Source: a virus (lineage: Duplodnaviria; Heunggongvirae; Uroviricota; Caudoviricetes). Taken from it: a stretch of DNA of 64,000 nucleotides. Positions 1 through 64,000 of this stretch are shown here, one piece after another. Made by a program: the position numbers and the translations under genes. The stretch is from the IMG/VR virus record IMGVR_UViG_3300031417_000403, positions 187,133 to 251,132 of that record. One strand, written 5' to 3'. Numbering within the stretch: the stretch's first letter is position 1; every line of letters starts with the position of its first letter. The notes below the pieces were generated by a model. That model was not told where the DNA came from. It saw nothing but the letters and a program-made list of their open reading frames with translations, and ran no database searches.

Positions 1-14
1 CGACGGAGAGATTG

Positions 15-23
15 TGGTATAAT
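15..23 (+). promoter_or_regulatory. extended -10 promoter (tggtataat) of conserved promoter-RBS cassette
   Basis: followed ~25 nt later by ccggagaacaacATG. Confidence 0.5.
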
Positions 24-48
24 CTCTCTGTCACAACCGGAGAACAAC

Positions 49-186
49 ATGGATCAAACGATGGAATTCGAGTACGACGACATTGTCGAGGCTTACACCA
101 AAGCTGAAGAGTACACGCTGAAAGGTTACGAAGTAACCAAGCCGCGCCTGATCACCGGCAAGTACTGCATCACCGTGCAATCGTAA
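49..186 (+). CDS. small hypothetical protein (45 aa) immediately downstream of promoter-RBS cassette
   Basis: ATG at 49 preceded by tggtataat ... ccggagaacaac; ORF to TAA 184-186. Confidence 0.4.
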   Translation: MDQTMEFEYDDIVEAYTKAEEYTLKGYEVTKPRLITGKYCITVQS

Positions 187-419
187 TGCACGTCGGCCCA
201 GTCACAGCAGTTGCTGTGACACCGCTCCCACGCATTGTGCCACCTGAAACGATGGCACTCATGATGCAGGCGATGGGAACAAATTTGCCCCGGCCAGTGA
301 GCCGGGTTTTACCTTATCCGCGTCTTGAAGAACCAAGAATAAAAGCAATCGCGCCCATTGAGGCGTATCGTGAACAGATGCGCGAACCAACACAGCACTA
401 CATCGACGTGTACTGCTAA
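186..419 (+). CDS. hypothetical protein (77 aa)
   Basis: ORF track; TAATG stop-start overlap with upstream ORF. Confidence 0.35.
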
Positions 420-448
420 AGAATTCTTTTCACCTTAGGAGCATCACC

Positions 449-1726
449 ATGTCACGAGAACAACAAATCGCCGAACTGCAAAACGATTGGGAAACCAATC
501 CACGCTGGCAAGGCATCAAACGAAACTACACGGCAGAAGATGTCGTGAACCTCCGCGGCTCGCTTCAAATCGAGCACACACTCGCAAAGCGTGGCGCAGA
601 AAAACTCTGGACGCTTCTGCAAGACGAACCGTTCGTCAACGCACTCGGTGCATTGACCGGCAATCAAGCGATGCAGCAAGTCAAAGCTGGTCTCAAAGCA
701 ATCTACCTTTCCGGCTGGCAAGTTGCCGGCGACGCCAATCTCGCTGGCGAAATGTATCCGGACCAATCGCTGTATCCAGCGAACTCGGTGCCGATGGTCG
801 TCAAGCGCATCAACAACACGTTCCAACGTGCTGACCAGATTCAATGGGCAGAAGGCAAGAACGACATCGACTTCTTCGCGCCGATCGTCGCCGACGCTGA
901 AGCCGGTTTCGGTGGTGTGCTGAACGCTTTCGAACTGATGAAGTCGATGATCGAAGCTGGTGCATCCGGCGTTCACTTCGAAGACCAGTTGGCATCCGTC
1001 AAGAAGTGCGGTCACATGGGCGGCAAAGTCCTGGTGCCGACTCGCGAAGCCATCGAGAAGCTGAACGCTGCTCGACTCGCAGCAGACGTGATGGGAACTC
1101 CGACGCTGGTCATCGCACGCACCGACGCAGAAGCTGCTGACCTGTTGACGTCCGACATCGATCCGAACGACCGACCTTTCGTCGATGGTGAACGTACCGT
1201 CGAAGGTTTCTTCCGCGTTGCTGCTGGTCTCGAACAAGCAATCTCGCGTGGTCTCGCTTACGCACCGTATGCCGATCTGGTCTGGTGTGAAACCGGCAAG
1301 CCTGACCTGGCGTACGCCAAGCAGTTCGCCGATGCAATCCACGAGAAATTCCCGGGCAAGATGCTGGCATACAACTGCTCTCCATCGTTCAACTGGAAGA
1401 AAAACCTGGACGACGCGACGATCGCCAAGTTCCAGAAAGAACTCGGCGCGATGGGTTACAAGTTCCAATTCATCACGCTGGCTGGTTTCCACTCGCTGAA
1501 CTACGGCATGTTCAACCTCGCACACGGCTACGCACGTCGTCAGATGTCTGCGTTCGTCGAACTGCAAGAAGCGGAATTCGCCGCAGCAGACAAAGGCTTC
1601 ACGGCCGTCAAGCACCAGCGCGAAGTCGGTACTGGTTACTTCGATGCAGTGTCGCAAGCGATCCAGCAGAATCAAAGCTCGACAACTGCCCTGCACGGTT
1701 CGACTGAAGAAGAGCAGTTCAAGTAA
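449..1726 (+). CDS. aceA: isocitrate lyase
   Basis: 425 aa; ICL signature KKCGHMGGK; length typical; RBS aggagc upstream. Confidence 0.9.
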
Positions 1727-1754
1727 TAAACGCTGTACATTCTCCGTGGTTGCA

Positions 1755-1762
1755 GGTATAAT
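1755..1762 (+). promoter_or_regulatory. promoter -10 (ggtataat); 36-nt exact repeat of the 2591 cassette
   Basis: gcaggtataatgaacccatcaactacggagaatcaa. Confidence 0.55.
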
Positions 1763-1787
1763 GAACCCATCAACTACGGAGAATCAA

Positions 1788-1922
1788 ATGGCTGTCAAAT
1801 ATAATAAAGCCTTTTGTGTTGTTCTGATTTTATTGGCCCTCGTTGGAAATGATGGGGACGATGATCCGATACCTCCTGGAAACCGTATTAAAATTCCCTA
1901 TAAACGAAAGGAAATACAATGA
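1788..1922 (+). CDS. small hydrophobic/secreted protein (44 aa)
   Basis: ATG 25 nt after cassette gcaggtataatgaacccatcaactacggagaatcaa; hydrophobic N-terminus. Confidence 0.45.
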   Translation: MAVKYNKAFCVVLILLALVGNDGDDDPIPPGNRIKIPYKRKEIQ

Positions 1923-2566
1923 GCCAGCAGACGATGTCGACGCTTTTCCCCATTATTATTGTGGCAGTCATACTTTATTTTGTATTTGCCAGAAAATCAA
2001 GTGGAAGTAAAGGCACTTCTTCAAGTGCAGAAGCTTCGCTGTGGACCAATCGTCATATTGAATTTGTCAGCGAGCTGAAGAACCCATTATCTACTGCCCC
2101 ATTCCGAATGCAGCCCGGCCCAGCGATTCAACGTGGCGTTGTTCTCATGAAAAATGAAGAGCTCATTGTAGACGCCCCAGTAAAAATGTTTCGCACTGTA
2201 AAGACTGGTGCACAGTGGAAATCGGGGTCCCGTGGCGTCCGTGTAACGCCTGTGAAGGGTCTCAGCTTTAACGTAGGCGGATCGCGCGGCCGAATGCAAG
2301 CAACCTATTCTAGCGATATGGAATTGGGCTATTTCACCATGACGAATAAGCGACTGATTTTTACCGGTGATAATAATTTCCGCTTCGCCATTCCATTAAC
2401 GAAATTGGATAATGTGTCGAAAGACGAGTCCATTATTCACTTTGATGTAAAATCGCGTGACGTGCCAGATTTTGGTATTTGCTTTATCGACTCAGCTATC
2501 GCGACAATGTTTTCTTCGTTGCTTAGCGACGATCAGCAGTCGTTCAACTTTAATTTTATCGCATAA
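1919..2566 (+). CDS. membrane protein (N-terminal TM helix), unknown function
   Basis: 215 aa ORF, hydrophobic N-terminus PIIIVAVILYFVF. Confidence 0.55.
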   Translation: MSQQTMSTLFPIIIVAVILYFVFARKSSGSKGTSSSAEASLWTNRHIEFVSELKNPLSTAPFRMQPGPAIQRGVVLMKNEELIVDAPVKMFRTVKTGAQWKSGSRGVRVTPVKGLSFNVGGSRGRMQATYSSDMELGYFTMTNKRLIFTGDNNFRFAIPLTKLDNVSKDESIIHFDVKSRDVPDFGICFIDSAIATMFSSLLSDDQQSFNFNFIA

Positions 2567-2590
2567 CGCTGTGCTTTTCTAGCAGTTGCA

Positions 2591-2598
2591 GGTATAAT
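2591..2598 (+). promoter_or_regulatory. promoter -10 (ggtataat); exact repeat of the 1755 cassette
   Basis: identical 36-mer. Confidence 0.55.
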
Positions 2599-2625
2599 GA
2601 ACCCATCAACTACGGAGAATCAAAC

Positions 2626-2841
2626 ATGGCCAAGTATAACCGGATCAACAACAAAGGCACCTACAACTGCGAACTCTGCGGCAAGCTGACTCGTGACACT
2701 GGCCATGGTGAAGCAGACATCAACGAGGGCTACTGCAAGAAGTGCTATCTCGACTGCCTGATGGAAAACGCGTACAATGACTACGGTCCTGACTCCGAGC
2801 AGTACAAGAGCGCCAAGGCCGATTACGAGGCTTGCGAATGA
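2626..2841 (+). CDS. zinc-ribbon protein (CxxC...CxxC)
   Basis: 71 aa; CELCGK...CKKCYLDC; exact copy of upstream promoter cassette precedes it. Confidence 0.55.
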   Translation: MAKYNRINNKGTYNCELCGKLTRDTGHGEADINEGYCKKCYLDCLMENAYNDYGPDSEQYKSAKADYEACE

Positions 2842-3046
2842 GCATCTTGCTCTTCCGCTACGTTCGGCGGGCCAGCAAGAATCACAGCAGCCCGTCGCCG
2901 AAGACGCCGCTGTCCTTCGTCTGGAAGCTGTTGCCTTTCTTCATCGTGAAGGCAGCAGCAAAACGCTGGTGTCCGACAAAGCGTATCAACAACACGATGT
3001 ACGTCGAAGCATTTCCAAAAACCTTTATCTCGATTGGACCGGCCAA

Positions 3047-3346
3047 ATGAAAAAGTTCCTGATGAAACTGCTCGGCATCGAACCGGCTGACAAGAAGCTG
3101 GCACGGCTCGAAGCCAATCACGTGGTCAACAAGGAAAGCATCGACCGCGTGCAGAACTCGCTGGACCGTCTCGTGAAGATTCACGCAGAATACGTCGGCG
3201 ATGACGATCACAAACAGAAGATCGCCGAGCACATCGAGCTGGTCAAGAGCAAGCTGAAAGCTGCTCGCGCCACGTACGCCGAGAACGAAATTCTTCTCAA
3301 CCTGATTCGCAACACTCTCGAAGCAGAGAAGGGAATCTACGCATGA
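3047..3346 (+). CDS. hypothetical protein (start uncertain, possible GTG at 2969)
   Basis: C-terminal part of ORF 2777..3346; first ATG after upstream stop. Confidence 0.35.
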   Translation: MKKFLMKLLGIEPADKKLARLEANHVVNKESIDRVQNSLDRLVKIHAEYVGDDDHKQKIAEHIELVKSKLKAARATYAENEILLNLIRNTLEAEKGIYA

Positions 3347-3615
3347 CGCAATACACCATCGAACATCCGGGCCCGCGTCCGAAGTCGCTGTACGACAGCC
3401 ATGACATCTACGTCACCGTTGACGAAGAAGACGAAGTCGCTGTCGCCCAACTCGAAGCACTGATCCGCTATGGCGTGGTCGTGCGGCCATCAACCAAAGA
3501 AGAAGAGGACCACGTCTGGGGTCTGGAAGTGGAACTCGACTACGATGACCTCGATGTCGCTCGCCACTGGCCGGAAGAAGAAGGCGAGATTATCCTCGAA
3601 ATCAAGGACTGGTAA
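3343..3615 (+). CDS. acidic hypothetical protein (90 aa)
   Basis: ORF track, ATGA overlap. Confidence 0.5.
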   Translation: MTQYTIEHPGPRPKSLYDSHDIYVTVDEEDEVAVAQLEALIRYGVVVRPSTKEEEDHVWGLEVELDYDDLDVARHWPEEEGEIILEIKDW

Positions 3616-3616
3616 T

Positions 3617-3712
3617 ATGCGCAGAGGTGGCCGCGAGATGACTCGCAAAGAAGCACTTGGCTGCATTGCACTGAGTTTCCTGATCCTCATCATCGTTGCC
3701 ATTTTCAGCTAA
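3617..3712 (+). CDS. tiny membrane protein (31 aa)
   Basis: ATG at 3617, hydrophobic C-terminus LILIIVAIF. Confidence 0.3.
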   Translation: MRRGGREMTRKEALGCIALSFLILIIVAIFS

Positions 3713-3957
3713 TGCAATCACTCAAACATTCATGGATCGAAGTCATCGCCAACATCGGCTCTGGCTTCATTATTTCTGGACTCTTCCAGCAATTTGTAAT
3801 CACGCCACTGTTTCATCTGCAAACATCGACCAGCCAAAACATCGGCATCACGATTCTGTTTACGATCGTGTCAATCGTACGATCGATTCTGTGGCGTCGT
3901 TTCTTCAACCGGATAACCATCAGACACTATGAGCGCTCCAAACTTCGTGGCAATTAA
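3712..3957 (+). CDS. small membrane protein (81 aa, 2 TM)
   Basis: ORF track; hydrophobic segments. Confidence 0.45.
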   Translation: MQSLKHSWIEVIANIGSGFIISGLFQQFVITPLFHLQTSTSQNIGITILFTIVSIVRSILWRRFFNRITIRHYERSKLRGN

Positions 3958-4129
3958 ACGCTGGTTCAAAGAGAACCGGTCCGACATTCCGCAACATCAG
4001 ATCGATCGTTTCATCGACGAGCCGGCGTACGCGCTGCTCATGTCGGCATCGTTCGAAGCCGGTCGTGAATTCCAGCAACGCAATCCGGAAGCCGGCAAGT
4101 TCCTCGACTTCGGCGTGGAATACAAATGA
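3929..4129 (+). CDS. hypothetical protein (66 aa)
   Basis: ORF track. Confidence 0.45.
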   Translation: MSAPNFVAIKRWFKENRSDIPQHQIDRFIDEPAYALLMSASFEAGREFQQRNPEAGKFLDFGVEYK

Positions 4130-4677
4130 AGCATCCGACAACCGGCGAGTTTATGGTGCCGGTCTTTGACCACTACCATAACCAGCTTCGCACAATGATG
4201 ATTCTCGCGAAGCCAGAAGATGACGTGCCCTGCGTCATCGACGAACAAGGCACGTTCTGGGCGACAGCTAAAATCATGACGAAGCTCACTGGCGAGTATT
4301 ACTACATCGTCAACGAAGACTTCGACCCAATCATTCGCGTCAGCTACGAAGACGGCAAAGTCTACAAAGACGAACGCAGTGGCTGGGGTCGCACGCACAC
4401 CATTACGTTCGCCGACCTGGAAGACCTGGCAGCGAAATGGGAAGTGCCGTTTGACGTTGGCGCAGATTCGCAAGAGTTTGCAGAGACGGCTTACAAGCTG
4501 ATGACGGCAGAACATTTCCGTTATCACGGTCTCGACTACACGCGGTTCTTGCCAACACCATCGAACAAGTTCCTGCCATCATTGCCGGAACCAGAAGTCG
4601 ATGGTAATTACACAGCAGAGCAAATGCGCGCCTACGGCGAAGCATGCGCAAAAGCTGCACTAGACGAGTACAAGTGA
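4126..4677 (+). CDS. hypothetical protein (183 aa)
   Basis: ORF track, ATGA overlap. Confidence 0.55.
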   Translation: MKHPTTGEFMVPVFDHYHNQLRTMMILAKPEDDVPCVIDEQGTFWATAKIMTKLTGEYYYIVNEDFDPIIRVSYEDGKVYKDERSGWGRTHTITFADLEDLAAKWEVPFDVGADSQEFAETAYKLMTAEHFRYHGLDYTRFLPTPSNKFLPSLPEPEVDGNYTAEQMRAYGEACAKAALDEYK

Positions 4678-4700
4678 TGTACATTTCCGTAGAAGGTGGG

Positions 4701-4706
4701 TATAAT
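4701..4706 (+). promoter_or_regulatory. promoter -10 TATAAT
   Basis: gggtataatctttccatcgactacggagattcaaATG. Confidence 0.5.
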
Positions 4707-4731
4707 CTTTCCATCGACTACGGAGATTCAA

Positions 4732-4932
4732 ATGACCACTGTGTACGAAAACAAGAACAATCCCGAACTGAGCATCGTCAAGCTCGACGACAAAACGCTG
4801 CAAGATGGTGGCATCACCGTCACGGACGTCGGCGTCGGTTTCCTGGCGAAAGCCTGGAACGGCAAGGAAGTTTACATCGACGACGAGATGGTCAAGCAGA
4901 TGGTCATCATGATGCAGAACCGGAAAGACTGA
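4732..4932 (+). CDS. hypothetical protein (66 aa)
   Basis: ATG after cassette gggtataatctttccatcgactacggagattcaa. Confidence 0.5.
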   Translation: MTTVYENKNNPELSIVKLDDKTLQDGGITVTDVGVGFLAKAWNGKEVYIDDEMVKQMVIMMQNRKD

Positions 4933-5207
4933 TGAAGCTCTACATCGTCAACATCAAACGGCCGTGGAATCCGGTGGCCGTCCGCGATTACGAAATCAAG
5001 GTCTGCAAGAAGTCCGTGTGGGCTATTGCCAAGACCGGTCGTCGTTTTCTCCTGGGCGCCAGTGCTTTCCAAACTCTGGCGTCGGCTGAACGATGCCGTA
5101 CAGCGCTGCTCGAACAAATCCACAACAGCCAGTGGCAGAAGAACAACCGCCAATACGGATGGGCGGCAACTGATGCTGTGCTGCAACAAATGCAAACACT
5201 TCACTGA
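4932..5207 (+). CDS. hypothetical protein (91 aa)
   Basis: ATG overlapping upstream TGA. Confidence 0.45.
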   Translation: MKLYIVNIKRPWNPVAVRDYEIKVCKKSVWAIAKTGRRFLLGASAFQTLASAERCRTALLEQIHNSQWQKNNRQYGWAATDAVLQQMQTLH

Positions 5208-5208
5208 T

Positions 5209-5586
5209 ATGACATTCAAAGTTGGCGATGCCGTCATGCTCAGCAGCGACGGCAACACATTCGACACGTACCATGCATGGGCAGACCGCGCAGCGCACGT
5301 GCCGCTTTTCACGTACGGCGGATTGCCGGTTGTTGGCAAAGCGTATCGAATCACGCATGTCGGCGCCCACGAGTTCCAGCGTCCGAACAACACACCAATG
5401 CCGTTGTACGTGCTCGATCACGAGTTCATCGTCGGCGTTACCTACATGCATCACATAAAGGAAACAGCAGATGGGATACAAAGCGGAGACACCAAGTCCG
5501 GGAAAATTTCGAAGCCACGAACCGGTAAATGGGTGGCCGACGGTAATCATACGCACGTATCGCAGAACCCCGTCGGGTTTGGTTGA
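5209..5586 (+). CDS. hypothetical protein (126 aa; 3' end overlaps next gene, possible frameshift)
   Basis: ATG at 5209 after TGA of upstream gene. Confidence 0.4.
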   Translation: MTFKVGDAVMLSSDGNTFDTYHAWADRAAHVPLFTYGGLPVVGKAYRITHVGAHEFQRPNNTPMPLYVLDHEFIVGVTYMHHIKETADGIQSGDTKSGKISKPRTGKWVADGNHTHVSQNPVGFG

Positions 5587-5758
5587 AGACACGCTGCATC
5601 TGCAGACCGATCATCCACCTGCACTCGGTGAACACGTGCAGGGCCTTGACTTCGAGTACCACAAAGTGATCGAAGTCAAAAAGTCGTATCAAGAGCAAAG
5701 CCCGCCGGTGATTTACGTCACGTGCGAAAAGCCGCGTGATGGTTCGTTGAACTGCTAA
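5471..5758 (+). CDS. hypothetical protein (95 aa)
   Basis: strong RBS aaggaaacagcag before ATG. Confidence 0.5.
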   Translation: MGYKAETPSPGKFRSHEPVNGWPTVIIRTYRRTPSGLVEDTLHLQTDHPPALGEHVQGLDFEYHKVIEVKKSYQEQSPPVIYVTCEKPRDGSLNC

Positions 5759-5796
5759 AGTAGTGTGCAACAGTGGAGTCATTGGGTATAATGGCT

Positions 5797-5802
5797 TCAC
5801 TG
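5797..5802 (+). promoter_or_regulatory. promoter -10 TATAAT
   Basis: gggtataatggcttcactgacctactgcggaacgaacATG. Confidence 0.5.
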
Positions 5803-5820
5803 ACCTACTGCGGAACGAAC

Positions 5821-6441
5821 ATGGACTACGTCAACTTTCAATATCTGTTTCCACCTCGGCCCGAACTGAAGATTGCCAAGGAAAACCTTGGCTTCTATCA
5901 GAAGCGCGGTTACGTCGCACAGAAGAAAAAGAACGGTACGTGCACCGTGATCTTCGCAAAAGGCGATCAAGTCATCTTCAAGACCCGTCATCCTGAAATC
6001 GACAACGGCGACCATCGCATGTGGACGCCGCAGGAAGACCACATCAAATTCTTCTCCGGCTCTGAAGGCTGGAATGTCTTCGTCGCCGAACTGCTGCACA
6101 GCAAAGTTACTGGCGGCCCGAAACACGAACTGTTCATCTTCGATCAACTCGTCTCGAATGGCGTGTCGCTTGCCGGCACCACGTTCGGTTCGCGTATGAT
6201 AGCGATGATGAAAAAGTTCGGCGGTGTTTCCGAATCCGACCAGTATCGCATCGACGACCGCATCACGCTGGCGAAATGTTTTGGTGCTGGCTTCACGGCT
6301 CTGTTCGACAAGCTCGGCAAAGAAGACGAAGGCCTTGTGCTGAAAGACCCGAAAGCAATCTTGCTGCCGTGCCACAAAGCTGACTCCAACAAATCGTGGC
6401 AAGTCAAGTGCCGCATCCCTCACGCGAATTACTCGTTCTAA
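5821..6441 (+). CDS. minimal ATP-dependent polynucleotide ligase-like nucleotidyltransferase (206 aa)
   Basis: covalent nucleotidyltransferase motifs I KKKNGT, IV EGLVLK, V WQVKCR; promoter cassette upstream. Confidence 0.6.
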   Translation: MDYVNFQYLFPPRPELKIAKENLGFYQKRGYVAQKKKNGTCTVIFAKGDQVIFKTRHPEIDNGDHRMWTPQEDHIKFFSGSEGWNVFVAELLHSKVTGGPKHELFIFDQLVSNGVSLAGTTFGSRMIAMMKKFGGVSESDQYRIDDRITLAKCFGAGFTALFDKLGKEDEGLVLKDPKAILLPCHKADSNKSWQVKCRIPHANYSF

Positions 6442-6468
6442 ATACTTTGCACACTGCACAAATGTGTG

Positions 6469-6474
6469 TATAAT
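6469..6474 (+). promoter_or_regulatory. promoter extended -10 tgtgtataat
   Basis: TGn-TATAAT. Confidence 0.5.
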
Positions 6475-6499
6475 GGTTTATCAAATCAAGGATAGAATC

Positions 6500-6673
6500 A
6501 TGGCATCCGACTGGAAATACACCGCACACGAACTTCCGCCTGAACGCGTCGTGCTGGAAACCACCAACTCGCAAGGCGATGTCGGCACGCTGGTCCGTAT
6601 TGGCAATCTCTTCTTCATCGAAGACCTGTCGATGTACGTGTACTACGTGCCGAAGATGTGGAGAATCAAGTGA
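6500..6673 (+). CDS. hypothetical protein (57 aa)
   Basis: ATG after tgtgtataatgg ... aaggatagaatc. Confidence 0.45.
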   Translation: MASDWKYTAHELPPERVVLETTNSQGDVGTLVRIGNLFFIEDLSMYVYYVPKMWRIK

Positions 6674-7119
6674 CACTCCAAGACATCGTTGACCGGTTGA
6701 CTGCAGAGGGGTATACAAACTGCAGCATCTCAGGTTACAATATAATGCTGCCTGGCCGTGGCGAGATTGAACTCGCTTACGGCGAAGCAAAAATCTTCGA
6801 CGCAAAGTATGCGTGGCCGGATTATGGCGACCATCCATGCGTCAAAACCATCGACAAACTTTTTGAAGACGTTCACAAAACCTGGCCACTGGAACCGACA
6901 CCATGCGAACCCTCCTTGCCCGAATCCGAGAATTCCTCAACAGCCTCCCCAGCTGCGGAGGAAATTGTAATCAAGGACGCCGTCCTTGCGATTGCAACGG
7001 CGGAGGCTGCAAGCGATGATCCGGAAAATGACGAACCAGCAAGCGTGCAAGTTGGCGATCCGGCACCGTCTGTTTGTGTCGGGGTGGATGCTGAACGAAC
7101 AGCTACACAGGGGAGCTGA
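6658..7119 (+). CDS. hypothetical protein (153 aa, GTG start)
   Basis: ORF track. Confidence 0.45.
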   Translation: MENQVTLQDIVDRLTAEGYTNCSISGYNIMLPGRGEIELAYGEAKIFDAKYAWPDYGDHPCVKTIDKLFEDVHKTWPLEPTPCEPSLPESENSSTASPAAEEIVIKDAVLAIATAEAASDDPENDEPASVQVGDPAPSVCVGVDAERTATQGS

Positions 7120-7378
7120 CCACGAAGATGGCGTCAAGTTCGCCGCGGTCTATGAACTTGACGGTGTTCCCGTCGGCGTCACCGTAATCACACGATACGG
7201 CGACATCCAGGTTTTCGTTCGCAAGTCACTGCGTCGCAAAGGCATCGGCAGCGCGCTGATCGACTACGCCCGCAAAAATGCGGACGAATCATACGTCAAG
7301 CGCATGGACGCCGGCACTGGTTTGCTGAGCGGCAGCCGTGAATTCTGGCGCGCCAACAACGTCCGCATGTATGATTAA
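7088..7378 (+). CDS. GNAT-family acetyltransferase-like small protein
   Basis: motif VFVRKSLRRKGIGSALI (GNAT motif A); start uncertain (7016 or 7088). Confidence 0.45.
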   Translation: MLNEQLHRGADHEDGVKFAAVYELDGVPVGVTVITRYGDIQVFVRKSLRRKGIGSALIDYARKNADESYVKRMDAGTGLLSGSREFWRANNVRMYD

Positions 7379-7422
7379 GAAATATTTCTGTCGTGCATCA
7401 TACGTCAAGGTAGAATAGACGT

Positions 7423-7956
7423 ATGAAAAAACTGACCATAAACCAAAACCGTATCGAGATAGACGAAGCCTACATGCAGATGGCGGAAGTCTGGTCGAAA
7501 CGTTCCAAAGCCAATCGCCTTCAAGTTGGTGCGCTCATCGTCAAGAACGGGCGCATCATCTCGGACGGTTATAACGGCATGCCTGCCGGTGCAACTGGTG
7601 ATGATGACGTATGCGAAATCTACGATGACGCAGGCAATGTTGTCACTAAGCAAGAAGTCCTTCACGCTGAAGCCAATGCGATTCTGAAACTCGCAGCAGC
7701 TGGTGGCGGTTCCGAAGGCGCAACTCTGTACACCACTTACTCACCCTGCCCTGAATGCGCGAAGCTGATCGTCCAAGCGAAGATTGCCCGCGTTGTTTAC
7801 CGCAATCACTATCGCCTGCCTGAAGGCGTTGAACGTTTGGAGAAGCGTGGTGTACCATGTCATCAGCTCGTGAAACCACCAGTGAAGAATGCTTGCATGT
7901 GCGATCCAAAGTCGACCGCGTGCCGCAATCCACTGTGCTACGCAGTAGACCAATAA
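7423..7956 (+). CDS. cd: deoxycytidylate (dCMP) deaminase
   Basis: zinc-binding HAEANAI ... PCPECAKLI motifs; 177 aa. Confidence 0.85.
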   Translation: MKKLTINQNRIEIDEAYMQMAEVWSKRSKANRLQVGALIVKNGRIISDGYNGMPAGATGDDDVCEIYDDAGNVVTKQEVLHAEANAILKLAAAGGGSEGATLYTTYSPCPECAKLIVQAKIARVVYRNHYRLPEGVERLEKRGVPCHQLVKPPVKNACMCDPKSTACRNPLCYAVDQ

Positions 7957-7967
7957 AGAAATGCCCG

Positions 7968-8045
7968 ATGTGCGGCAGCGATAAGCACGAACTTAACGAC
8001 TGCCCAAAGTGGCAGAATGAGGAACCACCAAATGACGAAAGCTGA
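7968..8045 (+). CDS. micro-ORF with CCHC zinc-knuckle (CX2CX4HX4C)
   Basis: MCGSDKHELNDC pattern; 25 aa only. Confidence 0.2.
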   Translation: MCGSDKHELNDCPKWQNEEPPNDES

Positions 8046-8068
8046 TGTGCATTTCGAAATGACCATTG

Positions 8069-8074
8069 TATAAT
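8069..8074 (+). promoter_or_regulatory. promoter extended -10 ttgtataat
   Basis: TGn-TATAAT. Confidence 0.5.
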
Positions 8075-8103
8075 GGCTGAACTCAACCACACAAGGAAAC
8101 ATC

Positions 8104-8442
8104 ATGCCTGATTTCGTCGAACCCAATGACCACTTGGCCCGGTCCTCGATCCTGCGCCAAGTTTCGAACCACCGCGTGTCGTTCGATCCGTCGAAGAAAG
8201 CGCACTGCGAATCCCTCAAGTCGTTCCTCGAAACGGGACGCTGGGGCAACGTGATGTTCTATCCGGAATATCCGTACACCGACGTGCCGACCTACGTGCT
8301 TGCCAAGTTCGCGTGCCACGCACTGAAGGTCAAGCGCAAGACCAGCGCCGAGACGCAGCTGGAAAACGCGCGTCGTCAAGTAACACAACCCGTCCAACCA
8401 GTGGACCTCGCCGATGAACTCATTGAAGTCCCTCAAGTCTGA
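8104..8442 (+). CDS. hypothetical protein (112 aa)
   Basis: ATG after ttgtataatggctgaactcaaccacacaaggaaacatc. Confidence 0.55.
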   Translation: MPDFVEPNDHLARSSILRQVSNHRVSFDPSKKAHCESLKSFLETGRWGNVMFYPEYPYTDVPTYVLAKFACHALKVKRKTSAETQLENARRQVTQPVQPVDLADELIEVPQV

Positions 8443-8974
8443 GCTGAGCGACCGCAACCTCCGTTTCGACGGAGTGTCTGAGATAGAACCGGACCAGTTG
8501 GCCCGGTTTTTGCTTTTGGGAATTCCACCCAACAAGTTGCGCGTCACCTCTGAAACACCAGACATCGCCGAGTTCAACACGCAAGTGTCTGAACGCGAAC
8601 AGCTGTTGCCTGTTCAACAAGAGCCGATCAACCTCGACATGGGTTGGCAGCTACCTGAAGAGTATCAGAATCTCGATCTGCAAGAGTACATGGCCAAACA
8701 GTTCGAGAAGAACTGCCCGGCATCGTATACACCAGAGATGGTTGAGAAAGCCCTGGATCGTATCGTTGACGAACTTCAAGAAGTTGAAGCTCGTGGCATG
8801 GTACAATTTATGCAGACCGTCATCTACATCATTGACCAGTTGCGTGAGAACAATGTTCTGTGGGGAGTCGGGCGTGGTTCGTCTTGCGCTTCGTATCTTC
8901 TCTATCTCATTGGTTTGCACGTTGTCGATTGTGTTGTCTTGGACGTGCCGGCCGATGAATTCTTCCACGACTGA
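8414..8974 (+). CDS. hypothetical protein (186 aa)
   Basis: ORF track. Confidence 0.5.
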   Translation: MNSLKSLKSELSDRNLRFDGVSEIEPDQLARFLLLGIPPNKLRVTSETPDIAEFNTQVSEREQLLPVQQEPINLDMGWQLPEEYQNLDLQEYMAKQFEKNCPASYTPEMVEKALDRIVDELQEVEARGMVQFMQTVIYIIDQLRENNVLWGVGRGSSCASYLLYLIGLHVVDCVVLDVPADEFFHD

Positions 8975-8976
8975 TT

Positions 8977-9204
8977 ATGATTCCACAACTTCCACCGAAT
9001 TATTTCACAATCTCCGATGCACGCCAAGATGCGCTTGATGTGAGCTGGTTGAACGATCGTAGACACAGACATGAAACGTTGGTGTTGATCGAGAATCAGC
9101 TCGACCTGCTTCGCCGCTACGACAACTATCATCGGGCGACTTGCCCAGAACGAGAAGCCGCAAAGGCTGCTTTGCTGGCGAAGAAGCGACAACTCATCCC
9201 ATAA
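8977..9204 (+). CDS. hypothetical protein (75 aa)
   Basis: ORF track. Confidence 0.45.
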   Translation: MIPQLPPNYFTISDARQDALDVSWLNDRRHRHETLVLIENQLDLLRRYDNYHRATCPEREAAKAALLAKKRQLIP

Positions 9205-9275
9205 TCCGGTCTATAGAAAAAGAACTATAAATATAGTGTGCGCAACCAAGCGCCATTATCCGGAGACTACATACA

Positions 9276-9500
9276 ATGGGACAACTCATCAGAAGCGCCC
9301 GCGGCGAACTTATCGACTTCGAAATGCTCGCCATCAAACAACAACTCGCTTCGGCACCAGTGCCAAAAGCAGTTGAGCAACGGAAACAGGCCATCGATGC
9401 AAAGGACGGAGTGAAGTCTTCCGTCGCACCTGACATCGATTTCCTGGCAGTTTCCGCCGAGGCTGCAGAACAATCGGGCAAAGCAAAGCAGCGCAAGTAA
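9276..9500 (+). CDS. hypothetical protein (74 aa)
   Basis: RBS ggagactacatacaATG. Confidence 0.5.
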   Translation: MGQLIRSARGELIDFEMLAIKQQLASAPVPKAVEQRKQAIDAKDGVKSSVAPDIDFLAVSAEAAEQSGKAKQRK

Positions 9501-9534
9501 CACCATCCAGCAGGAAATACTCATAGGACATAGC

Positions 9535-9870
9535 ATGCCAACAATCGTACATCCCCTCAATGGTAACATCATGTTCCGGTTTCTCGACGAAACCGGAGGC
9601 GGCAAAGGTAAATTCACTGACCGAATCCTCGGCAGTGGCATTATCATTGCGCAAACCGATATGCAGCAAAAGCAACCTCGTTGGGGCGAGGTGCTTGCTG
9701 TAGGCCCTGAAGCATCTATCAAGGTCGGCGAATACATTCTCATCGAGGGCCTGATGTGGACGTACGGAACTGAAGTCGACGGTCAAAAGATGTGGAAAAC
9801 TGACGAGGACAAAATCATCTTCGTCACTGACGACATCAAACTCACCGAAGGTACGGAGTTCATCAAATGA
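9535..9870 (+). CDS. GroES-like co-chaperonin (Hsp10 family, T4 gp31-type role)
   Basis: PLNGNIMFRF...GIIIAQT...GEVLAVGP...GEYILIE resembles GroES core. Confidence 0.6.
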   Translation: MPTIVHPLNGNIMFRFLDETGGGKGKFTDRILGSGIIIAQTDMQQKQPRWGEVLAVGPEASIKVGEYILIEGLMWTYGTEVDGQKMWKTDEDKIIFVTDDIKLTEGTEFIK

Positions 9871-10346
9871 CCGAATACTATCCACACCCGCTGCTGGACA
9901 TGCCGAAAGAAGAATTGCTCGCCGGCATTCTCAGCAAAATTCTCGAAGTCAATCCAAGTCTGAAACTCGGCGAAGCATTACCACACAGCGGAGTCAAAGT
10001 CTGGGAAGGTAAGATCGTTCCAGAATATCTGGACAACGATCCGATTGTCAAGCTGGACTACACTGTGCCACATGTTGAACGTCCAAGCGCCGTACTCGAC
10101 AAATCGAAGTTGGTGAAGATTTACTTCGAAGACCCGCATTGCTTCGACGCATTCAAGGGACTGACCGGATACCTGCATCCGATCGCGTTGGACGTACCAC
10201 ATGCTGAATGGCTGAAAGCCAAGAAGCCTGGTGACGTCGTCAACCTGCACGACGCAGTCTGGTACACTTCACCGTATACCCTGACCAAAGAAGATTTTTC
10301 AAAACACTCCTACGCAACTTTCCGTTTCGCTATAAGCGCCCAATAA
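9867..10346 (+). CDS. hypothetical protein (159 aa)
   Basis: ORF track. Confidence 0.5.
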   Translation: MTEYYPHPLLDMPKEELLAGILSKILEVNPSLKLGEALPHSGVKVWEGKIVPEYLDNDPIVKLDYTVPHVERPSAVLDKSKLVKIYFEDPHCFDAFKGLTGYLHPIALDVPHAEWLKAKKPGDVVNLHDAVWYTSPYTLTKEDFSKHSYATFRFAISAQ

Positions 10347-10347
10347 A

Positions 10348-11631
10348 ATGTTCTTTATAATCCTTACTTTCGCAGCGGCACTTTTCATCGAGGGCCTTGG
10401 TTCTCTTGTTTCCGTCATCGGTATTTCTGCGCTGTTCGGAGCAAACCCAATCATAATCGCCCTTGCAATAGCTCTTGACGTTGGTAAGATTGTAACGGTT
10501 TCGCTTCTGTACACGCACTGGAAAACTTTACCGAGACTGATGAAGCCGTACGCTTTCGCTGCGGCAATAGTCACCATGATTATCACCTCGTCAGGTGCCG
10601 CAGGGTATTTGACGGGTGAATTCCAGAAGTCCATTATGGGCGCGAAGGAAGGCGACGTGAAAGTTGCCGTCATGAAAGAACAGCAAGCGAAATATGAACT
10701 TCGCAAGAAACAGATCGACGATCAGATTGCCGCGCTCCCAACAAAGACGACGGTCAATCAACGACTTCGACTGATCCGCAGTTTCCAGGCAGAACAGAAA
10801 GCGCTGGACAAGAAGATCGCAGACATCGACAAGCAATTGCCAGAAGCGCAGATCAAACAGATCGGCACGGAAGCGAAAGCGGGTCCGATCGTTGCTATCT
10901 CGAAAGGTCTCGATGTTCCAATGGAAAAGGCAGTGTCGTACGTCATCGCGATGATTATCTTCGTGTTTGACCCGCTCGCCATCTTCCTCATCATCGCTGG
11001 CAACTATCTGTGGGCTCGTCGCAAAGAAGAGAAGTTGGCAGAGAAGCAAGTGCCAGTTGTCGAACAAGAGCCGGCAAAGGTCGAGGTGTTTGATGAACCG
11101 CAACCTGAAGGTTTTCAAGAGTTCAAGCCAATGAAGGGAACTCACAGCGAACATCTGATCGACGAAGAAGCCGATAAAGTCGGTTCAGAGTTCCCAGCAA
11201 ATCCGAAGAAGAACGACGTGTTCTTCCATCCGGAACATCATCAGATGTACATCTTCAACGGCTTCGCATGGGAAGGTGCAAACACCCTCGCTGCAACGAG
11301 CGAAGCAGAAGACAAAGTCTGGTTGGAGAAAGCCGAGCAGGCTCGTGAAGAAGGTTATGTTGGCGACCCGATTCCAGAGACCAAGTACGAGAAGTACGAA
11401 GAGCCGAAAGAAACCTACGAGCAGACTGGCATCTTGAAACCGGTCAACGTGGAACTTCCTGAAATCGTTGTTGAACCCGATCGCTCGCAGTTCATCCCGA
11501 TGAAAGTCGCGCAAGTACCAATCCACCGCGAAGAGATTACACGCTCAACATTGGGCATTGTACAACCTGATCCAGCAACGATCGTCGACGCACATCGCAA
11601 TCCAGGTTTCCGTCCTTCAGCAAGAAAGTAA
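10348..11631 (+). CDS. membrane protein with N-terminal TM helices and coiled-coil/acidic C-terminal region (427 aa)
   Basis: hydrophobic N-terminus, second TM near residue 200, E/K-rich tail. Confidence 0.55.
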   Translation: MFFIILTFAAALFIEGLGSLVSVIGISALFGANPIIIALAIALDVGKIVTVSLLYTHWKTLPRLMKPYAFAAAIVTMIITSSGAAGYLTGEFQKSIMGAKEGDVKVAVMKEQQAKYELRKKQIDDQIAALPTKTTVNQRLRLIRSFQAEQKALDKKIADIDKQLPEAQIKQIGTEAKAGPIVAISKGLDVPMEKAVSYVIAMIIFVFDPLAIFLIIAGNYLWARRKEEKLAEKQVPVVEQEPAKVEVFDEPQPEGFQEFKPMKGTHSEHLIDEEADKVGSEFPANPKKNDVFFHPEHHQMYIFNGFAWEGANTLAATSEAEDKVWLEKAEQAREEGYVGDPIPETKYEKYEEPKETYEQTGILKPVNVELPEIVVEPDRSQFIPMKVAQVPIHREEITRSTLGIVQPDPATIVDAHRNPGFRPSARK

Positions 11632-11697
11632 AACCGTCTATGAAAACAGTGTATTATGGCATGTTATGTCTTTGCACTGTTGCAACCGGAGAAAAGT

Positions 11698-11892
11698 ATG
11701 AGTATGTTATTTGATTGGTTGGACGCTGCATCGCGCTGTGGTGATCGAGAAGTCGAACAAGCCGCACGCGTAATGAAAGACTATTACCAAGGCGTTCCGC
11801 CGAAACGAAAGACCGCGGAACAACGAGAACGCGAAGAAGTGCTTGCGCGTAGAATCCAACAACGTAAATGGCTTAACGAAGAGAACGACTAA
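11698..11892 (+). CDS. hypothetical protein (64 aa)
   Basis: ATG after gtattatgg -10-like and ccggagaaaagt RBS. Confidence 0.45.
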   Translation: MSMLFDWLDAASRCGDREVEQAARVMKDYYQGVPPKRKTAEQREREEVLARRIQQRKWLNEEND

Positions 11893-12803
11893 TGTTGAAA
11901 AAAGTTTGGGTTGAGAAATACCGTCCGCAATCCGTGTCACAGGTCATCGCGACTGATGAACACGACTACAAGACCTTCCAGCAGTATGTGACCGAAGGCG
12001 AGATTCCGAACCTGCTGCTTTACGGTGGACCTGGTACCGGCAAGTCTTCACTGTCGCTCGCACTGGTCAAAGACCTGAACGTCGATCGCAGTGACATTCT
12101 GAAGATCAACTGTTCGGACGAGAAGATCGAAGCCATGCGTGACAAGGTGAAAGCCTTCGCCATGACGATGCCGGTCGGCAAGTTCAAGATTGTTCGTCTC
12201 GAAGAGTTGGACGGTGTCGGACATGATGCGCAGAAGCTGTTGCGTGACCTGATGGAAGTCTCGTCGAGTTCGTGCCGCTTCATTGCGACATGCAACTACG
12301 TCAACACCATCATGACTCCGCTGCGCTCGCGATTCCAGGAGTTTGAATTCAAAGCTCCATCGAAAGACGAAGTCCTCATCAAGGCTGCCGAGATTCTGGA
12401 AGCCGAGAACATCGCATTCACTCTCGATGACCTCGAGAAAGTTGTTGCAGCTGGTTATCCCGACTTCCGCAAAGTCATCCAGCTGATGGAACAGTCCAGC
12501 AAGACCGGTAAGCTCGTCATCAAAGGTGCTGACTCCGCGAAAGACTGGAAGCTCGAACTGTTGCCGCTGATCGAAGCTGGTGAAATCAAAGCAGCACGCG
12601 ACGTCGTCTGCGCATCGGCCACTCGCGAAGAACTCGTCGACGTGTACCGGTTCTTGTACGACAACCTCCACCGCATGAAGAAGCTGAAGCGTCAAGACGA
12701 AGCTGTTGTGCTCATCGCGCAATATCAATACCAGCATGGATTCGTCGCTGACCCGGAACTGCAAGTCGCAGCGCTCTTCATCGAGATAGCCGCGTTGGTA
12801 TGA
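11892..12803 (+). CDS. sliding-clamp loader ATPase subunit (RFC/gp44-like)
   Basis: KYRPQ, Walker A GGPGTGKSS, DELD, SRF motifs typical of RFC small subunit/gp44. Confidence 0.8.
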   Translation: MLKKVWVEKYRPQSVSQVIATDEHDYKTFQQYVTEGEIPNLLLYGGPGTGKSSLSLALVKDLNVDRSDILKINCSDEKIEAMRDKVKAFAMTMPVGKFKIVRLEELDGVGHDAQKLLRDLMEVSSSSCRFIATCNYVNTIMTPLRSRFQEFEFKAPSKDEVLIKAAEILEAENIAFTLDDLEKVVAAGYPDFRKVIQLMEQSSKTGKLVIKGADSAKDWKLELLPLIEAGEIKAARDVVCASATREELVDVYRFLYDNLHRMKKLKRQDEAVVLIAQYQYQHGFVADPELQVAALFIEIAALV

Positions 12804-12928
12804 ACTGGCGGTGCCGTCTCGGTTTCCACGAGTGGACACCTTGGTGCGCACCCTTCAGCAAACGGTTCAACTCGCCGCTGGTGACAAGACGCCATTGTCC
12901 ACACTGCCAAAAAATTGAAGAGAGAAAC

Positions 12929-13142
12929 TATGTACACAGCATCATTTCCTGATGGAACAATTCATGCCATCAGACTCCCAACAAAAGTGTATGACGCGCT
13001 CATGCAGTTCGTAGATGCCGAAGGGGTCGTCGACGAAGCGGCCGGTCCCGTTTACGGAAATTACCTGATGTTCTCCGGATACAAGGTTAAAATATCTAAA
13101 TTCGAAGTAACACCTACCACCTACAAGGTTCGTATCGTATGA
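12929..13142 (+). CDS. hypothetical small protein (possible clamp-loader accessory)
   Basis: RBS aagagagaaactATG. Confidence 0.4.
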
Positions 13143-13633
13143 GTTTTGATTTGTTCCAGGGTTTGTCTGACCTGTCGAAACGTGACCTGCAATGGTACGC
13201 GAACCTGTCTGACGAAGACAAGAAAGCTGCTGCACCATTCGTCATCGCACGGTGGATGACTGGCACAAATGACCAAGCACAGCTCATCCGGATAAATACC
13301 TTCGTCAACCCATACCTCTTCTCGCTGGGTTCGGAGAAAGGTCTGTTGTTCTCGCTTTTGGCTGCGGCAGCGACTGGCAAGTCCAAACGTTACTCGTGGA
13401 TCAAAGCGCCGGGTATGAAGGCTGTGACGAAGTTACGGCTGGAAGCGATCAAACAATACTACGACATCTCGACACGCGAAGCAGTTGGTTATGCTGACGC
13501 TATCGATGCAGAAGATATTCTCGCCATGGCAGAGGAATGTGGGTGGGATAAAGAAGAGCTAGCTAAGCTAAAAAAAGAGGTCGGCGATGGATCGGGAAGC
13601 CCTAAGAAACCAAGCAGCGTCAAGAAGAAATAA
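13139..13633 (+). CDS. hypothetical protein (164 aa)
   Basis: ORF track. Confidence 0.5.
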   Translation: MSFDLFQGLSDLSKRDLQWYANLSDEDKKAAAPFVIARWMTGTNDQAQLIRINTFVNPYLFSLGSEKGLLFSLLAAAATGKSKRYSWIKAPGMKAVTKLRLEAIKQYYDISTREAVGYADAIDAEDILAMAEECGWDKEELAKLKKEVGDGSGSPKKPSSVKKK

Positions 13634-14345
13634 CGCTGTCCAAGAAGAAACACCATTACGAAAGGTGAAGTGGACTTGTGAGTTTTGTTCTCACGATTTC
13701 GCAAGCGAACGCACGTTCATGAAGCATCGTTGCCGTGAACGTGAACGCATCGACGAGCTGCGTGGCCCAGTAGGTCAAGCAGCGTACGCATACTACAGTG
13801 CGTGGATGCGTCTGAACAAGCGGTCTGTTCCGCCAATGGAAACGTTCGCATCATCAATCCTTTACAACGCCTTCATCAAGTTTGCAAACCACGTGAAGCG
13901 CGTCAACATGCCTAACCCAGATGGCTTCGTCAAAGCCATGGTTGAGAACGGCAACGTTCAACCAGTGCTGTGGTGCCGTGATAATGTTTATGCAATGTAC
14001 CTCCAGGGTTATGATAAGATCGTAAGCCCTACCACGCAGTTCGTCAATTCGCTCGATCTTGTAATGGAGTATGCGAAGGAATACGAGTGCGAGCCAAATC
14101 AAGTCTTCGAGCAGATCGGTGTTACGAAGATTCTTGATCTAGTGCAAAAACGAAAACTGTCTCCGTGGTTTCTGGTTTCTTCTACTGCGTTCCGTACGTA
14201 CATGAAGAGCCGGGAAGAAATGGAAGCAAACCGATTGGAAGGTGGCGTGCAGGTTGGCGCAATGATTATGCGCATTCAGCAGAGCCCAGAGAACATTGCG
14301 TTGTTCACAGAGTTCTCGAAGGCATGCAAGGAACTCGACCTATGA
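13587..14345 (+). CDS. hypothetical protein with C2H2-like zinc finger (CEFCSH...HRC)
   Basis: ORF track; start may be later. Confidence 0.45.
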   Translation: MDREALRNQAASRRNNAVQEETPLRKVKWTCEFCSHDFASERTFMKHRCRERERIDELRGPVGQAAYAYYSAWMRLNKRSVPPMETFASSILYNAFIKFANHVKRVNMPNPDGFVKAMVENGNVQPVLWCRDNVYAMYLQGYDKIVSPTTQFVNSLDLVMEYAKEYECEPNQVFEQIGVTKILDLVQKRKLSPWFLVSSTAFRTYMKSREEMEANRLEGGVQVGAMIMRIQQSPENIALFTEFSKACKELDL

Positions 14346-14578
14346 CTGGCCGCAAACTATTTGAGTCGATGGGCGATGATGCCAAGCGATTCTATTCCAA
14401 GGTTTTCAACACTGTTATTCTGAACGACTACGCCGTGAAGCGTGGTTGGTTCGATGTTCGCTTTTGCGAAAGTGATGACCCGACCTTGACAGCGCGATGG
14501 CAAGAAGCTGTTCCGCAGATTGTCATGTTGGTCAAGGTCGAGCAGGCAAAGAAAAAGAAGAAGGACGAAGATAAGTAA
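14342..14578 (+). CDS. hypothetical protein (78 aa)
   Basis: ATG overlapping upstream TGA. Confidence 0.4.
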   Translation: MTGRKLFESMGDDAKRFYSKVFNTVILNDYAVKRGWFDVRFCESDDPTLTARWQEAVPQIVMLVKVEQAKKKKKDEDK

Positions 14579-15153
14579 TGGACGTCGACATCGACACGGA
14601 CAAAACGAGGTTTGACCCAGCAAAAGTATTTCCGACCTGGCCACGTGCCATGATTCTGAAAGACGGCAAGCTGTCGCCACACCCGTGCGGTGTCTATCCG
14701 CAAAAGATCGCAACTGATCCGGTCACTGGGTTGGCGGCGATTCCGTACGATCAAGCCGAGGATTTCGGATACTTGAAAGTCGACTTCCTGAATCTGTCTG
14801 TTTACAAACACTTCAACTCGCGTGCTGAGATTGAAGAGCTGCTGAAGAAAGAACCTGATTGGTCGTTGCTCCAAGTGCCGTCCGCTCAAGAGAAAATCTT
14901 TCAGCTCGGCAAGCATGGCGATCTGCTCAGTGCACTGAAGCCGAAGTCGATTATGGAACTTGCCGATGTCATGGCATTGATCCGCCCAGCAAAGCGAATG
15001 TTCATTCCGCTTTACAAGAAGGACCGAGAGTCCGCCCGCAAAATTCTGTTCGCAAAAGACGAGACTGGCTATGCGTTCAAGAAATCACACGCACTGGCGT
15101 ATTCGTATGTTGTTCTTCTTCAGCTTCATCTGATTGAGCAAGGGCGGCTTTAG
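14578..15153 (+). CDS. DNA polymerase III alpha (DnaE)-like fragment (palm/finger region only), TAG-terminated next to a homing endonuclease
   Basis: LKVDFLNLS and GYAFKKSHALAYSYVVL match DnaE catalytic/finger motifs; only 191 aa; ends in rare TAG overlapping the GIY-YIG gene on the opposite strand. Confidence 0.5.
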   Translation: MDVDIDTDKTRFDPAKVFPTWPRAMILKDGKLSPHPCGVYPQKIATDPVTGLAAIPYDQAEDFGYLKVDFLNLSVYKHFNSRAEIEELLKKEPDWSLLQVPSAQEKIFQLGKHGDLLSALKPKSIMELADVMALIRPAKRMFIPLYKKDRESARKILFAKDETGYAFKKSHALAYSYVVLLQLHLIEQGRL

Positions 15154-15673
15154 CCTTACGGCGTACCCAAGCAGCTTTCAACGCTTCAGAGTTTTTACGA
15201 TTATGCTCGGCAGATTTCGGAACACCTTTGCGCTGAGATGAATATAATGCCAATGTTTCAGCGCTTGGTTTCTTTCCAAGATTTTTACCTATATTCGATT
15301 GTCGAAGTTTCTCGGCGTGCTCTGGTGTTTTCTTTCTGCCAGTGACTGTATTAGAAAGTTTAGTCTTTGCCTCTTCAGTCCATACTAAACCTTTTCCGCC
15401 TTCACCACCTGGTTTCAAGTTCATACAGTTTGGATCAGCTAACATTTCTGGCGTGATGAATTCTTCTTCGCGTTTGACCAACTCTTCGAGGCTTTCACAT
15501 TCTTCCAGTATTTCTCGTGCATGATTGCTTGAACCATATTTCTTTATGGACAACAAAATAATCTTACCGCTTCCCAAATACTTGTCATTCTTATTGTTGG
15601 TTGAATGTCGACCATAATAGAACTTGCCGGTTGTTAAGCATGTCGTCTTGTATAGTATGTGATATTTCTTCAT
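15077..15673 (-). CDS. GIY-YIG homing endonuclease (Seg-like)
   Basis: N-terminal KYHILYKTT...GKFYYGRHST...KYLGSG GIY-YIG motif; minus strand in a plus-strand gene array. Confidence 0.8.
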   Translation of the reverse strand: MKKYHILYKTTCLTTGKFYYGRHSTNNKNDKYLGSGKIILLSIKKYGSSNHAREILEECESLEELVKREEEFITPEMLADPNCMNLKPGGEGGKGLVWTEEAKTKLSNTVTGRKKTPEHAEKLRQSNIGKNLGKKPSAETLALYSSQRKGVPKSAEHNRKNSEALKAAWVRRKAKAALAQSDEAEEEQHTNTPVRVIS

Positions 15674-15776
15674 AAGTCCAGTCCGTTCAACTTGTTTATT
15701 TACTGTTACAAAATATTAGCAATGGTACAATATGTCTGTCGTTTATAAAGTTGTGTGCATTCGTAAATCGCTGGGA

Positions 15777-15782
15777 TATAAT
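15777..15782 (+). promoter_or_regulatory. promoter -10 TATAAT
   Basis: gggatataatcttctcatcgacttacggagaacaaaATG. Confidence 0.5.
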
Positions 15783-15808
15783 CTTCTCATCGACTTACGG
15801 AGAACAAA

Positions 15809-15946
15809 ATGATTACCGATCACCTGCATATGCCGAACATCGTTTTCATCGACGACGGTTTTGGAAATCTTATTAACGCACCGCTGGATCAGATGGAACG
15901 TAACTTCGCTCGCCTGATGCAGAACGACGAAGACGGAGAGGAATAA
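15809..15946 (+). CDS. small hypothetical protein (45 aa)
   Basis: ATG after gggatataatcttctcatcgacttacggagaacaaa. Confidence 0.35.
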   Translation: MITDHLHMPNIVFIDDGFGNLINAPLDQMERNFARLMQNDEDGEE

Positions 15947-15948
15947 TC

Positions 15949-16455
15949 ATGGCGGTAATCTTTCTTGTAGTGGAATCAGAAATCGACTACGACAGCGCGC
16001 ACGTTCGCAATGTCAAAGCGTTCACGAATTACATCGACGCAGAAACTCTGCGGTTCAATCTGCAGACGACGCAAGAACGCAAGAACGAAGTGCAGCACAA
16101 AGTTCGTGCTGAATACATTGCGTGGGAAAAAGAGAATCCAAGCCCGCAAGCACCAGTGCTGGGTGTAAGTCTCCCAAAATGGAAACCGAAGTGGGGCAGC
16201 AAAAAGAATGCCGATCCAGAAATTCTCGCAACGTTCCAAGCTGAAGAAGAACGCGTGCGTGCAATAGCACGTCAACACGCAGAAGAATTTTCTGTTGTGT
16301 ACAACGAGTGGGAACAGCGCGCTGTTGCCGTGACACGTCAGATGCTGGTGAAAGCTGGCTTGACGCAAGAAGAAGCGGATACTGTTGAATGCATTGGCCG
16401 TTATCTGAGCCAAACCGATTATGACTACGAAGTTGAAGAGGTGGAACTGGCATGA
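15949..16455 (+). CDS. hypothetical protein (168 aa)
   Basis: ORF track. Confidence 0.55.
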   Translation: MAVIFLVVESEIDYDSAHVRNVKAFTNYIDAETLRFNLQTTQERKNEVQHKVRAEYIAWEKENPSPQAPVLGVSLPKWKPKWGSKKNADPEILATFQAEEERVRAIARQHAEEFSVVYNEWEQRAVAVTRQMLVKAGLTQEEADTVECIGRYLSQTDYDYEVEEVELA

Positions 16456-16616
16456 GCGACGCTGAAGCAGAAACACTGCTTTGGATCATCGGGGCCTTCA
16501 TGGCCCTGCTGACACTTTTCTTCGGACTGTATTTGCTCGGCGACAGCGCGAGCTACAGCAGCTGTTCCGGCAAAGGCGGTAACAGCGATCCGGATAATCC
16601 GTGGCTGCAGTTATGA
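16452..16616 (+). CDS. small membrane protein (54 aa)
   Basis: TM LLWIIGAFMALLTLFFGLYLL. Confidence 0.4.
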   Translation: MSDAEAETLLWIIGAFMALLTLFFGLYLLGDSASYSSCSGKGGNSDPDNPWLQL

Positions 16617-16747
16617 CCGAAGAAGACGATCTGATGGACCCAGATTATCTGGACCATCTGTACATGTGCTATCTCGAAGCCGGCGGAGAAGGTGAGCCAA
16701 TGAACTTCGACGAATGGCTGGAAGAACACAAAAGAGAGAACCAATGA
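16613..16747 (+). CDS. small acidic protein (44 aa)
   Basis: ATGA overlaps. Confidence 0.3.
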   Translation: MTEEDDLMDPDYLDHLYMCYLEAGGEGEPMNFDEWLEEHKRENQ

Positions 16748-17754
16748 AAAAAGATATGTTCATGGTGACGTACGGCTCGAAGCTGTACGGCACGAATACA
16801 CCCACATCCGACACCGACGAAAAGGTTGTTTACCTTCCGTCGCTTTCCGACATGCTGCTCGGCAAGAAGCTGACGATCTTCAAAGAGCGTTTCGACGCGG
16901 AAGGCAATCGCATCGGCGATGGCTTCACGATGCCGGACAACGGTGTCGAGACCGAGTACTTCCCGCTGCAGACGTTCGTTCGCGACTTCGTCAACGGCCA
17001 GACGTACGCACTCGAGATGGCTTTCGCTTTCGCCGACCAGACGAGCGGTCCGCTGAACTATTCGCGAGAGATGGTTCGCGACATGATCGAGAAGTTCGCA
17101 AACGCCGAAGTCTATTCGATGGTTGGCTTCGCGATGAAGCAAACGTTCGACTACGTTCGTCGTGGTGAACGTCTGAACTCGGCACGTTACGTCCTGGAAA
17201 CCGTCGACAAAGCAATCGGCATCGTCGGCGCCGAGTCGCGTCTGTCCGATCAGCTGAACGCGGCTGAAACCGTTCTGGACTGGATCGCTCGCAATGCGAA
17301 TCTCGAAACGGAAGTGATGACCAATGGCAAGACGCCGCAAGACAGCCTCAAGCTGAACGGCCGCAATTACCTGGCATCGACGACGCTCGAGCATCTGCGT
17401 AACCAGGTCGTGAAGGTGATCGACAAGTTCGGCGATCGTACGAATGCCGCTGCTGAAACTGACGTCGACTTCAAGTCGCTGTCGCATGCTGTGCGCGTGT
17501 ATCAGCAAGCAATCGAACTGCTCGACACCGGCCGCATCACGTTCCCACGTCCGAACGCGGAATTCTTGCTGCGCGTCAAGCAAGGTAAAGAAGACCTCGA
17601 GCAAGTGAAACGTTTGCTGATGGCACTCGACGACGAAGTGCAAGACAAGATCAAGTCATCGACGATGCGCAAGAAGACGCCGGAACTTCAAGCAGAAGCC
17701 GAAGCATGGCTGCAAGACGTGCTGTTTGAGCTGTACAACATCGAAGTAAAATAA
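16744..17754 (+). CDS. Pol-beta-superfamily nucleotidyltransferase with helical C-terminal domain (cGAS/DncV-like motif spacing)
   Basis: GSKLYGTNTPTSDTD matches GS-x3-GT-x4-SD-x-D of pol-beta NTases with DncV-like spacing; 336 aa. Confidence 0.55.
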   Translation: MKKDMFMVTYGSKLYGTNTPTSDTDEKVVYLPSLSDMLLGKKLTIFKERFDAEGNRIGDGFTMPDNGVETEYFPLQTFVRDFVNGQTYALEMAFAFADQTSGPLNYSREMVRDMIEKFANAEVYSMVGFAMKQTFDYVRRGERLNSARYVLETVDKAIGIVGAESRLSDQLNAAETVLDWIARNANLETEVMTNGKTPQDSLKLNGRNYLASTTLEHLRNQVVKVIDKFGDRTNAAAETDVDFKSLSHAVRVYQQAIELLDTGRITFPRPNAEFLLRVKQGKEDLEQVKRLLMALDDEVQDKIKSSTMRKKTPELQAEAEAWLQDVLFELYNIEVK

Positions 17755-17809
17755 TTCGAAAAAAGTTCCATTAGCAGTGTACAGGTTTAGTGGTTAGGGG
17801 TATAATGAT

Positions 17810-17815
17810 TTCACT
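17810..17815 (+). promoter_or_regulatory. promoter -10 TATAAT upstream of H1-like gene
   Basis: ggggtataatgatttcactgacc. Confidence 0.55.
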
Positions 17816-17851
17816 GACCGGCAAACGCCGCTAAACTAAAGGAGAAACGAA

Positions 17852-18475
17852 ATGACCAACGCAACCAACGCCCTGAACCTGAACACCCTGAAACTGAACG
17901 TGCTCGTCTCGATGGTGAACGAACTCGGCGGCAGCGCTACGCTGAAGACCTTCTCGCAGCGTTCGAAAGCCGTCGAGCGCATCACCAAGCTGGCCGATGC
18001 CCAGAAGGTCGACCTGAACAGCTTCTTCGAAGCCGACGGCACCAAGCGCGTCGCTCCGGTCGTCGAAGCACCGGCCGCTGAAAAAGCTCCGAAGAAAGCC
18101 AAGACCCCGAAAGAGCCGAAAGCTCCGAAGGAACCGAAAATCTCGATCCGCTCGGTCGCTGAAGCCCTGCTGGTCAAGGTCGCCGAAAACGGCGAAGGTC
18201 TGAGCTACGAAGAAATCGTGGCTACGGTCAAGGAACAGTTCCCGGCTGCCAAGACCACCGTCGGCTGCCTGCGCTGGTACGCTGTCCGCATGCGCGAAGC
18301 TGGCACCGTCCTGCCGAAGCGCCCGCGCGCTAAGCAAGCTGCTGCTGGCGAACCGACTCCTCCGACCCCGGCTGTTCCGGCTGAAGCACCGACCGAAACC
18401 CCGGCTGCTGAACCGGTCGTCGAAACCCCGGCTGAAGTCGCACCGGCCGCAACTGAAGAAGTCGCTGCGGCCTAA
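17852..18475 (+). CDS. histone H1-like basic DNA-binding protein (AKP/PKE repeats)
   Basis: KKAKTPKEPKAPKEPK repeats and Ala/Pro/Glu-rich tail; GC-rich codon usage; strongest cassette ggggtataatga...aaaggagaaacgaaATG. Confidence 0.65.
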   Translation: MTNATNALNLNTLKLNVLVSMVNELGGSATLKTFSQRSKAVERITKLADAQKVDLNSFFEADGTKRVAPVVEAPAAEKAPKKAKTPKEPKAPKEPKISIRSVAEALLVKVAENGEGLSYEEIVATVKEQFPAAKTTVGCLRWYAVRMREAGTVLPKRPRAKQAAAGEPTPPTPAVPAEAPTETPAAEPVVETPAEVAPAATEEVAAA

Positions 18476-18487
18476 TCGGAAAACCAG

Positions 18488-18751
18488 ATGACGAGTGTCG
18501 AAGACATCTACCGCGTTACCCTCGAGCAGCTTGCTGAAGAGGGTAACGAAAAAGCCCGGCTGGCCTTGGCAATGGCAAAAAAGTTGCCGGTCAGCAACGG
18601 ATCACAAAACGCGATCTGCGAGCTGCAGGTTGCTGAGCGAGAGCTGAATGCTGCGATCGATCACAACTCCACGAAGTGGACGTCTGCAACGGATCGCGCA
18701 ATCGGCCGAGCCCATCAAGCGATCACGCGGGCGATCATTCAGATAAAGTGA
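18488..18751 (+). CDS. hypothetical protein (87 aa)
   Basis: ORF track. Confidence 0.45.
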   Translation: MTSVEDIYRVTLEQLAEEGNEKARLALAMAKKLPVSNGSQNAICELQVAERELNAAIDHNSTKWTSATDRAIGRAHQAITRAIIQIK

Positions 18752-19184
18752 CGGCGGGCTTTCGACGGAGCGTAACCTCCACACCCGCCGGAATCATGCT
18801 GACGCGACGACGTTTGACTTTAGGTGCAGCTGCAAGGTTGTACTTAAAGTCATTTCCGATTAGCCTTGTCACGTGAGCCAGTTCGAAGTTTTTGTAGATG
18901 CGGTTCGTGTGCATTGCCATACCGAGTCGCGAGAATTCGAACGACAGCGGATACGTGTACGATCCACGATAGAACCAAGCTGTAACAACAGTAATCAATT
19001 GCTGTAAGTCAATCCCTTCCTGTTGCGCAAAGTCAAGCACATACGCGCCGACCGAATCTTCCGTGATGTTATCCACGATCACGAGATAGTTCTCTTTCCT
19101 ATACTCCAAAACCGACAAGTAGCAAAAGTTGCCTGAGTCGCATGCATACTCGACAACCAGTGTGGGAATTTTCTTTTTACTCAA
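18735..19184 (-). CDS. hypothetical protein (149 aa), lone minus-strand gene (TTG start)
   Basis: RBS GGAG 7 nt upstream of TTG on minus strand; convergent with upstream gene. Confidence 0.45.
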   Translation of the reverse strand: MSKKKIPTLVVEYACDSGNFCYLSVLEYRKENYLVIVDNITEDSVGAYVLDFAQQEGIDLQQLITVVTAWFYRGSYTYPLSFEFSRLGMAMHTNRIYKNFELAHVTRLIGNDFKYNLAAAPKVKRRRVSMIPAGVEVTLRRKPAVTLSE

Positions 19185-19284
19185 GACGTTCTCCGACTGT
19201 AATTTTCTTTTTCATTGCGTTTCCTTTTGTGGTAGACTGCTGGGATATTTACGTCGATCAAGGCGTCATCTTCAACACGAAGCA

Positions 19285-19320
19285 GAAATATAGGCATTAG
19301 CTGACAAATAAGGAATTGCC
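19285..19320 (+). promoter_or_regulatory. conserved ~36-nt motif aaatataRgcattagctgacaaataaggaaNtgc (copy 1)
   Basis: near-identical to 51872..51907. Confidence 0.45.
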
Positions 19321-19467
19321 ATGAGATGGATCGCCGCACTCGTTGTTTTGATACTGATTGTAATCATTGCATCAACACCCATACGCACGCACAACCGTTC
19401 ATGCGAGCATCTGAAAAGATACCCAACATCGAATCTTTTAGTTCAGTGTTTATTCGGCTCAAGATGA
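19321..19467 (+). CDS. small membrane protein (48 aa)
   Basis: ATG directly after conserved motif aaatataggcattagctgacaaataaggaattgcc; TM AALVVLILIVIIAS. Confidence 0.35.
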   Translation: MRWIAALVVLILIVIIASTPIRTHNRSCEHLKRYPTSNLLVQCLFGSR

Positions 19468-19474
19468 TTCGTGA

Positions 19475-19480
19475 TACAAT
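19475..19480 (+). promoter_or_regulatory. promoter -10 variant TACAAT upstream of DNA ligase
   Basis: gtgatacaatagacccctaaccaaaccggagaacccATG. Confidence 0.45.
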
Positions 19481-19506
19481 AGACCCCTAACCAAACCGGA
19501 GAACCC

Positions 19507-20856
19507 ATGAATTTTGTAGAAGTCCTCAAAGAAGCCGAAGCCGCGAATGGTGCTGGCACCAAGAAAGCAATCCAAGCTGCGCTGGCGAAACTCGATCCGA
19601 CAGGCCGCGCGCTGATGCGCTATGCCATGGACCCGTATAAAGTCTTCGGCGTCAAGAAGTTCGATCGTCCTGCAAGCTACGCGCAGCAAGACCCCGCCGA
19701 TATTTCCCCGCTGTTCCAATTGCTCGACGACCTGGCCGACCGCAATCTGACTGGCGACGCAGCACGTGGTGCAGTTTCCCAAGCACTGTCGAACTTCACC
19801 GAAGAAACCGCAGCATACATCGAACGCGTGATCGACAAAGACCCGCGCGCCGGCTTCTCTGCCGATACCTTCAACAAGGTATGGAAAGACGACGAGACCA
19901 TCCCAACGTTCGAAGTCATGCTCGCCGACAAGTGCGAAGACACTGACGACTTCGAAAAGAACGTCACGTTCCCGTGTCTCGCCGACGTCAAGTACGACGG
20001 CCAACGTACCATCGCGCTCGTCCGCCTCGGCCGTCCGGTCGAATATCGTGCACGCTCCGGCAAAGAGATGGATCACCTTGCCGGCCTGTTCGACGCTGAA
20101 CTGCTGCTGATCCGCAACATCGTAGGCTACGACTTCGTGATGGACGGCGAATCGTTCGCATCGGACTTCACCGAAACCATCAACGCCAAGAAGACCGGCA
20201 ACGACAAAGCGAAAGCCAACCTGAAGCTGCACTGCTTCTTCATGATGCCACTGACGCACTGGATCGCGCAGAAGACCGACATCACGATGGAAGCCAATCG
20301 TCTGGCACTCGAAGAACTGCTGCCGCAAGTCCGCGCCAAGCTGAACCTCGATCAAGACGCACTGGGCGAAGCTGTTCAAGTCGAACCGAAAGTCATTCTG
20401 ACCGACAGCGCGATCGTCAACAACTACGCCGAGATGACCGCTCGCTGCAATCACGTCATCGATGACCTGAAGCAAGAAGGTCTGATCCTGAAAGAACTGC
20501 AGGCCGTCTACACCTGGGACCGTTCGTTTGCATGGTGCAAAGTGAAACGCTTCTACGACGTCGACGCCCGCATCGTAGGCTTCTACGCTGGTCGTCCGAA
20601 GACCCGTCTGGCCGATACCGTCGGCGGTGTCAACTGCGTGGCATTCCTCGAATCCGGCGAACGCGTCGAGTTCAACGTCGGTTCCGGCTTCAGCGACGAC
20701 GATCGTGCCGACATGAAAGCCAATCCGGAAAAATGGCTGAAGGCAACTGTCGTCATCAAGTATCAAGACGTCACGCGCTCGAAGAGCAAGGCCGTCGCAT
20801 CGCTGCGCTTCTGCACGTTCGAACGTATCCGCGACGACAAGCTGGTGGAAATCTAA
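19507..20856 (+). CDS. ATP-dependent DNA ligase
   Basis: motif I CLADVKYDGQR (KxDGxR), III FVMDGE, IV EGLILK, V WCKVKRFY; 449 aa. Confidence 0.9.
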   Translation: MNFVEVLKEAEAANGAGTKKAIQAALAKLDPTGRALMRYAMDPYKVFGVKKFDRPASYAQQDPADISPLFQLLDDLADRNLTGDAARGAVSQALSNFTEETAAYIERVIDKDPRAGFSADTFNKVWKDDETIPTFEVMLADKCEDTDDFEKNVTFPCLADVKYDGQRTIALVRLGRPVEYRARSGKEMDHLAGLFDAELLLIRNIVGYDFVMDGESFASDFTETINAKKTGNDKAKANLKLHCFFMMPLTHWIAQKTDITMEANRLALEELLPQVRAKLNLDQDALGEAVQVEPKVILTDSAIVNNYAEMTARCNHVIDDLKQEGLILKELQAVYTWDRSFAWCKVKRFYDVDARIVGFYAGRPKTRLADTVGGVNCVAFLESGERVEFNVGSGFSDDDRADMKANPEKWLKATVVIKYQDVTRSKSKAVASLRFCTFERIRDDKLVEI

Positions 20857-21132
20857 ATGAAGAAGCCACACCTGTCTTGGCTCATCAGCTTGCCGCATGC
20901 GTTGGCCATCATCAAAAAGATGAACCAGAAGAAACACCGTGATGCTGGATACTCATTTGAGTTGTCCGAGGTTGATGACCAATACAAGGTGTGGGCTACA
21001 GCGGATAAACGCTTCTACGGTAAATATTCATACGGCACTACAATCTACAAGATGGACATATTTTACGAGAAGCCAGATGAAACACCACAGCCAAACAAGA
21101 ATCGCGTCTCTAGTAGAATCCCTCGTAAGTAA
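20857..21132 (+). CDS. hypothetical protein (91 aa)
   Basis: ORF track. Confidence 0.45.
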   Translation: MKKPHLSWLISLPHALAIIKKMNQKKHRDAGYSFELSEVDDQYKVWATADKRFYGKYSYGTTIYKMDIFYEKPDETPQPNKNRVSSRIPRK

Positions 21133-21133
21133 T

Positions 21134-21442
21134 GTGATCGGCTTCTTTCTCACCGTCGCGGCACAACTGTTCATCTTCCCTGACCAGCAGTTCTCACAGA
21201 ACATTTTCTTCTCGTCAGTACTGCTGATCCTCCACATTATCCGCAGCTACCTGGTTCGCCGCGGATTCAACGCCTACGTTCTAGCAAAAGCCAAGAAAGC
21301 AAAGAAGTTGAAGAGGCAGCAACGTGCTGCATTGAAACGTCAACACAAAGAGCAGAAACAACATGAAAACCGCAAAGCAGTACAACGAAATGACGCAGAA
21401 AGCAGCATACCAGATTATGCGAGCGATGGCGGTCTTCAATAA
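21134..21442 (+). CDS. membrane protein with basic C-terminal tail (GTG start, uncertain)
   Basis: TM VIGFFLTVAAQLFIF then KAKKAKKLKRQQRAALKRQHKEQ. Confidence 0.3.
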   Translation: MIGFFLTVAAQLFIFPDQQFSQNIFFSSVLLILHIIRSYLVRRGFNAYVLAKAKKAKKLKRQQRAALKRQHKEQKQHENRKAVQRNDAESSIPDYASDGGLQ

Positions 21443-21611
21443 CGAACCAGAGCATATCCGCCAACAAGCTGAACAGATCATCATGCAACGCGTTCAGCTG
21501 ATGCGAGCCGGCAGTGGTGAAGTCATTGAAGGCGATCACCTCATCCGCGAGTTCGTTGAACCAGAACCAACACCTCCAGAAAATCCTGAGACTGACGATC
21601 CGGCACCATAA
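21363..21611 (+). CDS. hypothetical protein (82 aa)
   Basis: ORF track. Confidence 0.35.
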   Translation: MKTAKQYNEMTQKAAYQIMRAMAVFNNEPEHIRQQAEQIIMQRVQLMRAGSGEVIEGDHLIREFVEPEPTPPENPETDDPAP

Positions 21612-21641
21612 ATATCCTTGTCAACCAACAAGGAGGGGACC

Positions 21642-21827
21642 GTGAAACTGTATGACTTCTCCGTTTACGCCGCCAGGCGAGACGCGATGCGAAAAGAGAA
21701 AGCTGCTGCCGCACGCGTTGTGGAGGTGATGGACCATATTGAAGAACCCGGTTCCATAAAGCAACTCAAGCATTGTGTCGATGATTGGTTCACTTTACAT
21801 AGGAACGTTATAGAACACCAAGCATAA
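21642..21827 (+). CDS. hypothetical protein (61 aa, GTG start)
   Basis: strong RBS aaggagggg before GTG. Confidence 0.45.
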   Translation: MKLYDFSVYAARRDAMRKEKAAAARVVEVMDHIEEPGSIKQLKHCVDDWFTLHRNVIEHQA

Positions 21828-22690
21828 TGAAACCAAAATATATCAGAGTCCTTTCGGACCTACACTTGGAACAACTACTCGGTCAACGAGAGGAATTCTT
21901 AGCTAACAGCTTTGTACCGCCCGATCCACGCGACTCGGAAAGCGTACTTGTTCTTGCTGGTGACATCAGCTCGAAACCCGCACAACTCATTCCTTTCCTG
22001 GGCTGGCTCAAAGACCGGTTCATGCGAGTCATCTACATTCCAGGCAACCACGAATACTACGGCCACGAGTTTGCTTCGTGGGAACGTGCTGTTACTGAAG
22101 CACTCAAAGAAGCACCCAATATCAAATTCTGTGGCAACGATGTTGCTGTCGAGGAATTTGAAGGCGTCCGCTTCATCTTCGGTACTCTGTGGGGCGATGG
22201 TGGATCGACGCTTGCTGAACACGCAGACATCGGCCGCTACTTGAACGACTTCCGTCTTGCACGTGTTGGCGACAAGAAATTCACTGTCGCCGATATGAAA
22301 ACGATGTATCGTTCGCAGAAGAGCAAGATCAAAGCATTGCTGGAAACTCCGTTCGACGGCAAGACCGTTGTCGCGACCCATCACATGCCATCGTACCAAC
22401 TTTGCCATCCACGTTTCGGTGGCGCAATCAACGGTGGCTTCGCTTCGCACAGCGATGATTTGATGGGCGGTGAACACGCACCAGCAGTTTGGATTCACGG
22501 CCACACTCACGATACGATCGACCGCATTCTGCATGGTTGCCGCGTCGTCTGCAATCCATCGGGCTATCGTCAAGAGTACGGCACCATCTTCAATCTGTTC
22601 GGGCCGAAGTTCATCACGATCGAAAACATGCAGTACGTTGAGCCAGTGAAACCGATGTGGCATGCAACCCCGGAGAAAGTCAGTGAATAA
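21827..22690 (+). CDS. calcineurin-like metallophosphoesterase
   Basis: motifs RVLSDLH, LAGD, GNHEYY, GHTH; 287 aa. Confidence 0.8.
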   Translation: MKPKYIRVLSDLHLEQLLGQREEFLANSFVPPDPRDSESVLVLAGDISSKPAQLIPFLGWLKDRFMRVIYIPGNHEYYGHEFASWERAVTEALKEAPNIKFCGNDVAVEEFEGVRFIFGTLWGDGGSTLAEHADIGRYLNDFRLARVGDKKFTVADMKTMYRSQKSKIKALLETPFDGKTVVATHHMPSYQLCHPRFGGAINGGFASHSDDLMGGEHAPAVWIHGHTHDTIDRILHGCRVVCNPSGYRQEYGTIFNLFGPKFITIENMQYVEPVKPMWHATPEKVSE

Positions 22691-22700
22691 TGTGATTGAC

Positions 22701-23099
22701 ATGTTCAATCCAAAGAAGCCTCGGGAAGCTCCGCCTTCCATCGAGGCTCTTGCCGTACGTTGCACTGACCTTATCAATGAAAACTGGGAACGCTTCGCTC
22801 GCAACAATCGACTCAACGATTACTTTCTGTCATGCGTTCCATTGTGGGCGATGCCACAGCTGAACTATCTCTCAGACCTCAATGGCGTTTCGACAATTGA
22901 AAACAAACTCGGATTGTCGGTCGTCGTCAACGCGCCTGGAACATCACCATCATCGAAGCTCGGCTGGGTTGCCGGCTTCGAAATCAAAGGAGTGAAAGTC
23001 GAAACTCCAGTGATGATGTGTGAAGCGTACGCCAGGTGTTTCAACATTCTCCTTTTCCTCAAGCTGTCGCGCGAACTGACAAATCACGGCATCAACTGA
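22701..23099 (+). CDS. hypothetical protein (132 aa)
   Basis: ORF track, first ATG after upstream stop. Confidence 0.45.
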   Translation: MFNPKKPREAPPSIEALAVRCTDLINENWERFARNNRLNDYFLSCVPLWAMPQLNYLSDLNGVSTIENKLGLSVVVNAPGTSPSSKLGWVAGFEIKGVKVETPVMMCEAYARCFNILLFLKLSRELTNHGIN

Positions 23100-23134
23100 A
23101 ATGTTGGCGTGCAAGCAACATTGCGCGTGATAGA

Positions 23135-23674
23135 ATGCTTTCCATGCTAATCTTCTATAAAGAACTAACGATAGAAGAAGGTTTCGAAGTCCTCGAGAAA
23201 ACAAAGTACGACCGTCTTGTTGGCGGCCGACAAGTATCTCAATGCTCGGGCTGGAATCTTTTTCAAACATACAAAGGCAAACCAATCACGTGTTGGAAGT
23301 GCGGATGCGCTGCCGACCGATGGATTGCTGATCGTGGGCCGAAGCACATGGGAAATCCAGTGCTCAATTTGTACGGCATGCGATACGGCGAGTTGGTGCT
23401 GATGAATCGTGACCACATCATTCCAAAATCTTTGGGCGGTGTTGATGTTAACGAAAATCTGCGGCCTGCATGCGAAGTTTGTAACGGCGGACGCGGCAAC
23501 ACGCTGACGCCAGAAGACTTGCAATTCCGAAAGGATCATCCCGAGTTGATCAGCGAGCATCGACTCGAAGAAGGAAAGAAGTCTGCGCGCAAAGCAATCA
23601 AAGCGCACGAAGGACATCCGGAAGAACAAGCACGAATTGCATTGCCATTCGAAATGATTGGCGAACCACTTTAA
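23135..23674 (+). CDS. HNH homing endonuclease
   Basis: CWKCGC...NRDHIIPKSLGG...NLRPACEVCN HNH/zinc-finger motifs; promoter-like tagaatgctttcc overlaps start. Confidence 0.75.
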   Translation: MLSMLIFYKELTIEEGFEVLEKTKYDRLVGGRQVSQCSGWNLFQTYKGKPITCWKCGCAADRWIADRGPKHMGNPVLNLYGMRYGELVLMNRDHIIPKSLGGVDVNENLRPACEVCNGGRGNTLTPEDLQFRKDHPELISEHRLEEGKKSARKAIKAHEGHPEEQARIALPFEMIGEPL

Positions 23675-23684
23675 AGGAAATACC

Positions 23685-25088
23685 ATGGGACAACCAACAC
23701 AAGAAATCGCACAAGGCGGCTGGAAAGCTGAAGCTCTGAAAGACGGCATTGTCGTTACCAACGAAGAAGAAATGCAGGCATATCTTGAAGCTGATGCAAC
23801 TGCAGCCGAACAAGCTGAAGTGCTGCGTCGCCAACAACTCGTCGACGAAGCTGTGGCAGACGGCCGCAAGCTGGTGACTGTTCGTCAAATCACTTCGATC
23901 GAAGATATTCCTGGCGCCGACCTGATCAAGAAAGCAATGGTCGAAGGCTGGCCAGTCGTCGTAAAAGCCGGCGAGTTCAAAGTTGGCGACCTGTGCGTCT
24001 TCTTCGAGGTCGACTCGTACCTGCCAATGTCGGACGAACGTTTCAAGTTCCTCGAAAAGAACGCCATCAACTGGAACGACATTCCAGGTGCACGACTGAA
24101 AACGATTCGCCTGCGCAAGCAGCTGTCGCAAGGCCTCGCACTTCCGCTCGATGCGTTCCCGGAAATCATCGATCATCTGATCGGCCTGGGAATCGGGAAA
24201 AGCGAAGTCGAAAAAATTCGCGACATCAACTTCACTGGCCTGCTCGGCATCATGAAGTGGGACAAGCCTGTCAACGCACAACTGGCTGGCATGGCGAAGG
24301 GTAACTTCCCAACGTTCCTCCGCAAGTCGGACCAAGAACGTTGCCAGAACATGGGCTCGCAAATCTTCGGCTACGATGAAACCTTCTCGCCGGTTCCGGC
24401 AGAAGCCGTCGCTGCAATGTCGCAAGAAGACAAGGACGCCGCAATCGCTGCTGGTCGTATGCGCATGACCGGCGATGTACTGCAGTTCGTCCGTCCGCCG
24501 CAAGCAAGCCGCGACACTCGTTACGAAGTCACGCTGAAAATGGACGGCAGTTCGATGACCGTGTATCGTTACGGTGCCGGCGGCGAACCGCTGGAAGGCG
24601 TGTGCTCGCGTAACCTCGATCTGAAGATGGAAGGCAACGACGACAACGCCTTCGTGCAGATGGCGAACAGCGGTATTCTGCAAGTGCTGCGAAGCGTCGG
24701 TCAAGACATCGCACTTCAAGGCGAGCTGATGGGTCCTGGTATCCAAGGCAACCGCGAAGGTTTCAAGACCAATCGCTTCTTCGTCTACAACATCTTCGAC
24801 ATCGACAAAGGCGAGTTCATGACTCCGCGCGAGCGCAAGTCGCTGGTGGCAAAGATGAACAGCATTGCCCGCGTCGAGAACATCAACGTCGTGATCGAGC
24901 ATGTTCCGACCCTGCACTTTGGCGTCACGCTCGAAGAACTGGGCATCAAGAACATGGACGAACTGCTGCAGTTCGCCATTGGCCCAAGCATGAACAACAA
25001 CGTGCGTGAAGGCCTGGTGTTCAAAGCAATGGACGGTTCGCACCAGTTCAAGGCCATCAGCAACCTGTACCTCGAACAAGAAAAATGA
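23685..25088 (+). CDS. ATP-dependent RNA ligase (Rnl-type nucleotidyltransferase with N-terminal extension)
   Basis: motif I TLKMDGSS (KxDG), IV EGLVFK, V FKAISNLY; RBS aaaggaaatacc; 467 aa. Confidence 0.7.
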   Translation: MGQPTQEIAQGGWKAEALKDGIVVTNEEEMQAYLEADATAAEQAEVLRRQQLVDEAVADGRKLVTVRQITSIEDIPGADLIKKAMVEGWPVVVKAGEFKVGDLCVFFEVDSYLPMSDERFKFLEKNAINWNDIPGARLKTIRLRKQLSQGLALPLDAFPEIIDHLIGLGIGKSEVEKIRDINFTGLLGIMKWDKPVNAQLAGMAKGNFPTFLRKSDQERCQNMGSQIFGYDETFSPVPAEAVAAMSQEDKDAAIAAGRMRMTGDVLQFVRPPQASRDTRYEVTLKMDGSSMTVYRYGAGGEPLEGVCSRNLDLKMEGNDDNAFVQMANSGILQVLRSVGQDIALQGELMGPGIQGNREGFKTNRFFVYNIFDIDKGEFMTPRERKSLVAKMNSIARVENINVVIEHVPTLHFGVTLEELGIKNMDELLQFAIGPSMNNNVREGLVFKAMDGSHQFKAISNLYLEQEK

Positions 25089-25258
25089 AATGCGAGAACG
25101 GGTGTGACGACCGCGCAGAAGTCAGCTTTCAATATCTGACTTCTGCCGGTCCAATAAAGCTTTGCCTGTGTGGAGTTTGCGCTGTTGCTTGGTGGAACAA
25201 GTACAAGCATACTCCCGCAGGTGAAACTCTCATCATCGAAGATGCAATAGGAAAATGA
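25085..25258 (+). CDS. Cys-rich small protein (57 aa)
   Basis: CENGC...CLCGVC pattern. Confidence 0.4.
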   Translation: MKCENGCDDRAEVSFQYLTSAGPIKLCLCGVCAVAWWNKYKHTPAGETLIIEDAIGK

Positions 25259-25689
25259 TCGAAACACAAATCAGCCCTGACCTACTGACCGGGCTACGTG
25301 AGCGGGCACATTCGTTTGAAGCTGTCGTGATGCGATTGGATACGCCCAACAAAAATGGACGTACGTATCCAACTGACGTCATGGTCAACGCATTGGCTAA
25401 AGTTCAATACCCAGTGTTGGGTTGCTTCATGGATGATCTGAATCAAGGCTTCATTCCGTTGAATCACGTTTCCCATAAAGTGCTGGACATGCGTATCGAC
25501 GGCGACCAAGTGATTGCGAGGATTCTGATTCTGCCGGCGTTGCCGCATGGCAAAGTGCTGCAGTCAATATACGACTTGACCGGTGCCGACTTCCGCACTG
25601 CCGGTCAAGCGATGGTTGATCCTAATGGTGTTGTCACGCAATTCCACTTCCTCAGTATCGGCGCACTTCCGAAAGGTAAAGGCGCATAA
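25255..25689 (+). CDS. hypothetical protein (144 aa)
   Basis: ORF track. Confidence 0.5.
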   Translation: MIETQISPDLLTGLRERAHSFEAVVMRLDTPNKNGRTYPTDVMVNALAKVQYPVLGCFMDDLNQGFIPLNHVSHKVLDMRIDGDQVIARILILPALPHGKVLQSIYDLTGADFRTAGQAMVDPNGVVTQFHFLSIGALPKGKGA

Positions 25690-25717
25690 AGTACTTTACA
25701 TCCTGTTGGTCATTCGG

Positions 25718-25723
25718 TATAAT
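25718..25723 (+). promoter_or_regulatory. promoter -10 TATAAT
   Basis: ggtataatctctacatcaa shared with the 27237 copy. Confidence 0.5.
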
Positions 25724-25753
25724 CTCTACATCAACTGACCAACAGGACGCATC

Positions 25754-26122
25754 ATGAGCAAAGCATCGAAAGCAGCAACCATCCCCGTCACTCCGAAAAC
25801 CAGCAACCCTGCTTCGGTGTTCAGCTGGCTGTCCAAGCACTTCAACGTCACCAAACACGCTTTCCAATCGGACAGCAATCCGTTCTCCAATCGTTCGTAC
25901 AAGACCGGCGACATTCCGGCGGCCGACCGCCGTCTGCTCGTCGCATGGCTGGCTGCAAACCCCGATGTGTGGGAGCTGGCCGACGATGGCACGAGCTACC
26001 ACTGGAAACAAGGTGGCGTGCGCATCAACCTCGCCAAGTATGCTGATCCGGCGTACTCGAAGTATTTCTCCTTCACCTGCCCGAAGGCCGCCAAAGCATC
26101 GACCATCTCTTACTACGACTAA
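25754..26122 (+). CDS. hypothetical protein (122 aa)
   Basis: ATG after tcggtataatctctacatcaactgaccaacaggacgcatc. Confidence 0.55.
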   Translation: MSKASKAATIPVTPKTSNPASVFSWLSKHFNVTKHAFQSDSNPFSNRSYKTGDIPAADRRLLVAWLAANPDVWELADDGTSYHWKQGGVRINLAKYADPAYSKYFSFTCPKAAKASTISYYD

Positions 26123-26124
26123 TC

Positions 26125-27210
26125 ATGAACCAAACACTGATCTGGCTTCTTGTAATTCCGATTGTGCTTGCGCTGGTGTTGTACATCGCTGCACGCAACA
26201 AAGAAGAAGCGCCGATGTTCTCCGGCATCTACGCGGCGGTTGGTCTTACGCTGGTGTTGTCGTGCTTCTTCATCTCGACCGGCTCGAAAGTGTGGGACAC
26301 GGAAGTGCTCAACGGCAAAGTCGTTTCGAAAGATCGTGAGCACGGCACGTACGAAGAATCGTACGAATGCAGATGCCGGACGGTGTCGAGTGGAAGCGGC
26401 AAGAATAAAACCACCAGTCGTGTTTGCGACACGTGTTATCGAACCCATTACACCGTCGAGTGGAACGTCAACACGACTATTGGCGACTATCAAATCGACA
26501 AGCTCGACCGCACATCGCGAAGCGTCTATCATGAACCCGACCCGTCGCGATACACCGTCGTGCAAACTGGTGATCCAGCAGCGAAGACGCATCAATATAC
26601 GAACTACGTGCAGGCAGTTCCGAATTCTCTCTTCACACCGGCAGCGGCTGATTTGAAGAAGAAGTTCGCAGGTCTGATTCCGGCATATCCGGACAAGATT
26701 TACGATCTGTACAAGGTCGATCGTTTCCTCACGCCTGGTTGGAGCATTGCAGACACGGCAGCATGGAATGCTGACATCTCGAATATTCTGCGCGACCTCG
26801 GTCCGAAGAAGCAAGTGAATCTGATCGTCGTCGTGGCGAAGACGGATGATCCGAACTACGAGTATGCACTGCGCGATGCATGGGAAGGTGCAAACAAGAA
26901 CGACGTCGTGCTGATCGTTGGCAGCACGCAATATCCGAAGATCGACTTCGTGCGTGTGTTGAGCTGGACCAAGAACGAAACGTTCAAAGTACAACTGCGC
27001 GATGCAGTGATGGACAAAGGCACGATCGACCGTTCGCTGGTGACCATGTGCGCATCGCAGATAGAACAGAACTTCGTTCGTCGTCAGATGAAAGAATTCG
27101 AGTATCTGAGCGGCGAAATCGATCCGCCTGATTGGCTCGTCACAACGCTGATTGCTCTGCTGATCGTTGGCGCAGTCGGTACGTACGTCTTCATCCAAAA
27201 GCGAAAATAA
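26125..27210 (+). CDS. membrane protein with N- and C-terminal TM anchors (361 aa)
   Basis: hydrophobic termini, Cys-cluster CRCRT...CDTC. Confidence 0.55.
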   Translation: MNQTLIWLLVIPIVLALVLYIAARNKEEAPMFSGIYAAVGLTLVLSCFFISTGSKVWDTEVLNGKVVSKDREHGTYEESYECRCRTVSSGSGKNKTTSRVCDTCYRTHYTVEWNVNTTIGDYQIDKLDRTSRSVYHEPDPSRYTVVQTGDPAAKTHQYTNYVQAVPNSLFTPAAADLKKKFAGLIPAYPDKIYDLYKVDRFLTPGWSIADTAAWNADISNILRDLGPKKQVNLIVVVAKTDDPNYEYALRDAWEGANKNDVVLIVGSTQYPKIDFVRVLSWTKNETFKVQLRDAVMDKGTIDRSLVTMCASQIEQNFVRRQMKEFEYLSGEIDPPDWLVTTLIALLIVGAVGTYVFIQKRK

Positions 27211-27236
27211 GCCTGTACAAGAATTAGAATCCGCCG

Positions 27237-27242
27237 TATAAT
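27237..27242 (+). promoter_or_regulatory. promoter -10 TATAAT
   Basis: cgtataatctctacatcaa. Confidence 0.5.
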
Positions 27243-27275
27243 CTCTACATCAAAACTCTTTCGGAAACAAACAAA

Positions 27276-27854
27276 ATGAAACTGAAACGTCAACAAGGTT
27301 CGGGTCTGGTAACTGGTCTGGTCGTCGCTGGTGTCTTCGGCGCGGTACTGCTCGGAGTCGGTGCAAGCTACTTCAGCGCGGCATCGTACGGTAACCGCAC
27401 CGAGCAGCAGCTGAAGGCGAAGTATAGCGACAACGAGAACGTCCTGTCGTCCGGCTATCAGCAACTGAAAGGCGTCGCCGGCGTGACCAAGATGGCCACG
27501 CAAGATCAGATTGATCTGTTCAAGGCAGCAGTGACCGGCCGCTACGGTGCCGACGGCTCGAAGGCCGTGTTCCAATCGATCACCGAGCAAAACCCGGTGC
27601 AGGACCCGCAGCTGTATCGCAAGGTGCAGCAAGTCGTCGAATCGACGCAGAAAGAATTCCAGGTTTCGCAGACGCAGATGCTCGACATCAAGCGTTCGTA
27701 CGAGACCGCGCTCGGTTCGCCGTGGCAAGGCTTCTGGCTCGGTGTCGCCGGTTATCCGAAGATCGACCTGAACAAGTACGTCATCATCTCGAGCGAAGGC
27801 GCGAGCGAAGCGTTCCGCACCAAGAAACAAGCAGCGCCGGACTTCGGCCGTTAA
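27276..27854 (+). CDS. LemA-family membrane protein
   Basis: N-terminal TM plus LemA-like GNRTEQQLKAKYSD...ATQDQIDLFKAAVTGRY pattern. Confidence 0.55.
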   Translation: MKLKRQQGSGLVTGLVVAGVFGAVLLGVGASYFSAASYGNRTEQQLKAKYSDNENVLSSGYQQLKGVAGVTKMATQDQIDLFKAAVTGRYGADGSKAVFQSITEQNPVQDPQLYRKVQQVVESTQKEFQVSQTQMLDIKRSYETALGSPWQGFWLGVAGYPKIDLNKYVIISSEGASEAFRTKKQAAPDFGR

Positions 27855-27869
27855 TCAAAGGACAACATC

Positions 27870-28565
27870 ATGGCATTCGGTAATCTCCTCAGCGGACTGA
27901 AGAACTCGCTGTTCGAAAGCGACGGTTCGCAACCTGCAGCAGAAGCCCCGCAAGGGGCGCCGCAACAGCAGCAAGCCCCGGCGCAAACTCCACGACCGGC
28001 AACGACCGTCGGCAGTGGCATGTCGTTCTCGGCGCCGACCGCCGTCAACCAAGAAATGGTGGCGGCAATTCGCAAGCAAACGATGGGCCGCAACACTGCG
28101 CTCACGGCTCTGATGAACGCGGCAGATCAACTCGCCGACGTGATTCCCGATCCGACGATGCGACTGAAGGCGGCACAGAAAACTGCCGGCGCAGGTCGTG
28201 CAGCTAAGGAATTCGCTGACGCAGTGACGATTCACTTGGCCGACGTCGACGCTGCAGAGATGTCTTTCGGCCAAGCACTGGAAGGCAAGATCAAGTCGGA
28301 AGTCGGCGGACTGAAAGCACAAGCTGGTCAAGCTGAAGCTGCAGTGAACGCCGCCAACAACGAAATCCAAAGTCTGCAGCAACGCATCGCGACGCTGCAG
28401 CAACAGACGATCGAGCAGACGACCGCACTGCACAATTTCAATGCGCAAGCCGCGTCGAAAGAAGCAGAACTGCGTCAAGCTGAGGTAGAATTCAAAGCTG
28501 CCGCAGCACACGTCCGCAACGAACTGAACGGCCACAAAGCAACCATTCTCTCCACCCTCGGCTAA
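27870..28565 (+). CDS. coiled-coil protein (Q/A-rich), unknown
   Basis: 231 aa, heptad-rich C-terminal half. Confidence 0.5.
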   Translation: MAFGNLLSGLKNSLFESDGSQPAAEAPQGAPQQQQAPAQTPRPATTVGSGMSFSAPTAVNQEMVAAIRKQTMGRNTALTALMNAADQLADVIPDPTMRLKAAQKTAGAGRAAKEFADAVTIHLADVDAAEMSFGQALEGKIKSEVGGLKAQAGQAEAAVNAANNEIQSLQQRIATLQQQTIEQTTALHNFNAQAASKEAELRQAEVEFKAAAAHVRNELNGHKATILSTLG

Positions 28566-28577
28566 AAAGGAAAAGCC

Positions 28578-29609
28578 ATGTCGACTAACGAATTCAAACC
28601 AAAATCCTTCTGGGAACGTCCGGAAGGTACGACCGGTATGTTTGCCATCGGGCTCGGAGTGGTGGCAGCATACTTCTCGCTGGACTTCCTCACGCGGCTG
28701 TTCGGCAAGATCATCAACCTGCTGGGCCAAGGCATCGCGATCACGGTGCTCGGCGCGATCCTCTTCGGGCTCATCATGATCCTGACGAACAGCAAGTTCC
28801 AAACGCTGATCGCGTACGGGTTCAAGAGCGTGATGCGAAAGATCACCGGCGCCTTCGTCGAAATCGATCCGATCGGCATCATGAAGTCGTACATCGACGA
28901 TCTGAAGTCCAAACGCGGCATCATGGAAGAATCCATCGCGAAGCTGCGAGGACAAGTACAGGTCTGCAAGAAACAAGTCGAGCAGAACGACATCGAGTAC
29001 GAAAAGCAGATGTCCACGTTCAAGGTCGCGCATGAAAAAGGTCTGGGCTCTGCTGCAACCGTCGCATCGCGTCAAGCCGGCCGACTCGAGAAGTTGAACA
29101 AGGAATCGCTGAAGCCGCTGCTGTTGCAGATGGAAGTCCACCTCAAAGCGCTGATGAAATACTACGAAGTGACTGGCACCGTCATCGACGACCTGCACAA
29201 CGAAGTGAAGGCGCAAGAGATGCAGCGCAAGATGATTCAAGAATCGTACTCGGCCATGTCGACTGCGAAGAAGATTCTGATGGGCGGCACCGATCAACGC
29301 GAGCTGTTCGACCAAGCGATGGAATATGTCGTCAACGACTACGGCATGAAGATGGGCGAAATCGAGAACTTCATCGAGAACTCGAAAGGTTTCGTCGAAG
29401 GCCTGGACCTGCAAAACGGCGTGTACGAAGCCGATGCACTGAAGAAGCTGCAAGAGTGGGAAAACAAAGCTGACTCGATCCTGCTCGGCAACCACAAACA
29501 GCAGATGCTGGAACAGAGCACGTACGACTCGACTCTGTACAACGGCATCGGCCAACCGGCTGCTCAGCAGTTCGACTACAGCCAACTATTGAACAAAAAA
29601 GATCAATAA
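28578..29609 (+). CDS. membrane-anchored coiled-coil protein (possibly TelA/PspA-like)
   Basis: TM hairpin at N-terminus then long helical region; 343 aa. Confidence 0.45.
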   Translation: MSTNEFKPKSFWERPEGTTGMFAIGLGVVAAYFSLDFLTRLFGKIINLLGQGIAITVLGAILFGLIMILTNSKFQTLIAYGFKSVMRKITGAFVEIDPIGIMKSYIDDLKSKRGIMEESIAKLRGQVQVCKKQVEQNDIEYEKQMSTFKVAHEKGLGSAATVASRQAGRLEKLNKESLKPLLLQMEVHLKALMKYYEVTGTVIDDLHNEVKAQEMQRKMIQESYSAMSTAKKILMGGTDQRELFDQAMEYVVNDYGMKMGEIENFIENSKGFVEGLDLQNGVYEADALKKLQEWENKADSILLGNHKQQMLEQSTYDSTLYNGIGQPAAQQFDYSQLLNKKDQ

Positions 29610-29677
29610 TTTCTGTACCAATGATGAACTGTTCATCATTGGTGTCTCATGCTGTCTAACTTGAAAATGGAAATAAA

Positions 29678-30436
29678 ATGAAAACTCGTCTTATTACAGC
29701 TGTTAGCCTTGCAATTGTCTGCAGTGGCTGCGCTAATCTTCACACATACACTGCATCAAAACCAGCAGATGGAAATACAACGCTGGTATTCAAGCAAGGT
29801 GTCGGAACACTGGCATCATCAGAACCAGAAGGCGACATCGTGATTTATCCAACGTTTCGACTGTTGAATTCAGGTGCCATTCCAACGTTCAGCATTTACT
29901 ACATGAATAAGACTGACAAGCCGGTCGATTTTTCAAACGCCAACGTGAAAGTATTCTGGCGAGGTGCACAAGTTGGCCTCTACACGTTCGAAGAACGTAC
30001 TGCTGAAATCCGTAGCAATAAAATGAAAGCCCAAATTCTGATGGCCGTTGTCGGCGGTGTAGCAGCGGCATCTGCTGCGCACTCGGCATCGCACCAAACA
30101 ACAACGTACAACGCCTACGGTCGTAATGGTTGGATCGGCGGCGGCCAAATCAATACGTACAATCCTGCCGCTGGTATGCTGGCTGCTGGTACTGTTGGCG
30201 CAGCAACTGGTGTAAGCATCAATCAAATTGAACGGTACGCAGCAAACGACGAAGTTCGCGCACAAGCATTGCTGCAACAAAACACTGTATTGCCACAAGC
30301 CAATGTCGACGCGCAACTGATGGTAAAAAACTGCTGTGATGACAATGTGACCGCCAATGATGAAATGCGGTTTGAAGTCACTGTCGGCGGTAAAACAAAA
30401 ACGTTCGCTTTCAACCGCAATACAATCAAGCAATAA
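29678..30436 (+). CDS. lipoprotein (AT-richer gene)
   Basis: lipobox LAIVCSGC; 252 aa. Confidence 0.55.
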   Translation: MKTRLITAVSLAIVCSGCANLHTYTASKPADGNTTLVFKQGVGTLASSEPEGDIVIYPTFRLLNSGAIPTFSIYYMNKTDKPVDFSNANVKVFWRGAQVGLYTFEERTAEIRSNKMKAQILMAVVGGVAAASAAHSASHQTTTYNAYGRNGWIGGGQINTYNPAAGMLAAGTVGAATGVSINQIERYAANDEVRAQALLQQNTVLPQANVDAQLMVKNCCDDNVTANDEMRFEVTVGGKTKTFAFNRNTIKQ

Positions 30437-30464
30437 AAATCAACACGAAATTCGTCGATGGGTG

Positions 30465-30470
30465 TATAAT
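30465..30470 (+). promoter_or_regulatory. promoter extended -10 ggtgtataat
   Basis: TGn-TATAAT. Confidence 0.45.
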
Positions 30471-30547
30471 GCACTCATCGGCTCTTTTTAGTAACCGAAA
30501 ACCTAAAGTCTGACAGGGCTTAGTTTATTAACTTTGAAGGAAATTAA

Positions 30548-32200
30548 ATGAAACTCAAACCTTTGCCAAAAGCAATTCTGGTCGCAGTCGTTCTCGCTGG
30601 TGTCGGCTTCGGCGTTCACACCGCGATGAATAAAGGCTACTTCAAGTCGCGCGCTACGATCGAAGCATCCGTGCCGGACAAGATCGACCTCCCAACTGCA
30701 GCTGCAAACCAGACCGCGTCGACCGGCACCATCACCACTGCAGCAGTGAACTCGCACGAAACCATCCGCGTCAAGACCCTCGCATGGAACGCGACGGCCG
30801 GCATGCACTACGCCAACGGCGACGCCGACACGACCTCCGATTCGCTGATGGCGAAGCGTGGCCTGAAGGTCAACATCCGTCGCGAAGACGACTACAGCAA
30901 GATGATCGCCGATCTGGCATCGTTCGCCAAAGACAACTCGACCGGCGTGCACTTCGTCGTCATCATGGGCGACGGCTATCCGGCATTCGTCAAGGGCGCC
31001 AACGACGCACTGAAGCCGTTCGACCAATCCGTCGAAGTGGTGGGCGCACTGGGCTACAGCCGCGGCGAAGACAAGTGCATCATCGACAAGAATGCACGTC
31101 CGCAGGGTTCGCTGATTGCTGGCGTGCTCGGCGATGGCGACATCAACATCTGCATCAAGTATGCGGCCGACAACGGCATCAAGGTCAACTCCGATCCGAA
31201 GACCTACGATCCGGAAGCGATGAACTTCGTGGGCGTTTCGTCCTTCACCGACGGCGACGAGAAGTTCATCGCTGGCGCAAGCGACCGCGGCCATCCGATC
31301 AACGGTACCGCAACCTGGACCCCGGGCGATGTCAAAGTTGCAACGAAGCGCGGCAACATCAAGGTGCTGGCGTCGACGAAAGAATACGCATGGCAGATGC
31401 CGGCCGTCGTGATCGGCAATAAGAAGTGGATGGCTGCACACCCGAACGAGGTGAAGGCTTTCCTGGCGGCAGCATTCGAAGGCGGTGAAGCAGTTCGCAG
31501 CAGCGATCAAGCACTGCTGAAAGCCGGCGCGGTCGAAGCCAAGGTGTATGGCGAAGGCGATGCGAACTACTGGGCCAAGTACTTCAAGGGCACGACTGAA
31601 AACGGCGTATCGCTCGGCGGCTCGACCACGAACGGACTCGCAGACAATGCGTTCTTGTTCGGCCTGAAAGGCGCCGACAACCTGTACAAGAAAGTGTACA
31701 ACGTGTACGGCAACATCGCGGTCAAGTACTTCCCGGACAACCTGCCGAAGCTGATTCCGTACGATCAAGTTGTGAACACCTCGTATCTCGAGGGCCTGCT
31801 GCAGAACTCGAACGTGAGCGTCGAATCGGCTGCTACGCCGACGTACGGTGGCCAGAAGTCCGAGGTCGTCGGTAACAAGTCGTACAGCATCGAGTTCGAC
31901 ACCGGCAAGACGACCTTCAAGCCGGCATCGATCGCTGTGCTGAACGAGCTGCTGGACCAGATCGCTGTCTCGGGCCTGTCGGTGCAAATCAACGGTCACA
32001 CCGACAGCAAGGGTAATCCGGAAGCAAACCTGGCCCTGTCGAAGAAGCGTGCTGAAGCAGTGGCGAACTTCCTCCGCGCGAATGCGCCGAGCAACTTCCC
32101 GGCCGAGCGTATCTCGACCCGCGGCTTCGGCGACACGCAGCCGATCGGTTCGGATGCTCAGAACCGCCGCGTGGAAATTGTGTTGTACTCCACGAAGTAA
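30548..32200 (+). CDS. membrane-anchored periplasmic solute-binding-like domain fused to C-terminal OmpA-like peptidoglycan-binding domain
   Basis: N-terminus paralogous to the 36706 gene; C-terminus NGHTDSKGNPEANLALSKKRAEAV (OmpA_C motif); 550 aa. Confidence 0.6.
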   Translation: MKLKPLPKAILVAVVLAGVGFGVHTAMNKGYFKSRATIEASVPDKIDLPTAAANQTASTGTITTAAVNSHETIRVKTLAWNATAGMHYANGDADTTSDSLMAKRGLKVNIRREDDYSKMIADLASFAKDNSTGVHFVVIMGDGYPAFVKGANDALKPFDQSVEVVGALGYSRGEDKCIIDKNARPQGSLIAGVLGDGDINICIKYAADNGIKVNSDPKTYDPEAMNFVGVSSFTDGDEKFIAGASDRGHPINGTATWTPGDVKVATKRGNIKVLASTKEYAWQMPAVVIGNKKWMAAHPNEVKAFLAAAFEGGEAVRSSDQALLKAGAVEAKVYGEGDANYWAKYFKGTTENGVSLGGSTTNGLADNAFLFGLKGADNLYKKVYNVYGNIAVKYFPDNLPKLIPYDQVVNTSYLEGLLQNSNVSVESAATPTYGGQKSEVVGNKSYSIEFDTGKTTFKPASIAVLNELLDQIAVSGLSVQINGHTDSKGNPEANLALSKKRAEAVANFLRANAPSNFPAERISTRGFGDTQPIGSDAQNRRVEIVLYSTK

Positions 32201-32256
32201 GCTGATGTACAATAGGGAGACCTCCGGGTTTCCCTAATTTTCTTTCAGGACTCAAC

Positions 32257-32448
32257 ATGCTTATCATTCTCGGCTACATCGTTCTCGGCATCGTCATCTA
32301 CAACGTTCCGTCGATGATCGCTCTGCTTCGACTCCACAACAACGGCCATCGCATCGTCATGATGAACATGGTACTCGGTTGGACCATCGTCGGCTGGTTC
32401 ACTGCACTGTTCTGGTCGCTACAATCTCCGACGGCTGACTACAAATGA
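32257..32448 (+). CDS. imm: superinfection immunity (Imm-family) membrane protein
   Basis: NMVLGWTIVGWFTALFWSL matches Imm_superinfect family core; 63 aa, 2 TM. Confidence 0.55.
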   Translation: MLIILGYIVLGIVIYNVPSMIALLRLHNNGHRIVMMNMVLGWTIVGWFTALFWSLQSPTADYK

Positions 32449-32585
32449 ACCAAGCGTTCTACGAGCATGCGAAGAAAATCATAGAGAATCTGACTGTTGA
32501 AGAGCTCTATGAAGCACTCACAAAAGCCGGCATCGACGTGACGGTTCGACAATATCCAGAACCCGAGAAAAAGGACGAAGAATGA
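32445..32585 (+). CDS. small hypothetical protein (46 aa)
   Basis: ATGA overlap. Confidence 0.3.
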   Translation: MNQAFYEHAKKIIENLTVEELYEALTKAGIDVTVRQYPEPEKKDEE

Positions 32586-32824
32586 AAGCAAGTCTGATAG
32601 TATTAGCTTTGATCGCTGCAAGTCTTTCGGCCTGCATGCGTAAGGAAAGGCCGGAACCGCAGCCGACCAATGCTGCCAACGTGAAGATCGTAAGCGTAGA
32701 ACCGGGTAACTATAATGTTTACCAACACTGCATCAAGGGCGTCGCTTACCTCACGTATTCGAAAACCATCATCGTTCAAGTGACCGAAGATGGTAAACCT
32801 CAGACATGTGTGGTGTCGCCATGA
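32582..32824 (+). CDS. small lipoprotein (80 aa)
   Basis: lipobox LSAC. Confidence 0.5.
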   Translation: MKASLIVLALIAASLSACMRKERPEPQPTNAANVKIVSVEPGNYNVYQHCIKGVAYLTYSKTIIVQVTEDGKPQTCVVSP

Positions 32825-33027
32825 CCAAAACCAAACGTAAGACCAAGCAAGACAAGCTGGACCAAGAAGCTCGTACCAGAATCATTGCATCGCTAAATAA
32901 TTTCTTCTCCGACTTGAACGAAATCAGTAATGACACTGGTTACGACATTCCGGACTTGCACTACAACAGCTTGTCGGTTCTGCATCGTGAACTGTGCGAG
33001 CAGAGGGAGAAACATGATGCTGCATAA
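32821..33027 (+). CDS. hypothetical protein (68 aa)
   Basis: ATG overlapping upstream TGA. Confidence 0.4.
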   Translation: MTKTKRKTKQDKLDQEARTRIIASLNNFFSDLNEISNDTGYDIPDLHYNSLSVLHRELCEQREKHDAA

Positions 33028-33235
33028 ACTTTCCGACTGGTACGACAGCCTGCACGAGCCATACCGCTTCTTCACGTTCATCTACTTTGTGTTCGGTGCA
33101 TTCTTCCCGTTCGCAATGGCGATGTTCACGTTCGACGCCAAGATTATCTTCTGGCCGTACGTGTTCGCGACGTTGGGCATGCTGCATCTCGCGTTCTTCT
33201 ACTCATTTGCCATCTACCGGGCAACTCGAAAGTAA
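33014..33235 (+). CDS. small membrane protein (73 aa)
   Basis: two hydrophobic helices. Confidence 0.45.
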   Translation: MMLHKLSDWYDSLHEPYRFFTFIYFVFGAFFPFAMAMFTFDAKIIFWPYVFATLGMLHLAFFYSFAIYRATRK

Positions 33236-33237
33236 AA

Positions 33238-34026
33238 ATGTTCAACTCACTGTTTACACCTTTTTATGCTGGGCGCAAGTTCAGCATCAAGTTTCTTGCA
33301 GCCTTTCAACTCGTGGTTCTCGCGGTTGTATGGGTTCTGTTGCCGGCAAGCAGTGGTATTCCGTCGCCATCGGCAATCGCCTCCGCGTGGAACGACCTTG
33401 CACTGAAGCAAGGTCTTCTGCTGGAACTCTTTAAGTCCGTAGCCGTGATCTGGGAAGCGCTCATCCTGTCAGCGTTAATTTCCTTCGGCGCTGCCTACCT
33501 CACAACTGCGGACTTCTTTAAACCTGGAGCAACGTTCATCGCGTCGCTCCGATTCCTCGGCTTCGCCGGTCTGACGTTCCTCTTCACACTGTGGGTTGGC
33601 GGAAATGGTTCGCACCTGAAACTGGCCATGTTGACGTTCGGCATGACTGTGTTCTTGATGCGGTCGACCGTGGACGAAATCAAAGCGATTCCATTGGAGT
33701 CCATCGACTACGCTCGATCGCTGGGCATGAACGGATGGCACATCACATATGAAATCGGTGTGTTGGGTCGACTGCATGTGATGCTGGACCTGCTCCGCCA
33801 AAATGCGGCAATCGGCTGGACGCTGATCGTGATGGTTGAATCGTACGTCCGCAGCGATGGTGGTATCGGTGCTCTGCTGGCGGTGCAAGCAAAGTACTTC
33901 AACCTGCCGGCCGTGTTCGCGATTCAACTGACGATTCTCGCGTATGGTATCATTCAAGATATGTTGCTTGATCTGCTGCGCGCCACCGTCTGCCCTTACA
34001 CCAATCTAAACCGGAGTGATCGATAA
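33238..34026 (+). CDS. ABC transporter permease (binding-protein-dependent, SsuC/TauC/NrtB-like)
   Basis: 6 TM pattern with EAA-like loop ESIDYARSLGMNGWHITYEIGVLGRLHVML. Confidence 0.75.
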   Translation: MFNSLFTPFYAGRKFSIKFLAAFQLVVLAVVWVLLPASSGIPSPSAIASAWNDLALKQGLLLELFKSVAVIWEALILSALISFGAAYLTTADFFKPGATFIASLRFLGFAGLTFLFTLWVGGNGSHLKLAMLTFGMTVFLMRSTVDEIKAIPLESIDYARSLGMNGWHITYEIGVLGRLHVMLDLLRQNAAIGWTLIVMVESYVRSDGGIGALLAVQAKYFNLPAVFAIQLTILAYGIIQDMLLDLLRATVCPYTNLNRSDR

Positions 34027-34427
34027 TGGATCGCAAAATTGCACTGAAGTGGGCACGTGCCCTTGAAAGCGGCGAGTATGGCCAAACAACCGGCGCACTG
34101 CGTGAAGGCAACAAGTTCTGTTGTCTTGGTGTCCTCTGCAATCTGCATGCTCAAGCACATCCAGAAATTGCAAAGGACGAAACTGACCCAGAGAAATACA
34201 TGGGCAAAGAAGGCGAGCTGCCGGAACAAGTGATGCACTGGGCCGGCATGCGATCCGATAATGGAAAAATCGGTGATGGCGTGAGACTCAAAGTCCGCGA
34301 CAAGAAGAGCCACAGTCAAGACGAGATGACAGAATACATTCGCGATCTGATCGATCTGAATGACCATTACGAATTCGACTTCCCAAAGATCGCGAAAGTA
34401 ATTCGCGAACATTCCGACAAACTGTGA
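34026..34427 (+). CDS. hypothetical protein (133 aa)
   Basis: ORF track. Confidence 0.5.
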   Translation: MDRKIALKWARALESGEYGQTTGALREGNKFCCLGVLCNLHAQAHPEIAKDETDPEKYMGKEGELPEQVMHWAGMRSDNGKIGDGVRLKVRDKKSHSQDEMTEYIRDLIDLNDHYEFDFPKIAKVIREHSDKL

Positions 34428-34450
34428 TGTGCAAGAAATAGGTTACGAAG

Positions 34451-34456
34451 TATAAT
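34451..34456 (+). promoter_or_regulatory. promoter -10 TATAAT
   Basis: gtataatggcttcgtaacc. Confidence 0.45.
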
Positions 34457-34497
34457 GGCTTCGTAACCTAACTGCACAGGAGATTAAAGGCTAACCA

Positions 34498-34791
34498 ATG
34501 TCATTTCCAATTCGCCCACTGGGCCCAAAAGACGTCGTGAAGAGCGGCATTCCCGAATTTGTCATCGAAGCGGTCAACGAACTCATCAGTGAGAAGTACA
34601 ACGATAGTTCGTTCGTCATTCGTCAGAACGAAGTGAAGGATCGCATCATGTCGAAGACCACACAGGACTTCGACTGGGAATGGCTCAACTTCGAAAAAAT
34701 TTACCGCGACGCAGGGTGGTACGTCGAATACGACAAACCCGCTTACTGCGAAAGCTACGAAGCATTTTTCAAATTTACTCCGAAAAGATAA
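34498..34791 (+). CDS. hypothetical protein (97 aa)
   Basis: ATG after gtataatggcttcgtaacc...ggagattaaaggctaacc. Confidence 0.5.
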   Translation: MSFPIRPLGPKDVVKSGIPEFVIEAVNELISEKYNDSSFVIRQNEVKDRIMSKTTQDFDWEWLNFEKIYRDAGWYVEYDKPAYCESYEAFFKFTPKR

Positions 34792-34794
34792 AAC

Positions 34795-35649
34795 ATGAGT
34801 TCGAATACCGCTAAAAGCCCCAACGTCCTGCTGTATGGTATTGCAGGTCTCGTCATCATCGCCATCGCCACGTTCTTCCTCGTGTGGCTGTTGGCCATGC
34901 GAACCGAGACCGTGGAACCCGGCCACGAGCTGGTCATCATCGACAAGCCGTACTTCTTCGGCTCCAGCGGTGTACGCGATGAAACCCTGAAGCAAGGTCG
35001 TATTCTGCTGTTCCGAACGTCGGACGTCGAGCCGGTACGAATGACACCGCAATCATACAACGTCAAGTTCGACGACCTGTCGTCGGCAGACAACATCTTG
35101 CTGGACTTCGAATCCACGATCCAGTTCAAGATTACCGACGCGAAAGTGCTGGTGAGCAAGTTCGGATCGAAGGATTGGTTCGTCAACAACTTGCAACGCC
35201 AATACATGTCGATCGTGCGCGAGGCTGTCAAGAAGGAAACCATGACGGACATGATGTCCAATGCTGAAACGTCGACACGTGTTGACACCTACGTTACCGA
35301 TGCGCTGCAAAAGCTCGTGGCGGAAAGCAAGTTGCCAATCGCGATTCTCGGCGTTACGCTGGGTCGTGCGAAGCCGAACGACAACGTCTTGCTGCAGATG
35401 AACGAGACCGCTGCTCAACAGCAACGTAACAAGACGTTGATCGCCGCGACCGCTGCAGAAGAACAACGTGCGAAAGAGCAGACCGCAAAGGCCGCAGCTG
35501 ACAACGCGTACCGTAACGCGCTGGGCATGAACAGCGAGCAGTTCATCCAACTCGAAGCCATCAAGCGTTACTCCGAAGCCTGTGCCAAGTCGGAACGCTG
35601 CATCGTGACTCCGGGCATGGGCACCAACGTGCTGGTAACTGGAAAGTAA
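34795..35649 (+). CDS. SPFH/band-7 (stomatin/HflK-like) membrane protein
   Basis: N-terminal TM, SPFH core, Ala/Gln/Glu-rich coiled-coil tail. Confidence 0.65.
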   Translation: MSSNTAKSPNVLLYGIAGLVIIAIATFFLVWLLAMRTETVEPGHELVIIDKPYFFGSSGVRDETLKQGRILLFRTSDVEPVRMTPQSYNVKFDDLSSADNILLDFESTIQFKITDAKVLVSKFGSKDWFVNNLQRQYMSIVREAVKKETMTDMMSNAETSTRVDTYVTDALQKLVAESKLPIAILGVTLGRAKPNDNVLLQMNETAAQQQRNKTLIAATAAEEQRAKEQTAKAAADNAYRNALGMNSEQFIQLEAIKRYSEACAKSERCIVTPGMGTNVLVTGK

Positions 35650-35650
35650 A

Positions 35651-36448
35651 ATGGAATACAAACTCGAAGAACGCATGCTGACCATCACTGGTCTTGGCTT
35701 GTCGTACGGTAACAAAGTCATCTTGCGCGACATCAACCTCGTGATCGACAACGTGGTACGACCGGGGCTGAATCAAGGCCAGTGCGTCGCGCTGCTCGGA
35801 CCGTCCGGCTGTGGCAAGACGCAGCTGTTCCGATGCATCGCCGGTCTGCAACGACCGACGCTCGGCACGATCGAGTTTGGCGAAATCGAAGAAGGAAAAA
35901 TCGGCAAAGCGCCGGAGCCCGGAAGTGTTGGTGTTGTGCAGCAAGCATATCCGCTGTTGCAACACCGCACCATCATGGGCAACCTAACGCTCGTCTGCAA
36001 AGACAAGAAGAGGGTTGTCGAGATGCTGACTCGTTTCGGCCTGCAAGATCATGGCGACAAGTATCCAGTGCAGTTGTCTGGTGGTCAACGTCAACGCGTT
36101 GCCATCATTCAACAGATGCTGATTTCCGACCGTCACTTCTTGTTGATGGACGAACCGTTCTCCGGTCTCGACATCATCGCAAAAGACAAGGTGTGCGATC
36201 TGATCAACGAAGTGAATCTCGTTGATGAACTGAACACGACCATCTTCACTACACACGATCTAGAATCCGCGATTCAAATCGCCGACACGATCTGGGTGAT
36301 GGGTCGTGAAGAAGGAAAACCCGGCGCGACGATCGTCAAGATATACGATCTGAAAGCCATGGGCCTTGCGTGGCAGCCCAACGTGACGAAGCATCCAATG
36401 TTCGTGCCACTGCTGAACGAGCTGCACGATTTGTTTCATACTCTGTAA
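35651..36448 (+). CDS. ABC transporter ATP-binding protein
   Basis: Walker A GPSGCGKT, signature LSGGQRQRVAI, Walker B LLMDEPFSGLD. Confidence 0.85.
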   Translation: MEYKLEERMLTITGLGLSYGNKVILRDINLVIDNVVRPGLNQGQCVALLGPSGCGKTQLFRCIAGLQRPTLGTIEFGEIEEGKIGKAPEPGSVGVVQQAYPLLQHRTIMGNLTLVCKDKKRVVEMLTRFGLQDHGDKYPVQLSGGQRQRVAIIQQMLISDRHFLLMDEPFSGLDIIAKDKVCDLINEVNLVDELNTTIFTTHDLESAIQIADTIWVMGREEGKPGATIVKIYDLKAMGLAWQPNVTKHPMFVPLLNELHDLFHTL

Positions 36449-36478
36449 TCTGCTGTGTACAAATCCGGTACCACAGGC

Positions 36479-36484
36479 TATAAT
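36479..36484 (+). promoter_or_regulatory. promoter -10 TATAAT
   Basis: ggctataatagcttcacataaccaaacggagtttgaATG. Confidence 0.5.
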
Positions 36485-36511
36485 AGCTTCACATAACCAA
36501 ACGGAGTTTGA

Positions 36512-36694
36512 ATGAACACGAAAAGTCAGAACATCGAAAATCAGATCGATGACGCGCTCGAAGCAGGCGATGCCAATAAGCTGGACTTGGCGTTGCGTGC
36601 ACAGTATCACTTCCAGTGCCGCGGCATGTCGGTAAGTACCGAAGGCCACGAGTACGATTTGGTCAAGACCATTGACCCGAACTTCTACGGATAA
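36512..36694 (+). CDS. small hypothetical protein (60 aa)
   Basis: ATG after ggctataatagcttcacataaccaaacggagtttga. Confidence 0.4.
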   Translation: MNTKSQNIENQIDDALEAGDANKLDLALRAQYHFQCRGMSVSTEGHEYDLVKTIDPNFYG

Positions 36695-36705
36695 GGACCA
36701 ACATC

Positions 36706-37815
36706 ATGGCAAAGCTCAAAGCTCTCCCAAAAGCACTGATCGTCGCAGCAATCGTCGGCGCCGCCGGTTTCGGCGCGTACAAGTTCATGCCGAAGCATGA
36801 CAAGACCGAAGTGGCCGAAACGAAAGACGCCGAAGTCGCGGCAGCACCGGAAGTTCAACGTGGCGATCCCGTCGCACCGCGTGAAGAACTGCCGACGCGT
36901 GAACCCGCAAGCGTGAACGCGGTACCATCCGAATCCTCGCTCGAAGTCGCAAACGGCCAGAAACTTCCTGGCGCCGGCATCGCGTCCGGCCAGAAGACCG
37001 GCACCAACTATCCGATGGTCGAAGACATCATCAAGGTCTGCTCGACGCCGGATTACCCGCTGCGCAACGTCATCACCAACGGTTCCGTCGACAACATCAA
37101 CAAGATTTACACCGACAAGAACTCGCAGTTCGGCATCATTCAAGAAGATGCGCTGGACTACCAACGCAAGATCGATCCGAAGATGATGTCGCGCGTCGTC
37201 GCAGTCTTCCCGTTCTTCTCGGTCGAAGTCCACGCCATCGCCAAGAACGGCGCACCGATCAACTCGCTGGCTGACATGGCCGGCAAGCGCGTAGTGGAAG
37301 GTCCGGAAGGTTCCGGCACGTGGGTTACCGTGCAGCTCATCAAGCAGATGACCGGCATCAAGTGGAACACTGTGTCCGGCAACCTGTCGCAGAAAGACGG
37401 TCTCGCTGCAGTGCAACGTGGCGACGCCGACGTCGAGTTCATCGTGGCCGGTCAACCGATCACGGTGCTGACGACCGCCAAAGGCATCAAGCTGGTGCCG
37501 CTGAGCAATCCGACGCTCGACAAGTACGGGTACTACACGAAGACGTCGCTGGCATCGCACACGTACGGCTTCCAAGGCGACGCTGTGCCGACGTACAAGG
37601 TCAACAACGTGCTGGCCACGTTCGCGTACAAGAACCAGTACCAGAAGGAAATCGGTACGCTCGTCAGCTGCATCACGAAAAACGTGGACAACCTGCAAGC
37701 TGATGGTCATCCGAAATGGCGTGACGTCGATCCGCTCGACATCGAACGGGTGAACTGGCCTGTGCATCCGGCCGCACTGGCCGCAATCAAACGTGAAGCG
37801 AAAGGTCGTAAATAA
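36706..37815 (+). CDS. membrane-anchored periplasmic solute-binding protein (TAXI/NMT1-like fold)
   Basis: N-terminal anchor paralogous to the 30548 gene; GQKTGTNYPM resembles TAXI GxTGG-YYP motif. Confidence 0.6.
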   Translation: MAKLKALPKALIVAAIVGAAGFGAYKFMPKHDKTEVAETKDAEVAAAPEVQRGDPVAPREELPTREPASVNAVPSESSLEVANGQKLPGAGIASGQKTGTNYPMVEDIIKVCSTPDYPLRNVITNGSVDNINKIYTDKNSQFGIIQEDALDYQRKIDPKMMSRVVAVFPFFSVEVHAIAKNGAPINSLADMAGKRVVEGPEGSGTWVTVQLIKQMTGIKWNTVSGNLSQKDGLAAVQRGDADVEFIVAGQPITVLTTAKGIKLVPLSNPTLDKYGYYTKTSLASHTYGFQGDAVPTYKVNNVLATFAYKNQYQKEIGTLVSCITKNVDNLQADGHPKWRDVDPLDIERVNWPVHPAALAAIKREAKGRK

Positions 37816-38315
37816 TGTCCGACGAACGAATCATCTTCGTCATCCACACCAACGCGTACGCTGGCAATTTCGAGCGTGAGCTGTGCGCGTACATCACCGG
37901 CCAAGTCGGTGATTGCGGTGTGGGTGAAGACCTGGCAAGCGACTTCCTCGACGAAGTCGGCGATGAACAAGCTGATCTGTTCGCAGACATCATCGGCGTC
38001 GCGCCCGATGATGGGCGCTGCGACAGGCCGTGCAAAATCTACCCGACGCCCGGTCGTCTCAACAACGGCATGGGCACGCACTTCGACGCGGCTGAAGATC
38101 AAAAGGGTTTTCCGGCTTACGAGTCGGTCGCGATCTACTTCGACGAGATGCCGTCCGACGAGCAGTTCGATCTGATGAAGGATCGCACGATGCAGTACGC
38201 GAAGTCGGTGTACAATCGCAAGTCGTACTACAAAGACCGCGAACCGCTCGTCATCAAAGGTTTCGAACTGATCGTCGAAACCACGGAAGTCAAGCAACTC
38301 CGCAAAGCCATGTAA
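37815..38315 (+). CDS. hypothetical acidic protein (166 aa)
   Basis: ORF track. Confidence 0.5.
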   Translation: MSDERIIFVIHTNAYAGNFERELCAYITGQVGDCGVGEDLASDFLDEVGDEQADLFADIIGVAPDDGRCDRPCKIYPTPGRLNNGMGTHFDAAEDQKGFPAYESVAIYFDEMPSDEQFDLMKDRTMQYAKSVYNRKSYYKDREPLVIKGFELIVETTEVKQLRKAM

Positions 38316-38333
38316 CACGAAAGGAAGTCATCC

Positions 38334-39149
38334 ATGAAGAAGCTGTTTGTTACTCTGTTGTGGATGATTTCAGCGACGTGTTCTGCCGCGAAGTTCAACT
38401 CACAGTCAGTGTTCGTTATTGAAGACGGTGGTCAAGTGTTGTTCGAAAAACAACCTGACCTCGTCAGCCCAATCGCGTCACTGACAAAACTCATGACTGC
38501 AATGGTAGTGCTGGACGCACATCAGAACATGCAGGAAATAATTACGATTCAACAGTCTGATGTCGATGAAATCAAGCACAGCATGTCACGTGTTCGTGTT
38601 GGTTGGCAGATGACACGAGCAGAGGCGTTGGAACTCGCGCTGATGCACTCCGACAACAGAGCTGCAACTGCACTGGGCAGAACGTATCCAAGCGGACTAC
38701 CAGCATTCCAAGAAGCAATGCGAGCGAAAATCGCAGCATTGGGACTTCGCGGAACATCGATTGTAGAACCATCCGGACTCTCGCCAAGCAATGTATCCAC
38801 CGCACGTGATCTTGCCATCATCGCAATAGCGGCATCAGCATATCCAGACATCACCCGCATCACCACGACCGAATTGGTTCAAATCCACGGTACAAATTTC
38901 AAGAACACCAACAGATTAGTTGGCGCAAACGGCTGGGACATTCGTCTGTCAAAGACTGGTTACATCGAAGAATCAGGTCGATGCTTTGTCATGAGAATCG
39001 TCGCTGCTGGTAAAACTGCAACCATCGTCTTGCTCAATGCTGGATCGAGTTCAGCTCGCATGCAAGATGCGTGGACAATCCGTCGCGCAATCACTGGCGA
39101 ACCCTCACCGAAGCCGCAGAAGCACAAGAAGAAAAAGCGTCGCAAATAG
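38334..39149 (+). CDS. D-alanyl-D-alanine carboxypeptidase/endopeptidase (low-MW PBP, S11 family), secreted
   Basis: signal peptide; SxxK SLTK, SxN HSDN, KTG LSKTG motifs; TAG stop. Confidence 0.75.
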   Translation: MKKLFVTLLWMISATCSAAKFNSQSVFVIEDGGQVLFEKQPDLVSPIASLTKLMTAMVVLDAHQNMQEIITIQQSDVDEIKHSMSRVRVGWQMTRAEALELALMHSDNRAATALGRTYPSGLPAFQEAMRAKIAALGLRGTSIVEPSGLSPSNVSTARDLAIIAIAASAYPDITRITTTELVQIHGTNFKNTNRLVGANGWDIRLSKTGYIEESGRCFVMRIVAAGKTATIVLLNAGSSSARMQDAWTIRRAITGEPSPKPQKHKKKKRRK

Positions 39150-39172
39150 TATGCGTACACGGTGCATCAAGG

Positions 39173-39178
39173 TATAAT
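39173..39178 (+). promoter_or_regulatory. promoter -10 TATAAT
   Basis: ggtataatctttcaccacataggaaacatcATG. Confidence 0.5.
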
Positions 39179-39200
39179 CTTTCACCACATAGGAAACATC

Positions 39201-39851
39201 ATGTCGAAGAAACTCTACGTATCATCAGCAGTGCAAGTCGCACTGCTGCGAGATGTCCTCATTCCCGAAATGTCCACTGGCTTCTGGAAAGACCATCGTC
39301 CGGCGGATCATGCTGCGCAATGGGTCGGTCTCGAAATCCTCGTGTCGGAAGACTCAAAGCTGGGACCAGTCAACTGGGTTGCACCGCGTCTGTACAACTT
39401 CATCAATCCGGAATTTCTGCGGCCGGAGGCTGATGGCATTCCGGAAAAGAAACAACTGTCGCGTATGGAAAAGCGATTGGTCGACGTCGCACAATCTGTG
39501 AAGTCGTCGAGCAACCTGCGTTCGGTCAAGAAAGAACTGATCGAGCTGTCGCACATCATCAGCGGCCGTTTGACGGATGCGAATGTAAATCCGACGAAAG
39601 CCAACCGTGGCAACAACAAGCATGGTACAATTCAAGAAAGCGTATCGAAGGCAAAGGCCGCAGTCAAGAAAGCTGCGACCGCTGTCAAGAAGCCAGCAGT
39701 AAAGAAACCATCGGTCAACACCGTTACGGTAACGAGAATGCCGGACGGATCGATCGTGAAGCGCGTGGCTGTTGTTCGCGCCGATCCATTTGCAGCGCTC
39801 ACGGGCAATGCAACCATCACAACTGAAATCGAAACCATCGAAGGAGCATAA
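39201..39851 (+). CDS. hypothetical protein with basic AKK repeats (216 aa)
   Basis: ATG after ggtataatctttcaccacataggaaacatc. Confidence 0.5.
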   Translation: MSKKLYVSSAVQVALLRDVLIPEMSTGFWKDHRPADHAAQWVGLEILVSEDSKLGPVNWVAPRLYNFINPEFLRPEADGIPEKKQLSRMEKRLVDVAQSVKSSSNLRSVKKELIELSHIISGRLTDANVNPTKANRGNNKHGTIQESVSKAKAAVKKAATAVKKPAVKKPSVNTVTVTRMPDGSIVKRVAVVRADPFAALTGNATITTEIETIEGA

Positions 39852-39852
39852 C

Positions 39853-40119
39853 ATGGGCTGCTACGTCAATCCGGACAACGAAACCAAAGAAGCATTCCTG
39901 CAACGTGAAGGCCGCCGTGTCAGCGTGGTCGACGCGGCAATCACCGAGACAGAAATGCCGGTCTGCCTCGTGAACAACGGCTTCTTCACCGCTGCTGCCG
40001 TCGGCTTCAGCGAAGACGAAATCGCTACGTTCGCTCGTCCAGACGGCCGTCCGAAAACCTGGTTCATGGTCGAGCAATCGAAGTTGCTGCAAGTCAGCGA
40101 CCTGGCCGACTTCGTCTAA
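39853..40119 (+). CDS. hypothetical protein (88 aa)
   Basis: ATG 2 nt after upstream TAA. Confidence 0.45.
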   Translation: MGCYVNPDNETKEAFLQREGRRVSVVDAAITETEMPVCLVNNGFFTAAAVGFSEDEIATFARPDGRPKTWFMVEQSKLLQVSDLADFV

Positions 40120-40121
40120 TC

Positions 40122-40589
40122 ATGGGCATCTATCAAAGCGGAACCGCGCTGTTGTCCGTCGAGAAAGATGGCGACGATGACAGCTCAAGCAGTCTGTACG
40201 TCTCGATCAATTGCCTGAGTGGCATTGACAAGAACGACTACGGCGGCCAAGACTGGTTGCAACGTTCGACCAGCGAACTCGCTGCGTTCTGCGACTGGTT
40301 GCCGCCACAATGCTATCGCATGAAACATGGCGACAAGATCGTCATGAAGGTTCGCTTCGAGCAAAGTTTCTGGCGTGGCGATGGCTACACGACTGACGAT
40401 GACGAAGAGCTGATCTTCGAGCACGTGAAGACGCTGTACAAGTCGCGTGGCGAAGACGAGTCGCGCCGGCAGCGCAAACGTTATTACCGGCAGAAGTCGC
40501 CACTGAAGTACGGCGGCAAAATCAAACCATCCAAGAAACAATTATTGGAAATGGGTTACACCGAATCTGAAATGGTACATTTCACATGA
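40122..40589 (+). CDS. hypothetical protein (155 aa)
   Basis: ORF track. Confidence 0.5.
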   Translation: MGIYQSGTALLSVEKDGDDDSSSSLYVSINCLSGIDKNDYGGQDWLQRSTSELAAFCDWLPPQCYRMKHGDKIVMKVRFEQSFWRGDGYTTDDDEELIFEHVKTLYKSRGEDESRRQRKRYYRQKSPLKYGGKIKPSKKQLLEMGYTESEMVHFT

Positions 40590-40786
40590 GTCCAGCAAAA
40601 TTCGAAACAATTCAAGCCGCCCTTCAATTGCAGGGCGACATCAAGGTTCGCCTGGAAAAGATGGGCTTCGGCGTCACTGCTGACCGCATCTCGTGCGACA
40701 TCATGGACATGGTCCTGAAGAGCGACGCGGTGAAGCCGGAAATCAAAGCAATCTACATGGAAATCGAAAATGGCATTGCCACCTGA
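40586..40786 (+). CDS. hypothetical protein (66 aa)
   Basis: ORF track. Confidence 0.4.
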   Translation: MSPAKFETIQAALQLQGDIKVRLEKMGFGVTADRISCDIMDMVLKSDAVKPEIKAIYMEIENGIAT

Positions 40787-40970
40787 ACAATTTGTGTACA
40801 CCGGCTACGGGTGTCCCAACACCGAGATGTGGACGCGTCGTGCTGCGTTTGAAGAAGCGCATCCCGACCTGAACCACTTCATGAAGAAGGACGCCCCGCA
40901 TTACGCGAATCATAACACCCGTATCGCGTACACCAAGTGGGAAGACGAGACGTTCAACGTCGAAAAATAA
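40770..40970 (+). CDS. hypothetical protein (66 aa)
   Basis: ORF track. Confidence 0.4.
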   Translation: MALPPEQFVYTGYGCPNTEMWTRRAAFEEAHPDLNHFMKKDAPHYANHNTRIAYTKWEDETFNVEK

Positions 40971-41058
40971 AACCACGGACTTATGTTCGTGGTACTATAA
41001 ATACTCTCGTGAAGCGATAGACGCTTCCACAGTTCACCGCCCACTCGAGGAGCTCGAA

Positions 41059-42282
41059 ATGGCACACAGCGAAATCAAGACGCGTAAGCGTCTGACGGTC
41101 TTCATTGGCCGTTTCCAACCGTTCCATAATGGTCACGCCCATATACTGGAACAGGCAATTGAATCTTCGGACAAAGTCCTGGTACTCGTCGGAAGTGCAT
41201 TCATCGCCCGCAACATTAAGAATCCGTTTACGTTCAGCGAACGTTTCGACATGATTAACGCTTGGGTTCTTCAGAACTATCTGACGACTGACAAGTGGCC
41301 TATCATCAAGCCGGTGGTTGACCAATACAATACCCCAAAGTGGTTGCAGTTGGTTCAAGAAACCGTCGATGCGACCATCAAAGAAGTTGGCTGGAAAGCC
41401 AGCGAAGTTGATGTCGCCATCACTGGCGCCGATCGTGATTCGACAACGTGGTATCTCAATTCATTTCCTCAATACATCAGCGACCTCAAACCAGCAATCG
41501 ATGCTGGCGAAGGGCTGTCTGCATCGAAACTTCGTCATCGTCTGTTCAGCGACAACTTCGGTGGTGCAGCCAACTGGCTTGATGTGCCGCTGACGACCGT
41601 GAACTTCCTTCGCCAATTTCATGGCACGAAGGAATTCGAAACGCTTCGTGAAGAGTACGAGTTCAACGTCAAGTACAAGAATCCGCACGCACCACTGCTC
41701 AAGGCGATCCTTGACTTCGTGCCTCACCGCTATCACGAGAAGATCGTCGACATCTTCGACTCGTGGCTCGCGAAGCAATACGACCGCACGTACGTCACGG
41801 CCGACGCCTGCATTATCCAGTCCGGCCACGTGCTTGTTGTTCGTCGCGGTGCACTGCCTGGTAAAGGTCTGATCGCTCTGCCTGGCGGCTTCGTCAAAAG
41901 TAATCAGACGCTGCTGCTCGCCGCAATCGCAGAAGCGATCGAAGAAACTGGTCTAAAGCTGGCTGACGGAAAGAACTGGCGGAAGATCACCGAAGCAATT
42001 CTGCGCGGCTCGTTGGTTGCTACGCGGAACTTCGACGATCCGAACCGCAGTCTTCGTGGTCGTACGTTCACGACTTGCCACCTCTTCCGTCTCGATGATA
42101 CGAAGCCGTTGCCGATCGTGAAAGGCCAATACTTCCCAATCGAAGATATTGGTGTTGATGGTGTAGTGGAAACTGAAGATGCTTTCTTCATGCCAATCTC
42201 TGTTGCTCTGGCAAATCCTGAATGGTGGTTTGAAGACCATCATATCATGCTGAGCACGATGCTCGGTTTGATTAAAGATTAA
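41059..42282 (+). CDS. nadM: bifunctional NMN adenylyltransferase / Nudix ADP-ribose pyrophosphatase (NadM-type)
   Basis: N-terminal GRFQPFHNGH (HxGH nucleotidyltransferase), C-terminal Nudix box GGFVKSNQTLLLAAIAEAIEETG. Confidence 0.8.
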   Translation: MAHSEIKTRKRLTVFIGRFQPFHNGHAHILEQAIESSDKVLVLVGSAFIARNIKNPFTFSERFDMINAWVLQNYLTTDKWPIIKPVVDQYNTPKWLQLVQETVDATIKEVGWKASEVDVAITGADRDSTTWYLNSFPQYISDLKPAIDAGEGLSASKLRHRLFSDNFGGAANWLDVPLTTVNFLRQFHGTKEFETLREEYEFNVKYKNPHAPLLKAILDFVPHRYHEKIVDIFDSWLAKQYDRTYVTADACIIQSGHVLVVRRGALPGKGLIALPGGFVKSNQTLLLAAIAEAIEETGLKLADGKNWRKITEAILRGSLVATRNFDDPNRSLRGRTFTTCHLFRLDDTKPLPIVKGQYFPIEDIGVDGVVETEDAFFMPISVALANPEWWFEDHHIMLSTMLGLIKD

Positions 42283-42314
42283 ACTAACGCTGTACATTGG
42301 AGTCATTACAGGCT

Positions 42315-42320
42315 ATAATG
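42315..42320 (+). promoter_or_regulatory. promoter -10 TATAAT
   Basis: ggctataatgtactcac. Confidence 0.45.
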
Positions 42321-42384
42321 TACTCACTTAAACGGATACGCCTCGAATCCAAAAATTATCGGGGTACTCTCAAGGAGAATAACA

Positions 42385-43206
42385 ATGAATGCAATGACTA
42401 ACTTTGGTGCAAACATGCCGGGCGGCGAAAAGTTCATGGACCGCATCTTCCGTCGCGCACCAGGCGTGGTGTGGGACATGATGACCGGTAAGGTCGGCGT
42501 GCAAACGAAAGAAGGCATCGCGACCTTCGCCGGCGAAGGCGACGACGCACAAGTCGAAATCAACCTGTTCGACCAGTTCGGCATGGAAGTTCCGGCGTTC
42601 GCCCAATCGACCCCAATCTCGGCCGTCAACGTCGGCGACCTGATCTACTTCGGCGCCGGCGATCGTCCGGGCTGGATCATCGAAATCAAGCGTGGCGTGA
42701 AGCCGACCGGCAGCTCGACCCCGACCAAAGCGAAGCGTCAAACCGCCGCTACTCGCGCACAAGCTGCAGCTGGTCCTGACCCGCTGGGCCTGCAACCGGC
42801 GACCGCCATCGACAGCAACAACGTGCAGTTCGTGCTGATGAAGACCGACGGCCAGCGTACCACCTGGAAACCACCGAAGGTCACGATGCTGGGCATGGGC
42901 TCGGACGGCGTGATGGTCATCCGCTCGCTGCTGACCATGCTGCCGGGCGGTCACAACGACCTGCAAGGCATGCAGAGCAACATGATGATGATGATGCAAC
43001 TGTCGGCCATGAACGGCGGCGAAGGCGGCCCGGACATGGAAAAACTGATGCCCCTGATGCTGATGGGCGCCATGGGCGGTAACAACGGCGGCGGCAACAT
43101 GATGCAGACCATGATGATGATGCAGATGATGGGCGGCGGTGGCAACCTGTTCGGCGGCAGCAACAAGACCAGCGGCAACGGTCCGAAAGGCCCTTTCAAT
43201 CGCTGA
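42385..43206 (+). CDS. Met/Gly-rich low-complexity protein (273 aa)
   Basis: MMMMMQ, GGNNGGGNMMQTMMMMQMMGGGG repeats; GC-rich. Confidence 0.5.
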   Translation: MNAMTNFGANMPGGEKFMDRIFRRAPGVVWDMMTGKVGVQTKEGIATFAGEGDDAQVEINLFDQFGMEVPAFAQSTPISAVNVGDLIYFGAGDRPGWIIEIKRGVKPTGSSTPTKAKRQTAATRAQAAAGPDPLGLQPATAIDSNNVQFVLMKTDGQRTTWKPPKVTMLGMGSDGVMVIRSLLTMLPGGHNDLQGMQSNMMMMMQLSAMNGGEGGPDMEKLMPLMLMGAMGGNNGGGNMMQTMMMMQMMGGGGNLFGGSNKTSGNGPKGPFNR

Positions 43207-43301
43207 CCGACGACAGCGATTGGGATGCGAAGTTCCACTCGGGACTTCGCAGTCTGACTAGTGCAGAGCGGACAACGCTCTCACCGATCACAATCGTCGG
43301 G

Positions 43302-43673
43302 ATGCGGTTTTACAACGGAGCACACGATTACATCCACCGTGCGTCGAAGCTCGACGTGTTCGACCAGTGTTTGTATTTGGTGCCCGAGCAAGACAACAAG
43401 TACGACACCAATGCAGTGATGCTGCATAACGGTAAGATGAAACTCGGCAGCGTCGAAGCAAGCGATGCCGCACGAGTGAAGCGATTGCTTCAAGAGTGGA
43501 AAGACCAAAATGGCGGCGGCATTACCGGCGAAGACGTAATCGTGGTAAGATGTGACCCTCTGTACGTCGATCCGCAAACCTTTGAATTCAAAGGATCGGT
43601 AAAAGTTCGCGGCATGTATCGTGTAAACGAACGTCTCGCTCGTAAGTTTTCAAACAAACATCGGAAGGATTAA
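43302..43673 (+). CDS. HIRAN-domain protein
   Basis: YLVPEQDNKYDTNAVMLH...KLGSV resembles HIRAN core. Confidence 0.5.
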   Translation: MRFYNGAHDYIHRASKLDVFDQCLYLVPEQDNKYDTNAVMLHNGKMKLGSVEASDAARVKRLLQEWKDQNGGGITGEDVIVVRCDPLYVDPQTFEFKGSVKVRGMYRVNERLARKFSNKHRKD

Positions 43674-43676
43674 ATC

Positions 43677-44594
43677 ATGGGTAACGCACGCTGGGATCAA
43701 GACAACTACCGCTCGTACGCGAAGAGTACCGACTACGTCAACAAACCGCGCGAGCAAGTCTTCTCGCACAAGGTCGCCGAAAAGCTCGATCCACGTAACG
43801 TGAAGGTCGGCAAAGGCGATCGCGTCGGCCTGCAACTGCGCGAATCGATCATCTCGGACGAGAATCCGAATCCGACGCCGATCATCCTCGGCCTGGACGT
43901 GACCGGCTCCATGGGCGCCGTCGCAGAACAAATCGCCAAGGTCGAGCTGCCGAAGCTGATGACCGAAATCCACGCCACCGGTATCGTCAGCGATCCGCAC
44001 GTCATGTTCCACGCGATCGACGACGTGTTCGCACAAGGTCACGGCGCCCTGCAGGTGTCGTACTTCGAGCCGGACCTGAAGATCGTCGAGCAGCTGCGTC
44101 AGATGTGGCTGGTCGCCAACGGCGGCGGTAACGGCTCCGAGTCGTACGACCTGTCGTGGTACTTCGCCGGTCGCTACACCTATCTCGAGTCGTACGAAAA
44201 GCAAAACCGCAAAGGTTTCCTGTTCACCTTCGGCGACGAGCCGGCACCGTTCCAGACCGTTCGCAAGAGCGACCTGCGCACCATCTTCGGCCCGGGCGAC
44301 TACGAAGACACTCCGCCGGCAGCAAGCCTGAAGGCTGCGCAAGAGAAATACAACGTGTTCCACGTCGTGATCGAGACCGGCGGCCGTTCGAGCCGTGGCA
44401 CTCGCCAAAGCTGGATCGACATGCTGGGCCCGAACGCGATCTTCGTCAAGGACACTTCGGTGCTGACCGAAGTCGTGCTGGCCACGATGGCAATCGCACA
44501 AGGCGCCGACATGCACGCGGTCATCGCTGAATCGAAAGTGAAGGACGCACTGCGCTACGCGTTCAGCACTGCACTCGGCGAAGAAGGCATCTAA
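43677..44594 (+). CDS. von Willebrand factor type A (vWA) domain protein
   Basis: MIDAS motif ILGLDVTGSMG (DxSxS). Confidence 0.65.
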   Translation: MGNARWDQDNYRSYAKSTDYVNKPREQVFSHKVAEKLDPRNVKVGKGDRVGLQLRESIISDENPNPTPIILGLDVTGSMGAVAEQIAKVELPKLMTEIHATGIVSDPHVMFHAIDDVFAQGHGALQVSYFEPDLKIVEQLRQMWLVANGGGNGSESYDLSWYFAGRYTYLESYEKQNRKGFLFTFGDEPAPFQTVRKSDLRTIFGPGDYEDTPPAASLKAAQEKYNVFHVVIETGGRSSRGTRQSWIDMLGPNAIFVKDTSVLTEVVLATMAIAQGADMHAVIAESKVKDALRYAFSTALGEEGI

Positions 44595-44595
44595 A

Positions 44596-44796
44596 ATGGA
44601 CGGCTGGGACGGTTGGTCACGACCCCAGCTGCCTCCACCGAAAACAACGGTCACCGAATATTTCGCGACTCGAAAGCCAAAAGATACTTGGCCTGACGAG
44701 TTTCGCGAGATAGTTTGGGATCGTGGAATGCCACATGAGTCGCGTGAACGTATCACACGCGACGATCCGCGGTGGAACGAAGCCGAGACAATTTAA
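44596..44796 (+). CDS. hypothetical protein (66 aa)
   Basis: ORF track. Confidence 0.4.
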   Translation: MDGWDGWSRPQLPPPKTTVTEYFATRKPKDTWPDEFREIVWDRGMPHESRERITRDDPRWNEAETI

Positions 44797-44831
44797 AGAT
44801 GTACACGAATGGACCGATGTAGTATAATTGG

Positions 44832-44837
44832 TCCATT
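44832..44837 (+). promoter_or_regulatory. promoter -10 TATAAT
   Basis: gtataattggtcc. Confidence 0.45.
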
Positions 44838-44856
44838 CTTCTTTTGGAGCAACACA

Positions 44857-45117
44857 ATGAATGATTTCCTGCGGCATATCTTTGCTGAAGTAGTTGGCAC
44901 TGCCCGTGATGAAATGTCGAACAACGGCTGCAACGATTACCCAATCAAAGTGAACGACGCGAATCGCGAAGATGTTCGCGCGCTCTGCGTAGAGTATGCG
45001 CAAGACGATGACGAACTCGAATCGCTGCTCGAACAGCTGGACGAAGGAAAGGTTTACTTCCAAGACTGGTGCATTCTCGACATGCTGATCAACCGCCTGA
45101 AGGAGGGCAAGCTGTGA
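44857..45117 (+). CDS. hypothetical acidic protein (86 aa)
   Basis: ATG after gtataattggtccattcttcttttggagcaacaca. Confidence 0.45.
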   Translation: MNDFLRHIFAEVVGTARDEMSNNGCNDYPIKVNDANREDVRALCVEYAQDDDELESLLEQLDEGKVYFQDWCILDMLINRLKEGKL

Positions 45118-45290
45118 TCGTTCCATACATTCTCACGATGGTGTTTACCGTCGGCATGAGCCAAGGTGGTGTGGCAACCCTGAAGGTCGAGTACAACTCG
45201 CAGGCCACATGCAACGCCGCCATGGAAGCAAACCGTGAAAGTCTGCGTGGTCAGGCTTCGATCGTACTCGCAACCTGCACGAAAAAATAA
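45114..45290 (+). CDS. small secreted/hydrophobic protein (GTG start, uncertain)
   Basis: ORF track. Confidence 0.3.
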   Translation: MIVPYILTMVFTVGMSQGGVATLKVEYNSQATCNAAMEANRESLRGQASIVLATCTKK

Positions 45291-45300
45291 GGAAATCAAC

Positions 45301-46530
45301 ATGTCGAAATCTATCGCAGTTATCGGCGCCGGTTATGGCGACGAAGGCAAAGGCCTTGCAACCGACTTCTTCTCGCGTCACTACAATGCAGCCATGGTGG
45401 CTCGCGGCAATGGTGGCGCACAAGCTGGTCACACTGTCGTCGATGGCGATAAGCGACATGTCTTCGGCCACGTCGGCTCCGGCGCGTTCGCTGGTGTTCC
45501 AACGTATCTGAGTTCCGGCTTCATCGCGAATCCGTACATGCTCAATCGTGAGCTGAAAGAACTCGGCACTCGCCAACGCGTCTACATCTCGCCCAACAGC
45601 CGCGTCACCACGTACTACGACATGGCCATCAACTCGCTGATCGAAATCAAGCGCGGTGCGGCACGTCATGGTTCGTGCGGCATGGGCATCAACGAGACCG
45701 TCACGCGTGATCTGGCCGGCTACCATCTCGACATGGCAACCATCAAAGGCAGCGAGTTCGGTATCGCACAAGCCCTGCAGAAAATTCGCGGTCAATGGGT
45801 TCCGAAGCGTATGCAGGAACTCGGCCTGAACAAAGCTGACTTCGAAGGCAACGAAGACGCAATGCGTTTCTTCGAGTACTTCGACGAAACCCAAACGCAA
45901 GTCGAAGACCTGATGCACTATGGCGACATCATGTCGCTGCAGAATCCGAAGTTGTTCCTTGGACAAGATGATGTCGTGGTCGTCGAAGGCGCACAAGGCC
46001 TGATGCTCGACGAATTCCTTGGCGACTTCCCGCACGTCACGCGTTCCGTTACTGGTCTCGCATCGTCGATCCGCGCTGCAGCTGAATGCGGTCGCACGTC
46101 GATCCGTCCAGTGTACATGACTCGTTCGTACGCGACGCGTCACGGTGCCGGCGAACTGCTGTACGAAGGCGCAACCATCACCGACAAAGAACTGGTCGAC
46201 AAGACCAACGTCGACAACCAATGGCAAGGCTCGATCCGTTACGCTCCGCTGAATCTGCATGCGCTCGCATGGTATATCCGCGAAGACATGAAGCGTGGCC
46301 AACACGTTGCACAGCTGTTCGGTGTCGAGGTTCTTCAGCCGAAGCTGTTTGTGACCTGCCTCGACCAACTCGACGAGCACGTGACGATCGTCACCCGCAA
46401 CAAGGACATGCTCAAGCTGAAGTCGGTGAAGCTGCTGGCGTACATCGAAAAAGTCATGGGCATCGAAGTCTGTGCTGCATCGTACGGTCCGTCGGCTGCT
46501 GATGTTCAACTCCTCCACGAAGTACTGTAA
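45301..46530 (+). CDS. purA: adenylosuccinate synthetase (PurA-like; PurZ not excluded)
   Basis: P-loop GYGDEGKG, GGAQAGHTV, EGAQGLMLDEFLGDFPHVTRS match PurA motifs; 409 aa. Confidence 0.75.
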   Translation: MSKSIAVIGAGYGDEGKGLATDFFSRHYNAAMVARGNGGAQAGHTVVDGDKRHVFGHVGSGAFAGVPTYLSSGFIANPYMLNRELKELGTRQRVYISPNSRVTTYYDMAINSLIEIKRGAARHGSCGMGINETVTRDLAGYHLDMATIKGSEFGIAQALQKIRGQWVPKRMQELGLNKADFEGNEDAMRFFEYFDETQTQVEDLMHYGDIMSLQNPKLFLGQDDVVVVEGAQGLMLDEFLGDFPHVTRSVTGLASSIRAAAECGRTSIRPVYMTRSYATRHGAGELLYEGATITDKELVDKTNVDNQWQGSIRYAPLNLHALAWYIREDMKRGQHVAQLFGVEVLQPKLFVTCLDQLDEHVTIVTRNKDMLKLKSVKLLAYIEKVMGIEVCAASYGPSAADVQLLHEVL

Positions 46531-46538
46531 GGAAAATC

Positions 46539-47102
46539 ATGGAACAAATTTATCTGAGCCGTCGCAATCTGATGACGCTGCTGTCCAAACTGGATCGTCA
46601 AGCTGCCGGCGAATCGACGTCGTGCACGGTCGTCAAGTATCGAAACCCGGGCGATCCGTACATTCAAACAATGGACTCGATTGCCGTCACGGCAATTCCG
46701 GACGACGAGTATTACGTTGCTCGTCAACCAGGTCCAATGCATCAACGTGACGAAGAAGCCATGAAGGCTGATCCGCTCGAATTGGTGGCGTATGTGTATC
46801 TGAGCGAGTTGCCGCTGGGTCATCACCTCTATACTGGCGAGCCAGTTGGCCAGGGTGCGCGTGACATCTTCGGCATGGATGATCTGGATAAAACGCCAGC
46901 AACGATCATCATCACCGCGCCGGAAGACACGTACTCCATTTCGGATTCGTTCTGGCGCGGTTTGCTGGAAGACAGCCTGAACAAACTTGGCAACAAAGAA
47001 TCAGCCCATCGCAAGCTGAAGTTTGCGGGTCCGCGTCAATTCCAGGACTCGTTCCAGGGCTACATCGTCCGCCACTTCCTTTCGCGAGGTCTGCAAAAAT
47101 GA
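46539..47102 (+). CDS. hypothetical protein (187 aa)
   Basis: RBS aaggaaaatc. Confidence 0.5.
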   Translation: MEQIYLSRRNLMTLLSKLDRQAAGESTSCTVVKYRNPGDPYIQTMDSIAVTAIPDDEYYVARQPGPMHQRDEEAMKADPLELVAYVYLSELPLGHHLYTGEPVGQGARDIFGMDDLDKTPATIIITAPEDTYSISDSFWRGLLEDSLNKLGNKESAHRKLKFAGPRQFQDSFQGYIVRHFLSRGLQK

Positions 47103-47494
47103 AATTCGATTACATGAATGAAGCCGTGGACGAGTTGTGCTATGCCATGGTGAACAACCCAGGCCGGTTCAGTGTTGGCGTCCACACGATGACCGACACC
47201 AAGACCGGCGTCGAATATTGGATTTCCACAACTGGTGGAAGTGGAATTACCGATACCTGGAATGGCCGTAGCAATAACACTGTTTTCTCGTACGAGCAAG
47301 GCAAACGTCTCAGGGACGCGTTTACACAAATGCGGGAAATCAAGGCTAGCAACGCACAACAGCGAATCTTGAACGCTTCGCAGAAAACAGACGACAACGA
47401 GGGCGGTAGCGACTTTCCGATCATGCTAGTTATCTGCGGTGTTCTGTTGCTGATCTGCATCATAACTATGCTTTTGACAACAGTTGCGCGTTAA
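47099..47494 (+). CDS. hypothetical protein with C-terminal TM (131 aa)
   Basis: ORF track. Confidence 0.5.
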   Translation: MKFDYMNEAVDELCYAMVNNPGRFSVGVHTMTDTKTGVEYWISTTGGSGITDTWNGRSNNTVFSYEQGKRLRDAFTQMREIKASNAQQRILNASQKTDDNEGGSDFPIMLVICGVLLLICIITMLLTTVAR

Positions 47495-47529
47495 GGCATA
47501 AATAACTGATCCAACAATTAGGATCAACT

Positions 47530-47874
47530 ATGAAACTGCACGAAATCCGCGGCTCCTCGAAGCGTAAAGATAGCTCCAACAATACTAAGAATGTCACCAT
47601 CGACTCATACAACATGGGTGAGATGAAACTCAAGGTGACTTTCGACTACGAAGCTGGATTCAGCGATCGCCATGGTGACAACTCGTCATTTGACGAGAAT
47701 CATCCAGAACAGTTCATGATTACCAAGATTGAATTGGCTGCACCGCTCACGATCGAAGATTTTGAAGGGGAAGAGAAAACCTATCCAAAAGGAACCAACG
47801 TCGACGATCTGCCTGATTGGAACGATCGGAAAGATACTGACCTTGTTCTCGATGAACTGTACGGGAAGAAATAA
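47530..47874 (+). CDS. hypothetical protein (114 aa)
   Basis: ORF track. Confidence 0.5.
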   Translation: MKLHEIRGSSKRKDSSNNTKNVTIDSYNMGEMKLKVTFDYEAGFSDRHGDNSSFDENHPEQFMITKIELAAPLTIEDFEGEEKTYPKGTNVDDLPDWNDRKDTDLVLDELYGKK

Positions 47875-47876
47875 TC

Positions 47877-48173
47877 ATGCCTAACGCAGTCGTCAAAAGT
47901 TACGCCAAGGAAACTGGGCTATCAGCGGATCATATCGAACGCTGGTGGAAAGAGGCTGAAGAACAAGCCTCAAAGAAGTTCAAGAAGAGCGACCCTCGCT
48001 TCTATGCCTACGTCAACGGGATCGTTGAGAAACGTGGAAAGCTCGTACATGGCAAGAAGAGAAAAAAGAAACGCACGAATGAGGACGGGTCCGTCTTCAC
48101 GTTTAAATGTTTCTTAGCTGAGGAGCGCAATGATGGGAACGAAGAACAAAGCCCAGGAGACGCAGGAACCTGA
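47877..48173 (+). CDS. hypothetical protein (98 aa)
   Basis: ORF track. Confidence 0.5.
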   Translation: MPNAVVKSYAKETGLSADHIERWWKEAEEQASKKFKKSDPRFYAYVNGIVEKRGKLVHGKKRKKKRTNEDGSVFTFKCFLAEERNDGNEEQSPGDAGT

Positions 48174-48324
48174 AGTTCAAGGTTACTGCCCAGGTTGTGA
48201 TGAACCACGGATCGACAATTGGATTTGGCACAAGCCGTGCTGCCCATACGATCCTGGGGACAACTGCGACGATTCAGAAAAGAGTGTGAAATTTCTCGGC
48301 ATCCGAGGTAAAATAGAACCGTAA
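48130..48324 (+). CDS. Cys-rich small protein (64 aa)
   Basis: CPGCD...CCPYDPGDNCDD. Confidence 0.35.
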   Translation: MMGTKNKAQETQEPEVQGYCPGCDEPRIDNWIWHKPCCPYDPGDNCDDSEKSVKFLGIRGKIEP

Positions 48325-48329
48325 CAAAT

Positions 48330-48450
48330 CAGTGAACGCCTTCACTGAAGAACTTTGGACGTTGCTGCAGCAACGCGCTCGGGCGAGTGATTGCCTGCCC
48401 CTACTTTATAGGAAGTAGGACTTCAAAGCTCTTCAGTGAAGGCGTTCTGC
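48330..48450 (+). other. complex multi-hairpin structured element (nested inverted repeats)
   Basis: outer 17-20 bp inverted repeat cttcactgaagaac / gctcttcagtgaag with inner palindromes gttgctgcagcaac and cctactttataggaagtagg. Confidence 0.4.
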
Positions 48451-48472
48451 ATTCCCCTCAGGAGACAGGCAA

Positions 48473-48937
48473 ATGTCAGCATCACTTGTAGCAAGCGTCA
48501 CTCTCGCGGCCTTAATCGCAATGCCGGGAGTGGCCACGCCACAGACCGCTGCACCGCTGATTACTCCCGCCTGGTCCAACGTGGTTGACCAACCAAACTT
48601 CAAAATCGACATCGACACCAAGTCCGTAAAGCTGATCGTCCGCCACAATGGATTCGAACTGCTGTCACGTTTGAAGATGGACTTCGGAACACCATTTGCA
48701 ATTTCCGGTAAAACAAAGCTCGGTGCTTACTACGTCAATGAAGTAGCAGCGAAATGCAATGATGACACGTTCAACATCGAGAAGTCGACAGTGTACGCGT
48801 CCGACGGTGAAGTGCTGGCAACCGGCACCAATATTGCATCCATCAAGAATCCAAAGAACACCGGCAGTTTTGTCACTGTGTGGTTGCATCTCGCGTGCAG
48901 CAAATTCAAAGGCAAGAAGCCACCAACAATTATTTGA
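48473..48937 (+). CDS. secreted protein with signal peptide (154 aa)
   Basis: N-terminal signal LAALIAMPGVATPQTAAP; RBS ggagacagg. Confidence 0.55.
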   Translation: MSASLVASVTLAALIAMPGVATPQTAAPLITPAWSNVVDQPNFKIDIDTKSVKLIVRHNGFELLSRLKMDFGTPFAISGKTKLGAYYVNEVAAKCNDDTFNIEKSTVYASDGEVLATGTNIASIKNPKNTGSFVTVWLHLACSKFKGKKPPTII

Positions 48938-49001
48938 GTTCGGCTGTGTGCAAGCTGTGATGGTTCGGGTAGAATATCTCTACTGAATCACGGAGCGCAA
49001 A

Positions 49002-49292
49002 ATGAAAAACGTCAACGTCCTCGAAGCAGAATGCAAAGAAATCAAGTTCCCGAGTCTCAAGTGGGACAAAGAACGCAAGACTTACGACGATGTCGAAGTC
49101 AGCTGCGATTGCTTCGTGAAGAACGGCGTGCTCATGGTGACGAGCGATGACGGTCTCGGTGCGATCGACTACTACGGCGAGTTCCGCGGTGGTTACTCGT
49201 ACATCGACCCGAAGCTGGAAGCATTCGCGAAGGCGAACGGTTGCTTCTGGGAATGGAACAACCCGTCGAGCATCTCGCTCCACGAAGCCTGA
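49002..49292 (+). CDS. hypothetical protein (96 aa)
   Basis: ORF track. Confidence 0.5.
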   Translation: MKNVNVLEAECKEIKFPSLKWDKERKTYDDVEVSCDCFVKNGVLMVTSDDGLGAIDYYGEFRGGYSYIDPKLEAFAKANGCFWEWNNPSSISLHEA

Positions 49293-49322
49293 AAAAGGCT
49301 GTGCAAGACAGTGTGAACCGGG

Positions 49323-49328
49323 TATAAT
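49323..49328 (+). promoter_or_regulatory. promoter -10 TATAAT immediately upstream of suppressor tRNA
   Basis: gggtataatgattccactgaacg, same subclass as the 17810 and 55991 copies. Confidence 0.55.
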
Positions 49329-49362
49329 GATTCCACTGAACGAAACAGGCAGTACAGATTAA

Positions 49363-49438
49363 GCCTCGTTAGCTCAACTGGCAGAGTGGCGGTCTCTAAA
49401 ACCGAGGGTTGCGGGTTCGATCCCCGCACGGGGCACCA
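49363..49438 (+). tRNA. amber suppressor tRNA, anticodon CUA (tRNA-Trp-like anticodon arm), CCA encoded
   Basis: cloverleaf: acceptor gcctcgt/acggggc, anticodon arm gcggt CTCTAAA accga, T-arm gcggg ttcgatc cccgc. Confidence 0.7.
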
Positions 49439-49455
49439 GAATTTAGGAGCAGTAC

Positions 49456-49680
49456 ATGAAGGGCTGGGGCGCACAAGACGATTTTCAAGCACAGATCGAG
49501 CAGACGGTAAAAGACCGTCGCGCAGTTCTCGAATCGATCTTGTCGGCGCCGGGCAAAGCAAAATGCGAAGATTGCGACCAGCCGATTCCTGAACTGCGAC
49601 GTGAAGCATACCCATCCTGCACTCGTTGTGTAGGATGTCAGTCGGAACACGAAGGCGGATACTTCATTCGTCGTCGTTAA
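49456..49680 (+). CDS. TraR/DksA-family C4 zinc-finger protein
   Basis: CEDCDQPIPELRREAYPSCTRCVGC. Confidence 0.5.
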   Translation: MKGWGAQDDFQAQIEQTVKDRRAVLESILSAPGKAKCEDCDQPIPELRREAYPSCTRCVGCQSEHEGGYFIRRR

Positions 49681-49709
49681 TTTTGTAGTCAACTTTAAAG
49701 GAACTGAAC

Positions 49710-49892
49710 ATGACCGTCAATACCCGTGAACTGAACGACCGCGCCCGCCACCTGCTGAGCACCGGCAACACGAAGGAATCGGCCGCTCGCAAGCTGAGCG
49801 CCGAGTTCGCTGCTTCGGCCTACGTCAGCAAGGGCAAGCTGTTCGCCACCTTCCTCGACGAAGGCAAGCCGACGACCCGCACGCTCGGCTAA
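49710..49892 (+). CDS. hypothetical protein (60 aa)
   Basis: ORF track; RBS aaaggaactgaac. Confidence 0.4.
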   Translation: MTVNTRELNDRARHLLSTGNTKESAARKLSAEFAASAYVSKGKLFATFLDEGKPTTRTLG

Positions 49893-49925
49893 CGCGGCCT
49901 GGACCTCGCAAGAGGTTCCACATAA

Positions 49926-50042
49926 CTGGATTAGCTCAGTGGGAGAGCGGCGTGCAGCGGCACGTGATACCGAAACCGATACAGCATTCTCGTGTGAATG
50001 TTCCCTACGGTTAGCGTCATTGGTTCGAATCCAATATCCAGT
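49926..50042 (+). tRNA. tRNA-like gene (117 nt) with ~40-nt insertion between D-arm and T-arm; anticodon undetermined
   Basis: acceptor actggat/atccagt, D-arm gctcagtgggagagc, T-arm attgg ttcgaat ccaat; internal hairpin cgtgc agcg gcacg. Confidence 0.35.
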
Positions 50043-50238
50043 TATGTGACGAATGCGTAAGCTAATACGCGAAACTTGTGGTTGTGATACAGACCGGAGA
50101 AGCGGTTCATAAGGGTGGACGCATACAACTCTTCCTTGGCGTCCGAAGCTGCCTCATGAAAGTGAGATGCGGGATTCCTGATAAAGTATCACATGCCGGG
50201 ATTAGCTCCGGCCGTCACTGAACTTAACGGAGGATGAC

Positions 50239-50412
50239 GTGGACCATGAAGTGCGAGTGCAACAGTTGATCAACAGCGGACTTACGCCTGCTCAAGCTCG
50301 GCGAGAAGCCAGAGCAGAGCGAGCAGAACTTCGCGCTGAAGCACGAGCATCGAAGGCGAACGTGAGACTCGGCATTTCGATTTTCAACCTGATCGCAAGA
50401 ATTTTCAAATGA
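50239..50412 (+). CDS. small hypothetical protein (GTG start)
   Basis: RBS ggagga before GTG. Confidence 0.3.
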   Translation: MDHEVRVQQLINSGLTPAQARREARAERAELRAEARASKANVRLGISIFNLIARIFK

Positions 50413-50571
50413 CGCGTGAACAAGAACTGGAGGCAATGGTCGAACGACTGGTTGCCGCAATGAAAGAAGCCCACAATGTGGGCTGTGTGGATCACCTCGA
50501 TTGCTGCGATGATGGCGGCGAGTTCTGGTATGGAGCAATCGAGGATGCTAAGGCTTTGCTGAAGCGTTAAT
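50410..50571 (+). CDS. small hypothetical protein (53 aa)
   Basis: ATGA overlap. Confidence 0.3.
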
Positions 50572-50830
50572 CGTCGTCTTCTACCCCGTCGTCATGCTTC
50601 TGGAAGTGTTTGTCGATTTCCTTCCAGAGTTTGTCTTCGGGTGTACCGGCTGGTGCGGAGAAGTATCCGACTGAAACGAATTTGCCGTTACGCTTTTTGT
50701 AACCTTTGAACTTGACACGTTTCTTGCCGTTGTCCGTATATTCTTCAACGTTCTTGACCTTGTAGAATGACGGATCGCCAAGACCCTTGATTTCCTCGTT
50801 CAGTTGAATTAGTTCTTTAAGTAGGCTCAC
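50567..50830 (-). CDS. hypothetical protein (87 aa, GTG start) on minus strand
   Basis: RBS aggat 7 nt before GTG on minus strand. Confidence 0.4.
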   Translation of the reverse strand: MSLLKELIQLNEEIKGLGDPSFYKVKNVEEYTDNGKKRVKFKGYKKRNGKFVSVGYFSAPAGTPEDKLWKEIDKHFQKHDDGVEDDD

Positions 50831-50879
50831 GTAATATCCTGTTTGTGTTAGAATCGAATCAGGTATTTATGGAACACGC

Positions 50880-51260
<381 letters not shown>

Positions 51261-51271
51261 TAGGATATATC

Positions 51272-51631
51272 ATGCATAAGCTCTAGATTTCCAAACCGCA
51301 AAAGACGTACCTCTACACCATCTCGCGCCGAGACCTCCCACTCGCGCAACAGGCTATTCAAGCCGGCCACGCTGCCGTTGAACACGCCTACACGTATGGC
51401 CGACCAGTGGATCACCACCCGTCGTACATTCACCTCACGATCAAAAACAAGTCGCAACTTGAATCGCTCCGCCAGAAGCTGAACGATGCAGGCATTCCTA
51501 CAGCCGAATTTCACGAGCCGTACCAGGAATGGGGACTGACCGCGATCGCATGCATCCTCACCGAAGACCAACGACATTTGACAAAGGGCTTGCAGCTCTG
51601 GCGTCTGCCTACCCAAGGAGAACAGCAATGA
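51272..51631 (+). CDS. PTH2-family peptidyl-tRNA hydrolase with in-frame TAG at codon 5 (requires amber suppression)
   Basis: ATG 51272, TAG 51284-51286, then TISRRDLPLAQQAIQAGHAAVEHAY (PTH2 N-terminal motif) with no in-frame start before GTG 51407; C-terminal LTIKNKSQLESLRQKLNDAGIP...GLTAIACIL matches PTH2 fold. Confidence 0.5.
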
Positions 51632-51870
51632 ACCTCAACCAAGCCGAGGCGATTGCCTCCCTGTATCAAGAACTGATCGAGTCGATCGACAAGTCGAGAA
51701 TCACTCCGCCAATCTTTGGCTGGGGAACTGGTACGTTTGAAGAGAAACATATCCAATCGATTTCCATGGAAGACGGGCAGATCAAAGTCCATTGGAGTCG
51801 TTACATGGGTTGCGGCGATTACGATACCGACGACACGTACCACGCTCTGCATACGCTGTTCGACTAACAA
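51628..51870 (+). CDS. hypothetical protein (80 aa)
   Basis: ATGA overlap. Confidence 0.45.
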
Positions 51871-51871
51871 G

Positions 51872-51907
51872 AAATATAAGCATTAGCTGACAAATAAGGA
51901 AATGCAA
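51872..51907 (+). promoter_or_regulatory. conserved ~36-nt motif (copy 2) preceding ATG-...-TAG leader of HD gene
   Basis: aaatataagcattagctgacaaataaggaaatgcaa. Confidence 0.45.
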
Positions 51908-51943
51908 ATGAACGCTCATCACCTCTAGGTTCTCCGCGAAAAG

Positions 51944-52468
51944 ATGTCGTCGTGTAGTCAGTCGAAGGGTCAAACGATCCTCCAGCATGGCGAAGCCGTT
52001 GCGGCCCGATACAAAGACCTCATTGGCGAACAGAAAATGGAATGGCGACTGCCGGACTGGTTCGATCTGGATTACCTGCTGCCACTCTGCCCACCGGCAG
52101 AAATCATGGAGCAGTACCACATCTACCACGATTGCGGCAAGCCGTATTGTGTAACCGTTGACGATGAAGGTCGCCAACACTTTCCAGACCACGCGCGCAT
52201 CAGCGCAGCGATCTGGCGAGTCAACGGCGGAAGTGAGCAGATCGCCGAACTCATCCAGCGAGATATGGACATGCACACGATCAAGCCAGCGGACGCTGCT
52301 GGATACGATCGCATGGACCTCGCACCAGCACTTCTGCTCACGGCACTCAGTGAACTTCATGCCAACGCTGAAATGTTCGGAGGTATTGAAAGCACGTCTT
52401 TCAAGATCAAATTCAAGGCACTCAACAAAGTCGGTCGTAACATCATCAACAAACTTAAAGGAAACTAA
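51944..52468 (+). CDS. HD-domain phosphohydrolase (possible N-terminal extension from ATG 51902 through in-frame TAG 51926)
   Basis: H...HD...H...H...D pattern (LQHGE, IYHDCGKP, PDHARI, DMHTIK); upstream leader MQMNAHHL-TAG in frame. Confidence 0.5.
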   Translation: MSSCSQSKGQTILQHGEAVAARYKDLIGEQKMEWRLPDWFDLDYLLPLCPPAEIMEQYHIYHDCGKPYCVTVDDEGRQHFPDHARISAAIWRVNGGSEQIAELIQRDMDMHTIKPADAAGYDRMDLAPALLLTALSELHANAEMFGGIESTSFKIKFKALNKVGRNIINKLKGN

Positions 52469-52470
52469 TC

Positions 52471-52770
52471 ATGACGAACTTCAACTCCAAAGAAACCTAC
52501 CTGGCTGCCCGCGCTGAATGGAAAGCTAACTACAATCGCCTGACGGAAGAATCGCGCAAGCTGCGTCAAGAATTCAAGGACGCTGCGAGCCTGTTCGGCA
52601 AGACGTCGTACCGCGATCACACCGCATACTGGGCTAACTATCGTGCGGCTGAAGCTCTGCGCGAACAGCGCGATGCACTCCGCCGCGAAGCCAACGTAGC
52701 ACTGGCTGATCTGTTCGCGATGAAGGAAGAAGCGGCAGCACAGTGGGAAGCTGCTCGCGCTCTGGCATAA
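52471..52770 (+). CDS. hypothetical helical protein (99 aa)
   Basis: ORF track. Confidence 0.5.
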   Translation: MTNFNSKETYLAARAEWKANYNRLTEESRKLRQEFKDAASLFGKTSYRDHTAYWANYRAAEALREQRDALRREANVALADLFAMKEEAAAQWEAARALA

Positions 52771-52809
52771 CGCGAAAAATGACATTTCGGCAACAGTAAA
52801 TAGAATATA

Positions 52810-52852
52810 ATTCTGGATGCTGTTGCCGTACTGTAACATTGTTATTTTGTCA
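52810..52852 (+). terminator. hairpin cggcaacag...ctgttgccg followed by T-rich tract
   Basis: 9-bp inverted repeat with 23-nt loop then gtactgtaacattgttattttg. Confidence 0.35.
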
Positions 52853-52871
52853 ACGTTGACGAGATTCATGG

Positions 52872-52877
52872 TACAAT
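52872..52877 (+). promoter_or_regulatory. promoter -10 variant TACAAT
   Basis: catggtacaatggttc. Confidence 0.4.
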
Positions 52878-52914
52878 GGTTCTTTGGCATCTAACCATCA
52901 CTAAAGGACCTATC

Positions 52915-53223
52915 ATGAAACGAGAAAAAGAAGTTGTCGAACGACTGTGGTACAAGGCAAAGCTGTCGCCGGTTGCGGCTGGACTATTCACTGACGCTTT
53001 CTACCCAACACCAAAACGTGGGACGGGAGCGCAGTATGTTTTCTTCACGCAGATCGACACAACTCCGAGCCAGCAAAAGGTTATCATCGCATCCAAGCTA
53101 AACGAAGCTGGACTGCGCATGATGACACGTGACCTGGCTCAGAAATGCCTCATCCCTGGCGACAAGGCAACTAAAGCGGAAATGGCTCAGTTGAACGAGC
53201 TGTCCAAAAATCTCAAGCTCTAA
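52915..53223 (+). CDS. hypothetical protein (102 aa)
   Basis: ATG after ggtacaatggttc...aaggacctatc. Confidence 0.5.
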   Translation: MKREKEVVERLWYKAKLSPVAAGLFTDAFYPTPKRGTGAQYVFFTQIDTTPSQQKVIIASKLNEAGLRMMTRDLAQKCLIPGDKATKAEMAQLNELSKNLKL

Positions 53224-53239
53224 ACTTTGAAAGAAAACA

Positions 53240-53416
53240 ATGGCCACATTGAAAATTAAAATTCAGCCTTTTGAAATACCTGAACACGTTTACATCGAAG
53301 TTCCTGGTGATGCTGCACCTGTTGCAGTCGCGCTTGGGGAACTCGACGAAGACACTCTCAGCACCATGATCGAAGAATTTGTTGCCGGCATCATGGCAAA
53401 GACGGGGCGCGAATGA
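53240..53416 (+). CDS. small hypothetical protein (58 aa)
   Basis: ORF, ATGA overlap with next. Confidence 0.35.
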   Translation: MATLKIKIQPFEIPEHVYIEVPGDAAPVAVALGELDEDTLSTMIEEFVAGIMAKTGRE

Positions 53417-53715
53417 CTTCCATCGTCCAGATTCTCATCGACAAGTGGGAAGGTAACCCATCCGGCCTTCGCGAGGATTACCGCAACAAGCTCAAGCATG
53501 GTAGCTGGATTGTCGAGTTCACGAAGAAAGACGGTACACCAGCCGTCATGGAGTGCACTCTTGACGAAAGGCTTCTGCCTGAATCGGAACGAGAACTCGA
53601 AGCTCGCACCGAACAAAATCACCTCCTCCACGTCTACTCGCTCGACCGTCAGGGTTGGCGCAGCTTCATCGTTGACAACGTCAAAGCATTTTACCGTAAG
53701 CCTGACGTATCATGA
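53413..53715 (+). CDS. hypothetical protein (100 aa)
   Basis: ORF track. Confidence 0.5.
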   Translation: MTSIVQILIDKWEGNPSGLREDYRNKLKHGSWIVEFTKKDGTPAVMECTLDERLLPESERELEARTEQNHLLHVYSLDRQGWRSFIVDNVKAFYRKPDVS

Positions 53716-54056
53716 CTGACGCATTCAATAACATTCTGACAAAGCGCAAGAAGTTGAAAGAAGAACTCATCGCCAAGTACGGCGAAAACTTCGATCAGCC
53801 AGCGCGCATCATCCGCGTACTCGACGCGGAAGAGCAAGTCATTCGCCAATGGCTTGAAGAACTGAAACCGGAAATCATGGCCATCCAAGGACCGGGTCCG
53901 CTCGGCGATGATGAACCGTACTACGGTGCGATTGGCGGCGGAGTGACATACAGCTTCACGCCAACAGGTCTCGGCTACATTCTCGTAGTCAAAGAAGCAA
54001 CCACTGGAAAAGAACTCAACGTCACGCAAGCGCTTGACTGGTACTTTTTCGACTAA
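53712..54056 (+). CDS. hypothetical protein (114 aa)
   Basis: ORF track. Confidence 0.5.
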   Translation: MTDAFNNILTKRKKLKEELIAKYGENFDQPARIIRVLDAEEQVIRQWLEELKPEIMAIQGPGPLGDDEPYYGAIGGGVTYSFTPTGLGYILVVKEATTGKELNVTQALDWYFFD

Positions 54057-54071
54057 TCAAGGAAACACATA

Positions 54072-54398
54072 ATGCAAATCAAAGGTATCAAACTCACAAC
54101 CGGCGACGAGCTGGTGGCAAAGGTCGTGTCGGAAAATCCTGATGGCACTCTGACTGTGCAAGACCCGCTCATGATGGTTATGCAGATCGTGCCGAAGTCC
54201 AAAGAAAATCCTGAAGGCGGAATGGTCTGTCAGTTCTATCCATGGACCATCATCAACGAAGGCGACATCGTTCTGCAAACTGCAGGCATCATGGCCCACT
54301 ACGCAGTGCCACGCGACGTTGAACAATCTTACAACCAAAACACGAGCGGTCTTCAGATCGTATCGGGCGCAGCGGCACAGCAAATCCTTCATGGCTAA
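54072..54398 (+). CDS. hypothetical protein (108 aa)
   Basis: RBS aaggaaacacataATG. Confidence 0.5.
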   Translation: MQIKGIKLTTGDELVAKVVSENPDGTLTVQDPLMMVMQIVPKSKENPEGGMVCQFYPWTIINEGDIVLQTAGIMAHYAVPRDVEQSYNQNTSGLQIVSGAAAQQILHG

Positions 54399-54630
54399 TA
54401 CCGAAATGACGTTGCCGGAAATCTTCGTCCAGCTGCCTGAAGAAATTCAGGCAGCGCTCGAATCCGCATTGGAGCGAAGCACGTTGCCGCTCGATCCAAC
54501 AAAGAGCGAAATATTCGTGGCAACGGAAGTGGTTGTGTTTGACCTGAAGTATCGTTTTCCGATGGCTTCTCAACGAGTGGTAGAATTGCTCGACATGGTT
54601 CCACAAGCGGTTGCAAATCTTCTGTCTTGA
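54392..54630 (+). CDS. hypothetical protein (79 aa)
   Basis: ORF track. Confidence 0.4.
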
Positions 54631-54668
54631 TAAATAGAACCATTGTCGTTCAATAATCCAGGATTCAA

Positions 54669-55325
54669 ATGAAACTCACAGACCTCGTTGTACAAGAAGC
54701 AGCTCCACTCGGAGATGACCCAGTTGAACTCAAAGACGTTGTCGAGTTCTTCCCGTCACAATACAAGAAAGCAATCAAGGCCTTCGCAAAGAAAGGTCGC
54801 CTTCGTTTCGGTGGCGACGAACTGTTCACATCGGATGGTGAACACGGTCCTGCACTGGATGACGCAATCCGTGTTGCCCAGCGTTTCCTGAAACACGAAC
54901 CGATCAATGTCGAAGTTGAGTTCAACACGGCTGGAACTGATCTTCCGGAACCAAGCGACCGATCATTCGAAATCGAATGCGATGTAGAAGAGTCAACCCC
55001 AGTATGGGTTGGCTATGACACGAAGCAGGATATGCTTCTGCTCGGGTTTGACGTCTGGATCGGTGACAACGAGTTCAACGACGAATGGGACAACAAGTTC
55101 GAAGATGCATTCGGTGAAGGCTTTGACCAGGACAATGAAGACCACGACAAGGTGTTCGACAAAGCCTGGAAGACGTTCAGCAACGGGCAAATGTTCTACG
55201 GAGCAATTGTCCAGGTGAATGCTGGCGGCCACGCTGAAATGGAAATGCCGATCATGGATGGCGGATTCTACCGTGGCCCATTCAAGCACCTCAGCAAAAC
55301 CAACGTGATCGAACTGAACGGTTAA
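54669..55325 (+). CDS. acidic hypothetical protein (218 aa)
   Basis: ORF track. Confidence 0.55.
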   Translation: MKLTDLVVQEAAPLGDDPVELKDVVEFFPSQYKKAIKAFAKKGRLRFGGDELFTSDGEHGPALDDAIRVAQRFLKHEPINVEVEFNTAGTDLPEPSDRSFEIECDVEESTPVWVGYDTKQDMLLLGFDVWIGDNEFNDEWDNKFEDAFGEGFDQDNEDHDKVFDKAWKTFSNGQMFYGAIVQVNAGGHAEMEMPIMDGGFYRGPFKHLSKTNVIELNG

Positions 55326-55327
55326 TC

Positions 55328-55561
55328 ATGACTCCAGAAGAGCGTATCGCAGAACTTGAAAAAGAAGTGAAGTGCCTGACCCGGCTAGTAAAGGAGATGG
55401 CAGCTCGCGAGAAAGTAACTACGGCCAGGTTAGCATCGGTCGCACGTGAGCACGCTTCTACTGCCAAGGACGTGAAAGCCCTTGACACTGCTGCAAGAAA
55501 ATCTGATGCGAAGATTGCACAGGTTCATGCATCAGTCCAACGTGTAGCAAATTCGCGTTGA
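55328..55561 (+). CDS. hypothetical coiled-coil protein (77 aa)
   Basis: ORF track. Confidence 0.45.
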   Translation: MTPEERIAELEKEVKCLTRLVKEMAAREKVTTARLASVAREHASTAKDVKALDTAARKSDAKIAQVHASVQRVANSR

Positions 55562-55760
55562 AGAAAATATGGAAGTTTTGAAAATTCCCATATATAACTC
55601 TACTATGACAAACAAACTGAAGGAACTATCTTCCGTGAAAACTCTCTCCACCCTCGCCTTGCTGACATCACTCCCTTCGGGTAGTGGGTATGTCTGCGCG
55701 CCTGCGGTGTACGGTAGTATGAGGTCCCTGATGTAAGTTCAGTCGATAGACTAGAATCCA

Positions 55761-55796
55761 AAAGGGACCCAACGCGAGTTTGGTCCCTTTTTCTTT
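55761..55796 (+). terminator. Rho-independent terminator
   Basis: aaagggacc caacgcgagttt ggtcccttt followed by ttctttat. Confidence 0.6.
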
Positions 55797-55835
55797 ATGG
55801 TTCAAAAAAAGTTGTACAAGTTTAGATTGACCTGG

Positions 55836-55841
55836 TAGAAT
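55836..55841 (+). promoter_or_regulatory. promoter TAGAAT-GCTTTCCTCG subclass (tandem 1 of 3 upstream of tRNA array)
   Basis: ggtagaatgctttcctcg. Confidence 0.5.
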
Positions 55842-55913
55842 GCTTTCCTCGACTGACTGATCGCGACAGCGAAAAGCCGGTTGCAAAAAGATGTACAAGT
55901 TCGGAAAACATGT

Positions 55914-55919
55914 TATAAT
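55914..55919 (+). promoter_or_regulatory. promoter TATAAT-GCTTTCCTCG subclass (tandem 2 of 3)
   Basis: tgttataatgctttcctcg. Confidence 0.55.
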
Positions 55920-55990
55920 GCTTTCCTCGTTTGACGAAACAAACTGAGTGATGAACGAAAAATAAATCACACAGACTTCGAAAAACACGG

Positions 55991-55996
55991 TATAAT
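55991..55996 (+). promoter_or_regulatory. promoter ggtataatgatt subclass (tandem 3 of 3)
   Basis: cggtataatgattaaaacc. Confidence 0.5.
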
Positions 55997-56359
55997 GATT
56001 AAAACCAAACTGCACAAAACGCTGCAGTACGAAACTGGTCTTTAACAATTTAGATGCCAACAGCTCACGCTGAAAGCAACAAGAGTTCCTGGATGTGCTG
56101 ACGCACCGATGGATGAAACCTCAATGCTGTGAACGTCGCAGTAAGCCCGTCAGGGCGAGACGAACAGTTATAGGGGCCGTACACAGTATGGTTGATTAGT
56201 AGTTTTGTCGTTCGCGACCGAATGTCAATCGTTACCTACATAATGGCCATAAAGCTACTTGTCGCCACTTCAGCGTGAGCAAAACTGAACTGTTAGCAAA
56301 ACGTTACCCGTACGACGCTTTAGTCTATGCGGATACTTAGTACCCTAACAGTTCGATTT

Positions 56360-56435
56360 GGTTCCTTAGCTCAGCTGGTAGAGCGGATGCCTTACAAGCA
56401 TTAGGTCGCAGGTTCGACTCCTGCAGGAACCACCA
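56360..56435 (+). tRNA. tRNA-Val (anticodon TAC), CCA encoded
   Basis: acceptor ggttcct/aggaacc, anticodon loop cttacaa. Confidence 0.8.
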
Positions 56436-56448
56436 AATCAATATGCAC

Positions 56449-56535
56449 TGTCGATAGTTCAAGTGGTAAGAACAGCTATACATTAGCGCATGAAAGGTTC
56501 AACTCCTTTCTCGCACAGTGCATATTGATTTGGTA
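56449..56535 (+). repeat. 12-bp inverted repeat (caatatgcactg/cagtgcatattg) enclosing a degenerate tRNA-like core
   Basis: core has D-arm gttc aagtggtaa gaac and T-arm aaagg ttcaact ccttt but no valid anticodon arm. Confidence 0.45.
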
Positions 56536-56633
56536 CACTGGAATGGTAAACATGGCCGAGTAAATCGGCCGGTGTGAGACGGACAGATAAAGCTGCGACG
56601 CTTTTAACAGTGTGCTTTAAATTCGTTGTGATG

Positions 56634-56639
56634 TATAAT
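56634..56639 (+). promoter_or_regulatory. promoter extended -10 tgtataat
   Basis: TGn-TATAAT. Confidence 0.5.
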
Positions 56640-56662
56640 TCTCTCATCAACTGGAGAATATT

Positions 56663-56887
56663 ATGGCAGACGTCAGGGTAACAGCAGCATTCGCACAAGC
56701 GATTGATCTTACGATCGAAAAGTTTTCGGATCACTTCGACGGCAAAGCTGAACAAGTAAAACGTCTGCTTCACGCAGACATGACCAAGTTTGAAATTGCG
56801 GCAGCGCTTCAATGTGCTGGCGTAAAAAATCAAAGCGATCTTGCACAAGCAATTCTGAATTGTGCTCGTCGAATTTTGAAGTGGTAA
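56663..56887 (+). CDS. hypothetical protein (74 aa)
   Basis: ATG after tgtataattctctcatcaactggagaatatt. Confidence 0.45.
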   Translation: MADVRVTAAFAQAIDLTIEKFSDHFDGKAEQVKRLLHADMTKFEIAAALQCAGVKNQSDLAQAILNCARRILKW

Positions 56888-56895
56888 CACATTTT

Positions 56896-56978
56896 GTACG
56901 TCCTATCCTTGGAGAGATAAGCTGCCTGTAAAGCAGTGGCCTTTGGCTGAACTGGTTCGATTCCAGTGGCGTGCACCA
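56896..56978 (+). tRNA. tRNA-Tyr-like (anticodon GTA, long variable arm), CCA encoded; acceptor with 2 G-U pairs
   Basis: anticodon arm gctgc ctgtaaa gcagt; variable ggcctttggctga; T-arm actgg ttcgatt ccagt. Confidence 0.5.
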
Positions 56979-57091
56979 TAATCAAAGCGTACTCTTGTAG
57001 TCCCGTCCATCAGGACGACCCGAATCGCGTGGACAAAGGGAACTCAATGAGTTTAGTGTAAGCAGCACACTTGAGTGCGCTTTGATTATGG
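56976..57091 (+). repeat. 14-bp inverted repeat (ccataatcaaagcg/cgctttgattatgg) bridging the 3' end of one tRNA and the 5' end of the next
   Basis: arms overlap CCA of upstream tRNA and first G residues of downstream tRNA; ~88-nt interior with hairpins. Confidence 0.45.
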
Positions 57092-57160
57092 GGTGTTTAC
57101 AGGGGTAGGCGCTGCACTTGCACTGCGGTAGGAGGGGTTCGAGTCCCCTACGCTCCACCA
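57090..57160 (+). tRNA. short tRNA-Ala-like (anticodon TGC, G3-U70), reduced D-arm, CCA encoded
   Basis: acceptor ggggtgt/acgctcc with G3-U70; anticodon arm ctgca cttgcac tgcgg; T-arm agggg ttcgagt cccct; only 71 nt. Confidence 0.45.
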
Positions 57161-57165
57161 GATTT

Positions 57166-57239
57166 GCCCGCGTAGCTCAATGGCAGAGCGCTGCATTGAC
57201 ATTGCAGATACAGTGGTCCGATTCCACTCGTGGGTACCA
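57166..57239 (+). tRNA. tRNA-Val (anticodon GAC)
   Basis: acceptor gcccgcg/cgtgggt, anticodon arm ctgca ttgacat tgcag. Confidence 0.7.
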
Positions 57240-57336
57240 GAATTCGCGAAGCTACGTAGCAATACGTGGCCAGACACAGCACGATGAAGAACGTTGAAAA
57301 AATACGAGTTAGTCGTCGGAGTGCTGTGACAGATAT

Positions 57337-57428
57337 GGAGGATAGGCTGCAAGGTGCAGACGCGGACTTGAAATCCGTCCCACTGGGGCCAACCCTCGGT
57401 GAGGGTTCGATTCCTTTATCCTCCGCCA
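57337..57428 (+). tRNA. tRNA-Ser (anticodon TGA), long variable arm
   Basis: acceptor ggaggat/atcctcc G73; anticodon arm gcgga cttgaaa tccgt. Confidence 0.75.
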
Positions 57429-57450
57429 AGTTTATATTTTGGAGAATGTG

Positions 57451-57687
57451 ATGGACGCAAAAACGCTGTTCAAGAAGTTACGCTTCGACGCGGAGTTCGG
57501 TACCAGTGAAGATACTCCGCGACCGATCATGACACATGGATCGCAAAGTCGTCAATCAGATTTTGCCACAGGCAAACGCCCAGGGCGTTTTGCACATCTC
57601 ACGAACGACTACATCGACAGTCTGTCCGATGCAGAACTCGAACGTGAAATGGTAACGTTTATCTATCGCTGTTTTCAACAGCGGTAA
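57451..57687 (+). CDS. hypothetical protein (78 aa)
   Basis: RBS ggaga before ATG. Confidence 0.45.
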   Translation: MDAKTLFKKLRFDAEFGTSEDTPRPIMTHGSQSRQSDFATGKRPGRFAHLTNDYIDSLSDAELEREMVTFIYRCFQQR

Positions 57688-57694
57688 CGAATTT

Positions 57695-57770
57695 GGGGGA
57701 TTAGCTCAGCTGGGAGAGCGGGTGCTTTGCAAGCATCAGGTCAACGGTTCGATCCCGTTATCCTCCACCA
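57695..57770 (+). tRNA. tRNA-Ala (anticodon TGC)
   Basis: canonical; G3-U70; loop tttgcaa. Confidence 0.85.
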
Positions 57771-57957
57771 AGTTTGCTGTATACGTTATGGACAAAAGAC
57801 GATCGTAATTCGATTGTGAAGGACGTGCGTGTACAGCGATCAAACGCAGGGTGCCAGTTTAGGCCGGATTAAAAAATCCCTGGATGGCTCGTCGATTTCC
57901 GCTTGACCGAGTACCGTATTAGAGACGTGGTCACCTCTAATAGCTATTGACCACTAT

Positions 57958-58097
57958 GGAGTTGTAGGGAATTGGAAAACCCACGTAAACATCGATTGCA
58001 AATCTTTGTTGTTTCTACAACCGCTCGCTAATTGGTTATCCACTGTAAATGGCGCGCCTCTGGCTTAGGTAGGTTCGAATCCTACCCAACTCCACCA
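57958..58097 (+). tRNA. long tRNA-like gene A (140 nt): tRNA acceptor/D/T arms plus ~65-nt conserved insertion (ATTGGTTATCCACT-GTA-AAT)
   Basis: acceptor ggagttg/caactcc, D-arm ggg aattggaaaa ccc, T-arm gtagg ttcgaat cctac, CCA; interior paralogous to the 59423 and 61502 genes. Confidence 0.45.
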
Positions 58098-58105
58098 GAA
58101 TTCTT

Positions 58106-58179
58106 GCGGGTATAGCTCAATGGTAGAGCTGAAGCCTTCCAAGCTTAAGACTGGGGTTCGATTCCCCATACCCGCTCCA
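58106..58179 (+). tRNA. tRNA-Gly (anticodon TCC)
   Basis: acceptor gcgggta/tacccgc U73; loop cttccaa. Confidence 0.8.
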
Positions 58180-58284
58180 TCATTTAAGGTCTTTGACGGA
58201 CTAGTCATCCGCTGTGGCGAAATACCGGTAGACTGCTGGAAAAGTAGTTATACACGACTTCACCCTAAGACACTGGGTGTTGAA

Positions 58285-58375
58285 GCAGAGACCTCAAATG
58301 ATGGAACCGTTGTTAATTGGTTATCAGGTGAAATACTGGCTTCGGTCAGTTAGAGGGTGTCGAATCCGCTCAGAC
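58285..58375 (+). repeat. degenerate copy of the ATTGGTTATC insertion module
   Basis: gaaccgttgttaattggttatcaggtgaaatactgg...gggtgtcgaatcc. Confidence 0.35.
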
Positions 58376-58491
58376 CGTGAAAACGGTTGCCTCTCAGAGG
58401 ACATTACCGATTGACGCTTTTTGTTCCTCTCTTTTTCGAGTGTTGGTGAGCTGGACATTTTGTTACCCAGTCGAACACTCTTTTTAACAAT

Positions 58492-58570
58492 GCCCACGTA
58501 CGCAATTTGGCAAAGCGGCGATGCTCAAAACATCGTGATTCTGCCGGTTCGACTCCGGCCGTGGGTACCA
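58492..58570 (+). tRNA. tRNA with anticodon CAA but short variable arm (non-canonical for Leu)
   Basis: acceptor gcccacg/cgtgggt, anticodon arm cgatg ctcaaaa catcg, T-arm gccgg ttcgact ccggc. Confidence 0.5.
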
Positions 58571-58575
58571 ACAAT

Positions 58576-58658
58576 GCGCCAGTAGATAATGTGAATTGGT
58601 ACAACTGACTCGTTTAGAGCGAGTAACCTTGTGGGTTCGAGTCCCACCTGGCGCACCA
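58576..58658 (+). tRNA. tRNA with anticodon TAG, enlarged D region and short variable arm (non-canonical for Leu)
   Basis: acceptor gcgccag/ctggcgc, anticodon arm actcg tttagag cgagt, T-arm gtggg ttcgagt cccac. Confidence 0.5.
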
Positions 58659-58670
58659 AACAAAAGTGAT

Positions 58671-59126
58671 ATGAAGAATATAACCGATGAAATGCTGACT
58701 GAAGCAGTAGCAGCGAGCACGACGTTCCGCGAAGTGCTTCGCAAGCTCGGCATCAAAGAAGCAGGCGGATCGCACGGCCACTATACGCGTCGTGCTAAAA
58801 ACCTCGGTCTCGACATGAGTCACATGCTCGGTAAGTCTTCATCATCTGGTAAGATTAGCCACAAACGAAAATATGCTGCAGACATTCTTGTGAAGCGAGA
58901 AAGCGGCGGTCGAGCAAAAGCAGAACAGCTTGTCAGAAGTTTGTTGGAAATTGGTAGGAAACATGAGTGTGAGAAATGCGGACAACTGCCTGAATGGCAC
59001 GGTCATCCACTGACGCTTGACGTCGATCACATCAATGAAGATTGGCTGGACGATCGTGCTGAGAACTTGCGGTTCTTGTGCCCGAACTGCCATAGTCAGT
59101 TAAGCAGACGTTTGATTCAAAAATAA
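58671..59126 (+). CDS. HNH homing endonuclease
   Basis: LDVDHINEDWLDDRAENLRFLCPNCH. Confidence 0.7.
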   Translation: MKNITDEMLTEAVAASTTFREVLRKLGIKEAGGSHGHYTRRAKNLGLDMSHMLGKSSSSGKISHKRKYAADILVKRESGGRAKAEQLVRSLLEIGRKHECEKCGQLPEWHGHPLTLDVDHINEDWLDDRAENLRFLCPNCHSQLSRRLIQK

Positions 59127-59127
59127 A

Positions 59128-59170
59128 ATTCAGCTTGTCGAAGAACAGTGTATAATGCTTGCTCTTCGAC
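59128..59170 (+). promoter_or_regulatory. 12-bp hairpin (gcttgtcgaaga/tcttcgacaagc) with -10 gtgtataatgctt in its loop
   Basis: terminator-like stem with TATAATGCTT subclass promoter inside. Confidence 0.45.
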
Positions 59171-59191
59171 AAGCTTTGAGAATACTTAGTT

Positions 59192-59262
59192 GCGGGTAGG
59201 GCCTGGTCACCAGCAGGGTCTCATAAGCCTTCGCCATCACACGTTCGAATCGTGTACCCGCT
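59192..59262 (+). pseudogene. tRNA-like pseudogene (CAT anticodon loop, defective D-arm, no CCA)
   Basis: acceptor gcgggta/tacccgc, anticodon arm agggt ctcataa gcctt, T-arm cacg ttcgaat cgtg. Confidence 0.3.
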
Positions 59263-59422
59263 ACTAAGTGTTTTTAAGAATGCTCGGCCGTACTTAATGC
59301 GGCACGCTTGAAATGAAGCCACGCATGACTGCCCACCGCGAAAGCGGTGCAAGGAGGAAGGTTGTGGTAGCAAGCATCAGCGATGGATAGTGATCCATTA
59401 CGAACTGCTAGAGTTCGACAAT

Positions 59423-59553
59423 TGAGGTGTAGTGTAAGGGTTAGCACGCGAAAAACATCGATCGCGCATTTTTGTTCAGCAATGAACCGCCCTGTGATTG
59501 GTTATCCACTCATAAAGGCGAAGATCCGGTTCGAGTCCGGACGACCTCAGCCA
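59423..59553 (+). tRNA. long tRNA-like gene B (131 nt) with conserved insertion (ATTGGTTATCCACT-CAT-AAAGG)
   Basis: acceptor tgaggtg/gacctca, D-arm gtg taagggttag cac, T-arm tccgg ttcgagt ccgga, CCA; D-stem covaries with gene A. Confidence 0.45.
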
Positions 59554-59574
59554 AGTTTATTGTGAAGCTGTCAT

Positions 59575-59700
59575 CCAAAATAGTAACCGCTTGCTTATTG
59601 GTTATCTACTTTTACTATGATGAAAAACCGAGAGGGTTCGATTCCCTTAATGTGCAGTGGTCAAGGGCACAATTCCCGATAGCTACTTTTGTTGCTATTT
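59575..59700 (+). repeat. 5'-truncated degenerate copy of the long tRNA-like gene
   Basis: aaccgcttgcttattggttatctacttttactatg...gagggttcgattccctt. Confidence 0.35.
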
Positions 59701-59722
59701 TGAATGACAGTTTCTGTTTTAT

Positions 59723-59797
59723 CGGAGTGTAGTCCAGTGGTAGGTCGCATGGTTTGGGACCATGAACTCGCAGGTTCGATTCCTGCCACTCCGACCA
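59723..59797 (+). tRNA. tRNA-Pro (anticodon TGG), copy 1
   Basis: acceptor cggagtg/cactccg, anticodon arm catgg tttggga ccatg. Confidence 0.8.
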
Positions 59798-60165
59798 ATT
59801 TATGGAGGATGCTATGACATCGCTAAACGCAACAAGGGTCAACCACGTACGTCTGTAAACGGCGTCAGTAAGAAATTCAAACGGATGGCGGAGTTATACA
59901 AATACTTCGCTCGACATTGGACAGGGTTAGACTTCAGCGATGAAGCATTACTCGAAATGTTCAACAGCGAATCTTATGGCACGAGAGTGAATCCGAAAAA
60001 CGGATACCTCATCGGCAAAGGTTACTTGAACATGACAGTGACATCCTGGAAAGAAGACATTGCACTCGGCACCTTGTTTGTCAAGGAACTGTATGCTGAT
60101 GGAAATTTTCCAGAATGGTGGCTCGACGGAATCTTCCAAGATTCGCCGGGCTACAAAGATAGAAT
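59798..60165 (+). mobile_element. insertion between duplicated tRNA-Pro genes carrying one ORF (59884..60175)
   Basis: both copies begin atcggagtgtagtccagtggtaggtcg; the ORF ends with TAG inside copy 2. Confidence 0.4.
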
Positions 60166-60175
60166 CGGAGTGTAG
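59884..60175 (+). CDS. hypothetical protein (97 aa) carried on the inter-tRNA-Pro insertion
   Basis: first in-frame ATG after tRNA copy 1; TAG stop. Confidence 0.35.
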
Positions 60176-60240
60176 TCCAGTGGTAGGTCGTCTGGTTTGG
60201 GACCAGAAACTCGGGTGTTCGATTCACCCCACTCCGACCA
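60166..60240 (+). tRNA. tRNA-Pro (anticodon TGG), copy 2
   Basis: acceptor cggagtg/cactccg, anticodon arm tctgg tttggga ccaga. Confidence 0.8.
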
Positions 60241-60245
60241 ACTTA

Positions 60246-60321
60246 GGCGAGGTAGCTCAGCGATTAGAGCGGCCGTCATTGCGACGGAGGTACGGTGGTT
60301 CAAATCCACCCCTCGCCACCA
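60246..60321 (+). tRNA. atypical tRNA (probable anticodon TTG, with A33 and C37)
   Basis: acceptor ggcgagg/cctcgcc, anticodon region gccgt cattgcg acgga, T-arm ggtgg ttcaaat ccacc. Confidence 0.45.
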
Positions 60322-60355
60322 AGAATTCGCGTTGATAGACGTATAAATACCCTCT

Positions 60356-60862
60356 TTGAGGAGCGTCTATCAAATGGCAAGAAATAAAATTGAAGTAACG
60401 AAAGAACAAATTGAATGGGCTTTAACGCAAAGTAATTCTGCGAAAGCTGCTTCAGATGTGATAGGATTATCCTTTATGACGTTCAAGCGACGTTGTAAAG
60501 AGTTTGGCTTGTACGCACCGAATCAAGGTTTGAAAGGTACGAAGAAGCCAAATCCAAAGTGGGAGATTCCACTTGAAAAGATTTTCAGCAACGAACACTT
60601 CATGACTGGCGCTGCCATCAAGAAGAAAATGTTGAAAGCAGGATTATGGACCGACGAGTGTTCCGAATGCAAACAGCCGCCCATGTGGAACGGCAAGAAG
60701 CTAGTTTTGCAGGTAGATCATATCGACGGTGATAAAACGAACAACGCGCAATCCAACCTCAGATTGCTATGTCCAAACTGCCATACGCAGACACATACCT
60801 TTTCGAAGGGCAAGTTCAGAACCAAAGCGGTTGTGGCGGAACTGGTAGACGCGTTAGGTTGA
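60356..60862 (+). CDS. HNH homing endonuclease (3' end overlaps tRNA-Leu)
   Basis: LQVDHIDGDKTNNAQSNLRLLCPNCH. Confidence 0.7.
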   Translation: MRSVYQMARNKIEVTKEQIEWALTQSNSAKAASDVIGLSFMTFKRRCKEFGLYAPNQGLKGTKKPNPKWEIPLEKIFSNEHFMTGAAIKKKMLKAGLWTDECSECKQPPMWNGKKLVLQVDHIDGDKTNNAQSNLRLLCPNCHTQTHTFSKGKFRTKAVVAELVDALG

Positions 60863-60913
60863 GGGCCTAATGCCCGAAAGGGCGTGTGGGTTCGAGTCCC
60901 ATCATCCGCACCA
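60827..60913 (+). tRNA. tRNA-Leu (anticodon GAG)
   Basis: class II; anticodon arm ttagg ttgaggg cctaa; variable tgcccgaaagggcg. Confidence 0.75.
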
Positions 60914-61103
60914 GAATATGGTGTAAGAACTTGTTCATGTGCGAGTACGTGTAACTGCCATCAGTCCGGTTATGCTTCCGACGCCTTGACTGTTCAACAG
61001 AGGACTAGTGCGGTACAATGGGAAATGCATAGGTTGGTAGCCGTCGCATATACTCCTCGTACTCAGGAGAATCTGATTGAGACAACATGAACAAACGAAC
61101 AAT

Positions 61104-61178
61104 GTCGCGTTAGCCCAGTGGTAAGGTCACGGATTGCAAATCCGATGTTCGGGGGTTCGATTCCCTCACGCGACTCCA
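61104..61178 (+). tRNA. tRNA-Cys (anticodon GCA)
   Basis: acceptor gtcgcgt/acgcgac U73; loop ttgcaaa. Confidence 0.75.
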
Positions 61179-61184
61179 AGTTTG

Positions 61185-61250
61185 ACAACCGACATGCATT
61201 GGTTATCTCGGAAAAATCTCCGATGCAAACTCTTTTGTTGTCATATAATT
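61185..61250 (+). repeat. degenerate ATTGGTTATC module fragment
   Basis: caaccgacatgcattggttatctcggaaaaatctccgatgc. Confidence 0.35.
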
Positions 61251-61252
61251 AT

Positions 61253-61354
61253 GCAGTGCCCATTGTCTGGGTGTAATGTCAGTCTGGTAGACGGCCTTGT
61301 TTGGAACGAGGAGGGCGCTGGTTCAAATCCAGCCACCCAGACAATGGGCACTGC
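61253..61354 (+). repeat. 21-bp perfect inverted repeat (gcagtgcccattgtctgggtg / cacccagacaatgggcactgc) enclosing a tRNA-like core
   Basis: inner 7 bp of each arm form the acceptor stem of the enclosed tRNA-like gene. Confidence 0.5.
61267..61341 (+). tRNA. tRNA-Pro-like (TGG loop) embedded in a 21-bp extended stem, no CCA
   Basis: acceptor ctgggtg/cacccag, anticodon arm ccttg tttggaa cgagg, T-arm gctgg ttcaaat ccagc. Confidence 0.4.
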
Positions 61355-61418
61355 GAATGAGTAAGTCCACATGAGATGACGCGTCGTCTCTTAACGGGTA
61401 TTGCCGGGTGGCAACTAT

Positions 61419-61493
61419 GCAGGTGTAGCTCAGCGGTAGAGTCTTTCGTTGCCAACGAAAATGTCGAGGGTTCGAATCCCTTCACCTGCTCCA
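61419..61493 (+). tRNA. tRNA-Gly (anticodon GCC)
   Basis: acceptor gcaggtg/cacctgc U73; arm tttcg ttgccaa cgaaa. Confidence 0.8.
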
Positions 61494-61501
61494 GTTTTAA
61501 T

Positions 61502-61638
61502 GTAGAGGTAGCTCAGTCTGGCAGAGCGACCGCCTCGTCGAAAGACACCTGTTTGCGCAACTTGTTGACAAACGTCAACCGAATGTGAATAGTTATCCAA
61601 GCAGTATGTCGTAGGTTCGAATCCTACCCTCTACACCA
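61502..61638 (+). tRNA. long tRNA-like gene C (137 nt) with variant insertion (AATAGTTATCCAAGCAGTATG)
   Basis: acceptor gtagagg/cctctac, D-arm gctc agtctggc agagc, T-arm gtagg ttcgaat cctac, CCA; internal hairpin gttgac aaac gtcaac. Confidence 0.45.
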
Positions 61639-61644
61639 AACCCG

Positions 61645-61690
61645 CTTGCAGCGTGCTGCAAGCTCGCTCCTGAACACGAGCGCTTTCAAA
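61645..61690 (+). terminator. tandem hairpins (cttgcagc gt gctgcaag; gctcg...cgagc)
   Basis: two perfect stems followed by ctttcaaaaagg. Confidence 0.35.
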
Positions 61691-61701
61691 AAGGTTCCGA
61701 T

Positions 61702-61787
61702 GCGGGTATAGCTCAGATGGTAGAGCACTTGACTTCCAATCAAGAGGCGAATAGTTTACGCAGGTTCGAATCCTGTTACCCGCTCCA
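61702..61787 (+). tRNA. tRNA-Gly (anticodon TCC) with ~11-nt insertion in variable region
   Basis: acceptor gcgggta/tacccgc U73, arm cttga cttccaa tcaag, variable aggcgaatagtttacg. Confidence 0.6.
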
Positions 61788-61898
61788 TATCAAAGCCCAC
61801 TGAATAGTGGTTGCGTCGAAAGACGGCAAGAATTCAACGCCTGCAGCGTGACCTCGCCCATTCGTGGTCAAGTGAATTCATTCAGTAGGCTTTGATAT
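61788..61898 (+). repeat. ~20-bp imperfect inverted repeat (atatcaaagcccactgaat / attcagtaggctttgatat) enclosing ~70 nt, abutting tRNA-Ser
   Basis: inverted-repeat arms directly seen; interior hairpins cgtc gaaa gacg. Confidence 0.45.
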
Positions 61899-61988
61899 GG
61901 AAGTATGGCAGAGTGGTCTATCGCGCCATCTTGGAAAGGTGGTGACTGGTAAAAAGGTCCGTGAGTTCGAATCTCACTACTTCCGCCA
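61899..61988 (+). tRNA. tRNA-Ser (anticodon GGA)
   Basis: class II, G73; arm ccatc ttggaaa ggtgg. Confidence 0.8.
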
Positions 61989-61995
61989 AAAATAC

Positions 61996-62086
61996 GGGGA
62001 TATGGGCAAATTCTGGTAAAGTCGCCACGTTCAGACCGTGGAGCCGCGAAAGCGTATTGTGGGTTCGAATCCCACTATCCCCACCA
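61996..62086 (+). tRNA. tRNA-Leu (anticodon CAG)
   Basis: class II; arm ccacg ttcagac cgtgg. Confidence 0.8.
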
Positions 62087-62096
62087 AGTTTCAATG

Positions 62097-62171
62097 CCCG
62101 AGGTAGCTCAGCGGTAGAGCAGGCTCCGTTATGGGAGCTGTGCGCTGGTTCGAATCCAGCCCTTAGGCCCA
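62097..62171 (+). tRNA. atypical tRNA (C3-A70 mismatch; 6- or 8-nt anticodon loop gttatg; TAT/Ile candidate)
   Basis: acceptor cccgagg/ccttagg, stem gctcc/ggagc enclosing gttatg, T-arm gctgg ttcgaat ccagc. Confidence 0.4.
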
Positions 62172-62193
62172 AGTTTTTATTGGGAGTTGTTAT

Positions 62194-62476
62194 GAAGCTA
62201 CGCAACATCTATCTCGGCTTCAAGGATCAACTGCCTTTAAGCCGCATGTGGCGGAACGTACGGAAAGGCGGGTTCGGTTGCTTCTGGCATCCACGAACAC
62301 ACGAACGATCTGACGGCCAGCCAAAAATAATGTACAATACCAGAGCTAGTGCAGTGAAAGCTGCGGCAGCGATGGAAAAGAAAACGGGTAACGCGTTCGG
62401 TAAATGGAAGTGCTGGCGATGCGATGGTTATCACATCGGCAAGAACTCTCCAAGCAACAACGAACAAGCACCGTAA
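62194..62476 (+). CDS. hypothetical Cys/Trp-rich protein (94 aa)
   Basis: RBS gggag before ATG; 5' ORF extension overlapping tRNAs is an artefact. Confidence 0.45.
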
Positions 62477-62483
62477 AGATTTT

Positions 62484-62559
62484 GCCGGTTTAGCTCATCT
62501 GGTAGAGCACTTGATTTGTAATCATGGGGTGGCGGGTTCGAGTCCTGCAACCGGCACCA
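62484..62559 (+). tRNA. tRNA-Thr (anticodon TGT)
   Basis: acceptor gccggtt/aaccggc; loop tttgtaa. Confidence 0.75.
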
Positions 62560-62565
62560 AGTTTC

Positions 62566-62639
62566 GCCCCACTAGTTCAATGGTAGAACAGGAGCTTTGT
62601 AACCTTCAAACGTCAGTTCGATTCTGTCGTGGGGCACCA
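62566..62639 (+). tRNA. tRNA with TGT anticodon loop (second Thr-like; C31-C39 mismatch)
   Basis: acceptor gccccac/gtggggc; arm ggagc tttgtaa ccttc. Confidence 0.5.
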
Positions 62640-62815
62640 AGTTAAGAAGAGGCGTCGTGGAAAGCAAGGTCTCAGGCATGGGATTCGGACACGATTGACG
62701 GATGGACTGTTCCCGGTGCACCGGCGCATTAAACAGATGATGGCGTAGCGACCATCCCTTTTCTTGCAAGTTCAAATGACAGCATAAATAGTCTACACAA
62801 AATGTGAGGACGTGT

Positions 62816-62821
62816 TATAAT
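62816..62821 (+). promoter_or_regulatory. promoter TATAAT-GCTTTC subclass upstream of toxin-antitoxin pair
   Basis: tgttataatgctttcattg. Confidence 0.5.
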
Positions 62822-62850
62822 GCTTTCATTGACAGACAACGAGGTACACC

Positions 62851-63030
62851 ATGGCTAACAAAACTACTCTGATCGCTGAAGTCGCACTGCGCGAAGCTAT
62901 CGAAGCAGATGACAGTGGCCTGGACAAAGAAGTGCTTTTCGAAGCTGTGCAAGTCAAAGAAGAAGACTTGTCGGCGCCGGTTGATGGTGCGACTCTTCTG
63001 ATGCAGTTGGCGCAGGAAGGTCTTCTGTGA
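62851..63030 (+). CDS. small acidic protein, putative antitoxin
   Basis: ATG after gttataatgctttcattgacagacaacgaggtacacc; overlaps toxin start (GTGA). Confidence 0.45.
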   Translation: MANKTTLIAEVALREAIEADDSGLDKEVLFEAVQVKEEDLSAPVDGATLLMQLAQEGLL

Positions 63031-63371
63031 AAGTAGAATTTCGACGTAGTCAGCTGTTCAATCAGACGCTGGCGAAGCACAAAGGTATCGCAAATAAACT
63101 TGCTGAATTCATTCAGTTCAAGACGAACGATCCTATGGCAAGATTTGGAAAGAAGGACCAGCACTTTGCTGGTGGCGACTTGGGCGAGACTGGGTTAATC
63201 CATGCTCACTTGACGAACGACATCAGCGTATTGTATCGCCGATCAGGACGAGACCCAACGTACATCGACCTGATAGCATTGCTGACGCATGATGATTTGG
63301 GAACGGGTAATCCGCCGAATCAGAAGCAGCAACGCAAGATGGCGAAAGTGTTGAGCAATGAAAAGGTTTAA
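63027..63371 (+). CDS. RelE/ParE-superfamily toxin (YafQ-like)
   Basis: GLIHAHLTNDISVLYRRSGRDPTYIDLIALLTHDDL resembles YafQ C-terminal catalytic region. Confidence 0.5.
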   Translation: MKVEFRRSQLFNQTLAKHKGIANKLAEFIQFKTNDPMARFGKKDQHFAGGDLGETGLIHAHLTNDISVLYRRSGRDPTYIDLIALLTHDDLGTGNPPNQKQQRKMAKVLSNEKV

Positions 63372-63379
63372 AGATCAAT

Positions 63380-63453
63380 CGCGGGGTAGTGTAAGTGGTG
63401 GCACATCGGGCTCATAATCCGAAAGACTGGTTCGATTCCAGCGACCGCAACCA
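63380..63453 (+). tRNA. initiator tRNA-fMet (anticodon CAT)
   Basis: cgcgggg...gaccgca-A-CCA with C1-A72 mismatch; anticodon arm tcggg ctcataa tccga. Confidence 0.65.
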
Positions 63454-63456
63454 AAT

Positions 63457-63623
63457 TTGTTGTTAGTGTAGTGGCCCATCACGCTCTAGCAGGGTAGGTA
63501 GACTGTTCAATTCAGCTCACGGTTAATGATCCCATCGGGTCGCATGCAACCCACACTCGATCAACCGGCATGGTGACCGTAAATCCGCATAGAGAAACGC
63601 TGGTTCGAATCCAGCACGACAAA
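63457..63623 (+). tRNA. long tRNA-like gene D (167 nt): ~100-nt insertion within anticodon-stem region, no CCA
   Basis: acceptor ttgttgt/acgacaa, D-arm gtg tagtggcccat cac, T-arm gctgg ttcgaat ccagc; long-range pairing ctcta (63486) with tagag (63598). Confidence 0.4.
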
Positions 63624-63633
63624 TGAAGAACAT

Positions 63634-63723
63634 GGAGAATTAACTATTCAGGGAATAGGACCGCCTGCTAAGCGGATCGCCTGGCTTCGGTCGGGTACGG
63701 TTCGAGTCCGTAGTTCTCCGCCA
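63634..63723 (+). tRNA. tRNA-Ser (anticodon GCT)
   Basis: class II, G73; loop ctgctaa. Confidence 0.75.
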
Positions 63724-63800
63724 AGTTGTAGCAAATGTTGTGGCCTGTCAGGTAAGCCCCTCACGATACTGTTAAATGCGTGGAAGCTGGCAACGAATTT

Positions 63801-63890
63801 GGAGGATAGGTATGCTGGGCATTAACGACTCTCGAAAGGTCGCCCGCTTGGTGTTCCCAGGCGATGGTTCGATTCCATTATCCTCCGCCA
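63801..63890 (+). tRNA. tRNA-Ser (anticodon CGA)
   Basis: class II, G73; arm cgact ctcgaaa ggtcg. Confidence 0.75.
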
Positions 63891-63897
63891 TTACACT

Positions 63898-63982
63898 GGG
63901 TCGTGAGCAGCACTGGCGACTGCAGCGGACTGTAAATCCGCCGCCTCTGGCATACTTGGTTCGACTCCAAGACGACCCACCA
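63898..63982 (+). tRNA. tRNA-Tyr (anticodon GTA)
   Basis: class II; arm gcgga ctgtaaa tccgc; acceptor gggtcgt/acgaccc. Confidence 0.8.
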
Positions 63983-64000
63983 GAAAGAGCAACCCGTTGA

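Follow-up and report, generated by a model that had tools for sequence, protein, structure and literature searches.

An AceA-type isocitrate lyase gene of probable Oxalobacteraceae origin in an uncultured jumbo phage

The isocitrate lyase locus

We analyzed a stretch of phage DNA of 64,000 nucleotides (the whole stretch is called the window here) that carries an isocitrate lyase (ICL) gene close to its start. A first-pass annotation had described a full-length ICL with the KKCGH signature, and this was confirmed: the ORF has exactly the limits given in Table 1, the signature lies at residues 185-189, and the TAA stop is directly followed by a second TAA. Two details of that annotation had to be corrected. 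It had counted the ICL as the second gene of the window, and it is the third called gene, since two small ORFs come first. It had also described a phage-type ribosome-binding site, where we found an ordinary Shine-Dalgarno sequence with nothing phage-specific about it. Neither of the two small ORFs matched a family in the NCBIfam profile search.

Table 1. Features of the ICL locus, with positions counted from the first nucleotide of the window
Feature	Position	Strand	Basis and details
Promoter-in-hairpin module 5′ of the predicted three-gene unit (putative)	2..32	+	GGTATAAT at 16..23; 14-bp inverted repeat across the -10; RNA fold z = -3.64
Small ORF, 45 aa, gene 1 of the predicted three-gene unit	49..186	+	Gene call on contig
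Small ORF, 77 aa, gene 2 of the predicted three-gene unit	186..419	+	Gene call on contig
Shine-Dalgarno AGGAG	437..441	+	Read from sequence; 7 nt 5′ of the ICL ATG
Isocitrate lyase (AceA-type) CDS	449..1726	+	ORF, ATG start, 425 aa
Promoter-in-hairpin module directly after the ICL stop (putative)	1732..1792	+	Promoter scan, 10/12 matches; fold z = -4.15, -5.16

Promoters were assigned by consensus and over-representation. The sequence GGTATAAT occurs ten times in the window, every time on the plus strand, against 0.28 copies expected. In most copies a TGTACA-like hexamer stands 17 nt away on the 5′ side, and the 3′ side has a conserved leader that includes a GGAGA ribosome-binding site. For the copy at the very start of the window, a weak -35 (AGAACA) lies just outside and was seen in the upstream sequence of contig L001. 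The copy that follows the ICL stop (GGTATAAT at 1755..1762) reads TGTACA (1734), 17 nt, TATAAT (1757..1762), and is placed in a hairpin loop whose arms, 14 bp each, are at 1739..1752 and 1771..1784. Within the 3′ arm is the Shine-Dalgarno sequence GGAGA (1778..1782) of the next gene, which has its ATG at 1788.

This second module marks the predicted 3′ boundary of the ICL unit. The best explanation for the arrangement is that the ICL is the last gene of a predicted three-gene unit (orf45-orf77-ICL) under one phage promoter copy. Host sigma70 RNA polymerase would transcribe the ICL from the phage promoter (TGTACA-17-GGTATAAT) during infection. With the phage's own sigma70-like promoter driving the unit, transcription would thus be independent of host aceA regulation. 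A terminator-like hairpin at 289..306, inside the 77-aa ORF, was rejected because its fold was not above that of shuffled sequences (z = -0.52), and an Rfam scan of positions 1..6000 returned no structured RNA.

Phage genome context

The ICL gene is truly phage-borne, in an uncultured jumbo phage of about 375 kb. On its 5′ side and on the same strand are genes for a UvsW-type helicase, a GH108 endolysin, ribonucleotide reductase (RNR alpha/beta, the large and small subunits) and glutaredoxin. On its 3′ side follow dCMP deaminase, an ATP-dependent DNA ligase, an RNA ligase, a T4-Imm-like superinfection protein and HNH endonucleases, together with many small ORFs without family matches. The window has 26 tRNA genes, 25 of them in an array at its end and one more at 49363. 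We also noticed an amber-suppressor-like tRNA and an avoidance of TAG stops.

A neighbouring protein of 361 aa was most similar to proteins of Burkholderia phage FLC9 (322 kb) and of Xanthomonas phage XacN1 (385 kb). By this protein these two phages are the nearest cultured relatives, and neither has an ICL. Synteny with FLC9 was limited to two adjacent collinear genes, and none of 50,697 phage records was matched when the first 20 kb were searched with megablast. The kinship of the window phage to cultured phages is distant. The premise of the first-pass annotation that this DNA belongs to a phage holds, given the phage genes on both sides of the ICL, the tRNA array and a neighbour protein that is nearest to those of jumbo phages. 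By curated cutoffs, a PurA-like gene at 45301..46530 qualified neither as a genuine PurA nor as a PurZ, and we make no Z-genome claim.

We consider it extremely improbable that the ICL is not phage-encoded, whether as host DNA mis-assembled onto phage DNA or as part of a contig that is a cellular element. Such doubts could be fed by the metagenomic origin of the contig, by the lack of a capsid or terminase gene in the approximately 85 kb read, and by the many ICL-bearing "viral" records that are contaminants (Salmonella WGS contigs in INPHARED and the host-like locus L002). Against them, the exact ICL protein is found on three contigs of the 0.2-1 Mb class (375,534 bp, 375,421 bp) for which JGI and ENA are given as sources, and same-strand phage genes immediately flank the gene on both sides. 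Moreover, two of the ten promoter copies bracket the ICL unit, the codon usage of the ICL is nearer to that of the phage than is the codon usage of any cellular ICL gene, and no cellular sequence was more than 92% identical among the matches listed.

Enzyme identity and active site

Judged from its sequence, the window protein is a true AceA-type isocitrate lyase (EC 4.1.3.1), and neither a methylisocitrate lyase nor a PEP mutase. It matched the Pfam ICL family PF00463 (E 2e-107, score 360 with a cutoff of 26) and scored well above the cutoffs of the NCBIfam equivalogs NF011645 (833.6 bits vs. 562) and TIGR01346 (635.4 bits vs. 275.9). The models for methylisocitrate lyase (PrpB) stayed below their cutoffs (TIGR02317, 100.3 vs. 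354.4; NF008455, 84.4 vs. 353), and so did the model for carboxy-PEP mutase (TIGR02319, 42.2 vs. 420).

Among solved structures, the best match was 3i4e, which we take to be the Burkholderia pseudomallei ICL; it aligned end to end (E 3e-251; query 1-424 with 3i4e 5-432). Escherichia coli AceA (1igw) also aligned end to end (E 4e-197). Mycobacterium tuberculosis (Mtb) ICL1 (5dql/1f61) matched at about E 2e-193 (query 8-424 with Mtb 11-427), and the identity to it was 66.5%. The full-length architecture is present, including the C-terminal lid segment, and the C-terminus falls at the same position as the end of Mtb ICL1.

For the active site, the reference was the Mtb ICL1 sequence, validated as identical to PDB chain 5dql_A. 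Its functional sites, which we take to be those of Sharma et al. 2000, are Y89, S91, G92, W93, D108, D153, E155, H180, E182, K189-H193 (with the cysteine as general base), R228, E285, N313, S315, S317, T347 and L348. In an alignment with 160 homologues, the window protein was identical at 21 of the 21 catalytic, Mg2+-site and substrate-binding positions. Its KKCGH motif aligns to Mtb 189-193 and is invariant in the 160 homologues, and no deviation was found at the 197 alignment columns with at least 95% conservation. The first-pass annotation had named missing active-site residues, or a better fit to a PEP mutase or methylisocitrate lyase, as grounds to reject the ICL assignment; what we found instead is a complete set of sites, with the PrpB and PEP-mutase-type models far below their cutoffs. 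The best explanation is a catalytically competent gene product, predicted from the intact active site to convert isocitrate to succinate and glyoxylate.

The enzyme could in principle be mainly a 2-methylisocitrate lyase for propionate detoxification, or have some other specificity of the ICL/PEP-mutase superfamily, which we regard as quite improbable. The ICL/PEP-mutase fold is common to these enzymes, in agreement with a PF13714 match in the window protein. M. tuberculosis ICL1 also cleaves methylisocitrate, so a side activity on this substrate is plausible. As a main function, however, it is contradicted by the low scores of the PrpB and carboxy-PEP mutase models, by the KKCGH loop and the succinate- and glyoxylate-binding residues, all of them those of AceA, and by the 88-92% identity to annotated cellular AceA.

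Two length differences were considered as phage-specific changes and rejected. Compared with 3i4e, the loop after residue 138 is five residues shorter in the window ICL, but all Oxalobacteraceae and most other homologues have the short loop. The window ICL also lacks the last six C-terminal residues of its Oxalobacteraceae counterparts, but a bacterial ICL (P0007, with ClpB and MoaE as neighbours) is equally short, and the Mtb ICL1 chain stops there as well.

Origin, selection and codon usage

The comparisons indicate that the ICL was captured from a bacterium of the Oxalobacteraceae (Burkholderiales). BLASTP and phylogeny had been proposed in the first-pass annotation to see whether the gene is host-derived; the database relatives and the tree both point that way. 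The best 120 database relatives were 88-92% identical, and the named ones at the top (Massilia, Pseudoduganella, Duganella, Rugamonas, Undibacterium and Janthinobacterium) all belong to the Oxalobacteraceae. A scan with one genome per species agreed with this. In a neighbour-joining tree of 63 sequences, 153 of 200 bootstraps nested the window ICL with the Oxalobacteraceae-type sequences, of which there were 11, and the other IMG/VR viral ICLs (64-81% identity) fell outside this group. We infer the host of the phage only from this ICL phylogeny and from the distant phage relatives.

At the protein level, the similarity to AceA of Massilia sp. TS11, Massilia endophytica, Pseudoduganella flava and Duganella callida extends over the full length (88-92% aa identity), and includes the catalytic residues and the short loop after AEGKND. 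The window ICL has 18 residues that are absent from the 11 Oxalobacteraceae sequences, none of them at conserved columns. The differences are that the window gene is phage-encoded, that its synonymous sites are saturated and that its codon usage is phage-like.

Against the Oxalobacteraceae genes, dN was 0.07-0.11 and dS went from 1.1 to saturated, with dN/dS of 0.03-0.07; dN between the window ICL and the hosts was the same as between hosts. Such a low dN/dS indicates that the function of the ICL has been maintained. The capture cannot be dated: dS has reached saturation in every comparison with a sampled host gene, and the actual donor may not be among those sampled.

Regarding codon usage, GC3 of the window ICL is 0.64, which falls within the range of the phage's remaining genes (0.61 +/- 0.09) and under the values of Massilia/Duganella (0.77-0.87). 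By itself GC3 is ambiguous, since values near 0.64 also occur in some Oxalobacteraceae MAGs; with a donor of that kind (e.g., L087 or L091), GC3 would be a weaker argument for amelioration. AT3 and GC3 skews did not discriminate between phage and host ICL genes. The informative measure was the RSCU correlation: the window ICL reached 0.913 with the other 65 phage genes, where the maximum for 80 cellular ICL genes was 0.868, and its correlation with any Oxalobacteraceae ICL was at most 0.812.

Taken together, the tree, the dN/dS values and the codon data argue that the gene is of cellular origin, that it has been in the phage for long enough to have its codons ameliorated, and that the purifying selection on it is strong. 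The same results argue against a chimeric assembly and against a decaying passenger. We find it hardly credible that the ICL is decaying, or is carried neutrally without any role in infection: FLC9 and XacN1 do without an ICL, which makes it dispensable for this phage type, but dN/dS is very low while dS is saturated, the reading frame is unbroken, no change occurs at the 197 conserved columns or at any catalytic residue, and the gene has a canonical Shine-Dalgarno sequence and codons adapted to the phage. The earlier description of the gene as an auxiliary metabolic gene (AMG) is thus supported by the phage genes on both sides, the Oxalobacteraceae origin, the purifying selection and the phage-like codons.

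Comparison with other phage isocitrate lyases

ICL genes in phages, huge phages included, have already been reported several times, and the window ICL adds one clean, well-supported example. Current views are therefore unchanged by it. Hurwitz et al. (2013) found aceA and aceB in Pacific Ocean viromes (PMC4053976), and Nishimura et al. (2017) described an aceBA operon in the complete 179-kb marine viral genome TARA_ERS478052_N000008 (PMC5332604). These cases and ours have in common a glyoxylate-shunt enzyme in a large T4-like or uncultured phage that is read as an AMG; in the marine cases malate synthase adjoins the ICL, whereas in the window the ICL stands alone.

A recent preprint covered 7,295 huge phages and reported ICL genes (98) and malate synthase genes (22) from 98 of them; 76 of these 98 phages had no malate synthase, and the ICL-only phages came from freshwater, bioreactor and subsurface habitats (10.1101/2025.02.27.640493). 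The window phage is like these in its size (at least 200 kb) and in the absence of a malate synthase alongside the ICL in the approximately 75 kb examined. In IMG/VR we found at least 100 ICL-encoding contigs. Malate synthase lay near the ICL in 11 of the 80 loci fetched, all of them in the group with 67-70% identity.

Within INPHARED, just one deposited record of a complete phage genome had an ICL homologue, that of Phage C48C1 (OQ984149, Kyanoviridae, 156 kb). Its protein, annotated as "hypothetical protein", has 58.7% identity to the window protein at 94% coverage. As in the window, no malate synthase adjoins this ICL; unlike the window phage, C48C1 belongs to a different phage family.

Three jumbo contigs (L008, L038 and L044) are distant relatives of the window phage through a gene block with a PolIII-alpha-fragment and an AAA gene, of which L038 has only the AAA gene. 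Their ICLs are 73-78% identical to the window ICL and lie on the opposite side of this block. The ICL of the 337-kb contig L038 (73% identical) has its own circle of relatives: its best 120 were 78-97% identical, none came from a named organism, and many were on contigs of 94-364 kb. The L038-type ICL is apparently a phage-resident lineage. The window ICL does not belong to that lineage: unlike the L038 type it sits among named cellular sequences, and this points to a separate, host-proximal capture or to replacement by the allele of the current host.

As an account of what happened in this phage lineage, it is rather unlikely that an older phage-resident ICL was replaced by, or independently supplemented with, the allele of the current host. 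If this were true, the ICL of jumbo phages would track the host, much as psbA is exchanged in cyanophages, probably because the phage subunit has to assemble or be regulated together with the host enzyme. What is selected in ICL-only phages might then be, for instance, a supply of glyoxylate or succinate, or redox or iron sparing, and not the complete shunt.

Malate synthase and the role of the enzyme

The first-pass annotation had also stated that malate synthase was absent from the window, and this was borne out. No malate synthase domain was present in the Pfam lists of the genes called in the window and 10 kb upstream (about 75 kb), and tblastn with Salmonella AceB and AceK gave no match in the same DNA. 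With these queries, 11 of 80 viral loci and many bacterial loci did show aceB adjoining the ICL. For the search of the genome that had been suggested, the answer covers approximately 75 kb of the approximately 375-kb genome, and no malate synthase was found there.

A Massilia genome has been reported with both aceA and aceB (PMC13377642), so a host malate synthase is plausibly available. The reading that we consider most likely, with somewhat better than even confidence, is that a captured and retained Oxalobacteraceae ICL raises the flux through the glyoxylate shunt by way of the host malate synthase. The phage ICL would supply the branch-point step of the shunt and the host malate synthase would complete it. 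Isocitrate would thereby be diverted from the two CO2-releasing steps of the TCA cycle, and carbon would be kept as C4 acids (succinate and malate, then oxaloacetate and aspartate) for the biosynthesis demanded by a very large genome. A benefit would be expected on acetate, fatty-acid or storage-polymer carbon, or under nutrient limitation. The timing of expression, the use of the host malate synthase, the physiological benefit and the redirection of carbon flux are all what we infer. Moreover, an extra ICL may divert little flux given an active isocitrate dehydrogenase without AceK-type control.

Alternatively, the ICL could act without the full shunt, which we hold to be possible, if doubtful. 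Glyoxylate would then be used directly (e.g., via glycine for purines) and succinate would feed respiration, or less NADH would be produced in infected cells, and with it would come less oxidative stress and a smaller need for iron-rich respiratory complexes. Several observations fit: no malate synthase in the DNA examined, the 76 ICL-bearing huge phages without one (10.1101/2025.02.27.640493), the proposal by Hurwitz et al. of succinate as a branch point for energy production (PMC4053976), the cited links of the glyoxylate shunt to oxidative stress or nutrient limitation, and the frequent position of the ICL beside RNR and dCMP deaminase genes in viral contigs. On the other hand, Oxalobacteraceae hosts carry malate synthase, which as a rule would condense glyoxylate to malate; glyoxylate is toxic when free; and the Pfam lists of the window contain no glyoxylate aminotransferase or related consumer.

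The locus bears on why most ICL-carrying huge phages have no malate synthase. One option is that the branch-point enzyme alone limits the flux through the shunt in infected cells, and the other is that its products are used differently. As a central-carbon AMG the locus is clean, with an identifiable donor family, an intact active site and a predicted phage promoter of its own. These features make it a good choice for testing a phage ICL biochemically and physiologically for the first time. In the literature searched we found no biochemical characterization of any phage ICL, and the virocell paper listed AceA among host proteins only.

The neighbourhood of the window ICL is one of nucleotide metabolism. 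In the other viral contigs, the gene that the ICL often immediately adjoins is that of the RNR small subunit or of dCMP deaminase, and this position is consistent with co-expression with genes for precursor supply.

Isocitrate lyase in other viruses

Most of the viral isocitrate lyases (ICLs; 424-427 aa, IMG/VR loci L006-L061) seem to form a phage-resident lineage. For the ICL of L038, a 337-kb IMG/VR contig, the best 120 relatives were all unnamed metagenomic proteins, many of them carried by contigs 94-364 kb long. An RNR small-subunit gene stood directly upstream of ICL in at least 12 viral loci, and in two of these loci a dCMP deaminase gene came next after ICL. The malate synthase gene (aceB) adjoined ICL in 11 viral loci, all from the 67-70% identity group.

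Phage C48C1 encodes a homologue of ICL, with 58.7% identity at 94% coverage, whose sole annotation is "hypothetical protein". A peroxiredoxin gene and a NifU-like gene lie near it.

Several ICL-matching INPHARED records labelled as phages are bacterial chromosome contigs or tiny unannotated fragments (AGRM01000005.1, AFYI01000007.1, OR850939.1, OR845679.1, OR845746.1, and CAKLQH/CAKLQF contigs), and one of the bacterial contigs contains the Salmonella aceBAK-iclR locus. Such mislabelled records would push up any naive count of phage ICLs.

On the opposite strand of the window's ICL gene, we rejected a long ORF as a gene, since ORFs of this kind typically arise when the reverse frame is GC3-rich and poor in stop codons.

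Promoter copies and hairpins

The phage promoter family, TGTACA-17 nt-GGTATAAT, is present in the window in 10 copies, compared with 0.28 expected, all of them on the plus strand. At five copies, an inverted repeat of 10-14 bp spans the -10 element, and the RNA fold z of these hairpin-bearing copies ranges from -2.8 to -5.2. The sequence of the hairpin arms varies from copy to copy and their complementarity is kept.

At the copies at 1755 and 4699, the Shine-Dalgarno of the next gene sits within the 3' arm, so the RBS would be masked in read-through RNA and free in RNA initiated inside the hairpin. This arrangement resembles the translational control of T4 genes e and soc. The hairpins could instead be 3'-end stabilisers or operators.

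tRNA genes and stop codons

A tRNA with anticodon CTA begins 35 nt downstream of the promoter copy GGTATAAT at 49321-49328. Among the 114 called genes of the window, 70 end in TAA, 42 in TGA, and only two in TAG; this scarcity suggests amber-stop avoidance or partial recoding.

HNH endonuclease genes and small ORFs are scattered among the tRNA genes of the dense array, where the call at 62097 has an odd 2-base anticodon.

Other genes of the window

A run of host-like genes lies within the phage sequence. Its CTP_transf_like+NUDIX protein is similar to the NMN adenylyltransferase/Nudix enzymes that phages use in NAD+ salvage.

The divergent adenylosuccinate-synthetase-family protein scored 113 bits against a curated PurA cutoff of 402 and 33.5 bits against a PurZ cutoff of 300, both far too low, and we rejected either identity.

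Coordinates of the features discussed (window positions unless a locus or record is named)
Feature	Position	Strand	Details
Antisense ORF	452-1696	-	414 aa; overlaps ICL gene
ICL, L038	L038:10001-11269		
ICL homologue, Phage C48C1 (OQ984149)	L166:7995-9236 = record 44175-45416		Complete Kyanoviridae genome
Promoter family, spans	2-32, 1732-1792, 4683-4727, 5771-5802, 25701-25747	+	Motif GGTATAAT
Further GGTATAAT sites	2591, 17799, 39171, 49321, 55989	+	Motif occurrence
tRNA, anticodon CTA	49363-49438	+	ARAGORN; reported as tRNA-Pyl, i.e. amber-suppressor-like
Dense tRNA array	56360-63982	+	25 genes, many amino acids
Host-like run	30548-39149 and 41059-42282	+	OmpA-domain protein (550 aa); Band_7; ABC ATPase; NMT1_3 substrate-binding protein; Peptidase_S11/beta-lactamase-like protein; CTP_transf_like+NUDIX protein
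Adenylosuccinate-synthetase-family protein	45301-46530	+	Pfam PF00709; phrog_1211

Follow-up and report, generated by a model that had tools for sequence, protein, structure and literature searches.

We give an even chance to the reading that the 64-kb stretch of phage DNA analyzed here as a whole (the window) encodes two separate units: an RNA end-repair block at 16.7-25.1 kb and, at 49.3-52.5 kb, a module of PTH2-like and HD genes gated by a suppressor tRNA. A role in RNA healing and sealing is plausible for the first unit, because the gene order of the block is conserved and because Rnl5, its RNA ligase, adjoins RNA-repair genes in unrelated phages; end-processing genes are co-localized above chance. 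The initial annotation had proposed one tRNA repair toolkit. What stands of it is a conserved phosphoesterase/RNA ligase pair that recurs in unrelated phages, while the PTH2-like and HD genes, which are indeed both present, lie outside the block and form a conserved module of their own with the suppressor tRNA.

Table 1. Positions of the features discussed, in window coordinates.
Feature	Position	Strand	Evidence and remarks
Stand-alone ligase-type adenylyltransferase (NTase) domain, 206 aa, without OB domain	5821..6441	+	Motifs, homologues, model
RlaP / T4 NrdC.11-type Pol-beta nucleotidyltransferase	16744..17754	+	Pfam PF10127, 29.7 bits (cutoff 23)
Promoter-like site TGTACA-N17-TATAAT	17778..17806	+	Opens the interval of DNA ligase, phosphoesterase, HNH and Rnl5
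ATP-dependent DNA ligase, NTase + OB domain	19507..20856	+	PF01068, PF14743; phrog_114, 2e-79
Binuclear metallophosphoesterase, phage family phrog_1649, PptH-like fold	21827..22690	+	Pfam Metallophos 3.8e-10; phrog_1649 1.3e-40
Conserved 138-aa phosphoesterase partner	22683..23099	+	Best start GTG 22683, overlaps the phosphoesterase stop
Stand-alone HNH nuclease just 5' of Rnl5	23135..23674	+	Pfam HNH/HNH_5; start 23135, 179 aa
Rnl5 (DraRnl/NgrRnl-type) nick-sealing RNA ligase	23685..25088	+	PF21189 OB domain + PF09414
Promoter-like site, then tRNA(CUA) amber suppressor, CCA encoded	49300..49438	+	ARAGORN, Rfam tRNA 60 bits, cloverleaf fold
PTH2-like gene	51272..51631	+	AGGA-N7-ATG CAT AAG CTC TAG, then 114-codon conserved body
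HD-motif protein, PTH2-like partner	51944..52468	+	H...HD motif; phrog_14850, 5e-56
tRNA array interspersed with HNH genes	56360..63982	+	HNH at 58596-59126 and 60356-60862

Only frame translation revealed the PTH2-like gene, since no canonical start follows its in-frame TAG; the gene caller of the source missed the gene and annotated an antisense ORF in its place. Pfam PTH2 matches this phage's copy weakly (18.7 bits, cutoff 23) and is matched by 9 of 21 orthologues (best 2.5e-8). Members of the family do not have the GKGK loop found in canonical Pth2, and their chemistry may therefore differ. The HD protein shows a weak, below-cutoff match to HDIG (E 0.004). In 36 loci the HD gene lies 3' of the PTH2-like gene; in L234, L279 and L286 it comes immediately 5'. 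In L234 both domains share one open frame with no stop between them, and in XacN1 ORF364 and Xoo-sp13_327 they are a single annotated CDS.

Leader-stop PTH2-like genes were collected from 37 non-redundant loci, with TAG as the leader stop in 35, and the same layout is found in the cultured jumbo phages RsoM2USA, ME3, BF, GAP32 and XbC2. A tRNA(CUA) is encoded in the fetched flank of 28 of the 35 TAG-leader loci, and none of the 35 has only a mismatching suppressor there. The sole TGA leader (L176) is accompanied by two tRNA(UCA) and no tRNA(CUA), a single compensatory case. Family members with a normal start also stand beside tRNA(CUA) (31 of 46), and permuted tmRNA genes adjoin the PTH2-like locus in 7 of the 22 loci scanned. 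Within the window, where ARAGORN predicts 26 tRNA genes in agreement with the tRNA array described initially, TAG is the rarest stop (4 of 77) and a clear in-frame TAG occurs only in the PTH2-like gene. Translation of this gene apparently requires that the early stop be read by the suppressor tRNA of the phage itself. We found no description of such a suppressor-gated PTH2-like layout in the literature.

The ATG-X(1-7)-stop leader could also be a regulatory mini-ORF, with the body translated by termination-reinitiation or from an ATT, ATC or GTT start independently of any suppressor, and with the PTH2-like gene and the suppressor tRNA being neighbors merely by sharing a tRNA region. ATT, ATC or GTT often directly follows the leader stop, and no ochre suppressor flanks the sole TAA leader (L236). 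Mini-ORFs of 2-4 codons provoke peptidyl-tRNA drop-off, as do the lambda bar minigenes, and would therefore make a sensible sensor 5' of a peptidyl-tRNA hydrolase. However, several loci have the non-start-like AAC or ACA directly after the stop, and TAG prevails among the leaders despite its rarity as a stop in the window; the replacement of tRNA(CUA) by tRNA(UCA) in the TGA case and the tight linkage of tRNA(CUA) to ATG-start family members also argue against this explanation, which we consider somewhat unlikely.

Given the match between leader stop and suppressor anticodon, we infer that in the suppressor-gated module tRNA(CUA) would decode the in-frame stop at codon 5 and so allow the PTH2-like protein to be made. 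Because the protein would be made only upon suppression, we propose that its level tracks suppression activity; the PTH2-like and HD proteins would probably clear peptidyl- or aminoacyl-tRNA from read-through or stalled ribosomes. The arrangement recalls autoregulatory prfB recoding, in which expression of a translation-related gene hinges on how an early in-frame stop is handled, although prfB recoding uses a frameshift and not a suppressor tRNA. Phage-encoded tRNA(CUA) is shared with stop-codon-recoded gut phages (bioRxiv 10.1101/2021.08.26.457843), unlike which the present genome uses the standard code, and with XacN1, whose authors identified no target for its suppressor tRNAs (PMC5852040).

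We conducted domain analysis of the proteins encoded in the first unit, and the enzyme classes assigned to them in the initial annotation held. Every gene named in that annotation was recovered, with coordinates that match those given or differ by a few codons. The calcineurin-like phosphoesterase carries all six motifs, invariant across 34 homologues, which indicates an intact enzyme. Its structural neighbors include PptH and the cyclic-nucleotide phosphodiesterase Rv0805. Among solved structures, its closest relative is a phosphopantetheinyl hydrolase rather than an enzyme that heals RNA ends, which counts against an RNA-repair unit; M. tuberculosis PptH (Rv2795c, PDB 6UNC) strips phosphopantetheine off carrier proteins, and the phage gene context contains no pointer to such a substrate. 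The protein has neither the Mre11 capping domain nor an SbcC partner. The small ORF downstream proved to be a real, conserved gene, which follows the phosphoesterase gene at all family loci, even at L092 with its inverted pair. Its product has no match in Pfam, PHROG, NCBIfam or PDB; the 140 representatives are nearly all stand-alone, roughly 125-160 aa long, and include no informative fusions.

The RNA ligase, with its start where it had been placed and its Rnl membership supported by domain matches, belongs to Rnl5 and not to Rnl4. It scores 160 bits against NCBIfam TIGR02306 (cutoff 151), matches NgrRnl (5COT) with E 5e-74 and keeps the KxDGSS lysine and the EGLVFK and FKAIS motifs. Like DraRnl and NgrRnl (PMC4408790, PMC5397189, PDB 5COT), it combines an N-terminal OB domain with a C-terminal adenylyltransferase domain, lacks a C-terminal appendage and has a complete set of nucleotidyltransferase motifs. 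Unlike them, it carries about 60 additional N-terminal residues and an interdomain insert of about 45 aa, both kept within the phage family. The operon partner of DraRnl is a DEDDh-like protein, whereas this predicted Rnl5 is partnered by HNH and phosphoesterase. Those Rnl5 enzymes that have been characterized join nicked duplexes but have little activity on single-stranded RNA (PMC4408790); therefore tRNA halves are not an obvious substrate.

The RlaP-type gene, which the initial annotation did not contain, lies 4 kb 5' of the phosphoesterase/Rnl5 pair, and its product matches KVP40 nrdC.11 across 95% of its length (tblastn, 1e-38). The DNA ligase was confirmed by its nucleotidyltransferase and OB domains. 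As for the minimal ligase-like nucleotidyltransferase, its start was set at 5821 because of a promoter-like site at 5764-5792. It has invariant residues in motifs KKNGT (I), AELL (III), FIFD (IIIa), EGLVLK (IV) and WQVKCR (V). This phage's own protein has no Pfam match, but many of its homologues (202-215 aa) carry PF01068; its profile finds DNA ligases in PDB (E 1e-3), and its AlphaFold model (pLDDT 87) superposes on DNA-ligase NTase domains with Foldseek TM of 0.60-0.68. The promoter-like motif occurs 15 times on the + strand, compared with 0.2 expected, and the next site after that heading the DNA ligase-to-Rnl5 interval is at 25695-25723, so that the interval extends over 17778-25695.

The phage from which the window derives is an uncultured jumbo phage of roughly 375 kb. 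More than 20 related contigs of its family show the same succession of genes, with protein identities of 38-67%: RlaP, DNA ligase, phosphoesterase, 138-aa partner, HNH, Rnl5. Synteny within the family is not confined to the repair-like genes but takes in every gene from the clamp loader through p27276, and may therefore reflect mere genome collinearity. In that case there would be no functional unit: Rnl5 would act alone, the HNH protein would be a domesticated homing endonuclease, and the phosphoesterase would be an independent phosphodiesterase, for example a PptH-like protein-phosphodiester hydrolase or an anti-defense degrader of cyclic-nucleotide signals; signal-degrading roles have been predicted by Iyer et al. 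for some calcineurin-like phage enzymes (PMC7824862). The structural kinship to PptH and Rv0805 and the further free-standing HNH genes in the window fit this explanation, as does the fact that in 54 of 80 phosphoesterase-anchored loci no other gene of this phage's cluster lies within 10 kb. Carriers of Rnl5 and of this phosphoesterase form largely different sets in the cultured-phage collection, which also speaks against an RNA-repair unit; S-CREM1, BcepSauron and Kaldavass have no such phosphoesterase near Rnl5. However, the pair recurs outside the family: among 73 non-family Rnl5 loci, a phosphoesterase homologue is found within 6 kb in 8 and within 10 kb in 12, at varying distances and with direct adjacency in L126 (Rnl1, AAA_33 P-loop kinase, Rnl5, phosphoesterase), L147 (6 nt apart) and L071 (390 nt). 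In addition, the HNH gene is constant in position in nearly every Rnl5-bearing family locus (it is missing from L092) and diverges like its neighbors, whereas homing genes are expected to be patchy; it adjoins Rnl5 also in the non-family locus L103, and its homologues are stand-alone in 50 of 50 cases. Mere collinearity appears fairly unlikely to us.

Alternatively, the block may be part of a replication/repair region (clamp loader, DNA ligase, dCMP deaminase). In line with the proposal made for DraRnl, Rnl5 would then seal nicks in phage DNA that have a 3' ribonucleotide patch or RNA primer remnant, blocked DNA 3' ends would be processed by the phosphoesterase, and DNA would be nicked by the HNH protein. 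The sole genetic evidence on an Rnl5 enzyme points to DNA repair, and counts against an RNA-repair unit: deletion of DraRnl renders D. radiodurans sensitive to ionizing radiation and slows genome reassembly (PMC5397189). In Rnl5 reactions both the 5'-PO4 strand and the template strand can be DNA, the block lies near the clamp loader and shares one promoter interval with an ATP-dependent DNA ligase, and 6 of the 73 non-family loci encode a DNA ligase no more than 6 kb from Rnl5. Nevertheless, the commonest neighbors of Rnl5 elsewhere are RNA-repair genes, found within 6 kb in the same 73 loci: Rnl1 (T4 Rnl1-type ligase) in 17, an AAA_33 PNK-like kinase in 14, DUF2828/DUF7788, which we take to be TROVE-related, in 8, and a DSP phosphatase in 7. 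Non-family loci anchored on the phosphoesterase also contain Rnl1, DSP, kinase or TROVE-like genes. The inactivity of RlaP on DNA 3' ends and the lack of Mre11-type features in the phosphoesterase also speak against a DNA-side role, which we consider improbable.

A P-loop kinase had not been recognized initially, and our six-frame Walker-A scan of the 64 kb found none either: its matches were limited to the clamp loader, an ABC ATPase and adenylosuccinate synthetase. Homologues of kinase, Rnl1, RtcB, DSP and TROVE are absent from the window, and no methyltransferase is found among the window ORFs scanned. A Pnkp/Hen1 identity was rejected, the phosphoesterase being nearest to PptH and the ligase family sealing duplex nicks, not loops. 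As in bacterial Pnkp/Hen1 and T4 Pnkp/Rnl1, a putative 3'-healing phosphoesterase and an ATP-dependent sealing ligase are encoded together on an element that also has tRNA-related functions; in contrast to those systems, the window has neither a kinase nor a ligase of the Rnl1 or Rnl4 type, the phosphoesterase belongs to neither the lambda-phosphatase nor the HAD type, and Rnl5 prefers duplex nicks over anticodon-loop breaks.

From gene identities, folds, motifs, synteny and neighbor statistics, we infer that the RNA-repair block most likely targets RNA broken by host ribonuclease defenses. The PptH-like phosphoesterase and its 138-aa partner would clear 2',3'-cyclic or 3'-phosphate blocks to leave a 3'-OH. 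RlaP would then put back one or two missing 3' nucleotides: characterized members of its family, to which T4 NrdC.11 belongs, add 1-2 NMP at RNA 3'-OH ends, require that 3'-OH and refuse 3'-phosphate ends (PMC12776372), and a 3'-phosphoesterase is therefore logically needed before this step. Rnl5 would join the 3'-OH/5'-PO4 nick where a duplex keeps the broken ends together, for example in RNA:DNA hybrids or in the stems of tRNA or rRNA. The 5' kinase may come from the host or from a gene beyond the window, or may be dispensable if the break has a 5'-phosphate, the type of end left by HNH and other metal-dependent nucleases. Additional sealing or adenylylating activities may come from the DNA ligase and the OB-less adenylyltransferase.

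A toolkit of this general kind in jumbo phages is already published. In the jumbo-phage RNA-repair complement described by Iyer, Anantharaman, Krishnan, Burroughs and Aravind 2021 (PMC7824862; building on Burroughs and Aravind 2016), calcineurin-like or HD phosphatases and PTH2 accompany ATP-dependent RNA ligases, the RlaP nucleotidyltransferase and many phage tRNAs; the present phage shares this complement. We found no mention of suppressor tRNA or tmRNA in that paper and no leader stop codon in its PTH2 passage. The present set differs in having specifically an Rnl5 as its ligase, a PptH-like phosphoesterase with a dedicated 138-aa partner and a stand-alone HNH gene fixed beside the ligase, and in lacking a nearby kinase. 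The published complement has been interpreted as countering host attack on the translation apparatus.

The window derives from an uncultured jumbo phage. Its exact phosphoesterase protein is found on a 375,421-bp metagenomic contig, and related contigs, up to ~370 kb in size, form a family in IMG/VR. Megablast found no close cultured relative of the repair block (the genes from RlaP to Rnl5) among 50,697 phage genomes, and the top protein identities between window products and those of cultured phages are 30-43%. Nearly all genes lie on the + strand. A promoter-like motif, TGTACA-N17-(G)TATAAT, is far commoner than chance predicts: 0.2 matches are expected and the two strands together have 16, of which 15 lie on the + strand. 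Each of these 15 sites is intergenic and upstream of + strand genes. These sites split the region into a unit running from 15754 to the RlaP gene and an interval, 17778-25695, that contains the genes for the DNA ligase, the phosphoesterase, its 138-aa partner, the HNH protein and the Rnl5 ligase, while the site at 5764 directly precedes the gene of the 206-aa ligase-like product.

Coordinates of the features discussed, in window positions
Feature	Position	Remarks
Isocitrate lyase	449-1726	Pfam ICL, 2e-107
Putative ligase (OB-less adenylyltransferase domain)	5821-6441	206 aa
dCMP deaminase	7423-7956	
RlaP/T4 NrdC.11-type nucleotidyltransferase	16744-17754	
149-aa gene	18735-19184	minus strand; no Pfam match
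DNA ligase	19507-20856	ATP-dependent
Phosphoesterase	21827-22690	Pfam Metallophos, phrog_1649
138-aa partner	22683-23099	GTG start, overlapping phosphoesterase stop
HNH protein	23135-23674	
Rnl5-type RNA ligase (predicted nick sealer)	23685-25088	
OmpA-domain protein	30548-32200	
ABC-transporter-like set	34795-39149	
ABC ATPase	35651-36448	
NMT1-like binding protein	36706-37815	
S11 D-Ala-D-Ala carboxypeptidase	38334-39149	follows the ABC-transporter-like set; included in 34795-39149
Bifunctional NMN adenylyltransferase/Nudix protein	41059-42282	
Adenylosuccinate synthetase	about 45.2-46.5 kb	
tRNA genes	49-64 kb	26 by ARAGORN
Stretch without ORF	50831-51271	440 nt; no Rfam family detected
PTH2-like body	51287-51631	gene just downstream of the ORF-free stretch
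HD-motif gene	51944-52468	
HNH/HNH_3 genes	58596-59126, 60356-60862	scattered among tRNA array
Rfam-only tRNAs and one ARAGORN tRNA with aberrant two-base anticodon	61502-61635, 63381-63449, 62097-62171	one Rfam-only tRNA of 134 nt
Promoter-like sites	1734, 4678, 5764, 6446, 8046, 15754, 17778, 25695, 27214, 34428, 36456, 42291, 44800, 49300, 55813	+ strand

Several features of the window stand apart from the questions pursued here. The phage-encoded isocitrate lyase is an unusual auxiliary metabolic gene, and the ABC-transporter-like set also includes a putative membrane protein assigned by position only. The HNH genes within the tRNA array resemble homing endonucleases; the HNH gene adjoining Rnl5 is of another family. 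At 134 nt, one of the Rfam-only tRNAs is long enough that an insertion or intron may be present in it.

The most interesting result of this follow-up is the suppressor-matched leader stop of the PTH2-like gene, together with its HD partner. Both genes, which the initial annotation had counted with the RNA-repair set, are present; they lie outside the repair block and are a separate matter, beside a suppressor tRNA. The conserved PTH2-like body was noticed through a weak cross-hit. ORF finders do not report it because it lacks a start codon, and the source gene caller placed an antisense ORF over it. Across the leader and into the body the sequence is AGGA-N7-ATG CAT AAG CTC TAG ATT TCC..., and orthologues are laid out as a Shine-Dalgarno sequence, an ATG, 1-7 codons (usually 1-4), an in-frame stop and then the conserved body.

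We counted leader stops over non-redundant genes and sought suppressor tRNAs in the fetched flank of each. The leader stop is TAG in 35 genes: tRNA(CUA) is found with 28 of them and no suppressor with 7, four of these seven loci being shorter than 5 kb, and a flank with only a mismatching suppressor was seen in 0 of 35. The single gene with a TGA leader stop (locus L176) is accompanied by two tRNA(UCA) and no tRNA(CUA), and for the single gene with TAA (locus L236) no suppressor tRNA was seen in the fetched flank. Another 46 genes have an ordinary start, 31 of them with tRNA(CUA). In the window, tRNA(CUA) is encoded 1.9 kb upstream of the PTH2-like gene and is directly preceded by its own promoter-like site (49300). 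Of 77 stops in the window only 4 are TAG, the least used of the three, and no other window gene shows a TAG in frame. Genome-wide recoding of TAG is ruled out, the genes being intact under the standard code with a single credible in-frame TAG.

The leader-TAG layout also occurs in Ralstonia phage RsoM2USA, Acinetobacter phage ME3, Serratia phage BF, Cronobacter phage GAP32 and Xanthomonas phage XbC2, as well as in a 595-kb uncultured phage; in these phages the gene is usually unannotated or has been given a truncated start. In four related loci (L183, L184, L186 and L231) two PTH2-like genes stand in tandem (at about 2330 and 3001 in L183): one has an ATG-X3-TAG leader, the other an ordinary ATG as its start. 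A tmRNA and a pair of tRNA(CUA) genes adjoin them. A permuted tmRNA lies beside the PTH2-like/HD pair in 7 of 22 loci scanned; none was found in the window by ARAGORN, by Rfam in gathering and E-value modes, or by blastn with the tmRNAs of relatives.

The PTH2-like family appears, from profile comparisons, to be a divergent relative of Pth2. The window copy scores 18.7 bits against PF01981, below the cutoff of 23; the same profile matches 9 of 21 orthologues (best 2.5e-8), and a profile of the family matches archaeal Pth2 over its full length (E 0.008). The active-site loops are altered, with PLAQQ in place of GKGK and EPY in place of DAG. Its neighbour has an H...HD motif and matches HDIG weakly (E 0.004; 17 bits, cutoff 27.6), with no match in Pfam. 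The HD gene is found downstream of the PTH2-like gene in 36 loci and immediately upstream in three (L234, L279 and L286). In L234 the two share one open frame with no stop between them, and in XacN1 (ORF364) and Xoo-sp13 (Xoo-sp13_327) they are annotated as one CDS. Given this adjacency and these fusions, the PTH2-like protein probably functions with the HD protein.

Our tentative reading, to which we give slightly less than an even chance, is that the pair forms a suppressor-gated module in which the hydrolase-like protein is made only when a phage suppressor tRNA reads through the leader stop. Read-through would thereby gate synthesis of a peptidyl- or aminoacyl-tRNA hydrolase and tie its amount to the level of suppression; the module may also be a built-in sensor or feedback loop that couples the hydrolase, sometimes with a phage tmRNA alongside, to stop-codon read-through. 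The main rival is reinitiation after the mini-ORF in place of read-through. The match between leader stop and neighbouring suppressor speaks for read-through. On the read-through reading, the module would be the first natural target to be recognised for the amber suppressors of standard-code jumbo phages (GAP32, BF, ME3, RsoM2USA, XbC2 and XacN1 relatives). The authors describing XacN1 could identify no target for its suppressor tRNAs (PMC5852040), and a full-text literature search returned no description of a suppressor-matched leader stop.

We turn to the repair block, which had been read as a set of RNA end-healing and sealing enzymes. The phosphoesterase is genuine, and its six metal-binding motifs (DxH, GD, GNHE, H, GH, GHxH) are kept in 34 of 34 homologues, with D11, H13, D46, N74, H75, H185/H186, H226 and H228 invariant in the 34 sequences. 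The initial annotation had raised grouping with Mre11/SbcD DNA nucleases as an outcome that would count against a repair role. No such grouping is found: fold ranking and domain content rule out an Mre11/SbcD nuclease, the capping domain and an SbcC/Rad50 partner being absent, structure comparison rejects a Pnkp-type phosphatase of the lambda-phosphatase/PPP-like clade, and both exclusions rely on a confident fold model (pLDDT 93). The fold points to an enzyme with a binuclear centre, either a phosphodiesterase or a phosphomonoesterase, and is no more specific than that. The small ORF that follows is a real, conserved gene; its product has no match in Pfam, PHROG, NCBIfam or PDB profiles, and no informative fusion was found among 140 representatives. 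The HNH gene, also as first reported, is a stable neighbour of Rnl5, present in nearly every family locus (that is, in related contigs collinear with the window) with Rnl5, missing in L092, and adjoining Rnl5 in the non-family locus L103 as well. Fusion of HNH to RNA ligase, reported for some Rnl2-family ligases, was not seen, 50 of 50 HNH homologues being stand-alone.

The RNA ligase, whose start stands as first called, is by sequence clearly of the Rnl5 (DraRnl/NgrRnl) type and a predicted nick sealer. In 476-aa numbering, an OB domain (PF21189, 5.5e-35, residues 72-164) lies N-terminal to the adenylyltransferase domain (PF09414, residues 289-463), the C-terminal appendage is absent, and the protein ends 12 residues past motif V. 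It scores 160.2 bits against TIGR02306, the DraRnl equivalog (curated cutoff 151.15), and aligns with NgrRnl over both domains (E 5e-74). The KxDGSS lysine and the residues of QGE, EGLVFK and FKAIS are invariant in 17 of 17 sequences, and the enzymes of this phage family have acquired two additions, an extension at the N-terminus and an insert of ~45 residues separating the two domains. Biochemically, the Rnl5 family is defined by Mn2+-dependent sealing of 3'-OH(RNA)/5'-PO4 nicks in duplexes; its members require nicked duplexes that present a 5'-phosphate to an RNA end with a 3'-OH, and they show little activity on single strands (PMC4408790, PMC5397189).

The ATP-dependent DNA ligase was called correctly, as were the ligase motifs of the 206-aa product. 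The latter has no Pfam match of its own; it is one of a tight protein family whose members have ~205 aa and in many cases carry PF01068; K36/K37, E90, D108, E170-K175 and K196 (motifs I, III, IIIa, IV and V) are invariant. In structure comparison its AlphaFold model (pLDDT 87) fits the adenylyltransferase domains found in DNA ligases and in capping enzymes (Foldseek E 2e-8, TM 0.67 to DNA-ligase NTase domains). It is an adenylyltransferase domain lacking an OB domain, so that any ligase activity is putative. The RlaP-type nucleotidyltransferase had been overlooked. It scores 29.7 bits against PF10127 (cutoff 23) in an alignment limited to residues 15-46, matches KVP40/nt-1 nrdC.11 at full length by tblastn (1e-38), and shows the motif YGSKLYG...DTDEK of the Pol-beta NTase core (GS...DxD). 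PDB sequence searches returned no match for the RlaP and HD proteins.

More than 20 family loci share the order RlaP, 149-aa gene, DNA ligase, phosphoesterase, partner, HNH, Rnl5, p26125, p27276, at protein identities of 38-67%, an order that plain collinearity could explain. The 149-aa gene is the sole minus-strand gene within this + strand block, and no other protein of the neighbourhood is as well conserved as its product, at 48-93% identity between family loci.

Unrelated contigs, outside the family, allow a sharper test of the clustering. That the repair genes form no functional unit at all is a reading with observations on its side: 54 of 80 phosphoesterase-anchored loci lack any further window gene of the cluster within 10 kb. 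Cultured phages with Rnl5 (mostly of Pseudomonas and Aeromonas) and with the phosphoesterase (of Vibrio, Escherichia, Rhizobium and Synechococcus) are largely separate sets, and no window-type phosphoesterase lies close to Rnl5 in S-CREM1, BcepSauron or Kaldavass; these observations count against obligate coupling. On the other side, a phosphoesterase homologue lies within 10 kb of Rnl5, downstream in every case, in 12 of 73 non-family loci, compared with 3 for the clamp loader and 1 for the window DNA ligase homologue. The phosphoesterase directly adjoins Rnl5 in L126 and L147, lies 390 nt from it in L071, and adjoins a divergent RNA ligase in L021.

We then clustered every ORF within 6 kb of Rnl5 in the 73 non-family loci and scanned representatives. 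The neighbours include T4 Rnl1-type ligases (17/73 loci), AAA_33 PNK-like kinases (14/73), the window-type phosphoesterase family (8/73), DUF2828/DUF7788 proteins, taken as TROVE-related (8/73), DSP-type phosphatases (7/73), and AAA_28, DNA ligase and Metallophos_2 proteins (6/73 each). Examples are the orders Rnl1, kinase, Rnl5, phosphoesterase (L126) and Rnl5, Rnl1, DSP, phosphoesterase (L096). Rnl1, DSP, kinase or TROVE-like genes are present in phosphoesterase-anchored non-family loci too. The neighbour counts around each thus place both Rnl5 and the phosphoesterase family in RNA-repair neighbourhoods, and these shared neighbourhoods are the main support for the heal-and-seal idea. In Erwinia phage Kaldavass, a gene of 504 aa (7929-9443) that carries the annotation RNA-binding protein, 650 nt downstream of Rnl5, matches the DUF2828/TROVE-like family, and a ribosome hibernation factor gene is close by.

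The reading as an RNA end-healing and sealing set is thus supported in part; in its parts the set does not resemble Pnkp/Hen1, to which the initial annotation had compared it. The absence of a P-loop kinase was borne out: a six-frame Walker-A scan of the 64-kb window gave no such kinase, and 14 phage AAA_33 kinases had no tblastn match there. Unlike in Pnkp/Hen1, no P-loop 5'-OH polynucleotide kinase was found in the window (~310 kb of genome lies outside it), the phosphoesterase falls outside the lambda-phosphatase/PPP-like clade, and the ligase is Rnl5 rather than Rnl4-type; no methyltransferase family was found among the ~60 window ORFs scanned. Of the features of T4 Pnkp/Rnl1, namely Rnl1 (PF09511, with its tRNA-specific C-terminal domain) and a kinase-HAD Pnkp, neither was found in the window, 19 phage Rnl1 sequences giving no tblastn match; DSP and TROVE homologues were likewise not found there by tblastn.

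A pathway from phosphoesterase through RlaP to Rnl5 would be coherent because it agrees with enzyme requirements known from the literature: the phosphoesterase would clear the RNA 3' end, RlaP would refill it, and Rnl5 would seal where a helix holds the broken ends, with the 5'-phosphate supplied by an unseen kinase or by the chemistry of the cutting nuclease. The biochemistry of the ligase family weighs against repair of loop breaks by Rnl5, and a tRNA-specific role stays putative. Two less likely readings are a role on the DNA side, ribo-nick sealing as for DraRnl, and the absence of any functional unit. The RNA repair complement of jumbo phages, as set out by Iyer et al. 2021 (PMC7824862), comprises RNA ligases, RlaP, phosphatases of the calcineurin-like and HD kinds, PTH2 and tRNA arrays, so this kind of system is already known and the window has a variant combination.

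What Rnl5 ligases do physiologically has been openly described as uncharted, and the phage neighbourhoods, with Rnl1, PNK-like kinases, the phosphoesterase, DSP and TROVE-like genes, give them a concrete RNA-repair context. Within it the phosphoesterase is a candidate 3'-end-healing enzyme, of a PptH-like type without an earlier tie to RNA repair. The presence of amber suppressor tRNAs in standard-code jumbo phages has been unexplained. A conserved, usually unannotated PTH2-like gene that is apparently translated only when ribosomes read through a stop matched by the suppressor next to it would offer a direct experimental handle on this question, and it occurs in phages already in laboratory culture.

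Follow-up and report, generated by a model that had tools for sequence, protein, structure and literature searches.

The region at positions 27276-37815 of the window (the 64,000-nucleotide stretch of viral DNA analysed here) is a mosaic whose core is a five-gene envelope cassette, a phage-borne member of a bacterial operon type barely described before. The cassette encodes a coiled-coil protein (CC231), a PspA/ESCRT-III-like protein (P343), a membrane-anchored binding protein ending in an OmpA-like domain (SBP-OmpA), an ABC permease and an ABC ATPase. On balance, this cassette, which is shared with bacteria, probably functions as a true ABC importer of type I with a PspA-like partner.

A five-gene cassette shared by huge phages and bacteria

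The region belongs to a phage genome of roughly 375 kb; the virulent lifestyle given to this phage in the initial annotation was an assumption. The five genes were recovered in constant order and on a constant strand at 69 IMG/VR huge-phage loci and in two huge phages already published (462 and 735 kb). They run from CC231 through P343, SBP-OmpA and the permease to the ATPase, an arrangement also seen in LR756500 and LR756501. The permease is present in 64 of the 69 IMG/VR loci, the remaining five stopping near the binding-protein gene, and the ATPase in 62; the binding protein, permease and ATPase occur together in essentially every locus that reaches far enough downstream. Comparison with the nearest relatives gave dN/dS values of 0.07-0.15, a sign of strong purifying selection.

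The cassette occurs in bacteria as well as in huge phages, and the Burkholderiales version is the one most similar to the window's. In Undibacterium the same set of genes has surroundings that are clearly chromosomal. No report of a phage-borne occurrence of this operon type, and no experimental study of any of its members, was found in the literature.

Every open reading frame named in the initial annotation is present on the + strand at the coordinates given for it (Table 1). The base composition of the region equals that of the rest of the window and is uniform throughout, so the region is not a compositional island; it is flanked by phage genes and a tRNA array. Between the cassette genes lie lineage-specific insertions, namely the Imm gene, both lipoprotein genes, the SPFH gene, a DUF8296 gene and several small ORFs. 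A phage promoter-like motif, TGTACA-N17-TATAAT, matches 15 times in the window (14 on the + strand) against 0.05 expected, and its three copies in the region are all intergenic. Two terminator-like hairpins bracket the SBP-OmpA gene; since total hairpin counts do not exceed those of shuffles, only position marks these two. Because inserted genes, promoter-like motifs and hairpins interrupt the window's cassette, its genes may not be co-expressed.

Table 1. Genes and putative regulatory signals of the region, in window coordinates.
Feature	Position	Strand	Evidence or remark
Promoter-like motif TGTACA-N17-TATAAT	27214-27242; 34428-34456; 36456-36484	+ (27214 copy)	Motif search
192-aa membrane-anchored protein	27276-27854	+	phrog_1383; outside cassette
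CC231, 231-aa coiled-coil protein	27870-28565	+	Cassette gene 1
P343, 343 aa, two TM helices and PspA/ESCRT-III-like helical region	28578-29609	+	Cassette gene 2
252-aa secreted protein, probable lipoprotein	29678-30436	+	Non-canonical VCSGC site; between P343 and SBP-OmpA
Terminator-like hairpin	30454-30482		Just upstream of SBP-OmpA gene
SBP-OmpA, 550 aa, membrane-anchored TauA/SsuA-fold binding protein with OmpA-type anchor	30548-32200	+	Cassette gene 3
Terminator-like hairpin	32213-32236	+	Just 3' of SBP-OmpA stop codon
T4 Imm-family superinfection immunity protein, 63 aa	32257-32448	+	Pfam Imm_superinfect
80-aa lipoprotein	32582-32824	+	Canonical lipobox LSAC; lineage-specific insertion
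NitT/TauT-type importer permease	33238-34026	+	Cassette gene 4
SPFH/Band-7 protein, membrane-anchored	34795-35649	+	Pfam Band_7; between permease and ATPase
ABC ATPase, intact	35651-36448	+	Cassette gene 5
TAXI-family (TRAP-type) binding protein with copied SBP-OmpA membrane anchor and linker	36706-37815	+	TIGR02122

A tethered binding protein with a conserved cleft

SBP-OmpA consists of an N-terminal TM anchor, a disordered linker, a binding domain (residues ~70-420), a further linker and an OmpA-like peptidoglycan-binding domain (446-550). The initial annotation had described a solute-binding-like protein carrying an OmpA-like domain, and both halves of that description hold. The C-terminal domain matches Pfam PF00691 (4.6e-17, 62.6 bits against a cut-off of 27.2). 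For the binding domain, the structure prediction that had been proposed was run: the AF2 model has a pLDDT of about 90 across residues 70-420, and a Foldseek search of the PDB returned TauA as the top binding-protein match (E 5e-12, TM 0.74-0.77), followed by CmpA, SsuA, NrtA and ThiY. Pfam NMT1 matches were obtained for 8 of 29 homologues.

Conservation was assessed over 121 sequences (71 phage and 50 bacterial, with identity down to 28%). The cleft-side motifs W80, R112/D114, E174/D175, D196/D198 and T256-D261 are at least 97% conserved, and so are the peptidoglycan-binding residues D486 and R501 of the OmpA-like domain, with the pairs T485-D486, L497-S498 and R501-A502. The conserved Asp and Arg presumably contact the peptide stem, as in OmpA and Pal structures. 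The dN/dS of SBP-OmpA is 0.09-0.15.

An importer-type permease and ATPase

The EAA loop reported earlier for the permease corresponds to the motif D157-YARSL-G163, an EAA-like coupling motif. The window's permease alone falls below threshold in a Pfam search; among its 533 homologues, many carry PF00528 and are called NitT/TauT permease by JGI, and NCBIfam gave weak matches to SaoP, PhnE and SsuC. At family level, the homologues assign the permease to the BPD_transp_1/NitT-TauT group, of the type I importer kind.

In the ATPase translation, the Walker A (GPSGCGKT), signature (LSGGQRQR) and Walker B (FLLMDEP) motifs noted originally can all be read, together with a Q-loop (VVQQ) and an H-loop (TTHD). 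The protein matches Pfam ABC_tran (4.1e-26) and has no extra regulatory domain. In NCBIfam and the PDB it comes closest to ATPases of importers (PhnT2, CysA, PotA, TauB and NrtD), and CmpD/NrtD align over the full length.

The prediction that the region encodes all parts of an importer-type, binding-protein-dependent ABC system, as was first proposed, is well supported because the permease is of importer type, the cleft is conserved and dN/dS is about 0.1; the importer-like ATPase agrees with it. The two observations that would have spoken for a different system, an exporter or immunity-type ABC pair and a missing ligand cleft, are opposed by the BPD_transp_1 family assignment and by cleft conservation of at least 97%. 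The analysis shows gene content, folds, motifs, synteny, purifying selection and homology to bacterial genes; inward transport, cooperation with the PspA-like protein and the timing are inferred.

The PspA-like pair

Two membrane-anchored coiled-coil proteins had been annotated in the region. For P343 the membrane anchoring stands, with two predicted TM segments (20-38 and 52-70), but the helical part appears PspA/ESCRT-III-like; for CC231, no TM segment is predicted. CC231 begins with a short amphipathic segment, continues through a low-complexity Q/A/P linker and ends in a coiled coil, and a Pfam search yields generic coiled-coil matches only.

The AF2 model of P343 has a pLDDT of 62 overall, with a hairpin at residues 98-234 reaching 80-90 and a poorly modelled C-terminal stretch of 110 residues. 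All of the top 17 PDB matches in Foldseek are Vipp1, PspA or ESCRT-III (CHMP1B), although the best E-value is only 7e-4; the hairpin superposes on PspA 4whe with TM 0.81 and rmsd 1.4 A. Pfam PspA_IM30 is matched at E <= 1 by 40 of 129 diverse family members (best 7.3e-8), whereas the window copy scores below the gathering cut-off (E 0.17; 11.9 against 33.9 bits). Profile searches against PDB sequences gave no significant match, nor did hhalign with individual, approximate sequences of PspA and Vipp1. The model points to a PspA/IM30 (ESCRT-III superfamily)-like hairpin protein. This probable character of the 343-aa protein, like the bacterial operon type described in PMC11237479, had escaped the initial annotation.

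The P343 gene lies directly 5' of the SBP-OmpA gene in 49 loci, and in 18 more with a divergent form; of 72 clustered loci, 62 have a CC231-family gene immediately before the PspA-like one. Such constant linkage to a PspA-like gene suggests that the cassette has more than a purely nutritional role. In the cultured relative RsoM2USA, CC231 and P343 are kept together with an anchored TAXI protein, and neither permease nor ATPase was found within 12 kb on each side of these genes. This gene content suggests that anchored binding proteins, and not the transporter, may be what the PspA-like pair works with.

Relation to known systems

The operon type was briefly noted in bacteria by the comparative genomics of Ravi et al. 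2024 (mSystems, PMC11237479), with OGG56892.1 as an example. The bacterial operons were published as PspA, PBPb+OmpA, permease, ABC ATPase and TM-Snf7, and some versions add a Vps4-like double AAA+ ATPase, which is occasional rather than universal (PMC11237479). The phage cassette likewise holds an anchored binding-protein/OmpA fusion, a permease and an ABC ATPase in a co-oriented cluster, with a TM-anchored ESCRT-III-superfamily protein and a further helical protein; its equivalence to OGG56892.1 is one of architecture only. The phage gene order differs from that of the Handelsmanbacteria example, while the window's exact order recurs in chromosomal copies of Undibacterium and Collimonas. No classical AAA+ family appears in the Pfam results for the genes at 26-40 kb. 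The huge-phage setting of the cassette is absent from that paper.

With the NitT/TauT importers (TauABC, SsuABC, NrtABCD/CmpABCD, ThiXYZ), the phage system shares the binding fold, the permease family and a short ATPase. It differs from them in a binding-domain identity of just 9-17%, in a conserved cleft rich in Asp, Glu and Trp, and in the genetic linkage of SBP-OmpA to a PspA-like gene. Compared with the matched TauA, SsuA, NrtA, CmpA and ThiY structures, only SBP-OmpA has an inner-membrane anchor and an OmpA-like domain.

Like the membrane-remodelling proteins PspA/Vipp1 (IM30)/ESCRT-III, P343 is predicted to have a long alpha-helical hairpin, which superposes on PspA residues 1-144, and its family shows recurrent weak-to-moderate PspA_IM30 matches. 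Unlike PspA and Vipp1, it carries two N-terminal TM helices in place of the amphipathic N-terminal helix.

Phage-borne periplasmic binding proteins, probably of bacterial derivation, have precedents in cyanophage PstS, a stand-alone protein, and in the orphan TTT/Bug-type proteins of uncultured phages. Those are single binding proteins that use a host transporter, whereas the cassette encodes its own permease and ATPase, and SBP-OmpA is tethered to both membrane and cell wall.

Proposed function and alternative explanations

In the importer reading, which we consider somewhat better than even, the N-terminal helix of the binding protein would hold it to the inner membrane while the OmpA-like domain pins it to peptidoglycan. 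A small periplasmic solute would be captured in the conserved cleft and passed to the NitT/TauT-type permease, with uptake driven by the ATPase. P343 and its coiled-coil partner would act with the transporter, probably stabilising or organising the inner membrane in its vicinity. With expression driven by phage promoters, the phage could use the set to govern for itself, while infecting, both the import of one solute and the integrity of the membrane. Supplementation of nutrient uptake by the cassette, suggested at the outset, is a plausible prediction. Imm (exclusion of other phages), SPFH, the lipoproteins and the TAXI protein would be later insertions with separate roles.

The cassette could instead be mainly a membrane-remodelling or envelope-stress machine in which import is secondary or absent. 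The wall-anchored binding protein would then sense or tether in the periplasm, and P343 would receive signals or energy from the ABC module, in place of the AAA+ ATPase of some bacterial versions. We regard this as unlikely, though it has several observations in its favour: the strict synteny of P343 and CC231 with the ABC genes, the occasional Vps4-like AAA+ ATPase in bacterial versions and its absence from the phage cassette, the gene content of RsoM2USA, and the SPFH gene within the cassette of the window and of one other locus, given published links of PspA with SPFH or Band-7 proteins (PMC8581546, PMC11237479). However, the binding cleft is as tightly conserved as in true transport receptors. 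We are aware of type I BPD_transp_1 permeases in importers only, and of no importer-type ABC module that drives ESCRT-III-like polymers.

Co-orientation of all of the roughly 17 genes, the many envelope proteins among them and the membrane anchor common to both binding proteins would fit a single nutrient-uptake island in which two paralogous binding proteins feed one importer. This view, close to the single 10.5-kb membrane island of the initial annotation, is improbable: joint conservation is limited to five genes, no counterparts of Imm, the lipoproteins or the small ORFs occur in any of the 69 related IMG/VR loci, and the TAXI protein belongs to another family, which normally serves TRAP transporters and in the relatives mostly has a signal-peptide-like N-terminus where the window's copy has the anchor. 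That the Imm-family gene sits inside the cassette in the window's lineage, and that the OmpA-like domain is similar to the MotB-like portion of ZorB from Zorya, could also suggest a superinfection-exclusion or anti-phage device altering the envelope against DNA injection by competing phages. We consider this very improbable, as PADLOC matches are to generic domains only, Imm is missing from all the other loci, and the bacterial copies have ordinary chromosomal genes, not defence islands, around them. Decaying passenger DNA or bacterial contamination of the phage contig is scarcely credible and is effectively refuted by the conservation data. One locus (L006) has a permease apparently split across two reading frames, and some hits labelled as bacterial MAGs (L077, L078) are probably mis-binned phage contigs. 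Against this reading stand the intact motifs, the strong purifying selection, the persistence of the cassette across about 70 diverged phage loci, the phage genes and tRNA array in the flanks and the uniform base composition.

Inserted and neighbouring genes

The Imm-family and SPFH/Band-7 assignments made from the open reading frames were both confirmed by Pfam. The Imm protein matches Imm_superinfect (2.2e-14, 53.5 bits against a cut-off of 27.9) and has TM segments at 3-21 and 33-51; the SPFH protein matches Band_7 (1.5e-17), has a TM segment at 16-34, and shares its gene with L008 only among the 69 IMG/VR loci. Where two lipoproteins had been called, the 80-aa protein bears a canonical lipobox, whereas the 252-aa protein offers only a non-canonical site. 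The latter has no homologue in the 69 IMG/VR loci and no Pfam or NCBIfam match; it also occurs in the near-identical contig L007.

The supposed second paralogous binding protein resembles SBP-OmpA over its first 28 residues (14/28 identical, E 2e-5), and no paralogy extends beyond them. The remainder belongs to the TAXI/TRAP family (TIGR02122, 5.8e-27, 94.4 bits against a cut-off of 84.35, with PDB TAXI matches as well). Found in 16 clustered loci, it is an accessory gene that accompanies the cassette in closer relatives only; among the clustered loci, the MAKLKxLPKA anchor occurs on the TAXI protein in the window and L008 only. No match to a TRAP membrane subunit (fused DctQ/M) was found among the + strand ORFs tested, and the window's ORFs reach 576 aa at most.

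The 192-aa protein had been called LemA-like. That identity was rejected, there being no Pfam LemA match even at E <= 10; the protein matches phrog_1383 (2.9e-50), which some phage records annotate as "virion structural protein". Together with the family encoded at 26125-27210, it forms a separate conserved pair that also occurs in FLC9, XacN1 and many other phages.

A five-gene cassette conserved across huge phages

A scan of IMG/VR with an alignment of the fused 550-aa binding protein (SBP-OmpA) recovered full-length relatives at 69 loci, with identities of 29-86% and contigs as long as 578 kb. Clustering of all ORFs revealed five genes on one strand in a fixed order: a coiled-coil protein (CC231 in the window), the 343-aa protein (P343), SBP-OmpA, an ABC permease and an ABC ATPase. 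By tblastn, 64 of the 69 loci have the permease and 62 have the ATPase; where either is missing, the locus breaks off near the SBP gene or shortly beyond it. Two huge-phage genomes from the literature, LR756500 (462 kb) and LR756501 (735 kb), also contain the full cassette. In one clade this position is taken by a divergent form of the 343-aa protein; an ORF of LR756500 is matched by the profile of either form.

None of the related loci has an equivalent of the 252-aa protein, Imm, the 80-aa lipoprotein, DUF8296 or the other small ORFs. A 97-aa ORF is also found in six closer loci, and the SPFH gene occurs elsewhere only in the related locus L008. The second binding protein (TAXI) lies 3' of the cassette only in 16 closer loci, usually with a signal-peptide-like N-terminus; a copied membrane anchor on this protein is confined to the window and L008. 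Because five genes are conserved and the rest are lineage-restricted, the apparent membrane island is an old cassette whose genes were forced apart by insertions in the window's lineage.

Insertions occur elsewhere as well. In one phage clade (L052-L076, with L057 and L045 as examples), 18 loci have a secreted protein of ∼163 aa with a signal-peptide-like N-terminus inserted after SBP-OmpA and before the permease. In loci L067 and L068, two more ORFs that cluster with the SBP-OmpA family lie 3' of the ATPase and may be duplicated or fragmented extra binding proteins.

Coordinates of the features discussed (nt; in the window unless another locus is named)
Feature	Position	Remark
phrog_2087 membrane protein	26125-27210	
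phrog_1383 membrane protein	27276-27854	192 aa
CC231	27870-28565	cassette
P343	28578-29609	cassette
252-aa protein	29678-30436	
SBP-OmpA	30548-32200	cassette; flanked by hairpins
Imm	32257-32448	
80-aa lipoprotein	32582-32824	
Permease	33238-34026	cassette
SPFH	34795-35649	
ATPase	35651-36448	cassette
TAXI	36706-37815	
Peptidase_S11	38334-39149	just 3' of the region
NadR-like cytidylyltransferase and NUDIX protein, adenylosuccinate synthetase	41059-42282, 45235-46530	NAD/nucleotide metabolism, downstream
tRNA, anticodon CUA	49363-49438	upstream of tRNA array
TGT[A/G]CA-N17-TATAAT, examples	1734, 4678, 17778, 27214, 36456, 42291, 44800	
Promoter-like motifs in cassette region	27214, 34428, 36456	all in intergenic gaps
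RsoM2USA (L003), gp55-gp52	9975-12852	coiled-coil protein, PspA-like protein, 122-aa ORF, TAXI
L005	17491-21547	NAMPT, PnuC-like NMN transporter
L006	4140-4767	permease homologue in two pieces
L045	12322-12912	∼163-aa insert

The predicted importer genes

The initial annotation was largely right in what it observed. The OmpA domain, Imm, SPFH and the ABC ATPase are all present as it described, as is the second binding protein, which matches NMT1_3/TAXI. The solute-binding part of the 550-aa protein was borne out by an AlphaFold model built with 29 homologues (pLDDT ∼90 across residues 70-420). In a structure search of this model, residues 70-420 matched TauA, SsuA, CmpA, NrtA and ThiY (E down to 5e-12, TM up to 0.77), and the C-terminal part resembled OmpA-like domains. 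PDB 6aeo, perhaps a construct in which a binding protein is fused to an OmpA-like domain, ranks second in Foldseek; it covers the whole query but with a TM of 0.23 and an rmsd of 22 Å, and was treated as uninformative.

Cleft-side motifs and the peptidoglycan-binding Asp/Arg are at least 97% conserved among 121 sequences with identity down to 28%. Judged by the secondary structure of the model, the conserved motifs sit where strands end and helices begin, the places where binding-protein clefts would be expected to lie. Since identity to solved binding proteins is only 9-17%, ligand contacts are not transferable from them; we speculate that the Asp/Glu/Trp-rich cleft might accept a cationic or polar ligand.

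The reading of an ABC permease with an EAA loop is likewise supported, by an EAA-like motif at residues 157-163 and by PF00528 matches in many members of its family (533 members, with the JGI name NitT/TauT permease). On its own, the window permease falls below a Pfam match, and no match was found against PDB sequences even at E ≤ 1. In the translated ATPase, every catalytic motif is present. Compared with the nearest relatives, the SBP, permease, ATPase and P343 genes have dN/dS ratios of 0.07-0.15, which are approximate because dS is saturated. In related locus L006, the two pieces of the permease homologue lie in different reading frames, so that this could be a frameshifted gene, a pseudogene or a fault of the assembly.

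Other claims had to be revised. The two binding proteins, proposed as paralogs, share their first 28 residues but differ over the rest, one being TauA-like and the other a TAXI/TRAP protein. The 192-aa protein described as LemA-like has no LemA match at any threshold and belongs instead to phage family phrog_1383, which always adjoins phrog_2087. Over 400 cultured phages from widely differing groups share this membrane-protein pair, including Vi1-like Salmonella phages, Aeromonas phages such as Aeh1, ICP1, phiW-14, XacN1 and FLC9, and the phrog_1383 protein is labelled a virion structural protein in some annotations.

A probable PspA/ESCRT-III superfamily member

Of the two coiled-coil proteins thought to be membrane-anchored, P343 does have two N-terminal TM helices, but the 231-aa protein has no TM segment. 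The P343 model is confident only over a long helical hairpin, and its best 17 PDB matches are all Vipp1, PspA or ESCRT-III proteins. Window P343 matches Pfam PspA_IM30 at E 0.17; in a diverse set of 129 family members, PspA_IM30 is matched by 40 (best 7.3e-8), as against 15 for the runner-up, a generic coiled-coil family.

Comparisons of P343 profiles with PDB sequences yielded generic coiled-coil noise alone, and an hhalign comparison with one PspA sequence (E. coli) and one Vipp1 sequence (Synechocystis) was not significant. The relatives of P343 are all named "hypothetical" in their source records, and the matches listed in a representatives search were all strong family members, with no bridge to named PspA proteins. 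As these sequence-profile searches were not significant, the PspA-like assignment rests on the fold search and the family-wide Pfam matches, and P343 probably belongs, as a membrane-anchored protein, to the PspA/ESCRT-III superfamily. CC231 remains an unclassified coiled-coil protein: 74 members of its family match only generic coiled-coil families in Pfam, and profile comparison revealed no relationship to P343.

Bacterial counterparts and exchange

A scan of one genome per species gave at least 573 bacterial matches to the fused protein, including isolates on megabase contigs. Undibacterium sp. TS12 has the five genes in identical order among ordinary neighbour genes (chemoreceptor, POT transporter, KdpD, RtcB, thiolase), which identifies its cassette as a chromosomal operon. 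Bacterial operons of this type were mentioned by Ravi et al. 2024 (PMC11237479), who suggested that membrane remodelling and solute transport are linked. The true unit is a copy, carried by a phage, of a bacterial operon about which little is known and which pairs a PspA-like protein with an ABC system of importer type; the phage copies define its minimal five-gene core. The initial interpretation was half right: the genes most likely encode a genuine importer, but it is neither part of a single island nor served by two paralogous receptors.

A neighbour-joining tree was built from 113 fused proteins; it is rough, carries no support values and includes a few "bacterial" MAG contigs that are probably phage. 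Phage and bacterial sequences are interleaved with at least 10 switches, which suggests repeated exchange between phages and bacteria. The window clade stands beside a Burkholderiales clade, and this phylogeny suggests a Burkholderiales-type host. Repeated exchange together with strong purifying selection indicates that very large phages gain a real fitness advantage.

The retention of a complete importer-type system and its PspA-like partner in ∼70 huge-phage loci, including the published 462-kb and 735-kb genomes, marks a gap in the phage literature. None of the jumbo-phage reviews consulted mentions a transporter, binding protein or OmpA-domain protein, and nothing on the cassette was found in the literature on phage ABC importers, in that on PspA/ESCRT-III in huge phages, or in the Jug-phage paper; the pspA-like gene of Jug phages lies beside terD and is unrelated. 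BFVD predicted viral structures contain no fused binding-protein and OmpA protein, and PADLOC gave the cassette no defence-system assignment. Possible test systems are the isolated strains with the cassette (Undibacterium, Collimonas, Emticicia, Abditibacterium) and cultured Ralstonia phage RsoM2USA, whose gp52-55 form a reduced version. Its gp53 consists of nothing but an SBP-OmpA-type membrane anchor and linker, a remnant.

Possible roles of the cassette

The data are best explained by a functioning type I importer that operates together with a PspA-like membrane protein. The receptor of this importer would be anchored in the inner membrane and also to the sacculus. In the main rival reading, the PspA-like system uses the ABC module as its sensor or motor. 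Three observations sustain this rival: the invariant synteny of the PspA-like and ABC genes, the lack in the phage cassette of the AAA+ ATPase found in some bacterial versions, and RsoM2USA, which keeps the coiled-coil protein, P343, the gp53 remnant and TAXI, with neither permease nor ATPase found within 12 kb on either side.

A further and rather unlikely proposal has huge phages carrying a portable envelope machine. Its wall-anchored periplasmic receptor and its importer-type ABC module would be coupled, mechanically or through regulation, to a polymer of the ESCRT-III kind. The role that a Vps4-like AAA+ ATPase has in other ESCRT-III systems would fall to the ABC ATPase, and the machine would serve to remodel the host inner membrane or keep it intact during a long infection, rather than to feed the phage.

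Genomic setting

The window comes from an uncultured jumbo phage. By megablast, GenBank phages have no match to the region; metagenomic contigs of ∼375 kb encode a protein identical to SBP-OmpA, and the best cultured relatives of neighbouring genes are the jumbo phages Burkholderia FLC9, Xanthomonas XacN1 and Ralstonia RsoM2USA. The region has the GC content of its flanks, and all substantial ORFs of the window are on the + strand. The motif TGT[A/G]CA-N17-TATAAT occurs 15 times (1734-55841) against 0.05 copies expected by chance, 14 of them on the + strand, and is probably the phage's own sigma-70-like promoter class.

The window also encodes a DNA ligase, an RNA ligase, a NadR-like enzyme and adenylosuccinate synthetase; a related locus, L005, has other NAD-related genes. 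Another envelope-directed gene, a secreted D-alanyl-D-alanine carboxypeptidase/endopeptidase (Peptidase_S11, 9.8e-48), has no counterpart in related loci. The window ends in an array of 26 tRNA genes. The tRNA with anticodon CUA (labelled tRNA-Pyl by ARAGORN), which precedes the other 25, would read the amber stop codon, and the 30 genes checked end in TAA (24), TGA (5) and TAG (1). Given this tRNA and the single TAG-ending gene, amber suppression or partial recoding is a possibility in this phage.
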